Assembly: GCF_902459465.1 (NCBI RefSeq) | Contig: NC_047062.1 | Coordinates: 26,102,001-26,166,000 of the forward strand | Source of the DNA: Asterias rubens | Taxonomy: Eukaryota | Reading direction: 5' to 3' | DNA: 64,000 nt | Part shown: positions 1-64,000 of the stretch, in pieces | Layout: every line of letters starts with the position of its first letter | Position numbering within the stretch: the first letter of the stretch is position 1 | Position numbers and translations under genes: made by a program | The notes under the pieces: generated by a model | Told to the model about the DNA's origin: nothing | The model's database searches: none | Seen by the model: the letters and a program-made list of their open reading frames with translations, nothing else

Positions 1-2624
1 TGTCGGTCATGCTGTCTGTCTGGCTGTCACGCTGTCTGTCTGCGGTTGGTCTGACATTACAAGGTAGACATTGTGTGGTGATTTTTTAGGTAAACAATAC
101 CGCTTTAAATAAATCTAAATTATGTTATTTGGCTTCGTTAAAGCTTCTTGGAAATATAAACCAGGTGTCGTCTCCCACCGGTGATGTGTTTATATTGTTG
201 TTTATAATTTACACGTTTCTCTTACGTTTAACAGCTTATCCTTGTTTGCATAAAGTCAAAGTTCAGGGACCACAGCCAATCACCTGCTGGCATCTTAGGA
301 ATCTTGTTTAGGGTGTGGCAAGCCCACAGTTCTGTATGCAACCGGTATTTCTTAGTCATTTCTTTTCCTGGTTTCGTTTGGTTAAGTTCGCCGTATTTTC
401 TGTAGTCAACCCAAGCTAGTTTCATTGCCGTTTTCGTAAGTAGTATTTCTTCATTGTACAATATTTAATGTCACTTATTTCAATTGTATACATTTATTGG
501 TTACCGTTAAATTACTTCCTTTCTATTTTCAATGATTTGGGCTAGTTGGAGCTATTTTCCTGGTTCTTCCTACAGCCGTATATTGAATTATTCGGGATCC
601 AAAATCGATCCGACACTAAGGTTTTATGGTGCGACTGGTAAAGTTGTTTATTCTTCTAAGTCCTATTTTGCACCCAACGTATTTGTTTTTTAAATTAAAT
701 TATTTTCATGTGTGTATTTTCCAACAGTTTTGTTATATCTGCCGCCGTAGACTCATTTTAACTCCTGTAAACTCCTGTATGTTCCCACTGTGTTGAAGTG
801 ATTTCCCCGGTAACAATTTGTAAGTGTCAATTTAGTTCAGTCTTATTGTTATAATTGTTCATCGTTTAATACCAAATTGTTGCGAAGTAGTTTTGTTTAA
901 GCTTTTAAAATTGCTTTCTTTAATCCTTCTGGAGACCCCCGATTGCTTATTTTCTCTAATCTTTTCTGGAAACTATTTTACCGTTCATTTTCGTATAATC
1001 TTTCCGGAAGCCTTCGATTACATTATATTTAATCTTTCCGGAAACCTCTGATTGCAAGTTTTCTTTAAATATCTTTCTTGTACTTTGTTTATTATTGAGT
1101 TAATTATGTATTTATGTATTAATTATCTATTTCATTATTTGTTGCTCTAGTTCACCTGCTCCTCGCTGAGTGCAAATAAACTACCGGGTCGATAAAATAC
1201 AATTTGTCCACGACTTTTATTGTTATCATCAACACGGTGACACCAGGATTTTAGAACAAACTTACCTCATCGTGATGAAGTTACAAAATTAATGTTTGTA
1301 AAATATGTATATAAACAAGAGCATTGAAACCCAAAATCCCACTTTTTTTTGTTTCCACTGTTTTTAAACGACGATTGACACTTGACCTTTTAATTGATTT
1401 AAATTAATAATAAATGGGTAGGGAAAGCTACTGCGTCTAGAGCACTTAATATTATTAAGTACTTTTTTTTTATTAATGTTCGGAACAACATTAAATATAA
1501 TCTTCTCAGCCGTTTCTCAGCCATCTGAGAAGAGTCATTCATAATTTGTATTTGAATATAATTTAGAGACTTTTGAATTTTACAAGTTGGGCTTGTTCTG
1601 AATAAGCAGAATACTTTGTTTTGGTATAAGTTTTGTTTCTGGCCAGTGTAAATAAATACAGGGTCGGCCCAATGTGTATAGGGGTTGCGAACAACATTTG
1701 TAAGTGGGGTCCAGTGGAATGGGTGGCATAAAAAAGCTCTCTTTACCTTTTTATGAAACTCAGCCATGGTTCACATCCCGTATAGGCTGATTGATTTTGG
1801 CATCAGACCTAGTGAGGATTCTCTATCTGTGTTTGTCTATTGTACACGTTTTGATATCAACATGAACTAGAAAATAAACTTTGAACTTCAGCTATTAACA
1901 TTCACTCTGTAGATTCATTCACAATGACCCACTGTCATCCGAGTATTCAGACGCTTGTGATTATCAGCTTTTTACTTTTTCAATAATATGATAATTATAT
2001 CCATCAATACTTCATCGATGTAATTATTAGACTCGTTGAGATACGGCGGCCACTTCAGGAGTGCAATGTTTGGTTCGAGCGTAGACAAACACATTTACCG
2101 AAACCAAAAAGTGTCTCAATGTGTCCACTAAACATCAAATAGACTTATTGATGTCTCGGTTTACCTTGTTTACCATAAGGGAGAGGACAAACGTTGCTAA
2201 GCCATAAATGTGACAATGGGAGACTTATTCAACTGCCATTGAGAGCACTATAACAGTTTGATATACATACAAATTCGGCGATAATGTATTTTGACTCCCT
2301 CGGTCGTTCCCCCAATCCTCCATTTCTTAGATAGTTCTTTGCTTTGTATTTTCCCATTGCAAAGTTAATTTGATGTCTGTACACAATTAGACCTGGTTTT
2401 TTATTTTGTAATACGAATTTAATTTGTTGAGACAATAAAGTTCCAGTTAAAATGTCAACAAGATTTCTTCTTTTTTGGTCTTTATTTATTAGTTTCTTTA
2501 CATTATTCCCTTCTCCCCTTATGCTTTGTTGTCTGCTCCTCAAATAAAAACAAATTAATATTTGAATAACTATTTCACTCATTTACGTTTGCTTAAAACA
2601 TAATTCTGAAAGTTTGAACGTCAC

Positions 2625-2763
2625 CTCGGCATCCAAGAACTTCAAAGGTAAAATAAGGATAGGAATTAGTCCAAGTGAGTGTCATTATTCGAAGGAATCT
2701 GGTCCTCAATATCTCAGGGAGGTTGACAGTTACTCGTTCACCACCATCCACATTCCCGTTAAA
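2625..2763 (-). CDS. Gene A exon 5: C-terminal part of F5/8 type C (discoidin) domain
   Basis: tttctgttttag|TTT...CGAG|gtgacg; 139 nt, phase 0 to 1; FNGNVDGGERVTVNLPEILRTRFLRIMTLTWTNSYPYFTFEVLGCR matches the FA58C C-terminus (F.GN.D...RI....W......FEVLGC); paralog at 25129-25267. Confidence 0.9.
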
Positions 2764-3992
2764 CTAAAACAGAAATCAAAGAGAAATAACTTGAGGCTCT
2801 TCTTGTGAGCAGCATAGTCATTAAATGTATTTCATATTATTCCGATCTAAGGATAATTTACTTACAAAGCTCTTTTCAAAGGAAAAATCCCAGGAACTTT
2901 TGGTCGATCTTTTCATACTACATAAACAAACTCCCGGGAATTTCTCGGGTAATAACTTATGCCCGGGAAATAAATAACCCTGCTCAGGGGTAGGGTTAAG
3001 GAATTTAACCACGGAAATAGTAATCCCATGAGTTACCATTAGTTGGATAGTGACACCGGTTGGGTGGCGCTGGGGTCAAAAACTCCCGGAATTTTCCAGG
3101 GAGTTTATTTCCCGGGAAATGGTTTTGTAGTGTGAAAAGGTCTGAAGAGTGTCTTTTTACCTGTATACAGCTGAGGCTGCAATAATCGAGTGTCAATACA
3201 TTGGGATTTTCATTCGAACATGATTCTAAATAAACATGTTGGATTAAAGGCAAGATTTATATTTGGTTTTTGAAACCGTTCGATTAATTTCATCCTGTAT
3301 TATATGACTGTATGATGGAAAATAACCCGGCGGACTCCCCTTCGGACTCGGACTCTAACTTAACACACGAGGGACTCGACTTAAATATTGTCGTAAGGTT
3401 CAAAATGTTATTGCGCAAAAATGGGCCGGGTGTATTTAGCGATACTTGGGAAAATAAGAAAGTTGCTAACTCGTATTTTCGGTCAAACTTGAACCATTGA
3501 GCCTCATAGTTTTATCATACAAGCGAGCACATAGTGAGCATTGGACATGACTTGGATAAGTGGTTTGATACATGTTACTTTGGGTATTTGAAAGCATTGC
3601 CAGCTAAGAAAATTGGTTTGAAATAGTTTGATTTAGAAGTTATAGTTGTATATTTTGTATTTTTAGATCAACACCATGATGCGTTTGTTCGTATTTGTCA
3701 TGGAATATAGGTTTTTTTCGGCGACGTTACTTTGACTAGTCGCCGACACCGCAATACGAATTACGGAGAAGAGATATCAATATATAATAAACATTTCGAT
3801 TTGCCCAGTCCCTCTGAGTTATTAGGGAGCGTCTCAAAAGTCGGGAACGTTCCCGTCAACACGGAACGTTCCCATTTGAACGTTCCTTTTTCGGTGGACC
3901 GCGTCCGCATGCCCGTTGGGACACGGCGGCATGATATTTTGACCATTCCCTTGGGAACGTTCCAACGGGAACGATCTGCCTGGACGTCCAAT

Positions 3993-5851
3993 TAGTTATC
4001 ATCCGTTTTACACGTTCAAAGCACCGTCCAGATTTTGCCAATGCTCAATTACAAGCTGGATACTGAAGGCTCCACCCTACTCGGACCGTTGTCTTTGTTA
4101 AACGCTATACAATATTCATGTTATGTTCAATAGAGCAGGAGAGCTGGAGGCATGTGAAAGCCCCAGGAAAATTTCTCTTATTGTCTGCTCCTTGTAAAGC
4201 ATGCAGGTAGCGGACAATCACTCACAAGACAGTGTAGTGTTAGCATTCACTATAAAGGAAAGATTTACTAAGCAAGCAGGGTGTGTAAAAAAAAAAACAT
4301 GCAACAATAGCCTATACAGTATAATACCACTACTTGTGAACTCAATCCAACATGTGCAAGTCCCTTTGGTTGGGCAGTTGGAGTCTAACAATGTAGGTGT
4401 GCTAAACTTGTAAAGAAAAAGTCTGCTGTTCACATTCAAATAAGACTACGTTCATCTGTGATGATAGTCGGGTCTGCTGTTCACATTCAAATAAGATTAC
4501 GTTCATCTGTGATGATATTCGGGTCTGCTGTTCACATTCAAATAAGATTACGTTCGTCAGTAATGATATTCAGGACTGCTGTTCACATTCAAATAAGATT
4601 ACGTTCATCTGTAATGATATTCAGGTTTACTGTTCACATTTAAATGAGATTACGTTCATCTGTGATGATATTCAGGACTGCTGTTCACATTCAAATAAGA
4701 TTACGTTCATCTGTAATGATATTCGGGTCTGCTGTTCACATTCAAATAAGATTACGTTCATCTGTAATGATATTCAGGACTGCTGTTCACATTCAAATAA
4801 ATTACGTTCATCTGTAATGATATTCAGGACTGCTGTTCACATTCAAATAAGATTACGTTCATCTGTAATGATATTCGCGTCTGCTGTTCACATTCAAATA
4901 AGATTACGTTCTTCTGTGATGATATTCGGGTCTGCTGTTCACATTCAAATAAGATTACGTTCATCTGTAATGATATTCAGGACTGCTGTTCACATTTAAA
5001 TAAGATTACGTTCATCTGTGATGATATTCAGGACTGCTGTTCACATTCAAATAAGATTACGTTCATCTGGGATGATATTCGGGTCTGCTGTTCACATTCA
5101 AATAAGATTACGTTCATCTGTAATGATATTCAGGACTGCTGTTCACATTCAAATAAGATTACGTTCAGCTCTGATGATATTCAGGTCTGCTGTTCACATT
5201 CAAATAAGATTAGTTGGTCACTTACACAATTATATTCCTTTTTTTCTTCTCTTTTTAAACCCTCCTTTGTGTGATCCCTACTGGATTTTGGAGTTTCAAT
5301 CCTATGATATGAATATGGTGTTTTTGTGTTTGCACATAATAACAGTAAGTAAGGACGCTGAAGTATCAGCTTTAATAGTTATAAATAAATCCTTATGTTA
5401 TTCGGCCACAGTGACACCCAACATGCTTCGACCATCAGCCCCTTCTTAACATACATTTCTTTGCAAAAAAAGTTTAAGAGGGTACTTTAAAATAATTACA
5501 AAAAGTTCCCCTTTTCGCTTTTTTCCTTTGGTTAAATTTGGCTGGGCACTAGTGGACAACAGCAATTCTTAGTAAATCTTTCCTCTATAGTGAATGCTAA
5601 CACTACACTGTCTTGTGAGTGATTGTCCGCTACCTGCATGCTTTACAAGGAGCAGACAATAAGAGAATTTTCCTGGGGCCTACCATGCCTCCAGCTCTCC
5701 TGCTCTATTGAACATAATATGAATATGTATAGCGTTTAACAAAGACAACGGTCCGAGTAGGGTGGAGCCTTCAGTATCCAGCTTGTAATTGGGCATTGGC
5801 AAGATCTGGACGTGCTACGGTGCTTTGAACGTGTAAAACGAATGATCACTA
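3993..5851. mobile_element. Foldback-type element with ~280-bp inverted termini
   Basis: 3993-4271 is the reverse complement of ~5568-5851; ends in TA; encloses a 51-bp array. Confidence 0.75.
4421..5212. repeat. 51-bp minisatellite, ~15.5 copies
   Basis: Unit ctgctgttcacattcaaataagattacgttcatctgtaatgatattc(a/g)gg(a/t); 17-aa periodicity in the ORF track. Confidence 0.97.
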
Positions 5852-6880
5852 GTGGGAACATTCGCACATTGCTAATTTGTGCCCGATTGCGTGCATATGC
5901 TTGTGCTCCATTGCCGGAGTTGCGTTGACTCAGTCAAGGAGTAAACAAACAACAACAAAAGGTAGGTTCATAAATCAATGTTTTAACCAGTCTGAAACAA
6001 TTCCACTTCTTTTAAATATGTTGTCAATTTGGTTGGAATATTAAACGCGATAATGTTCCTTTACGTGACTCACGCTCCCCGCAATTTCCTCAAATCCAGA
6101 CTACCTTAATATATTATTAACGTTATTTCATAGTACAATATAGGATAGGAGGATTATTATATTTTACATAATTTCCACACTTCATAGATGTAGTGTCATT
6201 TTAAACTGCAGTTAAGTGGTGACCAATGACTGAGATTGTTTTAAATTTGATAGGTCTGGATAATCATGTATTTCAAGTCTGGGTAATCAGATATTAGTAG
6301 TTCCGGCAAATCTTAACCTTCCATCCTACCGACCGTCGTACACATGGGCGAAACGTCGAAACACTTGCGTCGCCGAACCCAGTTTACACTACCCTTCAAA
6401 TCAAAATAAATCTCATGTTTTGCATCCAACTACAAACGTAAATGCCAACCCCTCTTCAAAAAGATTGTTGTGTTTTCATAGTGTTAAGTTTATCAAAGGA
6501 AAAACGTCACTTATTGGAATTCACCAGCGACGTACGGGATCGAGACGCCATTTTGATAGAAATTACACGTTCGCATACAGGCCGAGTTCCCAAATGGGTA
6601 AAACCGGGCACCCGTCCCAATGGGAATGCATAGATTTCTTGCCCGAGAACATGCGGGAACAGCGCCCGCGGTGGAACGTCCAAACGGGGATATGCCCGCG
6701 ATCCAGCGGGGACACGGAGTATGCCCGGCTGGACGTTCCAAGCGATCCGACTTTTGAGACGCTCCCTTAGGTCTGTGCTCTGAGCCAGTCGGTGTTGCGC
6801 CCTCTAACCGGTGACTATTACATGCACCAACTAGCGTCTTTAATAGAGACTATAGGGAGATACAAGAAAAGGTCTCTGAC

Positions 6881-7089
6881 CCGTATGGTATCTCCGTCTG
6901 CATTCTCCAAGTTATGCCAGCTTTCAGATTCTCCCGTTGAACTGTACTTTACGCTGAAGGTTTGCATGGAGGCTCCTGGATGACCCTGTACTATCAGTCC
7001 AGTAACAACTGGGCCTGGCAGTCCTAGATCAACTTGAATCCAAGAGTCTGCTACATCCGCTACAGTTGGTATCCACCAGTGGCTGTTTC
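6881..7089 (-). CDS. Gene A exon 4: central part of FA58C domain
   Basis: tttttatacacag|GA...CGG|gtcaga; 209 nt, phase 1 to 0; NSHWWIPTVADVADSWIQVDLGLPGPVVTGLIVQGHPGASMQTFSVKYSSTGESESWHNLENADGDTIR (WIQVDL, VTG..VQG, F.V.YS...W motifs). Confidence 0.92.
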
Positions 7090-7599
7090 CTGTGTATAAA
7101 AACAAACGTCGCGGTTGAATGCTATTCTTTAGCAGAACTTAGAATCAATCCCTTATCCATTCCAATGAAACATTTTTTTCAAAGTAGATCATCACTTCCT
7201 ACAAATGGTATATTTCGATTATTTCGTCGCAAACATATAGGGGTTTATAATTAATGTAACACTTCCCTGAGGTCACTTCCATTATTACCTAGTAGTTTAA
7301 TTGGTATAATATGGACTCCATGGTCAGTGTGCTTCTTTTTGTGCAATATTTTAATGTGCTTTGATTTTTTAATTACCTCTCTGTTTTATTTAAACGGTTT
7401 ACTTTACACTGTTTTGTAATTTAGTTAGTAGTCTGAAATAAGCAGTTTTTTTATTAAAACCACAATAATAACTAGACATTAAGTGTTTGTGAACAAACAC
7501 GAAGCTGTTCCTTGTTGTTTTGCTTGGATTATGTGCTTCATTGCCCAAGGAATATATAACTGAAAAAAAGGTTTCAAAAAAGTTGTGTAGCTCTTGTTA

Positions 7600-8235
7600 T
7601 AAGGTTTTACTTCCCGGTTGACCCGTAAGTAAAGGTCAACATGGGCCCACAGCTACCAAAGATTAATCTGCAATGCCAAGGAGTCTATAAAATCGGTTGT
7701 GTAGATCTTGATATATAGTCCCACTTCCGGTTGACCCAGAAGTAGAGGTCAACTTGGGGTCACAGTTTTCCAAAGCTAATATTTATTGCCTAAGAGTCTA
7801 CAACTGAAGTTTGGACATTAGCTTTGTACTTTTTTAGATATGGGTTCACTTCCGGTTGACCCGGAAGTAAATGTCAACATGGGGTCAAAGTTGTTTCAAA
7901 CTAATCTTGAATGCCCAAGGAGTCTATATAACTGAACCAAAATTTATAATCTGTTGTATAGTTCTTGAGATATGGTCCCACTTCCGGTTGACCAGGAAGT
8001 AGGGTCAACTTGAGGTCACGGTTTTTTAAAGTTAATTTTGTATGCCTAAGGAGTTTATAACTGAAAATATTTTGAAAATCTGCTGTATAGTTCTTGAGAT
8101 ATGGTGACACTTCCGGTTGACGCGGAAGTAGAGGTCAACTTGAGGTCACAGTTTTGTCAAATTAATCTCCAACCCCCAAGGAGTCTTTAAAAACAAACAG
8201 TTGAAAAGTCGGCCGTGAAGTTCTTGAGATATGAT
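7600..8235. repeat. ~115-130-bp tandem repeat, ~5 copies, each with ACTTCCGG-N5-CCGGAAGT-like palindrome
   Basis: Motif recurs at 7609, 7723, 7848, 7980, 8109. Confidence 0.85.
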
Positions 8236-9119
8236 GCTGCAAAGATTTCCTAACTAATATGCATATGAGGGTCACTGGTGGTTAATTAAAAAATAATTTT
8301 AATATGTTTTATGATAGGAATTAAGCTAAACATCCTAAAGCTTCCATTTGATATTATTTTACGTGTTTAAAAACACATAATTAATTTGTAGGATACTCCT
8401 TTATTTTCCTACTCCTGCCGATAGGGGGCGCTCTTATGAGACATTTCAATTGCACGATTTCTGCACCGTAATGTCTGTATCTGACTCTGTATTTGTATGT
8501 GTACGTCGCAGAGACCAAAACTGTCATAAAATGTCAAATTATAATTTCCCTATAGAACACGGCCCAGTTTGATGGCTCTGTCTGCTTCAACCAAACTCTG
8601 CCCATTTACTATACAACCACCATTCTCCGCTTACTGTGCAGGCGCTGAAATATCTGTACAATTTGTTCAAAGCAAAGATTACATATGATAAGTTTCCCCG
8701 CGCACAAGCAAAAATATCCCTGCTAAGCTGTGAAATATGCTGTAAGTAAGCGATAATATCCGCGCTTCTGATGTGTCAATTCTTTGCTTACGCAGTGAAG
8801 CAGAGTCAAATTGGACCAGTTTCACAAGATTTCCCCTCATGTACTAACAATCTTTTATGACTTTACATGTTTGAAGTGCAGGCCTTACCAAACCTACTAA
8901 CAGGGCAAAATTACATGGTTCTCATGACCACCAAAGTCTGCGCTTACGATCACCATTTTCCGCTTTACTGTGATGTGCAAGCTTGGAAAATAATGTGCGA
9001 ACTTGGAAGCACACAAACAAACGAAATCACTGCTATAAGCAGTCTATTTCGCTTGACGTAAGCGCAGAACTCAATGCTTCTGCAGAGCACTGAATCTTTT
9101 TCATTAAGCAAGTTGCCAT

Positions 9120-9495
9120 CATGACTCGACTAGTCGAACCTCAAACCTAACTACTACACTTGTCGATATAAAATACAGATTCTCAAGATTTGTGCCGCTA
9201 TGTGCCGCAAAGGCAATATTAATTTGTTGTGAATGGGTGACTAGTGAATTTTACTACTCGACTAGCCGCACCTCAAACCTGACTACGACACTTGTCGAGA
9301 TAAAATACGGATTCTCAAGATTTGTACCGCTATGTGCCGCAAGGGCAATATTAATTATGTTGCGAATGGGTGTGACTAGTGAAATTTACTACTCGACTAG
9401 TCGCACTTCAAACCTAACTACGACACTTGTCGAGATAAAGTACGGATTCTCAAGATTTTTGCCGCTATGCCGCAAGGGCAATATTAATTATGTTG
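9120..9495. repeat. ~133-bp tandem repeat, ~3 copies
   Basis: gactagtgaa(t)tttactactcgactag...caaacct(a/g)actacgacacttgtcga...tattaatt repeated. Confidence 0.85.
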
Positions 9496-11075
9496 CGAAT
9501 AGTAGTAACCAACACAACTGGTTCACCAAACAGGTAGTCGGGACAAATTTTGTAGTCGATGTGTGGACACGATTATAACGGAGTAGAGAAAAACAGTAAT
9601 CGCGACTCAAATAATAAATTGTAGTCGCGACTTTAACACTAAAGCACACTTTCTAGTCGCCACTGCGTACTTTTGTCTCAAGTAAAGCACGGTTTTTCCT
9701 GCGAATGCAAATCAAATTTTTAAGTCACTGTTTTCGCAGTGAAAGTTTCGCAGGAGTTGAGCACAATTAGTCAATTGTAGCAATTTTTTATGCGAATTGT
9801 GACGTGAAGAACACATTCCCTGGTAAGCACAGTTCCCTGATTACGTAAGCGCTGCGATTCATTCCTTTAAAAGCCATTGGCCCAGGACCAAACTACATAA
9901 TAGCTTTTTAAACACAAAAAGCAGCTTAACCATGCCTCATGTTCAAGTTGTGAATCCAGGTGTTCTGCTCAATTTCTGCAATTTTGTAAAGCAAAATGTT
10001 TTGCCTGTTTATTATAAGCAGCTCTATAAAACTGAGCCACTCAACCACCAGAGAAACGATCAGCATAATCAAATCTCTGCTTTTGTATTCCTGTCAAAGA
10101 GTTTTTGTTTGTCATGGTCTAATTTCCGAACGTAACGTGAAACACTGGAATTAGTTTAGGCAATTGGTCCTCGGCGCAAACAAGGTGACTTTACCCGTAA
10201 ATCATTCATAGCTTAATACGTTTTTACATGCTTTGCTAAAACCATGTGCCATTTCTACCTCCATGCTAAAACTGAGACTAAAATAGTTTTCGTGACATTT
10301 ATTTTTACTCCTTTCTTAAAAAACTTCAACAACACGGCAAGCTTTCAACTATCATTATCTTCCCTCCATGCTTCGTAACGTAGAACCATGTACATGTATG
10401 TAGACTCTCCTCCATACAAGAACGTACACCAAAGATCGTGCTGCGCGAGGACAAAATCTCGCCGTTTTATTTTCCAGGAAAGAAGCTTCTCATGAGCCAA
10501 AAATTTGGGGAAAAAGAACATGTTGTACAGATCGTTTTAATGTAGGTACATATTTCTGATTGTAAAAAAAATGTAAAATGTATGCCTCTATATATTGATT
10601 TCGTCGAGGTTCCCGGAGGATTCGCACTCAGATCACTTGGGTAATAGCACCCGCGTTTAACCGCGGCCCCATTGGATCTATCAACCCAGACGTCGCGATT
10701 TTATTCGTTACATAATAACTGTAAACATTTAATAAAAATAATTACAAGATGACGTGAGATATAAAATTACTTCATTTTGCACATCTTCAATACCCAGAGA
10801 ATCAATATATGAAGAATTTTTGAAAATCGGACGTTTATTTTGGGAGATATGCTGTTAACAAGATTTCCTAATTAAATATTCATATCTTTAATAACTCATC
10901 TAATTGATTAAGAGATTAAAAATCATACGTAGAAAAACTAAGTTACGTACTAAGCTTCGATTTAATATAGAACTCAAGTCTTTCATTTCTACCGTTTCTA
11001 AGATTATCTTGCCACAAAAAAGTCGTGCGTTAAACCTATGGCGTTTTGAGAAAAAAAAACGTTTCTAAAACGTTA

Positions 11076-11264
11076 AAAAAATCTCGACGAAAACAATAGC
11101 TGTTCCGACGGACGGTCGGAACAGCTAATAATAATAAAAATAATAAAAATCTCGACGAAAACAGTAGCTGTTCCGACTGGATCGGAACAGCTAATAATAA
11201 TCAAAATAATCAAAATCTCGACGAAAACAATAGCTGTTCCGACTGGATCGGAACAGCTAATAAT
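11076..11264 (+). repeat. Three ~67-bp tandem copies of a hairpin-bearing element 3' end
   Basis: aaatctcgacgaaaacaa-TAGCTGTTCCGA-loop-TCGGAACAGCTA-ataat x3. Confidence 0.9.
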
Positions 11265-11454
11265 ATTGTATGTCCTAGATACGCTTCCCCTTAGTTCGTA
11301 GCAAACACACAAAAAACATAATTTCAGACAATTACTGCTATCCACGCACAGGTTAAACTTAAACCAGGAGGGATAAAGTGAGTAGATAAGACTAGTATGT
11401 GGATCAGGTCAGCAAGTTCTGCCTGCAGTTAAACGGAAATGGAGTATGACTTGC

Positions 11455-11577
11455 CTTCATTGAGTCGAGCTTTTTGAGGAACATGTGACACCGAATCATA
11501 GGATGATGATGCAGTAATACTCCCATCAGGGATCGCCCCACTCTCCATTCCCAACGGTCCAATGGTACATGCTGGTC
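11455..11577 (-). CDS. Gene A exon 3: N-terminal part of FA58C domain (GC donor)
   Basis: cttatttcag|GA...GAAG|gcaagt; 123 nt, phase 1 to 1; GPACTIGPLGMESGAIPDGSITASSSYDSVSHVPQKARLNE is the classic FA58C start (PLGMESG.I.D..ITASS....ARLN). Confidence 0.92.
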
Positions 11578-12814
11578 CTGAAATAAGTCAATAAAACAAT
11601 CATTACATTAAAATCTAAAGTGAAAGTACATCCTTGCGTTTTTAGATGGTAAATCATTTACTTCCATTCTCTAGTTTAAAACAAAACGTAAGCAAAATTA
11701 TTTAGAACAAGGCTAGGTTTAACGAAGTTTATAATAATACTTGTTGTCCCCCCCCCTCTCTTTTGTTGGGGGGGGGGGGCTGGGAGGGGGTTGGAAGGAT
11801 GTACCTCTGAACGTTTTAAGGCACAATTTTGCAGTTTAAAAAAACTAAAACATAACAACAATTTGCATAATTGTGACAGCAATGCATAATACATCTTTTA
11901 AAAAAGTTGCTTGTAAATAATTGTTGGTTGGCGGCTTTTATCCTACAACACAAGCTTAAAACCTGTTCAAGTTATACAGATATGTCAACCTCCATTGGAG
12001 GAACAAAATAAAAAGGACCGGGGTCTTAACTTCCTTATATAGTCACTTTTATAATATAAATGATTTAGACTAAACCGGGTTTGGAGAAATGACTCAATTA
12101 ATTAATAAGCCATCATTAATTGACTCCTTCCCTTATAAAGGGATTTATACAGGACATAATATGGATGTCAGTGAATAATGCTTATATAGTTTTTAACTGA
12201 TCATAATTATAACCGGAAGTTTTCATCATGCAAAACAAACAACCTTTTTAAAATTTCTAGAAATAAATGACTTTTTTTAAATATAAATGTGATATTCATA
12301 TCAAATCGGCTCAATTCGGACTAGCCATCCTCACGACACTTCAGGGGCACACAATCACTGAATAATTGGTAATGGAACCACATTTAAAACCAACGATCTC
12401 TAGAATGATAGAAATAATATTGCAAACCTACCTTTTTATTATCTTAAAGATCTCTTTGAACATAGGTAACACAATATGCATTCCTTTCATATATTTCGAT
12501 AAAAACAATGAAGTAAGCCAATAAATGTCCACGTTCTTGGTCTTTGTTTTCTCAGAAAGTTCTGTATTAAACATGAACACGTTTTTGCTCCGTATATGTG
12601 TTTGGTAACTCGGATCTTTCCACTCTAATTTGAAGTGATTGCATAATAACAATCCTACAGTCATTAGAATGATCCGATATTTCTCTTTTCAATGAAAGCA
12701 AGCTTTGGTATTGAGGATGAACATGGAGAACACTACTTTTTTGCAAAAAATGTCCTTTGATAATACAAAATAATTCGTAAGAGAGAAAGGAATGAACTGA
12801 GTTTGAATAGTCAC

Positions 12815-12871
12815 CGTCTAAGTATGATCCTTGGGTTTCCTGGTTGCTGATTGGATGAGCCAGACAAAGTC
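12815..12871 (-). CDS. Gene A exon 2: end of signal peptide plus linker
   Basis: ttgtttgcag|GA...GACG|gtgact; 57 nt, phase 1 to 1; GLCLAHPISNQETQGSYLD; paralog at 27901-27957. Confidence 0.85.
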
Positions 12872-14810
12872 CTGCAAACAAAACAAAATACACCATTACT
12901 TCAATTGAAACCCTGCAGCAAAGGCCAATGGCATAGTACCTAATGTTCTAGTGGGGTTGCCAATCAACAAGGGGGTCAGTGTTGACTAGAAGGGGACGGG
13001 ACAAAACTCGGCCAGTATACTCTGTGTACTCGGTACGTCAATATTGGTAATGCTAGATGAAACCAAATTGAGCTTACACCCATACCATCCCCGAAAATGT
13101 TGTTTACAACACACTTACATTCAAAACAATTCGTTAAAAAGAAGAACAAAACTATTTTACATTTATTAAAAAAGTTTTGAAGCATGTAATAACAACGCAC
13201 GGGGCGTTGCAACCAAAAATGACCCAAGCTTGAGGGTTTCAAGTGTATGTTATTTTCTTTTCGATTTAGGATCAAGTCCAACATTCCTCCATTGTAGCAT
13301 ATTGTGTAACAGTTAACCTTTTTATAATGGTCTGTATACGTTTTGGTATATAAATATGGAAGCGTGTTGCTGCCACATGAATAAAACAAGATCGTGTACG
13401 TATACGATAAGTTATCGTGTATGTACATCATACGTTTAGCTTTATAATACGTTTAGCTTTATTGTGTACGTACACGATCAGAGAGAGTGGCGGCAACGCT
13501 TCCGCATATACTCTGAAAAGTAATGACAATAAAAACTTGCATTGTAAGAGTGCAGCAGGTAGTGGGATAATGCATTATCACCCAAACAAAAGACAAGGAG
13601 CGTTACCGCTGTAACCCTTCACAGTGCATTCCTATAAGGGATTTTTCTTCCTGCGTGGACATCGCTTCAGATTTTCGGAAATTTTCAAATTAAATTTGGC
13701 GATTTATAAATGAAATGTTCATGGTTGGGTTTTTCTGTATAGTCCTATCTACATTTATATTGGAATGAAACATTCGAACGATTCCACAAATCGAAAGTAA
13801 ACTTTCCCTTTAAGTTTGAAGAAAATGTTACCCTTGTAAGGTAATGATATGAAAAAGTGTCAAGCATTCTGGCTAATTCAACAGCATTACATAAACTATC
13901 ACAATAAAGAAGACAGTATTTTTTAGATAACCAATAGCAAAAAGGCTCTCGAGATTGAGTTATTGTTTAATAACTTTGAAACAAATATAATTGTCATATT
14001 GTTGATGTTAACATTTAATCAACAAACGTAAGAATCTTGCATTGATACTTGAAGTTTTGAATCGCTCCATAACACCCAATAATTGTGTACCACTAACAAC
14101 AATAGTTTTATTATCATTTGCATATACTTTGTGAGATGGTGGGTGGAGACAAGATTGACTACTTACACATTTTCCATTGACTGCTACAACACAGTTGTTC
14201 AGAAATGATTAACCAAATAAGAATAAATAATGACTTTTCGATCGTTATAAGTTTTATAAGTCTCAAAATGTATCGCCCCATTTCTCCCGAAAAAAAATCC
14301 GTTTGGTTTTCATGTTTTTGTTTTTCTCTGAAGGCATTTTGTCAGATGATGATCTTTCAAAACGGCCAATGCGCAAATTTTCTTATTTGATAATGTCTCA
14401 CGGACAATTCACAATGATACGGGCACAGTTTAATTTCGGGTCTCAAAAATCAAAGGGTTTTAGTTTTATTTACTTATAAATGAGGGGCAATACATTGAAT
14501 GAAATTTAACAACTTTATTCTCGAATATTTAAAATTAGCAATTTAAAATGCTATTCAAAATGTACGACCCCAAAAATAAGACATAGATAATAAGCATGAT
14601 GAAAGTGAGTGACTGGAAGAAAATCTGCACCAAAAGCCTTTTAAAGTTTCAATCAAGTAATGTTTTTATGAATCCCTTTTCATTTGACACGATAACATTC
14701 AAATACTCAATAAAACCAAGTTTAGTCCTACTTTACACTGAGATTAATTTGTTACAACTCAGTCATCTATGGATAATTATACGCTGAAGTTGATTCAACA
14801 AAACACTCAC

Positions 14811-14865
14811 CGACTAGAAGTACACTCAGGAGCAGCATCGAACTAGCGAAGGCACAAGTAGACAT
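14811..14865 (-). CDS. Gene A exon 1: start codon and signal peptide
   Basis: ATG...GTCG|gtgagt; MSTCAFASSMLLLSVLLV(G), hydrophobic signal; paralog at 35555-35609. Confidence 0.85.
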
Positions 14866-16425
14866 TTTAAGATGATTGTAGGTTCAAGAAATGATGGCAC
14901 AATATTCTATCACAATGCTCGGGCACGGTCCTACATAAAAATGACTGCTCAAATATCAATGCACGGGCAAGTCCTGTACGCAGTATGACTGCACTATATT
15001 ATATGTCAATGCACGGGAACGCTCCTCTGATCTGAAAATGTGTTATTGTACAAAATTGTCAATGATCCATGATCTTGAATCCGTGTACCGGGAATTTAAA
15101 TCGAAACACGCCGACTGGAAATAACAAATCAGTTTCAGTTAGACTGAAGTTCATAGTTTCAAGGTTGTTAGTTAAAGTGATACTTGCATAGAATATGCTC
15201 CATGGTTAATTTGTTTGAAACTGTTTTTGTTGTATCATTCTTTCAATGCCGAAAAGCAATGACCTACAATGTATCCAATGGACAACAATTTTATTTCACA
15301 TTTCAGCCTGCTCGGAGTCCCAACAATTACCCCTACAATAACTCGAATAATGATCGGACACCTTTAGTTAATGGTACCCGGCAAGTTTTTGGTACCCGGC
15401 CAAAATGTACTCGACTACACCACTGACCTCGAGAAGGACTGTCTGACTAATGTGAATCTAATGTCACTCATCACAATTTAACCTAGATGCGAAAAAGGTC
15501 GTTACTAACCATTGATCTCCATTATACTGGATATCAATGTTACCGACCAACAATTACTTTCCAGTCGGTAATTATTTTAACTAAACTCAGTATATTATTT
15601 TCTAAAGCTAATCTGCACTTCATTCAAAAGTAAGAGTAAATGTACAAAAAAATGAAAAGACTTCAAATAGCTCAAAACGTAGATGAATTGGCTCAACTCA
15701 ACGGCACGAAGCGTAATCTTAACCGCCACGACGAGCTCGAAGAAGCGCCCTCCACGATGCCTTATTATCAATGTTGCCAGCACAAATCTAGAAGGGGAGA
15801 TAAACACTACTTTCGTCTTAGCTTTATCATAAGAAAATCAAACTGTGTGATTAGGTTTAACCATGGATAAATAAACTTTATTATTTGCTCCGTGGTTTAA
15901 CCCTTTTTGTCTTCTTTTCTTCAGTTTGAGTGCAACTGCACCAGAACTAAATATTATGGGGTGGATGGGACCTGATGGATTCCGAGTGGATTGTTTGGTT
16001 GGTTGGGTGTATTGGTGGTTTACAGAGGAACACACCCCTTTCCTAACTAACAATAATCACACAATAGACAATAATTAATTAATACACATGAGATAGGTTT
16101 GACATAATCGTTCCCACCCGATGAAGAAGTGAGGTTTATTCTCACCAGCTCTGCCTTTTACAGGTCAACGTCCCTATTACAAAGTATATAAACCTTGCAT
16201 TGGCCGGCATCTTTGGTGAAATGTGCACGCATGAAAGGCTATCATTGGCTGGGAGTTATGGGCAGCACGTACTCGTGTGCGCTTTTTTTTGTCCATTGTT
16301 GTTTTAATCAAAGATGGTGGTCAATGACGTCATATGCAATCAATCTTTAACACTAGCAGTATATAACATTGCCCAAGGTTTAACCAGTTAAATCCCAGTA
16401 TGTGATTTTAGATCTACCCACTTAA

Positions 16426-16807
16426 AGGCAGTGGACACTATTGGTAATTGTCAAAAACTAGCCTTCACAGTTGGTGTATCTCAACATATGCATAAAGTAA
16501 CAAAACTGTGAAAATTTGAGCTCAATCGGTCATCGAACTTGCGAGATAATAATGAAAGAAAAAAACACCCTTGTCAAACGAAGTTGTATGCGTTTAGATG
16601 GTTGATTTCGAGACCTCAAGTTCTAAATTAATTGAGGTCTCGAAATAAAATTCGAGGAAAATTACTTCTTTCTCAAAAACTATGGCACTTCAGAGGGAGC
16701 CGTTTCTCACAATGGTTTATACCATCAACCTCTCCTCATTACTCGTCACCAAGAAAGGTTTTATGCTAATAATTATTTTGAGTAATTACCAATAGTGTCC
16801 ACTGCCT
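16426..16807. mobile_element. TTAA-flanked MITE family A (Kolobok-like)
   Basis: TIR AGGCAGTGGACACTATTGGTAATT; TTAA at 16422-16425 and 16808-16811; other copies at 43508, 50942, 55198. Confidence 0.85.
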
Positions 16808-17141
16808 TTAAACAACCCCTTTGAAATTCGTAGTTCTACTGAATTTTCAAAATGTTAACTAATGCTCAATATTTCTTGTTGCTTTGTAAACAATTTGCTT
16901 TGCTGTTCTTCAATTTCGCATACATTTTATAATAAAACCGTATATGCTTATTCTAAAAAAGAACGTGTTTTCGGAAAATTAGTTTGTTGTTGAAGTCCGG
17001 AGTCACCTTGTGATTGTGAACCGTTTTACTTTACATTTTACGATTTCGTCTGTGACAGGTGAGGAAAGTCCTTATGTTGTGGTTAAGTCATGCTTTCTGA
17101 TTGTTTCTTTTTGGAATAAAAAGAAAACACAACTTGTTTAA

Positions 17142-17937
17142 GAGTCAGTTCAGGTAAATAATTGACATACTTGCTCACGGTCAAAAAATGATTTTTTTTT
17201 TTTATACTTTGTGGGTGGAAGGGCCTTGGGGTGCAAGTAAACAAAATTGCATTTTCAATTCTATATATAGCCCGTTGCCATGGTTACGGCTCATTTTGTT
17301 TTCTGACCATTTTAGGCCGATTTTGGGGTCTGAAAAACTGGTTTTTAGCTCATATTTACAACTCCACCCCACCAAAATGCAAAATTATTTCAAAAAACCT
17401 TTTATATCACTACAAAGTATCATCCTTGGCCTTCCTTGAGAAAAAAAAGTATCAACAAATGGAAAGACCAATGTTGGCCCTAATCACAGCCGAAAAGAAA
17501 ATTTTCTGAGACCCCTGGCAAGTTGACATTTTGGGGTCCAAAAATAGGGTAAAAATGTCGATTTTGCAAGTTCTAAAAACATACTGTAATGCATGATGCA
17601 AAAATAGCACAAGGGTGATATTTAAAGCAATAATTTTTTTTCTCAAGGAAGGCCAAGGATGATAATTTGTAGTGATATAAAAGGTTTTTTGAAATAATTT
17701 TGCATTTTGGTGGGGTGGAGTTGTAAATATGAGCTAAAAACCAGTTTTTCAGACCCCAAAATCGGCCTAAAATGGCCAAAAAACAAAATGAGCCGTAACC
17801 ATGGCAACGGGCTATATATAGAATTGAAAATGCAATTTTGTTTACTTGCACCCCAAGGCCCTTCCACCCACTAAGTATAAAAAAAATTCATTTTTTGACC
17901 GTGAGCAACTATGTCATTTATTTACCTGAACTGACTG
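17142..17937. mobile_element. Foldback element, ~310-bp inverted arms, ~185-bp spacer
   Basis: 17142-17448 is the reverse complement of ~17633-17937 (gives mirror-image ORFs in the track); flanked by TTAA on both sides. Confidence 0.85.
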
Positions 17938-20468
17938 TTAAATAGTCAGCAGTGCTATGAAATTAGGCTTGCATTTTATAGTTATCATTTTCTACATATT
18001 AACTATAGTTTAGAGTCTGTAATAATACTAAGATATACGTACAACTTTAAAGACCATCACCATGCAGACACCATCTCTGTTTGGTCTCCTGTGACATGCA
18101 ACGAAAATAACCCCTATGGCATAGAGGGCCTGGTTATTCCACTCAAACCTATATCCTGAATTCGTATTGGCCCAACTGCAATCTGATTGAGTTCTGTAAC
18201 CAGATACACTCAATCATACTTTGCTTCTCTTGTCCTAATATATTGTATCCATTGTGTGCAAAGATAGACATGCTTGATGAGATAATATGGTATTGTGTTC
18301 ATAAGTAACTTGAGAGTTGAGAACAAAGGAAAAGGAGCGGTGAGTGGGACGCCCTCTTTCGTCTCACAGGCCTCTCATTAGAAGAGAAATAATTTGGATG
18401 TGATTCTCATCCTTAATTGCTCCGGTGTTTTGCACATTAATTATTAGCACCTCCCGTCACTCTACACTGTTCCCTTACAGACCATGCTTAAGTCCGCCTC
18501 TTTACAAATCCCCATTCCCTTAATCGTACAGAACTGATGCCATTCATTCTGAACGGACAGACCCACCGTGTACTCCAGACAGACGATTATCCTTGAAGTA
18601 CAGTATACCCCCACTACAAAGAAATGAGTAGCCTCCTATGTTTACTGATTATACCGATAAATATTATTCACGGTACACGTTTGATTAATGATTGTAATCG
18701 TGTAATAATAACAATTCTTGATTATAAGAAGCAATTAATATCTCCGTTTGATTGTTACATTTATCCTTACGAATAAAATGAAACGTCAATGCACAGGTCC
18801 TAACACTTGATACCAAAGTTAGGCAGACCATGACGTGTGTGATGTTTAACTTTGAAACACCACTGCCATTGGCGTTCCAGGCTCCTTCACGGTTTCTATA
18901 CAATGAAGAAAATAGACAAGTGAATATAATGACAAATATTACCAGGTGTGGACTTCAATGTCTAATCGGTATTGATATTCCTAGGCGGAATATTTCGTTG
19001 TTCAAAATGTCAAATTCAAGGCCATTGAATATACAGACCCATTGTTCTTACAGTGATGTCATCAGATTTGTTCGATGTTGACACATTTTACCCCGGAAGC
19101 CAACGAACACAATGGCATTTTACACAATGAGGTGGAGGCTTGTCATTTTCAACACTCACAATAATGAGGACTTTATCTTTCGGAAATTGAGTACACAGCA
19201 ACTTATATTTCCACATCTCCATCGCTTTGATTTGAGTTTTTATTGATATACATTGTGGCTAGAATTATTCGAAAATGATTTCAAGGTTAAGAAATAATTG
19301 AATTTAAAGCAACATGTCTAAATGTTTTGTCACTGGTTCAGCGTGCAGTAGACACGGACTGAGTTGGGGGGGGGGTTTATGATTGATATCTGCAGGCTCT
19401 CAGCAGAAGAAAACTTATTTTCAAGAGGAGTTAACAGTACGTCTCTGATTAGTTTAAACAACGCGTTTTCATTGTTATGTGTTGTCCATAATAAAACATA
19501 ATATAATTACCTTAACATTTACTGCAAAGATTCCTGCAAAAAGTAAACCGATTCTCGCCAACCTGTGATGTGAAAATCATTCCCGTAGGCAAAAACCAAA
19601 ATGAGTAACATGTTATTGCAACTAGATAGTTTCAGTAACGTGACAAAATAGTGTTTCGAAAAAGTAAAACCGGTTATTTCGAGGGTGTGAGCAACAATTG
19701 AAGATTGAAGATGTAATGCTCACAGACATGCACGTTGTGGAAATCTTCCTTTGAAATTTTACTTCATGTGTGTAGACTGTTGAGTCACACAAAGTGCAGA
19801 GGTTTGTGGATGGCCACGTCTTTATATGCAGACATCTGCAGCACTAAACTGACTTTTTAAACGACATATTAATGTACGTTAAAAACTGTGTTGTCATGTA
19901 GTTCAAATAATTGACTCGAAACCTCGTACAATTCTTTACACCCTAACAACACACAGGTCACTGGCAGAATCCAAGTCATAATCCCAGTATTTTTATATCA
20001 ATTACTGGATTGGCTTGACACAGAACTGGATCGGGCCTCTGGGACCAAGTATCCAGGTAAATTCTGGAAACGGGAATTTTCCAGAGTAAAGTATCGCCAT
20101 TCACGGTTAAATTAAATCTTAGGGTAAAATACCACCTTTTTGGTAGAAATATGTCATAACAGGTCAATTCTCGTCACATATATGCAAATACGGTTAGCGG
20201 CGATATGAAAGGGAAATCGCACAGTTAGCACGAAATCAGCTGCCGAGCAGCTCTATTTAATTGGGCCCTGAAGTCAGAGTTGCAGCATGGTGAACACATT
20301 TTTCTTGAGGATTTCTCAGAGAGTTTTATGCATTTTAAGATTTGTTGTTCAAGATTCATCACAGGGGGTTAAAGCAAGACTGCATAAGTTTGTGATCTAC
20401 TGAAGAAAGGTAGACAGCTTTTCCATCTCAACCTTGATGTAATCTCTAACTGGGATCACTAATAATCA

Positions 20469-20649
20469 CAGTGGTGCACCCGAAAGGGGGGGGGTGGGTC
20501 TAGGGCATTGATCCCAGCCCCTCCAAGGTCTTCAATTTGTTTGTTTGATTTATTTGTTTTGATTTTTTTTTGTTTTACAATCTTCGAAAGAAATGTTTGG
20601 GGAAAATATGGCCCATCCCCCAAAATAATAAATCCTGGGTGCGTCACTG
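20469..20649. mobile_element. Small MITE
   Basis: Imperfect 13-bp TIR CAGTGGTGCACCC / GGGTGCGTCACTG. Confidence 0.55.
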
Positions 20650-21719
20650 CTGATAATTTAAATTCTGGTTCTGGTTAAACCACACCAGCCCTCAACAAGA
20701 TAAAAATAGCAAACCATTTCAGTAACTTTAGAAACAGAAGAGTGAGTTTTGTTGGTGGATTTATTATGTAAAGTATATAAATGTACTAATTTGTAACCTA
20801 ACACCTGTACAAAAATAGTCATAAAAATGTAAATTTTGAAGAGCCCAACTGTTTCTTAGTGGATTCTGATAGAGGAAGACATGCTCTATCAAGCGATTTT
20901 TATTTCGTTGATTTTTGGAATGATACATTATTTCAAAAACTAGGTCAAAGGTCACGATAACAAATTAACTATCACAGTGGCCAACATTTCAGATAATTTA
21001 TTTTTGACAAAATAATTGATTTGAGCATGCAATTCTCATCATTTTGATATCAAAGTTGCATAATATGCGATAAAAATTGACATGGTTATGACATATTTTT
21101 ACCAAAAAGGTGGTATTTTTCCCTAAATGTATCAGATTTTAATGGTTTCTGCCCTGACCACATGGTAAGTCCGATCGGGATAAAAAAAGGTGTGCATTCA
21201 TTGCTCATAATGACCTTTAATCATATACGGATTGTTATAACGCCTTATTGCAAGGACCATGGTAAAAGAACAAGCTGTGTTGAATTAGAGTCTAACGTGG
21301 GGGAGTAGTTTGTAGTGGTGTTATTTTTTTATATTGACTTGGTTAACAAATAACTGGCTTTTAAGTGCGCCACCAAGAGTTTGCAAAGGAGAGGTAAATG
21401 TGTAAAGACCGTTCAAGTCCCCGGCAAAACAAAACAAAGTCTTTTATTTTTAACCTTTGATTTTTTTATCTGAACACAATCGGCAAACAAAGTATTAGTA
21501 AAATTGTTACTACGTCAGTTCCATTATTAAAGTTAACACAAGATAATTTCACAGTCTAGTGTGAGCAGGGAAGTCCATAATATTTCGCTAGGCTCCTTAC
21601 GAAAAAGGTCGTGCTACTACACTTGCTTCCCACATGTAATTTGAAATATATTAGAATGATGATGGCTCCGGTTTGCAAAGGGTTTTTGATAAGTACCATT
21701 TGGCTACATCCGTAATTAC

Positions 21720-22031
21720 CTTTATAACAGGTTACTCCGGCAGTTTCTGTGTTTCTGCACTTTGGTTTTTTCCAGCAATGTGATGGACACTCTGTGATTT
21801 TGGCCTCGGAACCGTCACACGCAACCCGATCCATTAAGTTGGGACCACTCCCTTGACCGAAGAAAGCATCCGACTTTGCCTGCCTGGCACCAGGGTAACC
21901 CAGCTGTCTGCAGACGACCCCAGCATCAGTCAAGTCCCACTCATTGTCGCAGATGGCGCCCCATGTACCATTCACATTGACCTCAACCCTTCCACTTCCC
22001 CTGGTTGGTCCGTCCACAAGCCTTACAGTGT
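21720..22031 (-). CDS. Gene B exon 7: SRCR domain 2
   Basis: cttccctatcttaacaag|AC...AAAG|gtaatt; 312 nt, phase 1 to 1; DTVRLVDGPTRGSGRVEVNVNGTWGAICDNEWDLTDAGVVCRQLGYPGA...DRVACDGSEAKITECPSHCWKKPKCRNTETAGVTCYK. Confidence 0.95.
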
Positions 22032-22191
22032 CTTGTTAAGATAGGGAAGAGTGAATAGAAACAATGTAGCCGAGTCGAAATGGAAAGAGGGGTAGACAAT
22101 TTTACCACGATCAGTTTTAAGCTTGACATTTTCTGCATTAAAACCACTAAAAAATAATAAAGAGTAAACTCAACCGGATTGTGCTCACGTA

Positions 22192-23660
22192 TATAAACAA
22201 CCATAGTTTGTATAGCGAAGCGGGCACCTTAGTAGGCGTAGGTTTGTTTGTATATAAACAACCAGAGTTTTTACAGCGAAGCGGGCAATTTAGTAGGCGT
22301 AGGTTTGTTTGTTTATAGACAACCAGAGTTTGTATAGCGAAGCGGGCAACTTAGTAGGCGTAGGTTTGTTTGTATATAGACAACCGGAGTTTGTATAGCG
22401 AAGCGGGCAACTTAGTAGGCGTAGGTTTGTTTGTATATAAACAACCAGAGTTTGTAAAGCGAAGCGGGCAACTTAGTAGGCGTAGGTTTGTTTGTATATA
22501 AACAACCAGAGTTTATATAGCGAAGCGGGCAACTTAGTAGGCGTAGGTTTGTTTGTATATAGACAACCATAGTTGGTATAGCGAAGCGGGCAACTTAGTA
22601 GGCGTAGGTTTGTTTGTATATAGACAACCAGAGTTTGTATAGCGAAGCGGGCAACTTAGTAGGCGTAGGTTTGTTTGTATATAGACAACCGGAGTTTGTA
22701 TAGCGAAGCGGGCAACTTAGTAGGCGTAGGTTTGTTTGTATATAAACAACCAGAGTTTGTAAAGCGAAGCGGGCAACTTAGTAGGCGTAGGTTTGTTTGT
22801 ATATAGACAACCGGAGTTTGTATAGCGAAGCGGGCAACTTAGTAGGCGTAGGTTTGTTTGTATATAAACAACCAGAGTTTGTAAAGCGAAGCGGGCAACT
22901 TAGTAGGCGTAGGTTGATTTGTATATAGACAACCAGAGTTTGTATAGCGAAGCGGGCAACTTAGTAGGCGTAGGTGTGTTTGTATATAGACAACCGGAGT
23001 TTGTATAGCGAAGCGGGCAACTTAGTAGGCGTAGGTTTGTTTGTATATAAACAACCAGAGTTTGTAAAGCGAAGCGGGCAACTTAGTAGGCGTAGGTTTG
23101 TTTGTATATAGACAACCAGAGTTTGTATAGCGAAGCGGGCAACTTAGTAGGCGTAGGTTTGTTTGTATATAGACAACCATAGTTGGTATAGCGAAGCGGG
23201 CAACTTAGTAGGCGTAGGTTTGTTTGTATATAGACAACCATAGTTGGTATAGCGAAGCGGGCAACTTAGTAGGCGTAGGTTTGTTTGTATATAGACAACC
23301 AGAGTTTGTATAGCGAAGCGGGCAACTTAGTAGGCGTAGGTTTGTTTGTATATAGACAACCGGAGTTTGTATAGCGAAGCGGGCAACTTAGTAGGCGTAG
23401 GTTTGTTTGTATATAAACAACCAGAGTTTGTAAAGCGAAGCGGGCAACTTAGTAGGCGTAGGTTTGTTTGTATATAGACAACCAGAGTTTGTTTAGCGAA
23501 GCGGGCAACTTAGTAGGCGTAGGTTTGTTTGTATATAGACAACCATAGTTGGTATAGCGAAGCGGGCAACTTAGTAGGCGTAGGTTTGTTTGTATATAGA
23601 CAACCATAGTTGGTATAGCGAAGCGGGCAACTTAGTAGGCGTAGGTTTGTTTGTATATAG
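22192..23660. repeat. 61-bp minisatellite, ~24 copies, intronic
   Basis: Unit gacaaccagagtttgtatagcgaagcgggcaacttagtaggcgtaggtttgtttgtatata. Confidence 0.98.
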
Positions 23661-23880
23661 AATTGGAAGAAAATAAGAGACGTATTTTGTGAGAAAGATT
23701 ATTGACAACTCATCCTTCGAGTTATCAATCGATGCGGTTATTACCTTAAATAATGAAGATATCGATTTGAGAAATTGAATCATGAAGTTAAAAAAAAATA
23801 GGTTTAGTTTCAAACGTCGAAGGCTTTCTGATAATCTTCACAAAAAAAAGCCACAAGACCATCGACCCACATCGACTTAC

Positions 23881-24189
23881 TTGGTTTGCAGACTACTCCA
23901 GCAGTGCTGGTGCATGGATCGTTTTCCCTGCAAAGAAATGGGCACCAGGAAAGATATGGCTCCGTCCCTTTACAAGCAACTCGATCCATTACAATAGGAA
24001 GTTCTGTCGCTCCGTAAAATGATCCAATCTTTGCCTCACTTGCCTCTAGGAAACCAAGCTGCCAGCATACAGTAGTCGCATCTTGTATGTCCCAGTTTGT
24101 ATCACATACCGCACCCCAAGCACCGTCATGGTAAATCTCGACTCGACCTCTAAGTGCGTCATCACCTCCAGCTAGCCGGATGATACCAT
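23881..24189 (-). CDS. Gene B exon 6: SRCR domain 1
   Basis: ttttattgaag|AT...CCAA|gtaagt; 309 nt, phase 1 to 1; DGIIRLAGGDDALRGRVEIYHDGAWGAVCDTNWDIQDATTVCWQLGF...DRVACKGTEPYLSWCPFLCRENDPCTSTAGVVCKP. Confidence 0.95.
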
Positions 24190-25128
24190 CTTCAATAAAA
24201 CAATACAATGTTTGTATCACACCTAAAAAGTATGTTTTGCCCTATCTTGATAAAAAAAACACATTTTAAGGGGGATGAAATAGCTTAAACTAAATTAGAT
24301 TGGTTTAAAAAAGTTGGTTTTGACAGCAGCCTAAATGAGTCCAGTGTAGTTGAGGCATGGATGTGGACGGGAAGGTTATTTCATCAGAGAGTGGGTGTGA
24401 CAATTGATGAGGAGGCGCATTTTCTGTAGCTAGTGCGGGGGATATGACCAGAGTTGAATTCCAGGTGGGCAGTAAATGATGATCGGAGAACACGAGACGT
24501 AGGTTGCTTCATGTGAATAAGTCATTCTGAGATACATTTAGGGGCCAGACCATGTTTAACTTTGTATGCAAAAGTAAGAACTTAAAATCGGATCCTTTTA
24601 GACACCAAGGAGCCAGTGTAAGGAGCGCAGAAGGGGAGTGATGTGATCTGATTTCTGTGATCTGATGTGATGTGATCTGTGCGAGACACTGAGTTCTGTA
24701 TTAATGGAGGGGAGCAATGTTGGATTGATGTAGAGACTGTTGCAGTGATCGAGGTAAAACAAAGTAGTGAAAGCATGAACCAGTCGTTCAGTGGTACTTT
24801 GTTCTAAGTAGCGTCTAAGCTTTCCGATCTTGTGGATTCCAACAGGCAGCGGAACGACATGTGTTCTTGGTGAGTTTGTGTAGGGTTAAATGGTGATCAA
24901 GGGTGACTCCGAGATCTCTAACGGTCTAAATTGTTTGATATTTTTTATATTAGCATGGATTACATATACAAAATATGCTTTGAACTTATAACAGCTTATA
25001 ACCGTTAACTTCATGTAAGATCCAGAAAATGTTATTCTTGAGCGTCAAGAAATGTCTATAGTGATGTGTTTTATAAGAATTACTAATTTGACATGTTTAT
25101 ATAGCATAATGCCGAGTTTTAACGTTAC

Positions 25129-25267
25129 CTCGGCATCCAAGAACTTCAAATGCAAAGTAAGGATAAGAATTAGTCCAAGTCAGTGTCATTATTCGAAGGA
25201 ATCTGGTCCTCAATATCTCAGGGAAGGTGACAGTTACTCGTTCACCATCAGCGACATTCCCGTTAAA
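25129..25267 (-). CDS. Gene B exon 5: C-terminal part of FA58C domain
   Basis: ctcttttag|TTT...CGAG|gtaacg; 139 nt; FNGNVADGERVTVTFPEILRTRFLRIMTLTWTNSYPYFAFEVLGCR. Confidence 0.92.
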
Positions 25268-25329
25268 CTAAAAGAGAAAAACAGTAATTTTTCGTTTGAA
25301 GGTTAATTTGTAATAAATAATATATTGAT

Positions 25330-25520
25330 ATTATAGTACCCAGTGACACCCATGGCGCTTCAACATTCCCCATCACTTGCCCATGTCAGCTCCCTTGGGA
25401 TTGTATAGCCTGTGCTGCCACATAGCGCACCAAGCTAAATCGATCCCTGCCCTTATCATGGTATCCGTTTACCCGTTGAAGAGAGAATCAATTAAATAAG
25501 AGTGTCTTGAGCAAGTAAAC
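25330..25520 (-). mobile_element. Probable SINE body/3' fragment
   Basis: ctcaagacac...gcagcac...cccaagggagctga...gaagcgcc resembles deuterostome SINE core/tail segments; recalled similarity only. Confidence 0.35.
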
Positions 25521-26025
25521 AAGTGTTAACTTTGATCTTACCATTAACAGGGTTATTTTACGTGCAGGCGTTTTTGTTGAATATTATTATTATAATAAAA
25601 ATTGTACAATATTTAACAATTGTGTCAATTTGGCTAAAACAAACATTGTATGATAGTAAACAAAACAAAAAACAAAAACATCATACAAACACGTTTTTGG
25701 AAACGTTATTGATGTTATAATTGATGTTAAATTTGCATCGGGGATAAAGGGGGAAACAAATATATATATATATTATTGTTGTTGTTGAAAATAAATATTA
25801 AAAAATGTAGACAATCCATGTAGACCGGTCTCCAGTCCAGAGAATTGATATTTGTATAAATCCAATTATTATGTCTAATTGCCCAGTCCCTCGGAAAAGA
25901 GATATCTGTATAAACCAAACCCTCCGAACCAGTCAACACTCGCAAATTACAAAGGTACCTAAATCAAACACTAGCGTCGCTAATCAAGACTAGGGAGCTC
26001 CTAGATACAAGAGATGGTATCTGAC

Positions 26026-26237
26026 CTGTACGGTTTCTCCGTCTGCATTCTCCAAGTCATGCCAGCTTTCAGATTCTCCCGTTGAACTGTACTTAACGCT
26101 GAAGGTTTCCATGTAGTATGATGAATGACCCTGTACAATCAGTCCAGTAACGACTGGGCCTGGTAGTCCAAGATCAACTTGAATCCAAGAGTCTGCTGCA
26201 TCCTCTGCAGTTGGTATCCATTTGGTATAGCTGCTTC
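26026..26237 (-). CDS. Gene B exon 4: central part of FA58C domain
   Basis: tttttatacacag|GA...CAG|gtcaga; 212 nt; SSYTKWIPTAEDAADSWIQVDLGLPGPVVTGLIVQGHSSYYMETFSVKYSSTGESESWHDLENADGETVQ. Confidence 0.92.
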
Positions 26238-26496
26238 CTGTGTATAAAAACAAACGTCACTGATGAATGCTATTCTTTAGCAGAACTTAGAATCAATCCC
26301 TTATCCATTCCAATAAATTGTTATTTTCAAAGTTGATCATCACTTCCTACAAATGGTATATTTCGATTATTTCGTCGCAAACATATAGGGGTTATAATTA
26401 ATGAAACACTTCCCTGAGGCCACTTCCATTATTACCTAGTAGTTTAATTGCTATAATATGGACTCCATGGTCAGTGTGCTTCTTTTTGTGCTATAT

Positions 26497-27097
26497 TTTT
26501 TCACGTTTAGCAAATGCTCCTCTGGGTTCGTCACGTCTTTCAGATACCTTCTTCGACTTCCAACTAGCTGGACAAATTGTTGGGACGGCGTCGTGTTTAA
26601 GAATGGCTCTTCTCGTCATGTCAAATGAGTGGTGTATCCCGGATTCGAAGCACGACGGCTCGAAGTGTTTCGCTGCATAGCGCTGAAAAAGACGTCGGAC
26701 CGGACCACTTTGCTCTAATTAATCTGACTTTCGCAGCCCACAACCGCCTATACTTGGGATCTGCAGGAAACAGATGAAGACTGACCCCATCTTTAGTTGT
26801 TTTGCTGCATCCAGCAGCAATACACCTGGTCGGCATTGCCGGAAAAATGCCAGAAAAAAACCTTTTTCGCAGCGTACAAACTCACGTCTTAGAATTACAT
26901 GTACTTTTGCACGTGTTTTTATCTACGCATCGAGGGGGCCTACGTCACAAAAGGGGTAGGCGGAGTCAACCCCCCAGCACTTAATTAATTTTTTTTACAT
27001 ATAAATCATGACAAACAATTGCTTACAAAATTGTTTTATTGTTAATAAACATATACTCTTATGTTTAAAAGAAAAGAAATCCTATTTCCAGGTGCCT
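26497..27097 (-). mobile_element. 5' fragment of THAP-domain DNA transposon (Kolobok-like), frameshifted
   Basis: MPTRCIAAGCSK...SLHLFPADPKYRRLW...W.GPT...LCSE then +1 frameshift to HFEPSCF...LKHDAVPTI = C2CH THAP motif; terminus AGGCACCTGGAAATAGG at 27097 next to a near-TTAA site; absent from the paralogous gene A intron. Confidence 0.8.
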
Positions 27098-27422
27098 CTA
27101 AATAAGCTTTTTGTATTCCTTTTAATTTGAATGTACATTGTTTTGTGTTTCAGCCAGTAGGCTGCATGCAATAAGCAGTTTTTTAATTAAAACCACAATT
27201 TTTATAATAATAATAATAATAATTGTATGTCTAGACACTCTTCCTTAGTTCGTAGCAAACACAAAAAACTCACAAAAATTTCTGACACAAAGATACATAA
27301 GGACTGCTATCCATGGAACCATCAACTTGAACCAGGAGGGATAAAGTGAGTAGATAAGACTAGTATGTGGATCAGGTCAGCAAGTTCTGCCTGCAGTTAA
27401 ACGGAAATGGAGTATGACTTGC

Positions 27423-27542
27423 CTTCATTGAGTCGAGCTTGTGGAGGTAAATATGTCGCCGAATGAGATGATGATGCAGTAATACTCCCATCAGGGATCG
27501 CCCCACTCTCCATTCCCAACGGTCCAATGGTACATGCTGGTC
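27423..27542 (-). CDS. Gene B exon 3: N-terminal part of FA58C domain (GC donor)
   Basis: cttatttcag|GA...GAAG|gcaagt; 120 nt; GPACTIGPLGMESGAIPDGSITASSSHSATYLPPQARLNE. Confidence 0.92.
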
Positions 27543-27900
27543 CTGAAATAAGTCAATAAAACAATCATTTCATCAAATCTAAAATCAAGATCTTCTGTTT
27601 CCAATTATGATACAGTATGGAGGATGAACATAAATAAAACTGCAGCTTTGTAGTAAAGTTGATGGTTGTCATTTGTGCTCATAACAGGCTTGAATGTTTT
27701 GTGCTCAAGCAGGGTATAGTACACAGTCCACTAAAGTCGCAATTGGGGCTGACTACTTTACAAGCAATTCAATTAAATGGTGTTTACTGACAATTTATTA
27801 AATTTTTAATCCCGTTTAATAATTATTTAGTTTAAACTTATAAGATAAACACCAGTTTTGCAAGAAGGGAGGTATATTTAGACTGCATTTTAATGTTCAC

Positions 27901-27957
27901 CGTCTGAATATGATCCCGGGGTTTCCTGGTTGCTGATTGGATGGGCCAGACAAAGTC
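27901..27957 (-). CDS. Gene B exon 2
   Basis: ttgttgcag|GA...GACG|gtgaac; 57 nt; GLCLAHPISNQETPGSYSD. Confidence 0.85.
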
Positions 27958-28297
27958 CTGCAACAAGAAACAAAAATAGATTTTCACTTCCATGTTTATA
28001 AAAATATTTGAGATTGTGTGTAAAACCCTGCAGCGTGGGCCGGTGTCAGCACATAGTGACATATTTTAATATTCCATTGCCTTAAAAACCACATCGTATA
28101 CATTGTCAGCTCATTATGCCACGATATCCTAAGTTGGACCATGCCACGTGTCCTAGAGGGGATGTCAATCAACAAGGGGGTTAGTCAGCTAAGGAAAGGA
28201 GGGGACGGGACAAAACTCTGCCAGCATACTTTGTGTAAATGGTATGCCAGATGAAACCGACTTGAGCTTATTTAACCAAGGCCATTCATGTAAATCA

Positions 28298-28555
28298 NNN
28301 NNNNNNNNNNNNNNNNNNNNNNNNNNNNNNNNNNNNNNNNNNNNNNNNNNNNNNNNNNNNNNNNNNNNNNNNNNNNNNNNNNNNNNNNNNNNNNNNNNNN
28401 NNNNNNNNNNNNNNNNNNNNNNNNNNNNNNNNNNNNNNNNNNNNNNNNNNNNNNNNNNNNNNNNNNNNNNNNNNNNNNNNNNNNNNNNNNNNNNNNNNNN
28501 NNNNNNNNNNNNNNNNNNNNNNNNNNNNNNNNNNNNNNNNNNNNNNNNNNNNNNN
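28298..28555. other. Assembly gap or masked run (258 N)
   Basis: Run of N. Confidence 1.
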
Positions 28556-28686
28556 ATGGGGGTATCAACCCCTCGGTAAAGTGAACGCTCAGTTTTGTTC
28601 AAAAAGTGTAAAAGGGGGGCATTTCATACATTGCACATAATCATATGCACCCTCTATGCATTATTTACTTATTTGTATAAGTATTT

Positions 28687-28881
28687 NNNNNNNNNNNNNN
28701 NNNNNNNNNNNNNNNNNNNNNNNNNNNNNNNNNNNNNNNNNNNNNNNNNNNNNNNNNNNNNNNNNNNNNNNNNNNNNNNNNNNNNNNNNNNNNNNNNNNN
28801 NNNNNNNNNNNNNNNNNNNNNNNNNNNNNNNNNNNNNNNNNNNNNNNNNNNNNNNNNNNNNNNNNNNNNNNNNNNNNNNNN
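28687..28881. other. Assembly gap or masked run (195 N) hiding the LINE 3' junction
   Basis: Run of N directly abutting the LINE 3' UTR. Confidence 1.
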
Positions 28882-29061
28882 TCAAAGCAAACACAAAATA
28901 TACAGAATTTACAAAAAACATAGAAACTAAAAAGTTACGTTAATAATAGACAATAAATAACTGTGACAAAAAAGATCAGTAGCTGGGATTGAAATAACGC
29001 CCAAATTAACACTTAAGCAAATACATTAGCATGGCATGGTAAACAAGGAATAGAAACAGAA

Positions 29062-32000
29062 TTACAGAGTCCATTCAATGGCATTATCAGTGATCTTGAA
29101 CATGTTGCAGAGACCCCATTTCTTGAGGAAGAGGGGAACATTGTTCTGGAGCTGGTAGTAGCGGTACTCTATTATGATTTTAATTTTGATACGGTGTTTC
29201 CAGGTGTGAAGGCAGTCTTTGAGATTGGAGTGTACATATTAACCAGTAAACACTAGCTTTAAAGCTAACAATTAAATAATTGGCTAAATCAACGTTTTCT
29301 CTCGGTCGGCCCCTGCTGTGGTGGATGAGGCACCAGTATGTTTCGAAAGTTAGTGTCATTGTGGGAAGTAGTTGTGTGATGCATCGATGCAGAAGGTTGA
29401 GTGCTGGTTGAATTGATGGACAGTGGAAGAAGAGATGTAGCAGAGTTCCTTTTTCTGATGGTCCACACCAGCCGCACGTTTTTGGTAGACTTCGGTCGAT
29501 GTAATGGAGAACTTCCTGCGAGGGTAGAATTTTATGCAGTAACCGGTACTGTACATCACCCTCTTTCTTGGAGATGGGTGATTTGTAAACATTTTTCCAC
29601 GGTATTGTAGTGTTCATTTGCAGGATGTCCCTGTGCCAAGGGGTTCGGGGGTTGTCCGGCAGAGTATTGAGTTCGTTGTTGAAGACTGTGTACAGGTGTT
29701 TGGAGGGAAAGTTGGATTCACTTTTGATGTCGTTAATTTTGATGTCAGGTGTTGGAAAGTTCAAGTGGGGAAAAGACTCAGTTCCTTCGTCAGGAGTCGT
29801 TGTAGCACCCCTTTTGTCGAAGAGTTTGGGGAAGAGATCTCGTAAGGTTTGTCTTATGTGTGACAATTCTGTTGCAAGTGTTCTTGAAGAAAGCGGGCGT
29901 AGTCCCATCCGATGCTGTTTTTGAACGTCTTCAGCTGAGATCCACTTTCCGTTCTTGTCGAGTAGTTGACTGATTAGTGTGACACCACATGAAAGGAGCC
30001 GACCAGAGAGAAGTTTTTTGTTACCATGGCTACATAAAATCAAACTATTAATAGGCATATTCACAACATAATTAACAGAGGCAGGTGGTACGCTCGTGGT
30101 GGCTTTCGATGTGATCCAAGCTTTGAGAATTTCTGCTTGGAAAACGGGGAGACTGGTAAGATATTTCACTTCAAGATTGGTATAAAAGAGTTGAAAATCG
30201 TGACCTAGATTACGATACATGTGACAATAGTGGATAAGAAAATAAAAGGCAGGGTGTTTATTTTTACAAAACAAACGCTGAAGAACAGAAAATCTATAAG
30301 TCATCACACGGGATTTAAGACAGACAAGACCAAGTCCCCCTTTCAATGGGGACTGGAAAAGCACTTTTCTATTGAGCATATGACGTTTTTGAGACCAAAC
30401 AAAATTGATGAGAGTTTCCTGGAGTTCATCTAAAACTTGTTCTGGTAGAGGGAGAACAGCGAGAAAATGCAGCAATTTCGAGGCAGCTATCTGATTGGCT
30501 ATAATGATTTTGCCTTTGAAAGACATGGTCCTTGCTAGACCACTCCACCTCGAAAGAGCGTTATTCAGTTTTTCTTTGCACAATTTCCAGTTTTTTTGTC
30601 TAGAAGTTTCTGTGTTTCCCAGATGAACTCCAAGGAATCTGACATCACTGTTGTTCCAGAGAAAATTGAGTGGTTGGTCTTGTCTGTCTATCCATGCTCC
30701 GACCCACAACCCTTTACATTTATTAACATTAAGACAAGCAGATGATGCCCGACTGTAAATAGTGTAAATATCATTCAATACTTGAAATGCTTTGTTGGAT
30801 GAAACAAAAACTGTGACGTCATCTGCATAAGCAGAAACAGTCAGGATCCTGTCGGAACCCGGAAGTGACATACCATAATTTTGTAAGTTACGTCTGATGG
30901 TATGAAGAAGGGGTTCGATAGCAATGGAATATAACAACCCTGAGAGGGGGCATCCTTGACGAATACCTCTCTCAAATGGGAGTGGGGCTGTTAGCGTGGA
31001 CTGGACTTTGACTGTGCTTTGGACATCCGTGTAAAGAAGACGGATGAGGGAAACAAAGTGCTCACCAAAACCCATTGTTTGCAGCGTCTTAAGTAAGTAG
31101 TCATGGTCAATGCTATCGAACGCCTTCTTTTGGTCCAAATTACACAAGGCGAGAGGCAGGTCAGAATGGTTGGCGTACATGATGCTGTCTCTTATGACAT
31201 TGATGTTGTCATAAATGGGGCGCTCTGGAACTGCATAACATTGATCGAGGTGAACGACGTCGCCGATGACATTTTTCAGCCTGTTGGCCAAAGCTTTGGC
31301 GAGAATTTTATAGTCAGTGTTGAGGAGGGAGACTGGTCTCCAGTTGGAGATTTCCTGAAGGTCCCCCTGCTTGGGCAGGAGAGTAATGACAGCTCTCATG
31401 CACGTTGTGGGAAGGGTGAGGCCATCTAGACCAGGGGTTTTATTTTTATTGAGTTGTTTGACGGCTTGATCCAATTCTTCAATTGAGATTAGTAGATCAC
31501 ATGTTTCAGAATCGGCGGGATCAAGGGTGGGTATGTTCTTGAAAAGGTAATTCTTTGCAGTTTGGGAAGTGGGAACATGAGAATAGAGGTCTTTGTAAAA
31601 GGAATGGACATGCTGGCGTATTTCACTCGGATCTTCTGTGACAATGCCATTGCTTAATCGCTTTCCGTGGTGAGTATTTGCAGAGGAGTTTTGTTTTTCC
31701 AGATTGAAAAAGAACGTTGAGCATGAGTCACCCTCGCTTTCGAGTTGAAAGCGCGAGCGAACTATGGCTCCTTGAGCTTCCTGTTTGTAGATGTTATTGA
31801 GTGCATGTCTCTGATCGAGAAGGAATTCTTTCATATCTGGGCTGAGATCGGGGGAGGATTGAAGGTCATCAATGTCATTCTGGAGTTTTTGAATCAGAGC
31901 ACGTTTTTCATTGGCACATTTTGTACCATAGGTCTGAGTGATGTTTTTGATATGGGCTTTGCCCATGTCCCACCAAGTACAAATATCAGGGTAAGAGGGG

Positions 32001-32860
32001 AGTTTAGTTTGCCAATTAGTCCAGAACAGGGAGATGATGTGTTTGTAGTTTTCGTCTTGGAGGAGAGTGTTGTTAAAGTGCCAGTAGACGCTTCCCTTGG
32101 GACGATGTGAGCTAGATTTACAAGCAACACTGACTGCACTGTGATCTGACAGGCTGCAAGGGATTATGTTGCATTTAGAAACAGTGGAAGCCAAATGCGA
32201 AGGTAGGTATATGCGATCAAGCCTCGCTTTCGACATAGTTATATTGTTGTTACGGAGCCAGGTGTATTTCCTTTGTTCTGGGTTATGTTCTCGCCAAATA
32301 TCGCAAAGAGTGTTTTTGTTGACCAGATTCGACAGGGTGGTGGCTATTTTGTGCCTTTTCTCGTGAGTGATAGCAAGGCGGTCAAGAGAGGGATTGTGGG
32401 TACAGTTAAAATCACCGTCTATAAGTATTTCACCTCGATCATGCTGTGCACAGTGGCGTTCCAGAGCTTCCAACATTTTTCCTGCCTCTACGTCTCCTTG
32501 TGGAACAAGTACATTATACAGATGATATTTATTAGAATCAAGTTCAATTTCAGTGTAAAGAGCGTAACTTTGATAAAGAACAGCATGACTAAAAAGCACA
32601 GATATATTATTTTTGACAAGAGTAGCCACGCCCGATCCCCTCGTTTTGCCTGGAGTACTATTGATTTGATGTTGCCAATGTTTCAACACAGTTGAGGAGG
32701 TAGGTGAATCATTGACTTCTTGTAAGAAGACTACGTCAGGGTTAAAACAAGACTGTTTAATGAACTCATGGAATGAGGTATTACGAGTCGGATTGGAGCA
32801 TCCTCCCGTGTTTATTGATACGAGAGAGAACGCCATACTGACTAACAGAAAATAGTTCAT
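29062..32860 (-). pseudogene. Tx1 ORF2 (endonuclease/reverse transcriptase)
   Basis: FLQE, GDFN, RLDRIY, SDH (APE); PGLDG, WRPVSLLNTDYKI, LDQKKAFD, GIRQGCPLS, YADD (RT); CGWC...HLFFHC. In-frame loss of ~27 aa between GLDGL and TLP (~31418) and a frameshift near 29220 (true C-terminus ...IEYRYY...FLKKW...EWTL* ends 29062). Confidence 0.92.
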
Positions 32861-32863
32861 CAG

Positions 32864-34464
32864 TCATTTTGGAATCAGGCGTGACACATCTTCTATGTCT
32901 AGACCTTTGACAAGTTTGCGGATTCTCATTTGCATATTTCTGTTTAGGAGGGGGGGGGAACTACGCAGGGGTTTCAGTTGTTTTACAAGCCCAGGGATGT
33001 CTCAATTGAACTTTTTGGCTGCGTGCTTTTACACATTTCAGAAAGGCTGTCATTTGTTTTTGCGAGAGGGGGCCTGTGGGGATGGACAAGTCTCCTTCTT
33101 TGCACTCCAACTCACTGGGTTGCGAGTTGGTTTCGGATAGGATGGATGCCGTGTCGTCTGTTTCGATGTCACTCATATCCACCCTCTCCTGTGTTGCATC
33201 TGGGGGTAGTTGAGATTGATGGGAGACGTCACTAGCGTTGTCGTCATCACCATCAAGAGCTTGAGTGAGGGATGGTGTGTCTGTGTGGTCATCATTTGGT
33301 GGTTTTAGTGTCTTTTTCGGAGGAGAGTCGGACTTCAGTTTGGTAAGTCTATGACTGGGTGGAGACGGGGTCTTCTTTTTCCGTTTTCTCAGGACTTCCG
33401 AGAACGTCTCCCTTGATGGTCTAGGAGATTGATCTGTAGCTTTTGGGATCGGAGTCACCAATGCTGGAGTAGTGGGTGGGTCTGGATTGGGTGAGTGGGT
33501 TGGTGGTTGGGAAGGGCTTGGGGAATTTTGGGGGTTAGGGTTGAGGGGGCGGGGTATGGGTGGGGTTTGAGAGGGCTTGGAGTGCGGTTTGGTTGAGGGT
33601 TGGGTTGGGGATGAGGTTTGGGTGGGGGATGGGGGTGAGGAGGGGGGTCGTACCCCAGCCTGCTTCGTTTTGAGCTTTTGGTTCTTCGTTGTCATTGGTA
33701 GCTTGGTTTTGACGGTTTCTAGCTGATTTCGGTGGGTGTTTTGGGTCAGATTTGCTTCGGTGCACGAAGGTTGGTTTGGGGTTGATGGGGTTTTTGTCCT
33801 GTGATCCGTCATCTTCGCTGTCGTCTGATGCTGCGGTTTTCTGTTTCTTGCAGTTTCTCCGTGTGTGTCCATGTTCCCCACAGGCAAAACATTTAACCAA
33901 AATCTGTGGAAAGGAAAACCCTGTAGTTTCCCCCTGCGTAAGCGATGTTAATATGACCAGGGATATTGATATTTGGCTCTATGAAAACATGCACTTGGTG
34001 GCGGAATGATAGAACATGAGCCAAGTTTTCCTTCATTCCAATGGGTATGGATCTGATGGGTGAAACAATGTTACAGAAATCGCTAATGTTTTCTTCTAAA
34101 ATATGGTCTGGAATTTCAGGATAAACATTGGAAAAGAACTAATCAAGTCGTTTGACGTACAAGCGGTGAAATATAAATCAAAGATAATATAAACCATACC
34201 TTGTGTAACAGCTTCTTCAGCGTGTTTTCTATCGTTAAAATACATGGCTACACGATTTCCTGCTATTCTGGATGCATAGAGGATCGTCTCGGGTGGTAGG
34301 GTTTTAGCCATTTCATTGACATAAGTTGAAATCGGAACATTCTCTCTCACATCAAAGACTATGCCATTGTTGCGGCTCATTTTAGAATGTTGACTATTGG
34401 TATACATGGAATGTCCATTGTCGGTCCGGGGCTGGTATGCCCTCGCTCTCCCACCCCGGCTCAT
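32864..34464 (-). pseudogene. Tx1 ORF1 (gag-like, zinc knuckle), fragmented
   Basis: YASRI...VAMYF, LSNVYPEIPD, HVLSFRHQV, CFACGEHGHTRRNC (CCHC), long P/S/T-rich tail; several frameshifts and a stop; TGA at 32864-32866 is 3 nt before the ORF2 ATG. Confidence 0.85.
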
Positions 34465-34680
34465 GGTGCCGTTGGGGTAGTGAGGGCGAGATCACCCGAT
34501 GCCACAACCAGAAATGCAAGAAAACTACACCAAAATATATAAGAAAAATCCCCAGGATAGTCCTGAGGGTTCTACAACATAATTACAATATATGGTAATA
34601 ATTACGATACATACAGTAGGTCCGAAGACGCTCAAAAACCAAAATTTAGCCAGCCACGATGTACGAGCCTACCACCAGTA

Positions 34681-34695
34681 GATTGATCGATTGAT

Positions 34696-34724
<29 letters not shown>
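34681..34724. repeat. (GATT)n microsatellite at the LINE 5' junction
   Basis: 11 units, two of them GATC. Confidence 0.98.
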
Positions 34725-34726
<2 letters not shown>

Positions 34727-34826
34727 CTTTTTTGACTTTTCAAAGCAAACACAAAATATACAGAATTTACAAAAACATAGAATCTAAAAAGTTACATTAA
34801 TATTATAATAGACAATAAATATCTGT
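34725..34826 (-). mobile_element. 102-bp 5'-truncated copy of the same Tx1 3' end
   Basis: Near-identical to 28882-28965, adds the terminal GAAAAAGTCAAAAAAGTC, flanked on both sides by (GATT)n (second tract 34827-34846). Confidence 0.9.
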
Positions 34827-35174
34827 GATTGATTGATTGATTGATTGACTGTTTTTTATTTTTTTTTATTTTTTTTTTATTTGAGTGTTCGTTTGTTTGT
34901 TTGTTTACGAATCAGGGAAGCCATTTATCATTGTTGCATAAAATATGACTGATGGGCGTTGTTTATAGTCTGGGTCTCTAAACATAAACAGGAGAGCTGT
35001 TCCAGCTACCTGGTCGGAGCTGGTTAGAGTATTAAATATTATATAATAATAATAACAACACAATGTTGTATGAAAACGAAAAGCGTTTCGGCTTGGCAAG
35101 TCCGGTGTAAGGTCCGATAACTCCAATGAATAAACAGCATCCTTCAAAATGTAAAAACAAAAAAAGGAGACCGC

Positions 35175-35270
35175 CACAAGGGCTAAGCAGCTCACAGTAG
35201 TGTGCCGGCACGTTAATCTGGACGTTATTGGTTCAAGTCCTGTTCTGGTCATTTGTTCTTTCTTCAACAC
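35175..35270 (+). mobile_element. tRNA-derived SINE head (degenerate)
   Basis: gctcacagtagtgtgccggcacgttaatctggacgttattggttcaagtcc with a B-box-like GGTTCAAGTCC; no intact cloverleaf. Confidence 0.55.
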
Positions 35271-35554
35271 TCAACAAAACATTGATTAAGAATGAGTGAG
35301 TGACTGGACAAGATTTTCACCCAAAGCGGGTAAAATAGCTTGTAATTTTTTCGGGAATTCAATGTTCATGTTACGACCAAGCCGAAACTGTCTTCTTTTA
35401 AAAGTTCAATCAAGTACAATTTTTATGAATTATTTTGTATTTGACAAGATTTATACTAATAATACTCAATGATCATGTTTGTTTTACACTAAGACTTGTT
35501 ATAACTGAGTCATATGTGGATAATACGCTGAAGTTGAATCAACAAAACACTCAC

Positions 35555-35609
35555 CGACTAGAAGTACACCCAGCAGCAGCATCGAACTAGCGAAGGCACT
35601 AGTAGACAT
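35555..35609 (-). CDS. Gene B exon 1: start codon and signal peptide
   Basis: ctcaccATG...GTCG|gtgagt; MSTSAFASSMLLLGVLLV(G). Confidence 0.85.
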
Positions 35610-36115
35610 GGTGAGATGGTTGTAGGTTCAAGAAATGACGGCACAATATTCTAGCACAATGCTCGGGCACGGTCCTACATAAAAATGACGGCACAAAATG
35701 CTATCTCAATGGACAGGCACGCTCCTCTGATCTGAAACCCGAAAATAAATGATGTTATATATACTCATGTCCAACATGTGTCAACAATCCAAGTTTATAA
35801 CTTGAATCCGGGTACCGGAATGACTGAAAATAACGGATCTATTTCTGTGAGACTGAAGTTACTGAAGTTCATAGTTTCTAGGTTGTTAAAAAAGAAGTTA
35901 CACTTGTATAGGCCGAATCAACTCTTTTTTTTAGCAGCCCCTGACAAGAGCTAATCATACTGTAAAAATTAACATTAATTTCAAACCATCCGATTCCTCA
36001 CCCCCTGTAAATACTACACGACTGTCATTGGTTACTGCAGCGTGCAGACCGTGTGAAAAGTTAACACCTCCTTTGTACTGTTGATTGATTTCATACTTTT
36101 CTTCAAAGCTATTAA

Positions 36116-36409
36116 GGTGCGTTCGATGATCCCTGGGTCGACCCCGCGGTTCCCATCAAGCTAATCGAACGATCACACTCGCCCTCTCGTGGTAACGTCA
36201 TGCACCTCGGGTCACCCCAAGTGACCCACTCCACAAGCAGGGCATTTTTGGCTGACCCGGGTGAGCCCCTGGATTGACGTTAAACCTATTTGAACGCACC
36301 GGGGCAGACCGGGGTCGACCCAGGGAAGCTAAACGAACGCACCCAAAGCTATTCGAACGCACCGGGGGCAGGCCGGGGTTGACCCAGGGATGCTAAACGA
36401 ACGCACCCA
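36116..36409. mobile_element. GC-rich MITE with duplicated right end (Harbinger-like)
   Basis: Left end GGTGCGTTCG...CCCTGGGTCGACCCC; right end GGTCGACCCAGGG..GCTAAACGAACGCACC present twice (~36310-36343, ~36375-36409). Confidence 0.6.
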
Positions 36410-36849
36410 GTAAAACCTTTCTAGACACTGTACATGTAGTTTAGAAACTTGTCGGTCGGTCATGTGCCTTTAGTGTCCACTGCCTTTAACCCCTAAAAAT
36501 CAGGTCATTTGTAAAATGACCTGAAACAAATATTATTGTTCGGTATAAATTACAGTTGAACGGATAACAAAACAAACAAACAAGCATTGCCTTACAATGT
36601 AGATACATGAAATGACTATAAACAATATTCTACTTCAATGCTCTGGCACGCTCAAAATCGAAACCAAAAAGGTAATATTAAACTCATGTCCAACATTGTC
36701 ATTGAACCTAGGAGGTTATCTTGAATCCAGGTATGTGTAAGTTTAATATTGATAAACAATGACTGGAAATAACAGATCAGCTTCTGTGACACTTTGCAGT
36801 TCATAGTTTCAAGGTTGTTGGTTAAAACCTTTATGGTGCAAAGGCGGAC

Positions 36850-37061
36850 TTTCAAACCATATGAGTCAAATGTTTGACTCCCATAAATGGCCGACTGTGT
36901 TAGTTCGCACAATAAAAGAAAAACACGCAATTTCGAGGCAAACTTGTGCGGATCATTGTATTCTACTTTTAAAACATCTTTCCAACCATATGCATTTTAT
37001 AAAAAACGGTTACAGACGCTTTTTATAAACCAACTCATCCGATCCAAGGCAACGTGTTCCT
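36850..37061. mobile_element. Truncated TTAA MITE family B
   Basis: Ends CCGATCCAAGGCAACGTGTTCCT|TTAA; left end missing. Confidence 0.8.
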
Positions 37062-37646
37062 TTAACTATTAAGCGAGCAATGTTGTCCAAGTGTACTGCA
37101 ATAACTGGGGCGTTTAAATCCACACCACGGGTGTTGTCACATGCCAAGAAGAGAATCAAAATAATACACCATAGAGTGCTAAAATAACACCCACTTCTTT
37201 AAAATCAATTACATTAGTGTTATTTTAACACCATTGGCCTATGTGACAACACCTACGGTCTCAGTATTTAACACCCCAGTTTTCCCAGTTTGTATTGATG
37301 GTGCACCACTCATGGTTTTAAAGTCATAACTTCATGTAAGAAGGTCCATTTGTAATGTTATTGAAGCTGTGTTTTGTTGTATCATTTTTAATAGATACAA
37401 AAACCCAAAGTATAAATCAGAAATTAGTCATTAACAATTTCTTCTTTACAAATAATTTGCCTACATCCTTCATTTCAATGTTAACCATGGAGATCCAAGT
37501 AATGGTATCGGGATGTTGCATGGACCTGGTAATACTTTTACTCGTACTCCCAACGTAGGCTAGGCCTATACGCATACTCGAGTAGGCCTGCTATTTGGAT
37601 ACCTATGTGTATTTGGTACCGGCAAGTTCTTGGTACCCGGCCAAAA

Positions 37647-37648
<2 letters not shown>

Positions 37649-37678
<30 letters not shown>
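37649..37678. repeat. (TAA)10 microsatellite
   Basis: Direct reading. Confidence 0.98.
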
Positions 37679-38182
37679 GGGATCTGTGTAAGAAGTATGG
37701 TGTCAAAGTGCTTGCGAAATGGTACGACCATGTTCCGGAGAAAGTTGTAGAGACCGACCAGGTCAAGATCCTATGGGACTTTAACATTCAGACCGATCAT
37801 GTTATACAACATAGGCGTCCGGATGTTGTGCTATTAGATAAGACGAAGAAGATGTGTCATCTCATTGACATAGCTGTGCCAGGTGATATAAGGGTAGCTT
37901 CGAAGGAGATGGAAAAGATCGAGAAGTACCAGGACCTGGCCAGGGAACTTCGTAAGATTTGGCAGGTAAAGGTAAAAGTAGTCCCCGTGGTGGTTGGAGC
38001 ACTTGGCACCATTCCCAAAGCACTGGGGAAACATCTAGATGAAATAGGGACAAATGTGAGGGTAGATCTGTTACAGAAGGCAGCGCTTTTGGGAACAGCG
38101 AGGATCCTGAGAAAGACCCTTGAGATCTAAGGCTACGGGACGTAGCCCGACTCGAGGAGTTACCGGCAACCAGTAGAATAAT
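37679..38182 (+). mobile_element. 5'-truncated R4/Dong-like non-LTR retrotransposon (restriction-like endonuclease domain + 3' UTR)
   Basis: KWYDHVPEKVVE...ILWDFNIQTD...RRPDVVLLDK...IDIAVPGD...EKIEKYQDL...VVPVVVGALG = RLE PD-(D/E)xK C-terminus, open to stop at 38130; begins directly after (TAA)10, ends ...CAGTAG-AATAAT. Confidence 0.88.
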
Positions 38183-38699
38183 CTTATTCGATTGTATATA
38201 GCTATCCAGACATATTAAGGGTTATGGGGGTAAAGTCTAACTGTTGAAGGATATCCTCATATATAATGATACAACTTATAATGATACAAAAAATTACTAA
38301 GCGTCAGTCAGTTGCATCGACCACTTTTCATTATTGATTTATTTTTCAAGAGTTTGGGTCTCCTAAAAAGTTCGTTACAACTGCCCTGAACTTTGTGCTG
38401 TTTTACAGTGTTTAAATGTTTTTACGGAAATGGTTAACACAAACTCAATAAGTCATCATTATTGTTGGGTATGATTACGTCACCAATAATTAAACGAGGA
38501 GAACGCATCTGTGAGGAACGAGATTCGCTCGTCCCCAGCGCCATGCTTTAGACAAGACTGGCCGCTGGGACCGAGCGAATAAAATGAGATTGAGGCCAGG
38601 GTAAAGTCAAAGGAGGGCGCTAGACATAGGAGTACATCAGAGCCGTATATTAGGCTCTGGAGTACATCACAGGAGGGCGCTATCTCCAATTGAGCCAAG

Positions 38700-38853
38700 A
38701 AGAAAAAAATTGCGTAAAAAAATTCGTAATCGTATCGTTGAGAGCAGACGACAGTAACAGGATGGGAAACGGATTGAAAAACATGCTTTAAATATTTAGC
38801 TCAAGTTATGTTTCTTTCTGAATGTATATATATGCGGTAACCCTTCTTCTGAG
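38700..38853 (+). other. ADCK1: Candidate non-coding first exon of ADCK1
   Basis: Strong donor GAG|GTAAGA at 38853/38854 and a pyrimidine-rich acceptor at 40042 just before the ATG; start position approximate. Confidence 0.4.
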
Positions 38854-39371
38854 GTAAGAACAAAATTCAGTGGTTTTGGAGTTAATTAATTAAGGGCGGA
38901 TAAATTGGTGGCGACGTGTGGAAAATTAAGCCTGAGTTAAGTCACATTTTGGTTGAGTAAACCATGTGATTTCTACCTCCATGATCATGCTATATAGTAG
39001 ACCATTGTGTTAACTGGGCGCTGTATTTCTTTTTTCGTTATTTTGACATTAATAATAATATGATCATATGACCGATAATGTCAAAATTTGGAAAACAGGA
39101 ATACAGCGCCACAGTTACTGGGTCTACCTCCATGCTTAAAGTTAAACTAACGTCGAAAAAAAATCCTACCTCCAGCTCCAGTCTACTTCTAAATATAAGT
39201 TCTAGAAAGTAGAAACTAATTGGCTCCGTGAGGAGCCTTCCCCTTATGTTTTATTTAAAAGTTTCCAGGAAGGACCTCCAGTCTTGATGAGTAATCTTTA
39301 ATATAATATTGATTTCACATGTGTTGAAGAATGTAGTTCTGCCTTGTCTGAACTTTAGCCCTATAATATAA

Positions 39372-39500
39372 GGCCGTGTCCGAAACGACGACTTCGGCTA
39401 CAGCTACGTCTAGATCAGCGCGTCTACCAGTGTTGAAGAATAGGCAGACGCGCGCGATCTAGCCGTAGCTGTAGCCGAAGTCGCCGTTTCGGACATGGCC
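39372..39500. mobile_element. 129-bp hairpin MITE (Harbinger-like)
   Basis: ~45-55-bp imperfect TIR GGCCGTGTCCGAAACG.CGACTTCGGCTACAGCTACG; TAA/TTA flanks. Confidence 0.75.
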
Positions 39501-40053
39501 TTAGGCACATGCTATGGACATGATGATGATGCCTGGACTCCAGGCTGGAGCTGGACAGCAGGGTTGCAATGTAAATGTGTGTTTCTAGACAAATGAGTTC
39601 ACCTCCTGGAGAGAGAGAAGGCGTATTTAAGTAGTGCCAAGACTCTTCTTGTTTGGACTCAAATACAAAAATAGTTAAATAATAAAATACACTCTTGGCA
39701 ACTTTGGATTCAAATACACTGGACTCCCTCCACTTCTCTTGTTGGCAAGAGAAATGGAGGGATCAGTCCGGTATAGGGGCTTACCCGCTATATGGTGGCC
39801 AGTAATCTCTGGCTTGCATTGGCTTGGGAACATTTGTAGGTGTACCAAGGCATGAATATGGCAACAGAGCTGGCCATTTGGTGCTTCTGGATCCTTAATT
39901 ATAGTTTCTAGAAGAAATGTTCTGTATATAAAAATAACAAAAAATGTACTTTTTCTCTACTGGAGAAATAGTCGTTTTTCATATCAAAATGGAGCACAAC
40001 AAATAAAATATTGACTGTTTTTCCCTTTTTTTTTCTCTCAAGAATTAGGTAGA

Positions 40054-40236
40054 ATGGCATTGAGACGATTCCTGAAGCACTCTCAACGAAGCGGCTATGT
40101 CCTACCCATCTCAGTTGTATCAGTTGCCACTGTTGGTTCTTCAGGGATGTGGCTCAACTACAAGAACAACAGCAAGACTATCAAGTCCAACTGGTCATCG
40201 CTTGGTGCAGTCAGATTTGGAAGAGCATTTTTTAGT
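40054..40236 (+). CDS. ADCK1: ADCK1 coding exon 1 (mitochondrial-type leader)
   Basis: MALRRFLKHSQ...SLGAVRFGRAFFS|gtaaac; 183 nt; GAVR.GRA as in ADCK1. Confidence 0.9.
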
Positions 40237-41040
40237 GTAAACATTTTGTTGTTGTTTTTCTTTTATTTTTGCCTAAGTATAAAGCCTTGTTTATACTTCC
40301 TGCGAATGTTTCGTGCGAAGAAAATTGTCTTTCATCACAATTGGAAGGGGAATGTGTACCGATTGTTATGTCATCAAAATTTGCTTCACCTTCGCATAAA
40401 GTATGAACCGGGCTTTATTCATTATTGTAAATAATGCAAAATGGATCTTGCAAACTATTTTTTTAGTTGACCTAGCCTTAATCCTCACAGTCTCAATTCC
40501 CTGATGATACCTTATTGGCATAAGTGAAAGTCTTAGGACTGGGGTCAGTGAGTCCAAAAAAACAATTGGTTATCACAGGGTCAAGGACTCGGGCATTCTA
40601 ATCTTATCTAAGTCCAAGCATTTTGGTGTGGAGTGACATAGAAGAAGAGGATATTGGAGGATACTACACCCTAATCAGGTCTTGAAAAAAGACCATGGTG
40701 GCACCCACAGCAATCGCTGTGGGTGCCCTCACTGCCCTGTGTGCTTCTGATGTGTTGCCCTTTGCAAATTCGCAATGTAACTTGACATTGTCCTCATAGA
40801 ATGCGTTTTCTTTTTGTCGTTATCGTTTTCGTTATCGCTGCAGTGTGACTCAGCCTTTAGAAGGAGTCAGATAATTTCTGTTTGAGCTAGAGAAATAAGA
40901 AATATAAATGTTAGGGTTTGTATTTAATACATACATTTCAACCCTTTCATCAGATTGTGTTTCCTTAAATGTAACTTAATATCTCAAAATATCTTTGTCT
41001 TAAATTTACCTCTTTGCCATTTTCTGTTTTATTTGAACAG

Positions 41041-41124
41041 GCTGCATTTGTGGCATTGGATTACAAATTCTCGTTGTTTGGTTTGGACAGGACAACGGAG
41101 AAGTACACAGAAGTTAAATCAAAG
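41041..41124 (+). CDS. ADCK1: ADCK1 coding exon 2
   Basis: gaacag|AAFVALDYKFSLFGLDRTTEKYTEVKSK|gtacca; 84 nt. Confidence 0.92.
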
Positions 41125-41859
41125 GTACCAACCGACTTGTGAATTGTTGTTTTTCATCACAGTAAAAGATACTCTCGTAATCCTGTTCAAAGGTCTCAAG
41201 AGAATACATTAATAACATGAGATTTGGGACTTGCCCATTGATCCATTTCACCTGAACTTGGTTTTCCGAGAGCATCAATAGTAATTATTTTGGCATTCCA
41301 AATTATAATGTGGGGGAGTGGCACTCTATACAAGCATTGACGTCCAAATCGTGAGTTTGACATTTTTGTTCCGGCTGAACTTGAGGTTTTTATGGGTCAT
41401 GCCTTCCACGCCCCCTTACTGGCTTACTGGATTGATATTATGTGTAGTATATCACCCTTCTGCATCTCCCCATGATTTGCTCCTGATAGAACACATCTTC
41501 TACAGTCGATCACCTGCTGGCCAAGTACCCTGGGGCTGGTGCCGCCATCTTAGGAGAGTTTAACAAATTGGACACTGACGTAATATGTCGGCTTAGCGGT
41601 TTGAAGCAAGTTGTAAACATTTCTACCAGGTGTCAAGCCTAAATGTAATAAATAGAGTATGGGGCCTTTTAAAAGAAGCAGAAGCTTGTAAAAAACAGAC
41701 GGACATGCAAACAAAAGGACAGACGAACATCTGAAATGATGACTTCTCTGACACATGATAGATCAGAGGAAACACAATGAGCTCATAATAAGAGTAACTA
41801 TAAACATAAATATATGAATAGGAAACTTGCAGGTACAACCATGTGTAAAATCTCTTTCG

Positions 41860-41938
41860 AGGGAGTGTTGGCTCTGAGAAGTGGTGGTTTGGTCTCGACG
41901 TTTCGAACAGTTTACTCTGCTCGTCTGCAAGAGAGATC
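41860..41938 (-). mobile_element. Penelope-type terminal repeat relic with degenerate minimal hammerhead motif
   Basis: Minus strand TCTC-TTGCAGA-C-GAGCAG-agtaaa-CTGTTC-GAAA-CGT-C-GAGA: helix I, helix II and GAAACGUC intact, core CUGANGA changed at two positions. Confidence 0.55.
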
Positions 41939-42064
41939 ATGATAAGCGACAAGATGGCAGAACAGTTCAAGCAAAAGCAATACCAACTAATTATGTAACA
42001 ATGTACGCAATGTATTTGTATTAGTCTGTTGATGTAGATTTTTTTTTTTTGGCTCTCTTACAAG

Positions 42065-42268
42065 GTTCATCTACGGTGTGCTAAGAGGTTGTACAATCTG
42101 TGCTGCAACAATGGGGGCGTCTTCATCAAGGCAGGCCAGCATGTAGGTGCACTGGATTATCTGCTTCCTACAGAGTACGTCGAGACAATGAAGGTGCTCC
42201 ACAACGACGCCCCCTGCAGCGAGCTTGAAGATATTAAAAAGGTTGTGGAGGAGGATCTAGGTTCAAAG
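42065..42268 (+). CDS. ADCK1: ADCK1 coding exon 3
   Basis: VHLRCAKRLYNLCCNNGGVFIKAGQHVGALDYLLPTEY...EEDLGSK|gtaaac; KxGQ motif of UbiB/ADCK kinases; 204 nt. Confidence 0.97.
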
Positions 42269-42417
42269 GTAAACATCTCTGAAGCAAAGTCTATCAAAAT
42301 TGTCAAAGAAAGTATTAATTACAAGTCAAGTTTACCATCTGCACTCCAGTTAACCCCTTCAACACTGAAACCCAGCCAATGCTACATGAGCTCGCACACA
42401 CACAAAAGAGTCTAGCA

Positions 42418-42495
42418 TTCTCAAGAAGACAATCGGAGCACTCTGATTGAAACATCAAGCAGAAACCGGCTCTTCCCAGAGCCACCACTTACTCA
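42418..42495 (+). mobile_element. Second, more decayed copy of the hammerhead-like repeat
   Basis: tctcaagaagac-aatcgg-agcact-ctgatt-gaaacatc...cagagccaccact aligns with 41860-41938 in opposite orientation; core broken. Confidence 0.45.
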
Positions 42496-43507
42496 AAAAA
42501 GGAATGATGTCACAATTATTGTGAATGGTTTATTCAAATTTACAAAGTTTTTTACAGAGTAAAAAAAAAATGGAATAAACAATAAACAGGCAAAATCTAT
42601 ACAATAAAATTGTATTCAAACTCGGTTCTTATCAAGCCATTTTGAGATATGGTGGACACAATACTACAACACAATATGGATTGGGTCAATCTGTCTGTAT
42701 ACACCCAAACCAAATAGTGCACTCCTATAGTGTCAACCATACCTCAAAAAGGCTAATTTTGTGCATCTTCTTTCTCTAAAGGATTATTTGTGTTTTAACC
42801 TACTCAGCCTCTGGTCCCACCACTGCCAGCCGGTTTCACACCAAACACGGCCGTGCGAAACTTTGGTAAACTTTCCCAATATTTAGACATGTTGCAAAAC
42901 CAGACATAAATTCTTTTAGCTTTTGATTTTCTCAGATTTTGTTTGCAAAGGCCAGTTACATTTTTGCACTGGAGATTAAAAAAAGGTTAAATTTGGAAAG
43001 ATGAATAACTCTCCTTTTGCAAAGTCTGTCAGTGTGACTTGTTGATGGTCTTAAAGGTGTTCACATATCTGACACCTTTCAATGCAGGCAGGTACAGGGT
43101 TATTATAAGTTACTGTATCACACAAGCGCGAGTGAAATACGGAAAAATGTAGTGCTTCTGAGTCCCATATCCAATGAGGCCTACGAGGCAGACGCGCTAT
43201 TTTTGGGGGTATTCTACGAGCTACATGTTATAACGATTTTATTTTCCAGTCTCACATGCAAGGCGCCAAGCTTTAAATTTCAGATTGATATTTTGCGACG
43301 AACAGCATGCACGCGCAAAGTTTAGAATGTAATTTTTGCACTGTTCGTAAGCGGAGCGTGACGCATTAAAACTCACAATACACACTGTGCAATATTAAAA
43401 CTGGAAGTAGGTTATAGCTTTTTAAACCACCCTCAAGTTCTAACATCTGATTGGTGGTTTAGCACGTACTGGAAGATAAATTGATAAAATGTCCCTAAAC
43501 TTCTTAA

Positions 43508-43855
43508 AGACACTGGTCACTATTGGTAACAATTCAAAATAACTGTTAGCATAAAAAAACTCACAATGGAGAGCTGTTGATAGTATAAAATATTGTGAGA
43601 AACAGCTCCCTCTGAAGTAACATTGGTTTTATGAAGAGGTAGTTTCTCACTCAAATAATAAAAGAGACTTCAGCTGAAGTCTTTTATAGGCATCTGAAAG
43701 CACACAAATTTGTGCAACAATGGTATTTTTTCTTTCATTGAATACTTTCTAGCAACTGCAATGACCAATTGAGTCAAAATTTTCACAGATTTGTTACTAT
43801 ATGCATATGATGGGATACACTGGTCTTTGAAAATTACCAACAATGTCCAGTGCCT
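43508..43855. mobile_element. TTAA MITE family A
   Basis: AGACACTGGTCACTATTGG ... CAATGTCCAGTGCCT, TTAA on both sides. Confidence 0.8.
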
Positions 43856-43962
43856 TTAAATCATTCTCAACACAGTTTTATTTATCATTTTTTATGTTGG
43901 TGACGACCTCAGGTGAGCTGGATCAATTGATAAGATAATTTGTGTTTTTTTTTACTGTTCAG

Positions 43963-44121
43963 GCAAATGAAATGTTCGTGGGGTTCTCTGAGAAGCCAGT
44001 GGGAACGGCTTCACTAGCTCAAGTACATCATGCTACACTGAAGGACGGGAGGTCTGTGGCAGTCAAAGTTCAACATCCCTACGTCAAGGCTTACTCTGAC
44101 GTTGATATGAAGACAATTGAT
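43963..44121 (+). CDS. ADCK1: ADCK1 coding exon 4
   Basis: ANEMFVGFSEKPVGTASLAQVHHATLKDGRSVAVKVQHPYVKAYSDVDMKTID|gtaagt; A-rich loop and invariant Lys; 159 nt. Confidence 0.97.
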
Positions 44122-44498
44122 GTAAGTTTTATTCCTTTTCATGACTTCATGAAAACAAATACAGTGGACTCTTATTAATTCCAGTTTAGCTTCCTACATG
44201 AGCTGTTTAGGGATTACTAACTCAAGACTCAATACTGTTTTCCTCGTATTATCCGAACCTTTAATCGCAGGACAAGATCAATACAGATCAATATGCAAAT
44301 GTACACACACGTCATAGTGCATGTACTACACACGTATGTACAAGTATATGCTAAAACGGAGCAAAGCGCTTCCTAGTTCAGATCTTCTGAGCATCCTGTA
44401 CTCAAAAATATCAAAGATAAATCCATCTTTACTGACTAATTAATTATGAAATTGTTATAATGTTGTATTACTTAAAACAAAAATCATACCAAAGCGAT

Positions 44499-44623
44499 GT
44501 CAATGTGACCATGATGTGACAAATTCAGTAAGTACTGAATTTGTCACATCATGGTCACATTGACGTTGTGGTTGGCTGCATAGGCGCTAAGCAGTACTGC
44601 TTAGCGCCTATGCAGCCAACCAC
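44499..44623. repeat. Two adjacent perfect inverted repeats
   Basis: 44499-44564: 32-bp stem, 2-nt loop; 44568-44623: 56-bp perfect palindrome. Confidence 0.97.
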
Positions 44624-44829
44624 GACAGAAATACTGGGCAAACCTATTCCCTGAAGAAAAGTAGACTGGGTTATTATGCATGAATTTCCGAGTTTGGCCA
44701 CAAAAGCTTGAAAAGTTTACATCCTTTCCAGTGAGAGAGTATAATATTTACAATTAATTACTTGAGTCAGTAAACTTAATCGATGAACAGTTCCTTTGGA
44801 ACAAAATAATACATGGAGATAACAGGTGT

Positions 44830-45030
44830 AAGTTGCCTCTTTCTTCAATAGAGCATTCCTCTACTGCGTGCATTACACACATGACACACGCATGACATAG
44901 GACCTTCGGCTTAACATCCCAACCATGGTTAAATGTTTCGCTCAAGTGCCTTTTGCGGGACTTGAACTCACACTCTGACAATGCCAGAACTTGAGTCAAG
45001 TGCACCAGACCGCTTTAGCCACAACACTCA
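44830..45030 (-). mobile_element. tRNA-derived SINE
   Basis: gtggctaaagcggtct...gagttcaagtccc (A/B-box-like) then cacttgagc...catttaacc body; related copy at 48610-48800. Confidence 0.65.
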
Positions 45031-45042
45031 ACTAAATGAATG

Positions 45043-45345
45043 CGCCACATTTTTTACCGCGTGAGGCACTCTCAAACATATTTGTATCACTTTCGGGGGG
45101 GTATATTCATTCATACCCAAAACATTCATTAGAGACTGGGAAACATTACCACAACAGTCATTATATCCATCACAAACAATAAGACCTTAAGATGAGCCAC
45201 TTCAACCCAACTCTAAAGCAACTTAAAACTCCGGTGCAACAAAAGTCACAGAACGCCTATTAAAACTGCTGGACAAATCGCGTATACCCCCGGAAGTGAT
45301 ACAATTACTATTGAGAGTGCCCTCAGGCGGTCAAAAATACAACGC
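45043..45345. mobile_element. MITE upstream of ADCK1 exon 5
   Basis: Own TIRs TTTTTACCGCGTGAGG.ACTCTCAA / TTGAGAGTGCCCTCAGGCGGTCAAAAA; same family as 45586-45835 in opposite orientation. Confidence 0.75.
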
Positions 45346-45417
45346 AATCAGTAATCTTTCAATCTATAAACTTCACATCAACAGACCGATTTCAATTTAT
45401 TTTCTTTTGATTTCAAG

Positions 45418-45576
45418 TTTCTACTACGGACAGCATCCAGGATCTTTCCAGAGTTTGAGTTGCTTTGGCTGAGTGAAGAGATGCAGGAGAAATTACCGAT
45501 TGAGCTGGACTTTCTTCAAGAGGGACGTAGTGCAGAGAAAGCTTCCAAACTCCTTGGACATTTCAAGTTCCTAAAG
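45418..45576 (+). CDS. ADCK1: ADCK1 coding exon 5
   Basis: FLLRTASRIFPEFELLWLSEEMQEKLPIELDFLQEGRSAEKASKLLGHFKFLK|gtaacc; ELDF..E motif; 159 nt. Confidence 0.97.
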
Positions 45577-45585
45577 GTAACCAAT

Positions 45586-45835
45586 GCGCCTTATTTTTGA
45601 CCGCGCGAGGGCGCTATAAATAGTATTTTTACCACTTCTGCGGGTATACGTGATTCGCCCTGCAAAGTTTCAATAGGCGTTCTGTCACTTTTGTTGCGCC
45701 GTAGTTTCAATATGCTTTAGAGGTGGATTATAACGGCTCCTTCAAAAGTCTTAGATGTCTGTGGTGGTGATGTGTTCCAATCTTTAATACCCCGAAAGTG
45801 ATTGAGAGCGCCCTCACACGGTCAAAAATATGGCC
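45586..45835. mobile_element. MITE downstream of ADCK1 exon 5 (inverted copy)
   Basis: Reverse complement aligns with 45043-45345 (e.g. gcaacaaaagt.acagaacgcctatt.aaact). Confidence 0.75.
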
Positions 45836-46352
45836 CAATGTTTTTTTGTCACATCGTCTTACTGGATGACTACAATGTAAAAGATCTGTAGCGCGTCATT
45901 ATCTCCACTGTTCAAATGAATGCAAAAAGTTAATTATTTGTTTTATATGGAAGTCAAGTCCCTCTATGTCATATGATTGTAGGATAAAACCATGAGAATG
46001 AACAGAAGGTACAATATTGTGTTCTGACATCCAGTATGATGGTTGTTTGTACTGCTGTGTGTAACATATGGTGTGTGTAGCTTGCAATATTCATTTGGGT
46101 TTTACCCATAATATACACCAATGTATGTGAGCACTGTATACTCAGTACTTTCCTGAGATCTGTGAAAAAAATCACAGGCCCTGACCTTTGCAATTCTAGA
46201 GCAGTGACATAGTTGCAACTAGACCACCGAAATTACCTGGGAGCTAGAGGCAGTTGGATAGCGGCTTGCAATAGTTAAAAAGGATGGGACGAACTATATT
46301 GTCAGTGAGCTTTCAGATTGAAACTAATTAATTCAATTGTTCACTCATTAAG

Positions 46353-46469
46353 ATTCCAAAGGTACACTGGGATTTGTCTTCAACTAGAGTGTTAACAATG
46401 GAGTATTGTGAGGGAGGAAGGGTAGACGATGCCAAATACATGAAGCAACATGGAATCAATGTCAACAAG
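46353..46469 (+). CDS. ADCK1: ADCK1 coding exon 6
   Basis: IPKVHWDLSSTRVLTMEYCEGGRVDDAKYMKQHGINVNK|gtaagt; 117 nt. Confidence 0.97.
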
Positions 46470-47512
46470 GTAAGTAAAGGAACTAAGCCTGGGCAGCTAG
46501 TGCGACTAGTTTCGTATTCATGACTATTGGTTGCTTAGTCGGGTTGCTACTACCGTTTTTCAACTACTCGGTTAATCATGCTGCCACGGCTACTACAAAA
46601 ATAGTCGCAACTACTTCAAAAATAGTTGTGACTACCTGTTAGATGAACCAATTGTGTCGCTCACGACTATTCACGACAACATAATTTACTTACGAAACAC
46701 AATCAGACATCAGTGACCCAATCTTCTAAGTGCTCTGCCAGCAACTGTTTTTTTTAAGCAAAAACCAATTATGTAATGATCCCTTAAAGGCAAAGTATAC
46801 CTTCATTTTTTTTTAACCGTTTGGTTGTTTGAATTCTGTATAAATGTAGATGTGTACAATAAAACTAACCTGTGAAAATTAAATTGAGATACTGCATGAA
46901 ATCAGGAGCGCATCTGTCCATGCAAGAACGGTTCTCAGATTCAGATTCTGGGGCCTATAAACTTGTACTTTGTTTGATATAGTAGCCATATTTTTTTTGA
47001 AGCAAAATGCTTTGTACTATCACTGTAGCTTTTTTAAACTAAAAGTTTTAGTTTCCATTAATGTTAAGAGTGATTACCAAACCATCCCTTTAAGTCAAGA
47101 AGCGTTAAATAAAATCATATTTTTTGTTCCCAATGCAGATACTTCATTAATTGCGCCAGGAGCGTCACTGAGTGACGGACATGTACGCTATATAAGAAGC
47201 CAAAATTGTTATTATTATTAATGATTAGGGGTACCAACAATTTTCAACTGATGGGTGTTTGTTTTGGGGTTCAATGAGCGCACCTGTTTGGGGCTCTATT
47301 TCGCCTATAAGCCATTGTAAGCTTTGCTTCTTAGTGAGCTCCCCTGCAATTTCCCAAAAGTGAATTTTTGTAACACGTACATATTATTGCCTGTATTAGA
47401 GTTTTTACTGTGGAAACAAACATGAGACCTTGAAACTATGAATTTTTCTGTTGCTTTTCTCTTAAACATTTAACATTTCCTGTACACCCTTTTTTCTATC
47501 CTTTGTTTGTAG

Positions 47513-47659
47513 GTGACTCAAGATTTGGGCAAGATGTACAGTGAGATGATATTTGTGCATGGTTTTGTGCATTGTGATCCACATCCTGGCAACGTCCTTG
47601 TAAGAAAGACTCCTCAAGACAAGCATGAGATTGTTCTCTTAGATCACGGCCTCTATCAG
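47513..47659 (+). CDS. ADCK1: ADCK1 coding exon 7 (catalytic loop)
   Basis: VTQDLGKMYSEMIFVHGFVHCDPHPGNVLVRK...IVLLDHGLYQ|gtgaga; 147 nt. Confidence 0.98.
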
Positions 47660-48272
47660 GTGAGAACCCTTTCTCTTCTCACAAGAGTTTATTCATGTAA
47701 CAGATTCTGTCTCTGGAAAACGAAGTAGAGACATAGAAAAGTGCAAAACACAATTTCAGGGTAAATGTTACAAGGCCTGGGCGACTCAAGTGCCAAGGGT
47801 CGTAGTCTTGACTTAGATCATTAGTTGACTACCGTTTTTCCAACTACTTGGATAATTGTGCTGTCGCGACTACTACAAACAATATTGTGCAATTCTTTCA
47901 TTATTTTCTTGCAACTTCGCTGACCAATTTAGCCCAAATTTGTTATACAAATTTGTTATGCATATGTTGGGATGCACCAAGGGAGAGTACTGGTCTAAGA
48001 CAAACGTGTCCAGCTCACGATTTCACAAAACTCTTTCTTACTTAGGATTAATCTTATGACTTAGGATGAGTCCCAACCCTGCACTGTAGCATGTAGACCT
48101 TAAATCCTAAAACTCGAGATAAGACGAGTCCTAACTCTTTGTGAAATCGAAGGCAGCGCCTTTAAGGTGTAGGGGGGCGGTGCTGAAGAAGTGTACAGTT
48201 TTTATGCTTGTGAGTTGTCAATAATTTTGAACGGCCCCCTAAATAATGTTATTTGAAATTTCTCTGTTCTAG

Positions 48273-48470
48273 GATTTAACAGATGAGTTCCGGATAAATT
48301 ATGCCAATTTTTGGCAGTCGATTATGGCAGCTGATATAGATGGGATCAAGAAGTACAGCACAGCATTGGGTGCTGGGGACATGTACGGATTGTTTGCCTG
48401 CATGCTGACTGCCAGAAGCTGGGACACGGTCACAACAGGAATTGACAAGGTTGCCCAAACTGCAGAAGAG
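48273..48470 (+). CDS. ADCK1: ADCK1 coding exon 8
   Basis: DLTDEFRINYANFWQSI...LGAGDMYGLFACMLTARSWD...TAEE|gtacaa; 198 nt. Confidence 0.97.
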
Positions 48471-48609
48471 GTACAAATCTAGAGTTTGAAAATGCAATAC
48501 TGAAACATCTTTCTTTAAAGGTAGCAGTGTGCTGTGATATCATATAGAATTGTCTAGGGGGGGAGGGGATTGATACTGGTATGATTAACTTTAAAATGAG
48601 TGAACTTTT

Positions 48610-48800
48610 ATATTGGTGTGTCGTGGGGATAAAAGCATCGAACTTCAGCTTTGCTGTTTCTGATCTGTGGAGTTTGGGTTTGAGTCCCGGTCGTGACACT
48701 TTTGTCCTTAAGCTTGCCACTTAACCCTTATTGTTTTATCTTCAGGGCGAGACCTAAAACCTCAGGTCATGTGTAATGTGGAAACGCACATGAAATAAGC
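48610..48800 (+). mobile_element. tRNA-derived SINE (degenerate)
   Basis: gggtttgagtcccggtcgtgacac...gtccttaagc..gccacttaacc...gtgtaatg. Confidence 0.55.
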
Positions 48801-48898
48801 CAATGACTCATCAAAATTAAAGGGTTTCTTCCCAGTGTTTCTTGATTGATCAGCAGCACTTTGCGCCACAGAACCTTGTAAACCATTACATACTTTAA

Positions 48899-49264
48899 AG
48901 CCATTGGACCCTTTCGGTAAACAGTATTGTCCAAGGCCCACACTTCGTGTATCACAACTTCTATATCAAATAACAAACCTGTGAAAATTTAGGCTCAATT
49001 GTTCATCGGAGTCGGGAAATAATAACGGGAAAACCCACCCTTGTTTCCGCGCGTTTCGCTGTGTCATGACATGTGATTTAAATAAATCAGTAATTCTCGC
49101 TATCGAGAATTTATATTGTTTTACTGTTTTCTCAAAAAGTAAAGAATTTCATGGAGTAATATTTCAAGAGAAGTCTTTCACCACTACCTTCTGTAAACCC
49201 TGTAAGTTATTTGTAAATCTGTGAACTTTTAATTTTTTTTCTATACCGAAAGGGTCCAATGGCT
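48899..49264. mobile_element. TTAA MITE family C
   Basis: TIR AGCCATTGGACCCTTTCGGTA / TACCGAAAGGGTCCAATGGCT, TTAA on both sides. Confidence 0.88.
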
Positions 49265-49543
49265 TTAAGGTGGTCTCCAAGGAGTTGGAGAGTGAGAGAA
49301 ATCTTAACCGGTTTTCTTATAACTATGAGATTATTAATGGTTTATTTATTCCACAATATTTAAAAAAAGACACTGGCAGTTAAAAACTGAATTGCTGTCT
49401 TAAATTTACCTTTTTACAGTGAATACAATAAAAAGATAGATAAATATAATTCGACTATACAACACAGAAAACATTAAGTTGCACAAATGACACAAGACCT
49501 CTAATATAATGAGATGATTCATAGCAACATTCTCATTATACAG

Positions 49544-49906
49544 CAAGAAGAGATCCAGAAGAACGTTTCCATGTACATCCCGGAGATCTCCAGCATCCTC
49601 AACAGCATCCCTCGCCAGATGTTACTTCTCCTCAAGACGAATGATCTGCTCCGCAGCATCGAATTCGCCCTACACAGTCAAAAGAGCGCCAGCTCCTTCA
49701 TAAGCATGTCCAAGTGCTGCGTGCGTGCTCTGGGTGAGAATGAACGCAGGCAGTGCAATGGTTGGTTCTGTAGCTTGAAGGTAGGAATACGACAGCAGGC
49801 TCGGCTCTTAGCTATCAGTGTTTATGAGGTATACACGTGGCTTATCACAACAGCTGTGTATCGATGGATATCAAGGAGGACACTGATGTCACAAATCATC
49901 TCGTGA
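49544..49906 (+). CDS. ADCK1: ADCK1 coding exon 9 (last)
   Basis: QEEIQKNVSMYIPEISSILNSIPRQMLLLLKTNDLLRSIE...SASSFISMSKCCVRAL...*; nine exons total 1614 nt = 537 aa; all introns phase 0, matching the vertebrate ADCK1 layout as recalled. Confidence 0.95.
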   Translation, partial: QEEIQKNVSMYIPEISSILNSIPRQMLLLLKTNDLLRSIEFALHSQKSASSFISMSKCCVRALGENERRQCNGWFCSLKVGIRQQARLLAISVYEVYTWLITTAVYRWISRRTLMSQIIS

Positions 49907-49942
49907 GAGTCGATAGGTTGGAGTCGAGATTTGTTGCTCTTC

Positions 49943-49948
49943 AATAAA
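49943..49948 (+). promoter_or_regulatory. Candidate ADCK1 polyadenylation signal
   Basis: First AATAAA after the stop; motif is common in AT-rich DNA. Confidence 0.35.
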
Positions 49949-50941
49949 GCTGTGCAGAATTACTACAAATCTTTCAACGTCAATGCCACTGAGAACTGTA
50001 TGTATTGAGGCATTATTGAGGTAGCCATACACATTTGGTTTGTGAAAATACCATGTTAATTCTAGTCAATAATATCATGGCATTACGATCCTTTCTACTT
50101 TAATAGTCTGATTTGTAATTCGTTTGCCCTTGGAAAAATTTAGAAAAAGTTCTGACTAAATAGATCATCTATTAAAGTCTGCACCATATGAACATGTAGT
50201 TCAGCCCTTGAGCTCCAAATCGTTTTCCTGCTTTTTTTCAATGAGCAAATATCATGCCTGATTATCGCATGGTGTTACCGCAAACCAAATGTGGACTGGG
50301 CAATCCTGACAGCAAAAGATAATCAATAGTCAAGTGGCAGGCAGACTCTGTGCACCTTATGAATTGACCCTTCCCATGAAATATGTCAATTACATTCACG
50401 CATAGGTACAGACCCTACTGGTTGGCAAATGCCATATGGTTGCGCACCAAGCAGACGCGCTATCTCATCTGCCTCATGCAGCCATTAACCGTGTACAAAA
50501 CAGCAGGATGTTCCCTCATTTTGCCAAACAAAATGTAGTGTGCACGCGTTATGTGCAGTTTACATAGTTTCATGGGAACGGTCTATTGTTGCATCATGTA
50601 ACCATCATAAGAAGTGAAACAATGATGAAAAATGGCAAGGTACGCGCGACGCACAGGATGGGCAGATGAGCTACCTTCTTTTAATCTCTATCAGGGGGCT
50701 CACTTCTCAAAGAGTTCATTTGCATAAGGACAAAGAAATTAGTGTCGGCAGGTCAGTAATTTTAAACATTTTGTTTTTACTTTATATTTTTTATTGTGTA
50801 CTTGGATGAACTGGGCCTAATTTTATAGAGCTGCGAGTCCAAGCTGCCTTAATAATAATAAGGGGTGGGTTTTGTAATAGAGGAGATGTAAGCAAAGTTA
50901 ATCAGGCTCTAGGCTGCAAAAAGAAGAGGTATGACAATTAA

Positions 50942-51708
50942 AGGCAGTGGACACTATTTGTAATTACTCAAAATAATTATTAGCATTAAAGGAACACGTT
51001 GCCTTGGATCGGACAAGTTGGTCTATTAAAAGTGTTTGAAACCGTTTGTTATGAAATGCATATGGTTATAAAGATATTTTAAAAGTAGAATATAATGATC
51101 CACACAAGTATCACTCGAAATTTCGTGGTTTTCCTTTTACGTCACGAAGTATCACGGTTGGCCATTTATTTGAGTAAAAAAAATTGACTTCCATAAATGG
51201 CCAAACGTGTTAGTCGACAGGGTAAAAAGAAAACCACGCAATTTCGAGGCATATTGTGTAGATTATTGTATTCTACTTTTACAATATCTTTCTAACCATA
51301 CATTTCTAAAAATATGCATTTTACAACAAACTGCTTTTCAAAGACCAACTCGACCGATCCAAGGCAACGTGTTCCTTTAAACCTAACTTGGTGACAGTAA
51401 TGGGGAGAGGTTGATAGTATAAAACATTGTGAGAAATGGCTCACTCTGAAGTAACGTAGTTTACAAGAAAGAAGTAATTTCCCACGAATTTGATTTGAGA
51501 CCTCAGATTTAGAACTAGAGGTCTCGAAATCAAGCATCTGAAAGTACACAACTTAGTGTGCCAAGGTAGTTTTTTCTTTCATTATTATCTTGCAACTTCA
51601 ACGACCGATTGAACTCAAATTTTCACAGGTTTGTTATTTTATGCATATGTGGAGATACACCAACTGTGAAGACTAGTCTTTGACACTTACCAATAGTGTC
51701 CACTGTCT
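50942..51708. mobile_element. TTAA MITE family A interrupted by family B
   Basis: Family A TIRs with TTAA flanks; family B inserted at an internal TTAA. Confidence 0.88.
50990..51376. mobile_element. TTAA MITE family B, nested
   Basis: TIR AGGAACACGTTGCCTTGGATCGG; TTAA at 50986-50989 and 51377-51380. Confidence 0.9.
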
Positions 51709-52627
51709 TTAAGGTGCTATTTATGTTGCATGTTTGTCACTTTTCCCATTTTTTTTTATTTTTTGCAAAAAATGTTACATTATGCTTCCAATCACAGTAT
51801 TGGTAACTAAATGGTATTTTGGCCGGTAACCTTTTCTCTTAACCACGAGTTTTCCTGCTTAAAAAGTTGTGCTTACATGCTTTATGAAGTTGGGCCAAGT
51901 ATTATTCTAAGAGGAATTCTTTTTCTGGGAACTTTTATTTTATTGACCATTTTATTGGGTGGGTCATACTTGTAAGGGTTAGTTACATTGCAAAAAGTCT
52001 AGTTGAGGGATTGAGTTATTTTTTAATTTGTGGGTCAGTGTGATGCTATGTCAAGTCACAAACTATTGTTTTAGTTTGTTTTAACAGTATTTTTGACATA
52101 TTGACTTAAATATTGATATTATTTAATGTAAAGTTCTAATTTTACTTGATGTTTTTATACAATGCTTTCCTTTGCAAAGCTATCGTGTTTGACATGGTGT
52201 AACCGTGTATAGATATTTTATTAAAGAAATAATTAAATAGATAATTAAATCCCAACTGATAGTATCCTATAAAAACAATGGATTCTGACAAAATGTTTAA
52301 TACTTTGGACTTGCCCTCTAGGAAAGGATAAGATTGTGTTTATTTGATCTTGCCATTTTCGCAGGCAGAAGTGGTTGAGAGCCTGCATATCCTACCAGTG
52401 TATCTGCAGGGAATGATTAGTTGATTTCAAAGACATGTACAATATAAGTAATACCAAACAAACCTGGAACACCAATTTTTCTGGTCAAATCTTCCCATCA
52501 AAATCTACAGGGTTTTAAAACTTGAAGTTGAAAAACATTGACCTGTGGTGAGTTAGAATTGCAGCCTATCTCTTGGTGATGATCAGAGCAGGCTGATTGG
52601 AAATTATATCACATGAGGCAATCAAGG

Positions 52628-53512
52628 TTATCTCAGATCATGGCAATCTCGAATCAACTTAATCTAAGATCCTGGCAGTGATCTCAGATCCAGGCAATGA
52701 TCTCAGATCCAGGCAATGATCTTAGATCTAGACAAGGTTCATAGGTCATGTCAATGATCTCAGATCCAGGCAATGGGTTCAGATCTAGACAATGATCTCA
52801 GATCCAGGCTATGATCTCAGATTTAGACAATGATCTCAGATTCAGACAATGATCTCAGATCTAGACAATGATCTCAGATCTAGACATGATCTCAGATCAA
52901 GGCAATGAGTTCAGATCTAGGCAATGATCTCAGATCCAGGCAATGATCTCTGATCTAGACATGATCTCAGATCTAGGCAATGATCTCAGATCTAAACAAT
53001 GATCTCAGATCCAGACGATGATATTAGATCCAGGCAATGATCTCAGATCCAGGCAATGATCTCAGATCCAGGCAATGATCTCTGATCAAGACATGATCTC
53101 AGATCTAGGCAATGATCTCAGATCTAAACAATGATCTCAGATCCAGACGATGATCTCAGATCCAGGCAATGATCTCAGATCCAGACGATGATCTCAGAAC
53201 TAGACAATGTTCATAGGTCCTGGCAATGATCTCGGATCCAGGCAATGAGTTCAGATTCAGGCAATGATCTCAGATCTGAGCAATGATCTCAGATCCAGGC
53301 AATGATCTCAGATCTAGGCAATGATCTCAGATCTAGGCAATAATCGCAGATCTAGACAATGTTCATAGGTCCTGGTAATTATCTCAGATCCAGGCAATGA
53401 TCTCAGATCTAGGCAATGATCTAAGATCCTGGCACTGATTTCAGATCAAGACAATGATCTTAGATCTAGACAATGATCTCAGATCAAGACAAAGATCTCG
53501 GATTCTGGCAGT
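52628..53512. repeat. ~19-bp minisatellite, ~45 copies
   Basis: Unit aatGATCtcaGATCcaggc / aatGATCtcaGATCtagac. Confidence 0.95.
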
Positions 53513-54400
53513 CTCAAATCCAGATATGTATCATTTATTTTAAATCATAATGCAATTGTTGTCCACGCGGTTTTACTATTTTGCAATTTGGTGATTTAAA
53601 AAATATTTTATAAATACATGTATTATCCAATCGTTGGTATTTTTATTGTGAAAATATAAATACTACGATTTCACCAAAGACTCATAAATAAATTTGTGTT
53701 CAGAGTATTCTTGTGTATTTATAAAGCTGTGTTTATAGAGCTACATTATATATTTATGAATTAAACTGTGAATGGTTTTAACAACAATGGTATTAAATAA
53801 CTTTGTTTAAATCTATTTCTACGCGTGTTCACAGTAAAAACAAGTGAAGGAAATGGGATGACGGTGTCGTTAGTATAACCTTTATATTTTTTACTTCACT
53901 CCGGGTTGACCCAACGGTCGTTATGAGGTCCTTAAAACCCCTAAGAGCGTGGTAGCTTCTCAATTTATCCCGACGCTTGGCAGTACCAATATTTATATCC
54001 ACACAATCCAAGATATGGTACCATTTTGTTCATTTCCCAAAAATTTGCAAGAAATGACCTCCTAAAAAGCCCAGCTGTTGTCTATGATATGATCATGTGA
54101 CCCCTTTCTTCTTTGTTTAATTAATTACAGACTGCACACAGCTTATCAGGAGAGGGTTAGACGTTGGTATGTCTGTATTTGACATGGGATAGTATAACGT
54201 GCTTTTAGTACATGAGTGAGAATAATAATATGCCCTCAGAAAAAAAAAACTACTCGAGACCTGACCCCCCCCTCCCCCTGACATATGTGACACGTGTAGT
54301 CTAGGATATCAATGAATATGACTCCCCAGGTCATTACACTTTGGATAAATCGCTTGATCAGAACATTGGACGATAAACGAACGAACAAAACCAAACGAGG

Positions 54401-54408
54401 AAAAAAAA
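54401..54408 (-). terminator. Pol III terminator (T8) of tRNA-Tyr
   Basis: T8 on the minus strand 7 nt after the tRNA 3' end. Confidence 0.85.
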
Positions 54409-54415
54409 TGAAAGC

Positions 54416-54506
54416 TCCTTCGAGCCGGATTTGAACCAGCGACCTATGGATTTCAAGTCTGGTTTCTTACTACAGTCCACCGCTCTACCAACTGAGCTAT
54501 CGAAGG
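54416..54506 (-). tRNA. tRNA-Tyr-GTA: tRNA-Tyr(GTA) with 18-nt intron (54452-54469)
   Basis: CCTTCGATAGCTCAGTTGGTAGAGCGGTGGACTGTAG[taagaaaccagacttgaa]ATCCATAGGTCGCTGGTTCAAATCCGGCTCGAAGGA; 73-nt mature cloverleaf, intron after position 37. Confidence 0.97.
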
Positions 54507-55197
54507 TTCATCCTTTATCCTTGTTATCTTTGACATAAGCTGTTAGTTTTCAATATGTTGCGCAACCGTGGCCTATATGAAGGTGGACTTTCACCCTTTC
54601 AAAAAGAAGATATCAAATAAACCAGAATCAGTTATCTGCAAAATATTGTAACAAATTCCAAACATACACACAGGAAAGTGCAATGAATTTATTATTAAGC
54701 CAGTGGGAAGTTTGTTTGGCCCTACAGTTAATATCATTTTATAGTCTCCGTAACTTAAGGCCTGAATGAAATTTCAGCAAAGGTATAAATTAAAACAGAA
54801 TAGAAAGAATACAATAGCAAGGCCGACCAGTTTCACTGTTTTTGAATTGTTCTTTATTTGTGTGACTTTTACAACCAATAAACATGATTAGAAGTTGTGT
54901 AAATACATAGGCCCCTATATGCCCAGTGACAACTTTATGTACCGCAAAAAAAATTACCTGAACTCTATCACGACAAAGGGTGGGGTACATTGCTTTTAAC
55001 CAAATTTTACAGCTAGGTCAATTACTACACATGGTGTGTGTTTTCCTAAAAATTATCTATGTGTCATAATCATTAAAAAAAAAAAGAAGACAAAAAATTA
55101 AACTATTACCTTGACAACTGTTTATTTTAACCCCGGTATTATGTTGTTGTTGTTTTTTTTTTTTCATTTATTTTATACTTTTATAATCTTAAGTTAA

Positions 55198-55566
55198 AGG
55201 AACTGGACACTATTTGTAACTACTCAAAATAATTGTTGGTTAACAAACTTATTTGGTAACGAGCAACGGAGAGCTGTTGATAGTATAAAACATTGTGAGA
55301 AATGCCTCCCTCTGAAGTAACGTAGTTTTTGAGAAAGCATTATATTCTCACTGTAATAATATTTGAATTTGAATTCGAGACCTCAGCTGAGGTATCAAAT
55401 TCAAACATCTGAAAGCACACAACTTCGTGTGACAAGGCTGGTTTTTCTTTCATTATTCTCTCGCAACTTCGATGACCAATTGAGTTCAAATTTTCACGGG
55501 TTTGTTATTTTTGCATATGTTGAGATACACCAAGTGAGAAGACTGGTCTTTGACAATTCCAGTGCC
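55198..55566. mobile_element. TTAA MITE family A (diverged)
   Basis: Internal sequence matches 16426-16807 in reverse; TTAA flanks. Confidence 0.8.
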
Positions 55567-56102
55567 TTAATACAAATTATTGATAAAATTCACAAAAAGA
55601 TATTTTGAAGTATAAAAAGCACTTATGATAAGTTAAATGGCTGCCAAAATTTACAACCGTTGTTGATTCAGTTGAACGTGAGAAGCATACATTGAGAATC
55701 ATTGTGTCCGTATTTCTAAGCCAGAAACTACTAATTTAATATGGCTGTCAGAATGTAAAGCCGTATTGAATTGTATTTTGTTCATAGTTGGGAAATGGGT
55801 CACTCTGTGCAACCAAAATGTAATAATTTAAAAAAAGAAGTGCAGCTGGCATGTGGAATCTATTCTTTCCGGTAAAATAACAAGTACAAGCCCTCGCATC
55901 CAAAACATGACAACGGTCTTTCATCCCAAATGAGTCCATTGTCGTCTACAGACGTAAAAGCTTTCATGTGAAGGTTTAAGAAGGGTTGATTTACTTTTTT
56001 GAACGATTTGTGTATGCATTTGTTTAATTTTGTTACATTTAAAAAAAAATTGTTTGGGGGGTGGTGTTTCCTGTGATATTTTAAGTTTATTTGTTTGCTT
56101 AA

Positions 56103-56468
56103 AGCCATTGGACACTTTCGGTAAACAGTATTGTCCAAGGCCCACACTTCGTGTATCACAACTTACATATAAAATAACAAACCTGTGAACACTATTAGGC
56201 TCAATTGGTCATCAGAGTCGGGAGAAAATAACGGGAAACCCACCCTTGTTTCCGCACGTTTCGCCGTGTCATGACATGTGTTTTAAATAAATCCGTAATT
56301 CTCGATATCGAGAATTGATATTGTTTTAATGTTTTCTCAAAAAGTAAAGTATTTCATGGAATAATATTTCAAGAGAAGTCTTTCACCATTACCTTCTGTA
56401 CACACTGTAAGTTATTTGTAAATCTGTGAACCTTAAAATAAATTATGTTCCGAAAGTGTCCAAAGGCT
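56103..56468. mobile_element. TTAA MITE family C (first of a chain of three)
   Basis: AGCCATTGGACACTTTCGG ... CCGAAAGTGTCCAAAGGCT. Confidence 0.88.
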
Positions 56469-56472
56469 TTAA

Positions 56473-56763
56473 AGGATAGAATTGGTAAGAAACAAAAATC
56501 GTGAAGATAACAGATTTACATAAAACTTACACGGTCTAATGGTAATGATAGTTGAAAACATCCCATGAAATATTTCTGTCTGAAATGTCATATTTGATGA
56601 GAAATAAATAATCTAACTTCGCGTTTGGGGTTTATCGCTCAGTGAGCGTTTAAAAAAAAAACTTCCACAGGTTTGTCAGTTAATGTACAATGGTGGATTA
56701 CATAAAGTGTTTACACTGCCAACAACTATTTGTTTGAGCAAAAACCAATTCTGTCATGTTCCT
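56473..56763. mobile_element. TTAA MITE family D (middle of the chain)
   Basis: AGGATAGAATTGGT ... ACCAATTCTGTCATGTTCCT, bounded by TTAA at 56469-56472 and 56764-56767. Confidence 0.7.
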
Positions 56764-57717
56764 TTAAAGTAACACGTTGCCTTGGATCGGACGAGTTGGT
56801 CTATTAAAAGCGTTTGAAACCGTTTGTTATAAAATGCATATGGTTAGAAAGATGTTTTATAAGTAGAATATACTGATCCACACAAGTATCACTCAAAATT
56901 GCACGGTTTTCCTTCAAAATGTTGTGTAAGTCGACGAGGTAAAAAGAAATCCACGCAATTTCGAGTCATATTTGTGAAGATCATTGTATTATACTTTTAC
57001 AATATCTTTCTAACCATATGCATATTATAACAAACGGTTACAGAACGCTTTTCAAAGACCAACTCGACCGATCCAAGGCAACGTGTTCCTTTAAGCGCAC
57101 AGGTACGATCATGAGTACATTTTATTTTACATACAAAGACACGTACAATAAATATTGAGTCACTCTTGCATTCGACTAACTCAAGCACTTAGTTACTATT
57201 CATCATTGAAACAACGATTAATTGATATACAACGAGCATAGGCGATAACTGCTACATCAGTGGTTTTCAGTGATTTTGCCTGTGCACGAATTAACTAAGT
57301 TTGATAACTACAACCTCTTTCCCATACGTCTCTATCTCTCTCTTTTACATAAATATATGTGTCCGACCTTGTTCCTCAAACAGGAAGTTTTATCATGAAA
57401 CAATGTTTTTGCTTGTTCTCAACCATTTTACAATCTTACGGCGCTCTATACAGAATACAGCGCTCCATAATCAACAACAGAACCAAAACAAAAGAAAAGA
57501 AAAGAATACTTTGATACAGAGAGATCATAAGCATACGGGATGAATTAAGTTTTGAGTTGGCACTTGAAGGTCGTAGATGCAACTCCCATAAAAAGCACTC
57601 AGCAACTTTTCCACAATGAGGTGTCCTCAAGCCTTCCTTTACGATGCGCGGAACAGTCGGCAAGGTGACATCAGTAGGTGAGCAAAAGCCCCATGCATCC
57701 TTCAGACCCATCAGCTT
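56581..57717 (+). repeat. Local segmental duplication, copy 1
   Basis: Direct repeat of ~62750-64000 including MITEs and unique-looking flank, with several indels. Confidence 0.93.
56768..57090. mobile_element. TTAA MITE family B (last of the chain, internal deletion)
   Basis: TIRs as at 50990; lacks the internal hairpin present at 63100-63155. Confidence 0.88.
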
Positions 57718-57840
57718 TGTCTCAAGAGCTTTATTCTGTACTAGGTTCTTTAGATCTCTTTTATGCCCCTGTGCCTGTTTATCTCCTGCCTGTCAGCTAG
57801 ACGTTTTAGAGGAATTATCAGTTACTACCTAAGTCAGCTC
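57440..57840 (-). mobile_element. Possible 3' end of a decayed LINE (RTEX-like)
   Basis: Coding-like segment (...VVDC...FLWELH.R in the second copy) followed by a pyrimidine-rich tract and an agagcgcc tail motif; family call is a weak recalled resemblance. Confidence 0.3.
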
Positions 57841-60692
57841 CAATGAGTTATAACCTTGTTTTATAGGCAAACTTGCATATTAAAATTGCTTTTAAAAATT
57901 TCTTTCATTTACCATTATTAATTGACATCTCGATGGATATACACTAAAGATGCCGACAAATTTGTGTACAGTCTTTACAATATAGCCCCCCCCCCCCCCT
58001 GACTCGAGAGTCTAGTTTAGAGAAAACATCCAGGATTTTCACACTTGTTTAACAATGATAACAATTATAAGTATTTAGTTTATGAGTTATAAACAATACA
58101 GCATAATAGTTAGAAATTGTGTAAAATGCATATTATTTCCGAGTGAAAACATTATGTAGGCCCTACTTCAAAATTGCTATAATAATGTTACTTGAACTGT
58201 ATCACCACAGGGGAGGGGTGCTTTGTGGCACACCCCTTCGACAACTTTGCTCACGACCTTTTACTGACTATGTCGATCCATCACTACCACATTTTGTGTA
58301 TTTCCCAATCTAGGGACATGATCATAAACAAGCATAATATCTAAATTGTTACCTATGTTTTCGGTTTGTATTTTTTTTATATCTTAAATTAATATCATAA
58401 TGCATATATATAAATCATACAAAGTGATTTTGAAGTATTACGTGACAATCTAAAAGATCATTATGATAATTTGCAATTATAGCCATTGATGATTTGGGCA
58501 GATACTTTTAACATTAATGTGACCCTTGGATTTTAGAATCCTGTTATAGCAATGTGATACTCTTTTTTTTTAAATGGCTGCCCAATTTGGAAAGCATGTT
58601 AAAAAAACAAGTCTGGATATAAAAATAAAGTGGACATATCAAAATGATGGATAAAATGTGTACTTTAACAACAGCAACAACAACATAAATTGCTTCAACA
58701 CAAACGTACTATGTGCTGATTTTGGAAACATTTGGACACAATTAAAATAATAAATTTGTAAACTTTGATGATTCAAGGAAAGTTTGCGGAAAGTTTCACA
58801 AAAACCGAGTGTGAACTTAGAAAGTAACGGGGGTGACATGGCCCCCAGGTTTGAAAAAGCCCGGTCCTGTTTATAGGCCTATAAGGTTCAGGGGCCTTAT
58901 TCATGAAGCCTTCTTTTTTTAGGCCTTAGTAAGCACTTACGTGTTACTAGTTCGTTCTTAGCGAGTTGCGTCATATTCACGAAGCACTCGTAACTTCAAT
59001 CGAGTGCGTAAGTCCTTACGTGTGCTACGTGGGGTGTTTTCTGCTTCGTAGCGTTTTCTTAAGCCCCTTTTCAACATTCCTGGCCAACATTTTCGGGCGA
59101 ATTGAGCTTTATGTCAATAACAACAACTGTAATATGTTCCACAATCCTTGCGACATTTTCTCAAACATTGCGAAATTTTTGAGAAGTTACCAACCTATTT
59201 TTTATCAATTTTTAATAAATTCTTCTTGAATTTGTATTTTATTTCATCATTATATATTTGATTATTTATTTATTTAATAGTAATAATAATAATGGGCATA
59301 TATGATGCGCCGGTATCCATCTAAAGATGCTCCAGTCACTTTATAAATACTTGTTCTGGACTATGAGATCACGCTCCAGTGAATTACACAACATGATTCA
59401 TGACTGTTCAGCTCAAGCGCATTCCCGTTTAAGAAGGCGTTACGAGAGGTTTAGTAAGTAACGCGGTAGTAAAGCGATACGAATGCTTCGTGCATAACAC
59501 GTAAAGGCTTACTAAAGTCTTACTTAGAGCCACGTAAGTGACCGATTTACGAGGGCTTCATTCGGGTATAAAAACACAAAGGCATCCCGTAGTGTGAAAG
59601 CCAAGGTGCAGTATGGCTCATTAGTTTCGCGTCAGATTATGATGCGCTGTGGCTCAACCTCGTCGCTGCTGGATATTATATTGTTTATAATATGGATTTA
59701 TTTGTCAACTGTGCACAAAAGTGTTAAGTGTAACTGTCAACGGATGCTGATTTGTTGGCGAAAATGGCGATATCTTCAAGGAAGATTAAACAAAAGTCAC
59801 CTGTGAAAGTTTCAAGATTCTTGCAGTAACTTACTAGAATCGTGGTTCAAATTTCAAAAGATCAAAGGCTTAGGCTATTATTTGTGCACAATGTGTGCCC
59901 TTTTCGGTAGTAATAGAATAAGTGAATAAGTCACCAGGAACAATAAATGCATCTCGTTAACGGCTACCGGTAACTAATATTTCATGGCGATTATTTTGTT
60001 ACAAGGATAAAATGAACACAATAGCTTCTCAAGGCTTTTATCTGGCTCAATGCTCATGACTAAAGCAAGTTTTATTTGCAGTAGGTAATTTTCCTGGTCT
60101 TAATTGCAACTCAGTGCCCAATAGCATCGAGCTGCTTAAGCATAAAAAAGTAGCTAAGCACAAAAAAGTTTGCTTTATAGGATAAGGTCACCAGCCAAAA
60201 TACCATGCTATGTGTACTGTTCGTGACTGGTTCCCTGCTTTTTAGCACGCTTAGCATAATTTTAAGCCATTTCCGAGTTAGATTTGAATAATTTATGGTA
60301 CAATGACTCGCTTAGTCACAATTTAAAGCTTTAAAGTTGGGTGATACCAGCACCAAAAAAATCAGTTGTTTTGAAATCAAAGTATGAATTGGCAAACCTG
60401 AATCTCCAAAAAAAAAAAAAATGCTTCATTATGCTGAACGCCAACGGCTCAAAAAGTGTGGCAGGAACCATACCAGAGTTTCTATACTCAGAGTTTGTAC
60501 TTCAAGGAACCAGACTGAATGTTCTATTTATTAATTGTAGAACCAAAAGAAGTCAATTTAAGTTTGTGCCCGCAATCCCGCCTCCAATTGAAGGGGCAAT
60601 TTTTTTTAATGTATTTATTATGTTGTTTTAATTATATTAATTCTTGTACACAGTGTAGCCTGAGATATTCTTTGAACTATCAAACCACTTAA

Positions 60693-60938
60693 CTGGGCCC
60701 AATTTCATAGTGCTGCTAAGCACACAAATTTGCTAAGCATGAAATTTCTTCCTTGAAAAAAACAGGATTACCAACCAAATTTCCATTTGTTGCATATTGC
60801 TTGTTAATGGTACTTAGCTGTTGTTTGCTTATCCTGAAAATCACGTGGAAATTTTGATGGTTACCTTGTTTTTATCAAGGAAGAAACTTCATGCTTAGCA
60901 AATTTTTGTGCTTAGCAGCTCTATGAAATTGGGTCCAG
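60693..60938. mobile_element. 246-bp MITE with long imperfect TIRs
   Basis: CTGGGCCCAATTTCATAG.GCTGCTAAGCAC...AAATTTGCTAAGCATGAA mirrored at the right end; fragments of the family at ~50810, ~51870, ~60110. Confidence 0.8.
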
Positions 60939-62299
60939 CACAGGTTGAGTATGGTGGCATATTGGCTACTCTACGTCCCGACACCCCATGTTCCAATATA
61001 AGATCTTTCCGTTAAAGACACTATTGGTAATTGTCAAAGACCTGTCTTCTCACTCGTCATTAGCTTCGATGAAATAATTTAGCTCATACCAATTAGTAAA
61101 CACAACGGAAACTGTATTTATTCATCATTAATGATGATATTGTCGAAAACTAACGCCTTCGCATTTAATTAGTATGAGCATTGAGCCAGATAAAAGCCTT
61201 GAAAAGCTATTGTGTCCATTTTATCCTTACAAAAAAATATTCGAGAGCCGATTATTGTTCCCAATGGGAGCTTGTACTTTTATACAATCATTACCAAAAG
61301 GGTAAAAAAATGTGCATAAATATTAAGCTATCTTTTAAAAATTGAACTACGATTCCAGTTGTTTACTGCAAGAATCTTGAAAAATTGGTTTTCAGAAACT
61401 CGGGCGGTGCAGCGACTAGAGGGTTAGCTTACAACGGAGTTTGCACGTAGCCTGGAACTTTTGTCGAATCCGGGAATAAAGACAACCATTTTTAAAATTC
61501 ATGTTTTGGTAATGTAGGCCCAACCAAGTCTTAAAAATCACACATTGGAGGAAATGGATTTTAGTTACACATCCACCCTCGCTTTGCTTTTTAATCTGCA
61601 AATTAAGGTAAAACCATTGTTAACCACCTACGTTCCTCCGCGGTTCCGCCGGTCAGCTCATAAGCTGGACCTTACATTGGCCGACCGGTCGCTCCGCGGA
61701 GCCCCCGGAATATTCATGTTTATTGACATGTAAATGAGCCGTCGTGGCCGTGGACATGCCCGGTTGCTACGGGTTCGTTTGTTACAAAAATCCGCGGACT
61801 CCCGCAGAATGCACGCGGAATGGAACAGCTTGGAGGTTTTGACAAGGCGCCTAAATGCAAAGGCATTGTTTCCGACAATATCATCATGATGAAAGACAGT
61901 TTCGTTTTTGTTTACAAATGAGCGTTTTGTTCGGGCAAGAACTTAAACTATCCATTTCATCATCTAGCGTCGACATTTGCAAGTCAACTTTGAAGGGGAG
62001 AATTAATAATGAAAACAACTACATGCAGATGGATTGACCAATGCGTTTGACTATAACATTTTTATATTGATGTTACTTTTCTTTATATAAAAAAACACAA
62101 GCTAGCGAGGTTTCCTCCTACCGCTTGTTACAGTGTATCGCTTTCCTATGCGGCTGGGCACACGTGGCCGGATGGTTATATAACTGCCAATGAACCGAGT
62201 TTGGGTTTGTTTTTGCTCGTTTGTCTTTTGTTTTGTTGGTTTTGTGCTTTGATTTTTTTTGGAACAAGGGTTTGCAACAGTTACTGACGTTATTTTTTT

Positions 62300-62749
62300 T
62301 TACTGTTCCCTGTTTCGAAAAATAAGCCCTTTGGCGACCTTTTTGAAAGTTTTGTCCCTCCAGTAATATATAAATGTATTAAGCCATGAATTGCAGAATC
62401 GCAGAATTTCCAACCAAACAGTAACTCCATGGTTAGAATCAAGCACAAACGGATAAACTATAATGGACGGAAACCAGGTCACAATGATAGTGACCGTAAT
62501 GATAAGAAATGTATGTTAAGATTTGGCGTTAGAGCGACGAAGCTGAGCGTTTACGTCCACCGCATTTAACCCCACCTCAGCCGCAGCTATACGCCGAGCC
62601 TGAAGTCGAGCTGTCAGTTATAACAGTTTAACATACAAAGTTATGATAATCAATGGTGGAACTGCGATAAAAGCAAACGCCATTAATATAGAAATTCTCT
62701 TGTTTGACTCTGCCGTTTCCTGATCTTCATTACTTGTGAATGTTACTTG
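62300..62749 (-). pseudogene. Class A (rhodopsin-like) GPCR pseudogene fragment, TM5-TM7 + helix 8
   Basis: One frame: ...RISILMAFAFIAVPPLIIITLYVKLL*LTARLQARRI...SNAKS*HTFLIITVTIIVTWFPSIIVY...ILRFCNSWLNTFIYYWRDKTFKK...*; W.P and NS..N..IY motifs, two in-frame TAA stops, 5' part missing. Confidence 0.82.
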
Positions 62750-64000
62750 TGAAATGTCTTATTTGATGAGAAATAAATAATCTAACTTCGCGTTTGGGGT
62801 TTATCGCTCAGCTCAGTGAGCGTTTAAAAAAAAATCCACAGGTTTGTCAGTTTATGTACAATGGTGGATTACATAAAGTGTTTACACTGCCAGCAACTGT
62901 TTTGTTAGCAAAAACCAATTCTGTCATGTTCCTTTAAAGTAACACGATGCCTTGGATCGGACGAGTTGGTCTATTAAAAGCGTTTGAAACCGTTTGTTAT
63001 GAAGTGCGTATGGTTAGAAAGATGTTTTAAAAGAAGAATATACTGATCCACAAAAGTATCACTCAAAATTGCACGGTTTTCCTTTTACGTCGCGAACTAT
63101 CCGGTCGGCCATTTATGAGAGTCAAAATTTGGACTCCCATAATGGCCGACCGTGTTAGTCGACGAGGTAAAAAGAAATCCACGCAGTTTCGAGTCATATT
63201 TGTGAAGATCATTGTATTATACTTTTACAATATCTTTCTAACCATATGCATATTATAACAAACGGTTACAGAACGCTTTTCAAAGACCAACTCGACCGAT
63301 CCAAGGCAACGTGTTCCTTTAAGCGCACAGGTACGATCATGAGTACATTTTATTTTACATACAAAGACACGTAAAATAAATATTGAGTCACTCTTGCATT
63401 CGACTAACTCAAGCACTTAGTTACTATTCATCATTGAAACAACGATTAATATTGATATACAACGAACATAGGCGATAACTGCTACATCAGTGGTTTTCAG
63501 TGATTTTGCCTGTGCACGAATTAATTAAGTTTGATAACTACAACCTCTTTTACATAAATATATGTGTCCGACCTTGTTCCTTAATCAGGAAGTTTTATCA
63601 TGAAACAATGTTTTTGCTTGTTCTCAACCATTTTACAATCTTGTTTGCTTGGATGTAAAACAGAGAGCCTTTAATCACAAGAAGAACACAATACGGGTGT
63701 TACAACGGCGCTCTATACAGAATACAGCACTCCATAATCAACGACAGAACCAAAACAAAAGAAAAGAAAATAATACTTTGATACAGAGAGATCATAAGCA
63801 TACGGGATGAATTAAGTTTTGAGTTGGCACTTGAAGGTCGTAGATGCAACTCCCATAAAAAGCACTCATCAGCTTTTCCACAATCTACAACAACAAAGAA
63901 TGGGGTGTCCTCAAGCCTTCCTTTACGATGCGCGGAACAGTCGGCAAGGTGACATCAGCAGGTGAGCAAAAGCCCCATGCATCCTTCAGACCCATCAGTT
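62750..64000 (+). repeat. Local segmental duplication, copy 2 (runs off the window)
   Basis: Matches 56581-57717; starts inside MITE family D. Confidence 0.93.
62938..63318. mobile_element. TTAA MITE family B (full length, internal hairpin)
   Basis: TIRs plus CGGTCGGCCATTTATG.GAGTC-AAAATTT-GGACTCCCATAATGGCCGACCG. Confidence 0.9.

What the first reader, a model, noticed from the sequence alone, without database searches (positions are those of the whole stretch)
11455..27542. Discoidin paralogs diverge almost only in the ligand-binding loops while flanking introns are identical
Seen: across ~230 bp spanning exon 3 and nearby intron the two genes are identical, except for a ~30-nt patch: SSSYDSVSHVPQKAR vs SSSHSATYLPPQAR (3-nt indel). 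In exon 4, changes cluster at GNSHWWIPTVADV vs GSSYTKWIPTAEDA (3-nt indel) and QGHPGASMQ vs QGHSSYYME, while WIQVDLGLPGPVVTGLIVQG and FSVKYSSTGESESW are unchanged. Established: these positions correspond to the variable spike loops of FA58C/discoidin domains (factor V/VIII C2, neuropilin b1, DDR) that contact lipid, glycan or peptide ligands. Inference: a diversifying recognition-receptor family (immune or gamete recognition) with loop-restricted positive selection or patchwork gene conversion.
Basis: partly seen in the sequence, partly recalled or inferred. Interest (0 to 1): 0.78.

Follow-up and report, generated by a model that had tools for sequence, protein, structure and literature searches.

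The report
Starfish discoidin paralogs differing in binding loops
Two neighbouring starfish genes for secreted discoidin-plus-SRCR proteins have been partly re-copied onto each other, yet stay sharply different in the three loops that, in related proteins, hold the ligand; this is a clean but not unprecedented sign that the two copies bind different things.

Summary
Two same-strand (minus) tandem genes each encode a signal peptide and a 156-aa discoidin (FA58C) domain on three phase-1 exons. In copy B, RNA contigs show two SRCR exons spliced on after it.

Around exon 3 the copies are identical for 103 nt and 111 nt, including 27 and 93 nt of intron. These runs flank a 29/26-nt island with 9 substitutions and a 3-nt indel. 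Further into the same intron identity falls to about 75%.

Amino-acid changes hit 16 of 24 positions in the three loops that match factor V spikes 1-3 and neuropilin b1 loops L1-L3. Elsewhere they hit 13 of 133 (p = 8e-9).

"Introns identical" holds only next to exon 3. The intron before exon 4 is 95% identical, and the introns around exon 5 cannot be aligned.

Best reading: an old duplication, later gene conversion of the scaffold, and binding loops left as islands of divergence, most likely by selection for different specificities. Positive selection is not shown: loop omega is 1.8 (not significant), and the loops are no more diverged than unconverted intron.

No immune or gamete role was tested. 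Other notes of this scan report loop-variable discoidin arrays elsewhere in this genome. This is a new member of a known kind, of moderate interest.

The parts
14811..14865 (-). Gene A exon 1, coding part: start codon plus hydrophobic signal-peptide-like stretch, ends in phase 1
   Evidence: ATG, GT donor and homology to copy B. Not checked with RNA or a signal-peptide predictor.
12815..12871 (-). Gene A exon 2: end of the signal peptide and a short linker, phase 1-1
   Evidence: AG acceptor, GT donor, open frame, homologous to B 27901-27957.
11455..11577 (-). Gene A exon 3: first third of the discoidin domain. Holds loop 1 (patch 1, 11473-11501). Followed by a GC-AG intron.
6881..7089 (-). 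Gene A exon 4: middle of the discoidin domain. Holds loop 2 (7052-7090) and loop 3 (6962-6988).
2625..2763 (-). Gene A exon 5: last third of the discoidin domain, ends in phase 1. Any SRCR exons of gene A would lie beyond the window start.
35555..35609 (-). Gene B exon 1, coding part (signal-peptide-like). Intron 1 holds a LINE and two assembly gaps.
   Evidence: By homology to gene A; not checked with RNA.
27901..27957 (-). Gene B exon 2
   Evidence: By homology; open frame.
27423..27542 (-). Gene B exon 3. Holds loop 1 (island 27441-27466). Followed by a GC-AG intron.
   Evidence: The RNA joint 26236>27422 fits a GC..AG intron, and an exact RNA contig covers the exon in run X1.
26026..26237 (-). 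Gene B exon 4. Holds loop 2 (26197-26238) and loop 3 (26107-26133).
   Evidence: RNA joints to exon 3 and exon 5.
25129..25267 (-). Gene B exon 5: end of the discoidin domain
   Evidence: RNA joints 25263>26022 (cut +4) and 24189>25129.
23881..24189 (-). Gene B SRCR domain 1 exon, phase 1-1
   Evidence: Pfam SRCR E = 5.6e-23. RNA joints on both sides. Splice sites read.
21720..22031 (-). Gene B SRCR domain 2 exon, phase 1-1. The transcript continues about 1 kb further into exon(s) I did not locate.
   Evidence: Pfam SRCR E = 1.9e-29. RNA joint 22027/22031>23881 and a 1247-nt RNA contig that leaves the stretch at 21718. Donor read.
11362..11604 (-). Homogenised tract in gene A (partner in B: 27330-27569): two identical runs of 103 and 111 nt around the loop-1 island

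Best explanation
These are two tandem, same-strand paralogous genes, said by other notes of this scan to be from the starfish Asterias rubens. Each encodes a secreted or surface protein with a signal peptide, one discoidin (FA58C) domain on three exons, and then SRCR domains. Two SRCR exons are shown for copy B.

The duplication is old. Where the introns can still be aligned they differ by about 20-25%.

Interlocus gene conversion later re-homogenised parts of the discoidin exons and the intron next to them. The clearest case is a 243-nt tract over exon 3.

The three loops that form the ligand-binding end of the discoidin barrel were left out of this homogenisation. They remain about as diverged as unconverted DNA, and almost all their differences change the protein.

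The most likely reason is that the two copies have different binding specificities. Conversions that would erase the loop differences are then removed by selection (the 'peak of divergence' model). Once the islands were diverged, with indels, they would also hinder heteroduplex formation on their own.

Shown here: gene structure, splicing and transcription of copy B, the identity tracts, and the clustering of replacements in the loops. Inferred: secretion, loop function (by homology only), selection as the cause, and any biological role.
For: - Gene models and the intact 156-aa domain in both copies.
- RNA contigs join B exon 3, 4, 5, SRCR-1 and SRCR-2, and match copy B exactly in run X1.
- Identical runs of 103 and 111 nt that include 27 and 93 nt of intron, against about 75% identity further into the same intron and 78-81% in the exon 1 and exon 2 blocks.
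- Island of 9 substitutions plus a codon indel in 29/26 nt; clustering p about 7e-8.
- Replacements hit 16 of 24 loop positions against 13 of 133 elsewhere, p = 8e-9. Loop omega is 1.84 against 0.40 for the scaffold. The N:S ratio is 18:3 against 13:10, p = 0.049.
- The same contrast holds in exon 4 against a third close sequence, L001 (binding-face pN 0.25-0.29 against 0.04).
- Four close exon-4 sequences each have their own loop 3.
- An RNA contig of a second organism equals B exon 3 except for four changes, all inside loop 1.
- Loop homology to factor V spikes and neuropilin L1-L3. Topology from the DDR1 structure paper.
- The model itself, a peak of divergence in duplicates under conversion: PMC3924837.
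- The order discoidin exon, SRCR, SRCR recurs on a 14.6-kb contig of a more distant relative.
Against: - Omega above 1 in the loops is not significant (p = 0.52).
- Loop divergence is not higher than that of unconverted intron (p = 0.26 and 0.33). Retention of old, unconstrained divergence would therefore be enough.
- Conversion can mimic selection; this caveat is stated in PMC3924837.
- Only two full copies were compared, and there are no population data.
- Thirteen replacements lie outside the three loops. By my topology inference about five of them (101, 117, 118, 125, 126) are away from the binding end.
- The C-terminal binding-face loop (residues 141-149) does not vary.
- No 3D model was made.
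- Ligand, tissue and function are unknown.
Confidence: 0.58

Rival explanations
1. Neutral reading. The loops are simply unconstrained and have drifted since an old duplication. Conversion tracts homogenised the flanks and stopped at the loops because the diverged, indel-bearing islands block heteroduplex formation, or by chance. The copies have not diverged adaptively in specificity.
For: - Loop divergence (pN 0.35; island 9 of 26 nt) is statistically the same as distal intron divergence (25 of 100).
- Loop omega is not significantly above 1.
- Discoidin loops vary with indels across the wider family, as in most discoidin proteins.
Against: - 18 of 21 loop changes are non-synonymous, against 13 of 23 in the scaffold (p = 0.049).
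- Both conversion runs end within a few nt of loop 1.
- A key pocket residue equivalent (Asp53, aligned to neuropilin D320) is kept in both copies while its neighbours change. That argues the site is still in use.
- A contig of a second organism differs from B only inside loop 1.
Confidence: 0.25
2. Patchwork reading. The divergent patches were pasted in by very short conversion tracts from other family members elsewhere in the genome, so each copy is a mosaic of loop cassettes on a common scaffold.
For: - P0064, an exon-4 fragment from a marine metagenome, combines the A-type loop 2 with a B-like downstream intron and its own loop 3.
- L001 has the A-type start of loop 2 and a loop 3 that mixes A-like and B-like residues.
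- The island has sharp edges inside otherwise identical sequence.
Against: - No donor copy or loop-like cassette exists in the 64-kb window; there is no 12-mer match outside the two genes.
- No other close paralog was recovered from the protein libraries.
- Tracts of 26-29 nt would be unusually short.
- The mosaic fragments come from other organisms and may reflect lineage-specific change.
Confidence: 0.14
3. Assembly artefact. The identical tracts come from collapse or cross-polishing of two similar copies.
For: Two assembly gaps lie about 1 kb from B exon 3 (28298-28555 and 28687-28881).
Against: - RNA contigs match copy B exactly across exons 3-5 and the SRCR exons. Other contigs differ from B by counts close to the A-versus-B differences there.
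- The two loci have different intron sizes and repeats.
- Exon-4 words of copy A are held by several runs.
Confidence: 0.03

Closest known systems
Discoidin (F5/8 type C) ligand-binding domains: factor V/VIII C2, neuropilin b1/b2, DDR1/2
   Same: All three exon pieces match neuropilin and factor VIII chains collinearly. The domain has the terminal Cys pair and the conserved core motifs. The three variable patches align with factor V spikes 1-3 and neuropilin L1-L3. The Asp aligned with neuropilin D320 is kept.
   Different: - Loop 3 is several residues shorter than in neuropilin b1.
- There is one domain, not a tandem pair.
- It is followed by SRCR domains.
- The ligand is unknown.
- No hydrophobic Trp-Trp or Leu-Leu membrane spikes are evident; copy A has a Trp-Trp in loop 2.
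Peak of divergence in duplicates under gene conversion (human red/green opsin exon 5; Teshima and Innan model, reviewed in PMC3924837)
   Same: The paralogs lie in tandem, with matching exons about 16-22 kb apart. Flanks, including intron, are homogenised. A sharp local peak of divergence sits at sites that determine specificity in related proteins.
   Different: There are three peaks in one domain. The functional effect of the sites is only inferred by homology. There are no population data to show ongoing conversion.
Echinoderm SRCR proteins and 'DMBT1-like' SRCR plus discoidin proteins (crown-of-thorns DMBT1-like secreted protein, PMC10448888; starfish ApSRCR1 opsonin, cited in PMC13409769)
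   Same: A secreted starfish protein that combines F5/8 type C and SRCR domains. SRCR proteins of starfish are linked to coelomocytes and opsonisation.
   Different: The crown-of-thorns protein has many repeats and EGF domains. Here there is one discoidin domain and two SRCR domains so far. No protein-level or immune data exist for these two genes.
Diversified invertebrate recognition families (snail FREPs, amphioxus VCBPs, sea urchin 185/333); recalled from memory, not tested
   Same: Tandem paralogs whose variation is concentrated in the ligand-contacting part of a lectin-like or Ig-like domain.
   Different: No evidence here for a large family, high allelic diversity, somatic change or immune induction.

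Membership tests
F5/8 type C (discoidin, FA58C) domain, Pfam PF00754 | Profile match | tested here: met
   The exon-4 piece of B alone scores 32.8 bits (cut-off 28.2, E = 8.7e-8). The A piece scores 25.3 bits as a fragment. The whole spliced domain could not be scanned because it has no reference.
F5/8 type C (discoidin, FA58C) domain, Pfam PF00754 | Full-length collinear similarity to solved discoidin domains | tested here: met
   Against the 155-residue neuropilin-1 b1 chain 1kex_A, exon 3 aligns to chain residues 6-37 and exon 5 to 109-153. Exon 4 aligns to the b1 part of a longer neuropilin-1 chain from residue 45 on, and more strongly to its b2 domain. Factor VIII C2 matches likewise.
F5/8 type C (discoidin, FA58C) domain, Pfam PF00754 | Cys near each end of the domain (disulfide closing the barrel) | tested here: met
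   Cys3 and Cys155 are present in both copies. The bond itself is inferred.
F5/8 type C (discoidin, FA58C) domain, Pfam PF00754 | Jelly-roll barrel with protruding loops at one end, variable residues on that end | not tested
   No model was made, because the spliced protein has no reference and I did not type it. Placement rests on sequence alignment and published topology.
SRCR domain, Pfam PF00530 | Profile match above cut-off | tested here: met
   E = 1.9e-29 and 5.6e-23, both covering nearly the whole 100-position model. Both exons are spliced to the discoidin exons in RNA contigs.
Duplicates under interlocus gene conversion with a selected peak of divergence | Identity tracts far above background that include non-coding DNA | tested here: met
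   103-nt and 111-nt identical runs with 27 and 93 nt of intron, against about 75% identity further into the same intron.
Duplicates under interlocus gene conversion with a selected peak of divergence | Peak coincides with sites that set function | tested here: inconclusive
   The peaks coincide with the ligand loops of homologous domains. No functional data exist for this protein.
Duplicates under interlocus gene conversion with a selected peak of divergence | Selection, not chance or heterology, keeps the peak (fixed differences in the peak, shared polymorphism in the flanks) | not testable with these tools
   This needs population resequencing of both loci.
Diversifying immune-type recognition family | Significant excess of replacement change (omega above 1) at the binding sites | tested here: inconclusive
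   Loop omega is 1.84, p = 0.52. Loop dN against domain dS gives p = 0.001, but against intron divergence p = 0.26. Exon-4 pairs with L001 give binding-face pN/pS ratios of about 1.4-2.5 from small counts.
Diversifying immune-type recognition family | Many paralogs or alleles with different loops | tested here: inconclusive
   There are two copies in the window. Close exon-4 fragments P0001 and P0064 each have a different loop 3. A second pair, P0008 and P0028, shows 3 of 7 differences in loop 3. The searches found no more.
Diversifying immune-type recognition family | Expression in immune cells or induction by challenge | not tested
   RNA runs hold the transcript, but tissue and treatment are coded.

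The most novel reading that the evidence does not exclude
Starfish carry families of secreted discoidin-SRCR receptors, and perhaps other discoidin families as hinted by other notes of this scan. In these families the three ligand loops behave as hypervariable regions: they are kept different or shuffled among tandem paralogs and alleles, while gene conversion keeps the scaffold uniform. That would be an echinoderm counterpart of loop-diversified immune receptors.
Probability: 0.2. Interest if true: 0.65.

Novelty: new member of a known kind. Interest (0 to 1): 0.4.

Why it matters
If the loop islands are kept by selection, these two genes are a compact natural experiment. The scaffold is nearly constant and the three binding loops differ, so it should be possible to work out what a starfish discoidin-SRCR protein recognises. 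They would also add an echinoderm case to the short list of clear 'peak of divergence' examples under gene conversion.

The case also carries a warning. A loop-restricted excess of replacements next to identical introns need not mean positive selection, because conversion lowers the apparent neutral divergence around the loops.

Tried and rejected
- Full-length relatives. The exhaustive representative search with exon 4 gave only exon-sized reading frames from unannotated contigs.
- More DNA copies from JGI metagenomes: none found.
The same applied to P0008 and P0028.
- Loop donor cassettes inside the window: none.
- A structured RNA that could explain the identical intron stretch: Rfam finds nothing there.
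- The assembly accession that holds L001: not found in any paper, so its species is unknown.
- C-terminus of gene B: no convincing exon or membrane span among the reading frames at 15.4-21.7 kb. Left open.
- 3D model: not run, because the spliced domain has no reference and I did not type long sequences. The tool also returns no coordinates.
- Reading the two genes as alternative exon sets of one gene: rejected, because each has its own start codon and signal-peptide exon.
Full report
**What is there.** The quoted peptides all lie on the minus strand. A self-comparison of the window finds five short homologous blocks between 2.6-15 kb and 25-36 kb, in the same order and orientation. Read with splice sites, these give two tandem genes.

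Gene A:
- exon 1 (coding part) 14811-14865
- exon 2 12815-12871
- exon 3 11455-11577
- exon 4 6881-7089
- exon 5 2625-2763

Gene B:
- exon 1 35555-35609
- exon 2 27901-27957
- exon 3 27423-27542
- exon 4 26026-26237
- exon 5 25129-25267
- two SRCR exons, 23881-24189 and 21720-22031

Exon 1 begins with ATG and a hydrophobic stretch that looks like a signal peptide. This is an inference; I ran no predictor. Exons 3-5 form a phase 1-1 unit that encodes an intact 156-aa domain in both copies. The intron after exon 3 has a GC donor in both copies.

**Domain identity.** Pfam calls the exon-4 pieces F5/8 type C and the two downstream reading frames SRCR (E = 1.9e-29 and 5.6e-23). The three discoidin exon pieces match neuropilin b1/b2 and factor VIII C2 chains in the right order along the domain. 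No other discoidin or SRCR exon is present in the window. Any SRCR exons of gene A would lie beyond the window start.

**Transcription and splicing.** Contigs of four RNA runs were laid on 21550-27545. They show the joints exon 3 to exon 4 (consistent with the GC-AG intron), exon 4 to exon 5, exon 5 to SRCR-1, and SRCR-1 to SRCR-2.
- In run X1 the contigs match copy B with no differences across exon 3, exon 5 and both SRCR exons.
- Other contigs differ from B by 7-10 letters over exons 4 and 5. That is close to the number of A-versus-B differences there, so copy A or a near relative is probably transcribed too.
- Several runs hold part of A's exon 4 words.
- A 1247-nt contig continues about 1 kb beyond SRCR-2 into exon(s) I could not place. 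The C-terminus, and therefore whether the protein is secreted or membrane-bound, is open.

**The pattern.** In the exon 3 block the copies are identical for 103 nt (27 nt of intron 2 plus 76 nt of exon). An island follows, 29 nt in A and 26 nt in B, with 9 substitutions and a codon indel. They are then identical again for 111 nt (18 nt of exon plus 93 nt of intron 3). After that the same intron drops to about 75% identity with indels.
- Ten events confined to 30 of 243 columns has p about 7e-8.
- Identical runs of this length have p between 1e-14 and 6e-6 at the 75-89% identity seen elsewhere.
- The exon 1 and exon 2 blocks are 81% and 78% identical.
- The 263 nt before exon 4 are 95% identical.
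- The introns around exon 5 are not alignable beyond about a dozen bases.

So the duplication is old and parts of it were homogenised later.

**Substitution counts.** Over the domain there are 13 synonymous and 31 non-synonymous differences (omega 0.73). I defined the three loops by family-conserved anchor motifs rather than by where the copies differ: columns 25-35, 40-46 and 78-83.

| Measure | Loops | Rest of domain |
|---|---|---|
| Positions replaced | 16 of 24 | 13 of 133 |
| pN | 0.35 | 0.043 |
| pS | 0.21 | 0.10 |
| Omega | 1.84 | 0.40 |

- The difference in replaced positions gives Fisher p = 8e-9.
- The N:S ratio differs between loops and rest (18:3 against 13:10, p = 0.049).
- Omega above 1 in the loops is not significant (p = 0.52).
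- Loop dN exceeds domain-wide dS (p = 0.001). It does not exceed the mismatch rate of the unconverted distal intron (25 of 100; p = 0.26), and neither does the island itself (9 of 26; p = 0.33).

The loops are therefore as diverged as old, unconverted DNA, not demonstrably more. The contrast there is one of constraint, not recent conversion.

**Where the loops sit.**
- In factor V-C2 numbering, W26/W27 mark spike 1 and L79 marks spike 3, with K23, Q48 and S78 in the pocket between the spikes (PMC11098723). These fall in or next to patches 1, 2 and 3.
- The neuropilin b1 ligand site is made of three loops, with contacts at Y297/N300/W301, N313/T316/D320 and S346-Y353 (PMC8945599).
- In the tool alignments, residue 26 (Tyr in A, His in B) aligns with the Tyr that is probably neuropilin-2 Y299 (the counterpart of neuropilin-1 Y297), Asp53 aligns with D320, and residues 80-81 align with S346/K347. 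I assigned these residue numbers myself, by matching the aligned chain letters to the published contact residues.
- Asp53 is kept in both copies while residues 51, 52 and 54 change.
- From the DDR1 structure paper's description of which loops lie at the binding end, I infer that about 24 of the 29 variable positions are at or next to that end. About five (101, 117, 118, 125, 126) are not.
- The C-terminal binding-face loop (141-149) does not vary.

This placement is by alignment and published topology, not by a model.

**Other copies.** Public libraries gave only exon-sized fragments.
- Four close exon-4 sequences (A, B, L001/P0001, P0064) share an almost invariant scaffold, but each has its own loop 3.
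- P0064 joins an A-type loop 2 to a B-like downstream intron.
- Against L001, binding-face pN is 0.25-0.28 and scaffold pN is 0.044.
- An RNA contig of a second organism is identical to B exon 3 except for four changes, all in loop 1, which alter two residues.
- A more distant pair from one metagenome sample differs at 7 of about 53 scaffold-to-end residues, 3 of them in loop 3.
- One of that pair's contigs shows the same order: discoidin exon, SRCR, SRCR.

**Interpretation.** The pattern fits duplicates that exchange sequence by gene conversion while a small target region stays diverged. Fawcett and Innan call this a peak of divergence. They illustrate it with opsin exon 5 and warn that conversion can mimic positive selection (PMC3924837).
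- I favour selection for different binding specificities as the reason the loops escape conversion (0.58).
- A neutral version is a serious rival (0.25): unconstrained loops, with heterology stopping the tracts.
- Short-tract pasting from other paralogs cannot be excluded (0.14). There are no donors in the window.
- An assembly artefact is unlikely given the RNA matches (0.03).

**Context.** Other notes of this scan name the genome as Asterias rubens. I did not verify this.
- Two unchecked first-reader notes report loop-variable discoidin arrays on other pieces of the genome.
- A crown-of-thorns starfish 'DMBT1-like' secreted protein combines F5/8 type C, EGF and SRCR domains (PMC10448888).
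- Starfish SRCR proteins are linked to coelomocytes and opsonisation (PMC13409769).
- Nothing here tests an immune or gamete role.

**Verdict.** This is a new member of a known kind, of moderate interest.

Noticed in passing
window 27423 / 11455 (donor of intron 3 in both genes): The intron after discoidin exon 3 uses a GC donor (AAG|GCAAGT) in both paralogs. RNA joints in two runs fit a GC-AG intron. The 93 nt after the donor are identical between the copies.
   Followed up: partly
window 29180-32860 (-), with 32961-34464 (-): An intact 1226-aa LINE reading frame (endonuclease, reverse transcriptase, zf-RVT), with upstream ORF1-like frames, sits in intron 1 of gene B next to two assembly gaps (28298-28555, 28687-28881).
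   Followed up: partly
window 26574-27101, ORF 26621-26836 (-): A THAP-domain reading frame lies inside intron 3 of gene B. RNA contig depth here is hundreds of times that of the exons, with many variant joints, so this is a transcribed repeat family rather than part of the gene.
   Followed up: partly
window 22189-23661: A 61-bp tandem repeat, 24 copies at 95% identity and strongly G-over-C skewed, fills most of the intron between the two SRCR exons.
   Followed up: no
window 4421-5212: A 51-bp tandem repeat, 15.5 copies, in the intron between exons 4 and 5 of gene A. It is absent from gene B.
   Followed up: no
window 54416-54506 (-): A 91-nt tRNA match (61 bits), for which ARAGORN reports an irregular four-base anticodon call. 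It may be an intron-bearing tRNA gene or a tRNA-derived repeat.
   Followed up: no
window 17137-17452 and 17630-17942: A 316-bp inverted repeat at 96% identity lies between the two genes, a foldback or MITE-like element.
   Followed up: no
window 56581-57714 and 62750-63998; 52662-53503: Direct duplication of about 1.1 kb at 92-93% identity, and a 19-bp tandem array of 44 copies.
   Followed up: no
L004 (ENA ERZ1764477, 2267 nt): A metagenome contig carries the SRCR-2 exon of gene B, with a reading frame 99% identical to the window's at protein level. DNA of this animal or a very close relative is therefore present in that sample.
   Followed up: no

What the first reader, a model, noticed from the sequence alone, without database searches (positions are those of the whole stretch)
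28687..34850. Tx1-clade LINE apparently specific for (AATC)n/(GATT)n microsatellites: two independent insertions in one tract
Seen, on the element strand: (AATC)5, then a 102-bp 5'-truncated copy ending GAAAAAGTCAAAAAAGTC, then (AATC)11, then the 5' end of the full-length element, whose own 3' junction falls in an N gap. So two insertions of one family sit in the same tetranucleotide tract. Established: several Tx1-clade LINEs are target-specific through their APE endonuclease (Kibi/Koshi for TC/TTC-type repeats, Keno for U2, Dewa for tRNA spacers). Inference: this is an AATC-targeting family; I do not recall one being described, but cannot check. Its endonuclease would be a candidate new sequence-specific nuclease.
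Basis: partly seen in the sequence, partly recalled or inferred. Interest (0 to 1): 0.75.

Follow-up and report, generated by a model that had tools for sequence, protein, structure and literature searches.

The report
Starfish LINE that inserts into AATC repeats
A jumping gene (a LINE retrotransposon of the Tx1/L1 group) in a starfish genome lands in (AATC)n repeat tracts; this adds one more repeat to the list of targets known for this kind of site-choosing element, rather than revealing a new kind of element.

Summary
On the minus strand the order is (AATC)5, a 100-102-bp 5'-truncated copy, (AATC)11, then a 5.8-kb LINE whose 3' tip lies in the N gap. These are the only AATC tracts in the 64-kb window.

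An independent full-length copy (L002) has AATC-like units directly before the same 5' end and at least 13 AATC units after its 3' end. Public contigs show copies truncated at three other points, each preceded by AATC units. In the ORF2 tree the family groups with an (ATTC)n-associated sister family. Together they are sister to about 20 families, of which those examined lie inside (TTC)n or (CT)n on both sides, often head-to-tail. This group sits next to Tx1-ORF2-like fish proteins. All sampled families share the 3' end AATAAAG..TTGAAAAGTC[A(n)GTC] followed by the repeat.

Caveats:
- The sample is small.
- The window copy is decayed (broken ORF1, deletions and a frameshift in ORF2).
- Its 3' junction is hidden in the gap, which I did not fill.
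- Whether the endonuclease or pairing between the RNA end and the target sets the specificity is untested.

Searchable papers list TC, TTC, TTCC and TTTC as Tx1 microsatellite targets, not AATC. I rate it a new member of a known kind.

The parts
28687..28881 (.). Assembly gap (N run) hiding the last ~15-20 nt of the long copy and its 3' junction
   Evidence: Other copies carry about 17-22 more nt after the last readable base. The gap was not filled.
28882..34680 (-). Length-complete but decayed copy of the LINE (5' UTR, ORF1 remnants, ORF2, 3' UTR)
   Evidence: It is 97.2% identical to the intact copy L002, with frameshifting indels.
34465..34680 (-). 5' UTR; the element starts TACTGGTGGTAGGCTCG directly after an AATC unit
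   Evidence: L002/L003 have the same start after AATC-like units.
32964..34464 (-). ORF1 remnants with a CCHC zinc knuckle, broken by 1-, 2-, 4- and 17-bp indels
   Evidence: L002 has an uninterrupted 518-aa ORF1.
29180..32860 (-). ORF2, an open frame of 1226 aa: APE endonuclease, reverse transcriptase, zf-RVT. It lacks 27 aa before the RT domain and 3 aa in the endonuclease hairpin, and its C-terminus is frameshifted at 29240
32141..32818 (-). APE-type endonuclease domain (residues 15-240), catalytic N, E, D-x-N, D and D-H present
30620..31375 (-). Reverse transcriptase domain (residues 496-747)
   Evidence: RVT_1, E 9.5e-34.
28882..29179 (-). 3' UTR as far as readable. This copy has lost the 13 bp that hold AATAAA in other copies
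34681..34726 (-). (AATC)11: seven pure units after the short copy's 3' end, then GATC AATC GATC AATC before the long copy's 5' end
34727..34828 (-). 5'-truncated copy (100 nt plus 2-nt TC microhomology) ending GAAAAGTCAAAAAAGTC
34827..34850 (-). (AATC)5 preceded by AGTC, upstream of the short copy
34851..34885 (-). A-rich run ending AAAAAACAGTC just before (AATC)5. Possibly the tail remnant of a third, extremely truncated copy (speculative)
   Evidence: It resembles the A(n)GTC end seen.

Best explanation
This is a family of Tx1-related LINEs (ORF1 with a CCHC knuckle; ORF2 with an APE endonuclease, a reverse transcriptase and a C-terminal zinc motif) that integrates into (AATC)n/(GATT)n microsatellites.

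Likely mechanism:
1. The endonuclease nicks the GATT strand just after GA (inferred).
2. The exposed ...GA-3' end pairs with the ...UC-3' end of the element RNA, which carries the conserved terminus GAAAAGUC, often repeated as A(n)GUC (inferred).
3. Reverse transcription is primed there and often stops early, giving 5'-truncated copies.
4. The second cut also falls in the tract, so each copy ends up with AATC units on both sides. The tract survives and can be hit again. This gives the chain seen here: short copy, AATC tract, long copy.

Shown: the flanks, the chains, the conserved 3' end, the constant junction phase GTC|AATC, and intact catalytic residues. Inferred: the nick position, the RNA-DNA pairing, and the endonuclease's share in target choice.
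For: AATC on both sides:
- The window's long and short copies.
- L002/L003, where six AATC-like units precede the identical 5' end and at least 13 units follow the 3' end.
- L001, where the 3' end is followed by (AATC)13 and then unique DNA.
- Contigs from other runs in which copies truncated at 28934, 30164 and 29182 continue upstream into AATC units, one of them with only 3 units before unique DNA.

Background rate: there are no other AATC tracts in the 64-kb window and none in the roughly 70 kb of the relatives' loci.

Relatives: the ORF2 tree puts the family with an (ATTC)n-associated family (support 100). Together they are sister to 21 families, within a fully supported 25-row group next to Tx1-ORF2-like proteins. 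Sampled members lie in (TTC)n on both sides next to unique DNA (L004, L006, L007/L008, L012), or in (CT)n as three head-to-tail copies (L005).

Shared 3' end: AATAAAG-N7-10-TTGAAAAGTC-[A3-11 GTC]-repeat is shared across these families, always in the phase GTC|repeat. The relative L011 sits in a 270-bp satellite at ...GAC|ATAATT, and its terminus reads GAAAAGAC-AAAAGAC instead.

Endonuclease: catalytic residues are present, and the best PDB match is the L1 endonuclease carrying the grafted Tx1 hairpin.

Recent activity: intact copies exist (L002 ORF1 518 aa, ORF2 1297 aa), so the family was active recently.
Against: - The sample is small: about 6 of 8 readable 5' junctions in the AATC family show AATC.
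- L001's 5' end abuts a piece of ORF2, not AATC.
- Two contigs at 29182 continue into unrelated sequence.
- The one ATTC-family copy seen (L010) is 5'-truncated and has no ATTC upstream.
- The 3'-side tracts are longer and purer than the 5'-side tracts. This suggests that part of the 3' repeat is made anew at each insertion.
- The G in A(n)GTC cannot come from a pure AATC target. The 3' end is therefore at least partly RNA-templated, and the pairing model is incomplete.
- The 3' junction of the window's long copy is unknown because of the gap.
- No Repbase reference sequences were available, so identity with or distinctness from Kibi/Koshi is untested.
Confidence: 0.8

Rival explanations
1. 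Tail-driven targeting. The AATC repeat is mainly the element's own RNA-templated 3' tail, made by read-through or reverse-transcriptase stuttering. Insertion into AATC tracts follows from annealing of that tail to any nicked GATT strand. The endonuclease itself has little sequence specificity.
For: - The 3'-side tracts are long and pure (13 or more units in L001 and L002). The 5'-side tracts are shorter or degenerate.
- The terminal motif is itself repeated with a variable A run, as in LINEs whose reverse transcriptase slips at the RNA end.
- The terminal dinucleotide changes with the target in L011, which points to pairing.
- L010 has ATTC only on its 3' side.
Against: - An AATAAA signal about 20 nt before the end predicts RNAs that end before any AATC.
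- The TTC relatives have short, similar-sized tracts on both sides next to unique DNA (L007 6 and 6 units; L004 3 and 7), which looks like a split target rather than a tail.
- Related Tx1 and R1 elements are thought to choose targets mainly through the endonuclease (PMC4494074).
- This rival concerns the cause of the specificity. It still yields an AATC-specific element.
Confidence: 0.3
2. One event, not two. The short copy, the AATC tract and the long copy were made in a single retrotransposition. After copying one RNA to its 5' end, the reverse transcriptase jumped to the 3' end of a second RNA and copied about 100 nt of it.
For: - Head-to-tail chains are common in the whole group (L004, L005, L006).
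- L001 shows an ORF2 fragment joined directly to a 5'-truncated copy, which looks like a template switch.
Against: - It needs RNAs that carry 11 AATC units at their 3' end.
- The four units next to the long copy's 5' end are degenerate (GATC variants), as in an older tract. L002 shows different degenerate units at the same place.
- The short copy itself has (AATC)5 upstream.
- Sequential hits on one target are the usual reading for target-specific elements (PMC4494074).
Confidence: 0.15
3. There is no specificity. The element and the AATC tracts lie together by chance or by passive accumulation in repeat-rich DNA.
For: Only a handful of copies could be examined.
Against: - The junction phase is the same in independent copies from different assemblies.
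- AATC tracts are otherwise absent from the window.
- Copies truncated at different points all abut AATC.
Confidence: 0.03

Closest known systems
Koshi, the (TTC)n-specific Tx1-clade LINEs of pufferfish, and Kibi, the (TC)n-specific ones of teleosts (Kojima and Fujiwara 2004, as cited in PMC4494074 and PMC3812793)
   Same: APE plus RT LINE of the Tx1 group that sits inside one kind of microsatellite. The sister group of the AATC family found here lies in (TTC)n and (CT)n.
   Different: The target is a mixed tetranucleotide, AATC, not a pyrimidine-only repeat. The host is an echinoderm. No Kibi or Koshi reference sequence was available, so direct relatedness is untested.
Crocodilian Tx1 families with a preference for (TTCC)n or (TTTC)n (PMC4494074)
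   Same: Tx1-group LINEs that target tetranucleotide repeats. The criterion is the same: the repeat in the flanks of many copies.
   Different: Those targets are still all-pyrimidine on one strand. The preference was measured on many copies, whereas here only a few were seen.
Tx1L of Xenopus (ORF2 = Swiss-Prot YTX2)
   Same: The nearest named relative of ORF2 is a YTX2-like protein at 33% identity over 95%. The endonuclease matches the L1 endonuclease with the grafted Tx1 hairpin (2v0r) better than native L1 endonuclease.
   Different: Tx1L targets a DNA transposon (Tx1D), not a microsatellite.
Waldo/Mino (R1 clade; ACAY and AC repeats) and Dong (R4 clade; TAA repeats)
   Same: LINEs specific for microsatellites (PMC3812793).
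   Different: They belong to other clades. Dong uses a restriction-like endonuclease.
LINEs with their own short-repeat 3' tails (CR1, L2, UnaL2 type; from my own knowledge)
   Same: A conserved 3' end followed by a short tandem repeat, and a terminal motif that can be duplicated.
   Different: Those insert at unrelated sites and carry the repeat only on the 3' side. Here the repeat is also found before the 5' ends.

Membership tests
Tx1 clade (L1 group) of non-LTR retrotransposons | ORF2 with an N-terminal APE-type endonuclease carrying the catalytic residues | tested here: met
   Pfam Exo_endo_phos, E 7e-14. N, E, D-x-N, D and D-H align with L1 endonuclease residues N14, E43, D145/N147, D205 and D229/H230.
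Tx1 clade (L1 group) of non-LTR retrotransposons | Reverse transcriptase that groups with Tx1 rather than L1 or other clades | tested here: inconclusive
   In the tree the 25-row group lies next to proteins that include one named after Tx1 ORF2 ('YTX2'). The score is 624 bits to that protein against 250 bits to human L1 ORF2p. No curated Tx1, Kibi, Koshi or Keno references were available.
Tx1 clade (L1 group) of non-LTR retrotransposons | ORF1 with a CCHC zinc knuckle, placed ahead of ORF2 | tested here: met
   zf-CCHC in the ORF1 of L002, L006 and L007. ORF1 and ORF2 overlap by 4 nt in L002.
Microsatellite-specific LINE (Kibi/Koshi type) | The same repeat flanks copies on both the 5' and the 3' side | tested here: met
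   Two independent full-length copies and at least four truncated copies. Exceptions are L001's 5' side and two contigs at 29182.
Microsatellite-specific LINE (Kibi/Koshi type) | The repeat is seen in over 20% of all flanks genome-wide (criterion of PMC4494074) | not testable with these tools
   Only the window, three outside copies and contig ends could be read. The whole genome was not searchable.
Microsatellite-specific LINE (Kibi/Koshi type) | The endonuclease nicks the target repeat specifically | not testable with these tools
   This needs a biochemical assay.
LINE with its own repeat tail inserting at unrelated sites | The repeat lies only 3' of the element, and 5' flanks are unrelated sequence | tested here: not met
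   AATC precedes 5' ends at five different start points. TTC precedes the 5' ends of relatives next to unique DNA.

The most novel reading that the evidence does not exclude
In this group the target is read partly by base pairing. The last two or three bases of the conserved RNA terminus (G-UC for TC-containing repeats, G-AC for the satellite target of L011) pair with the nicked target strand. A change of those bases, together with changes in the endonuclease loops, would then be enough to move a family from TTC to ATTC, AATC or a satellite. That would make the group a natural series of retargeted LINEs, useful for working out how APE-type elements choose their sites.
Probability: 0.3. Interest if true: 0.65.

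Novelty: new member of a known kind. Interest (0 to 1): 0.5.

Why it matters
Target-specific LINEs avoid damaging genes by landing in harmless repeats. They are also studied as templates for site-directed gene insertion.

The microsatellite targets described for the Tx1 group in the papers I could search are all pyrimidine-only: TC, TTC, TTCC and TTTC. An AATC-specific family and an ATTC-associated sister, next to TTC, TC and satellite-specific relatives that share one 3' end, form a compact natural series. In such a series the determinants of target choice (endonuclease loops versus the RNA terminus) can be mapped by comparison and by simple nicking assays.

The finding also explains why AATC tracts in this genome may come with LINE fragments, and why assemblies break there.

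Tried and rejected
- Intron idea: I first suspected a GT..AG intron in ORF1 (about 34115-34207). I rejected it because L002 reads straight through this stretch as a 518-aa ORF1, and the window copy simply has 1- to 17-bp indels.
- 'Intact ORF2' rejected: the open 1226-aa frame hides an 81-bp and a 9-bp deletion and a C-terminal frameshift.
- Two scans of JGI metagenome contigs, one with a 5'-end pattern and one with a 3'-end pattern, found nothing.
- An ORF1 word search found no further AATC-family ORF1 apart from L002/L003.
- L009 turned out to be an internal fragment with no junction.
- Read laying skipped the repeat stretch 34678-34860, so the full-length 5' junction could not be counted in the runs.
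- Literature searches for AATC or ATTC as LINE targets returned nothing relevant.
- Scan notes for this genome hold no earlier record of this family.
- Not run: structure prediction of the endonuclease and the large representative-protein search. Neither claim depends on them.
Full report
**What is in the window.** Everything of interest lies on the minus strand. Reading 5' to 3' on that strand:

- An A-rich run ending AAAAAACAGTC.
- (AATC)5, at about 34848-34827.
- A 100-nt copy of the element's 3' UTR (102 nt counting a 2-nt TC overlap), at 34826/8-34727. It ends GAAAAGTCAAAAAAGTC.
- (AATC)11 at 34726-34681. The first seven units are pure and the last four read GATC AATC GATC AATC.
- The element proper, starting TACTGGTGGTAGGCTCG at 34680 and running to 28882, where an N run begins.

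A 25-nt probe from the short copy matches only the two expected sites (0 expected by shuffling). (AATC)4 occurs only in these two tracts in the 64 kb (0.03 expected). The short copy is about 90% identical to the long copy's 3' end and has two indels.

**The gap.** The N run 28687-28881 starts where the last 15-20 nt of the long copy and its 3' flank should lie. The 130 readable bases beyond it (28557-28686) are an island between two N runs and show no similarity to the element and no AATC. Public contigs that reach 28891/2 come from other copies of the family and do not bridge the gap. Continuity across the gap and the long copy's 3' junction are unknown.

**What the element encodes.** ORF2 (29180-32860, minus strand, 1226 aa) has three Pfam domains:

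- an APE-type endonuclease (residues 15-240);
- a reverse transcriptase (496-747, E 9.5e-34);
- a weak zf-RVT motif.

ORF1 carries a CCHC knuckle.

The window copy is complete in length but decayed. Against the intact copy L002 it is 97.2% identical. It differs as follows:

- ORF1 is broken by indels of 1, 2, 4 and 17 bp.
- ORF2 has lost 81 bp just before the RT domain and 9 bp in the endonuclease hairpin.
- A 1-bp insertion at 29240 replaces the C-terminal end of ORF2.
- A 13-bp loss removes the AATAAA signal in the 3' UTR.

An intron I first suspected in ORF1 is not real, because L002 reads through that stretch as coding sequence.

**Other copies of the family.** The word search found a 95%-identical ORF2 cluster. 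Three outside contigs were informative.

- L002/L003 are one contig filed twice. It is a full-length copy with both ORFs open (518 and 1297 aa). It begins with AATC AATC AATA AATC AATT AATC directly before the same TACTGGTGG start. It ends ...GAAAAGTC A8 GTC followed by at least 13 AATC units. The degenerate units before its 5' end differ from those in the window, so this is a separate insertion.
- L001 ends ...GAAAAGTA A9 GTC (AATC)13 and then unique DNA. Its 5' side is truncated in ORF1 and joined to a 136-nt ORF2 fragment, so it says nothing about the 5' flank.

Logan contigs of four runs, labelled as four organisms, cover the element at 90-99% identity. Their loose ends show three truncated copies:

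- One truncated at 30164 runs upstream into at least six AATC units.
- One truncated at 28934 has about three units and then unique sequence.
- One truncated at 29182 has 10 extra nt and then three units.

Two contigs at 29182 run into unrelated sequence. The tool skipped the repeat stretch itself, so the full-length 5' junction could not be counted there. In total about six of eight readable 5' junctions abut AATC. A tail added at random sites cannot explain this, because the copies start at five different internal points.

**Relatives.** ORF2 proteins at 45-60% identity were traced to their contigs.

| Locus | Identity to the family | Setting |
|---|---|---|
| L010 | 60% | Ends ...GAAAAGTC AAA GTC (ATTC)n. 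This copy is 5'-truncated with no ATTC upstream, a counter-example for the sister family |
| L004, L006, L007/L008, L012 | 45-48% | (TTC)n on both sides, next to unique DNA. Examples: L007 6 and 6 units; L004 3 and 7; L012 10 units upstream |
| L005 | about 47% | Three head-to-tail copies separated by (CT)n |
| L006, L004 | as above | Also show a 3' end, a repeat tract, and then the 5' end of the next copy, the same chain as in the window |
| L011 | 52% | Lies in a 270-bp satellite |

A maximum-likelihood tree of 46 ORF2 proteins gave three results (quick search, LG+G4, SH-aLRT support only):

- The window copy and its family group with the ATTC family (support 100).
- That pair is sister to 21 families, including the TTC and TC families examined (support 92), within a 25-row group with support 100.
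- The group's nearest neighbours include a fish protein that its source names after Tx1 ORF2 ('YTX2').

Two further results fit this placement. Human L1 ORF2p is a much weaker match (250 bits against 624). The best endonuclease match in the PDB is the L1 endonuclease carrying the grafted Tx1 hairpin (2v0r).

**The shared 3' end and what it suggests.** Every family ends AATAAAG, 7-10 nt, TTGAAAAGTC. This is often followed by a second unit, A(3-11)GTC, and then the repeat, always in the phase GTC|AATC, GTC|ATTC or GTC|TTC. All these repeats contain TC. If the GATT strand (or GAAT, GAA, GA strand) is nicked just after GA, the primer's ...GA-3' can pair with the RNA's ...UC-3'. That would give exactly these junctions.

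L011 fits the idea. Its satellite target reads ...TTGAC|ATAATT, and both terminal units of the element read GAC, not GTC. This is one contrast only, so I treat it as an inference.

The model is incomplete. The G of the second unit cannot come from a pure repeat, so at least that unit is RNA-templated. The 3'-side AATC tracts are longer and purer than the 5'-side tracts, so part of the 3' repeat may be made anew at each insertion.

The endonuclease keeps all catalytic residues. The whole 25-row group has (V/I/M)PQ where the three outgroup rows read YAPN, YAPT or HSPT. In the alignment to the L1 endonuclease the L1 residue Y115 falls at this motif.

**Comparison with what is known.** The papers I could search describe these Tx1-group microsatellite targets: (TC)n for Kibi, (TTC)n for Koshi, and (TTCC)n or (TTTC)n for crocodilian families. 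They also describe U2, U5, 5S, tRNA, transposon and satellite targets (PMC4494074; PMC3812793; PMC4640811). I found no AATC or ATTC target. I could not see Repbase entries or the figure that lists all targets.

The family works like Koshi and Kibi and probably belongs to or beside their lineage. It adds a new repeat with mixed bases as a target. I rate it a new member of a known kind.

**Verdict.**

| Claim | Judgement |
|---|---|
| Observation | Confirmed |
| AATC-specific integration | Supported, about 0.8 |
| The endonuclease is the main determinant | Open, about even odds against RNA-target pairing |
| Two separate events | Likely; a single event with a template jump is not excluded |
| Interest | Moderate |

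Earlier scan notes gave the host (a starfish, named there as Asterias rubens). They also mention a U2-linked Tx1 element elsewhere in this genome. I did not test either note. The scan had not recorded this family before.

Noticed in passing
L011:6700-6800 and L011:12640-12830: A 52%-identical relative is inserted in a 270-bp satellite with about 25 units. Its 3' terminus reads GAAAAGAC-AAAAGAC, matching the target's GAC. The same rare satellite variant (CAATCCCGTTG) lies on both sides, which suggests a target-site duplication of roughly 120 bp.
   Followed up: partly
window 32141-32818 (minus strand); alignment: All sampled members of the microsatellite-associated group have (V/I/M)PQ where the three outgroup rows read YAPN, YAPT or HSPT. 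In the alignment to the L1 endonuclease the L1 residue Y115 falls at this motif. It is a clade-wide change next to the active site.
   Followed up: no
window 32239: A 9-bp (3-aa, AAG) length difference lies in the endonuclease hairpin loop. The insert is absent from the window copy and run X4, in a minority of run X15, and present in runs X1 and X17 and in L001 and L002. This is the loop known to shape target choice in the L1 endonuclease.
   Followed up: no
L001:1-136: A copy truncated in ORF1 is joined directly to a 136-nt sense fragment of ORF2 from the same family. This is either a template switch during reverse transcription or an assembly chimera.
   Followed up: no
window 28882-29282: Summed contig depth is two to four times higher over the last 300-400 nt than over the body, and many contigs break at 29182. 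This fits many 5'-truncated copies, or a short non-autonomous derivative that shares the 3' end.
   Followed up: no
L005:1-11894: Three head-to-tail copies of a (CT)n-associated relative lie on one 20.7-kb contig. The first copy's 3' UTR is cut short exactly where the next copy's (CT)n and 5' end begin.
   Followed up: partly
window 28299-28686: A second N run (28299-28556) leaves a 130-bp readable island between two gaps. The assembly is unreliable on this side of the element.
   Followed up: no
window 36282-36409: Two copies of a 64-bp GC-rich tandem unit lie about 1.4 kb upstream of the element. They are unrelated to it.
   Followed up: no
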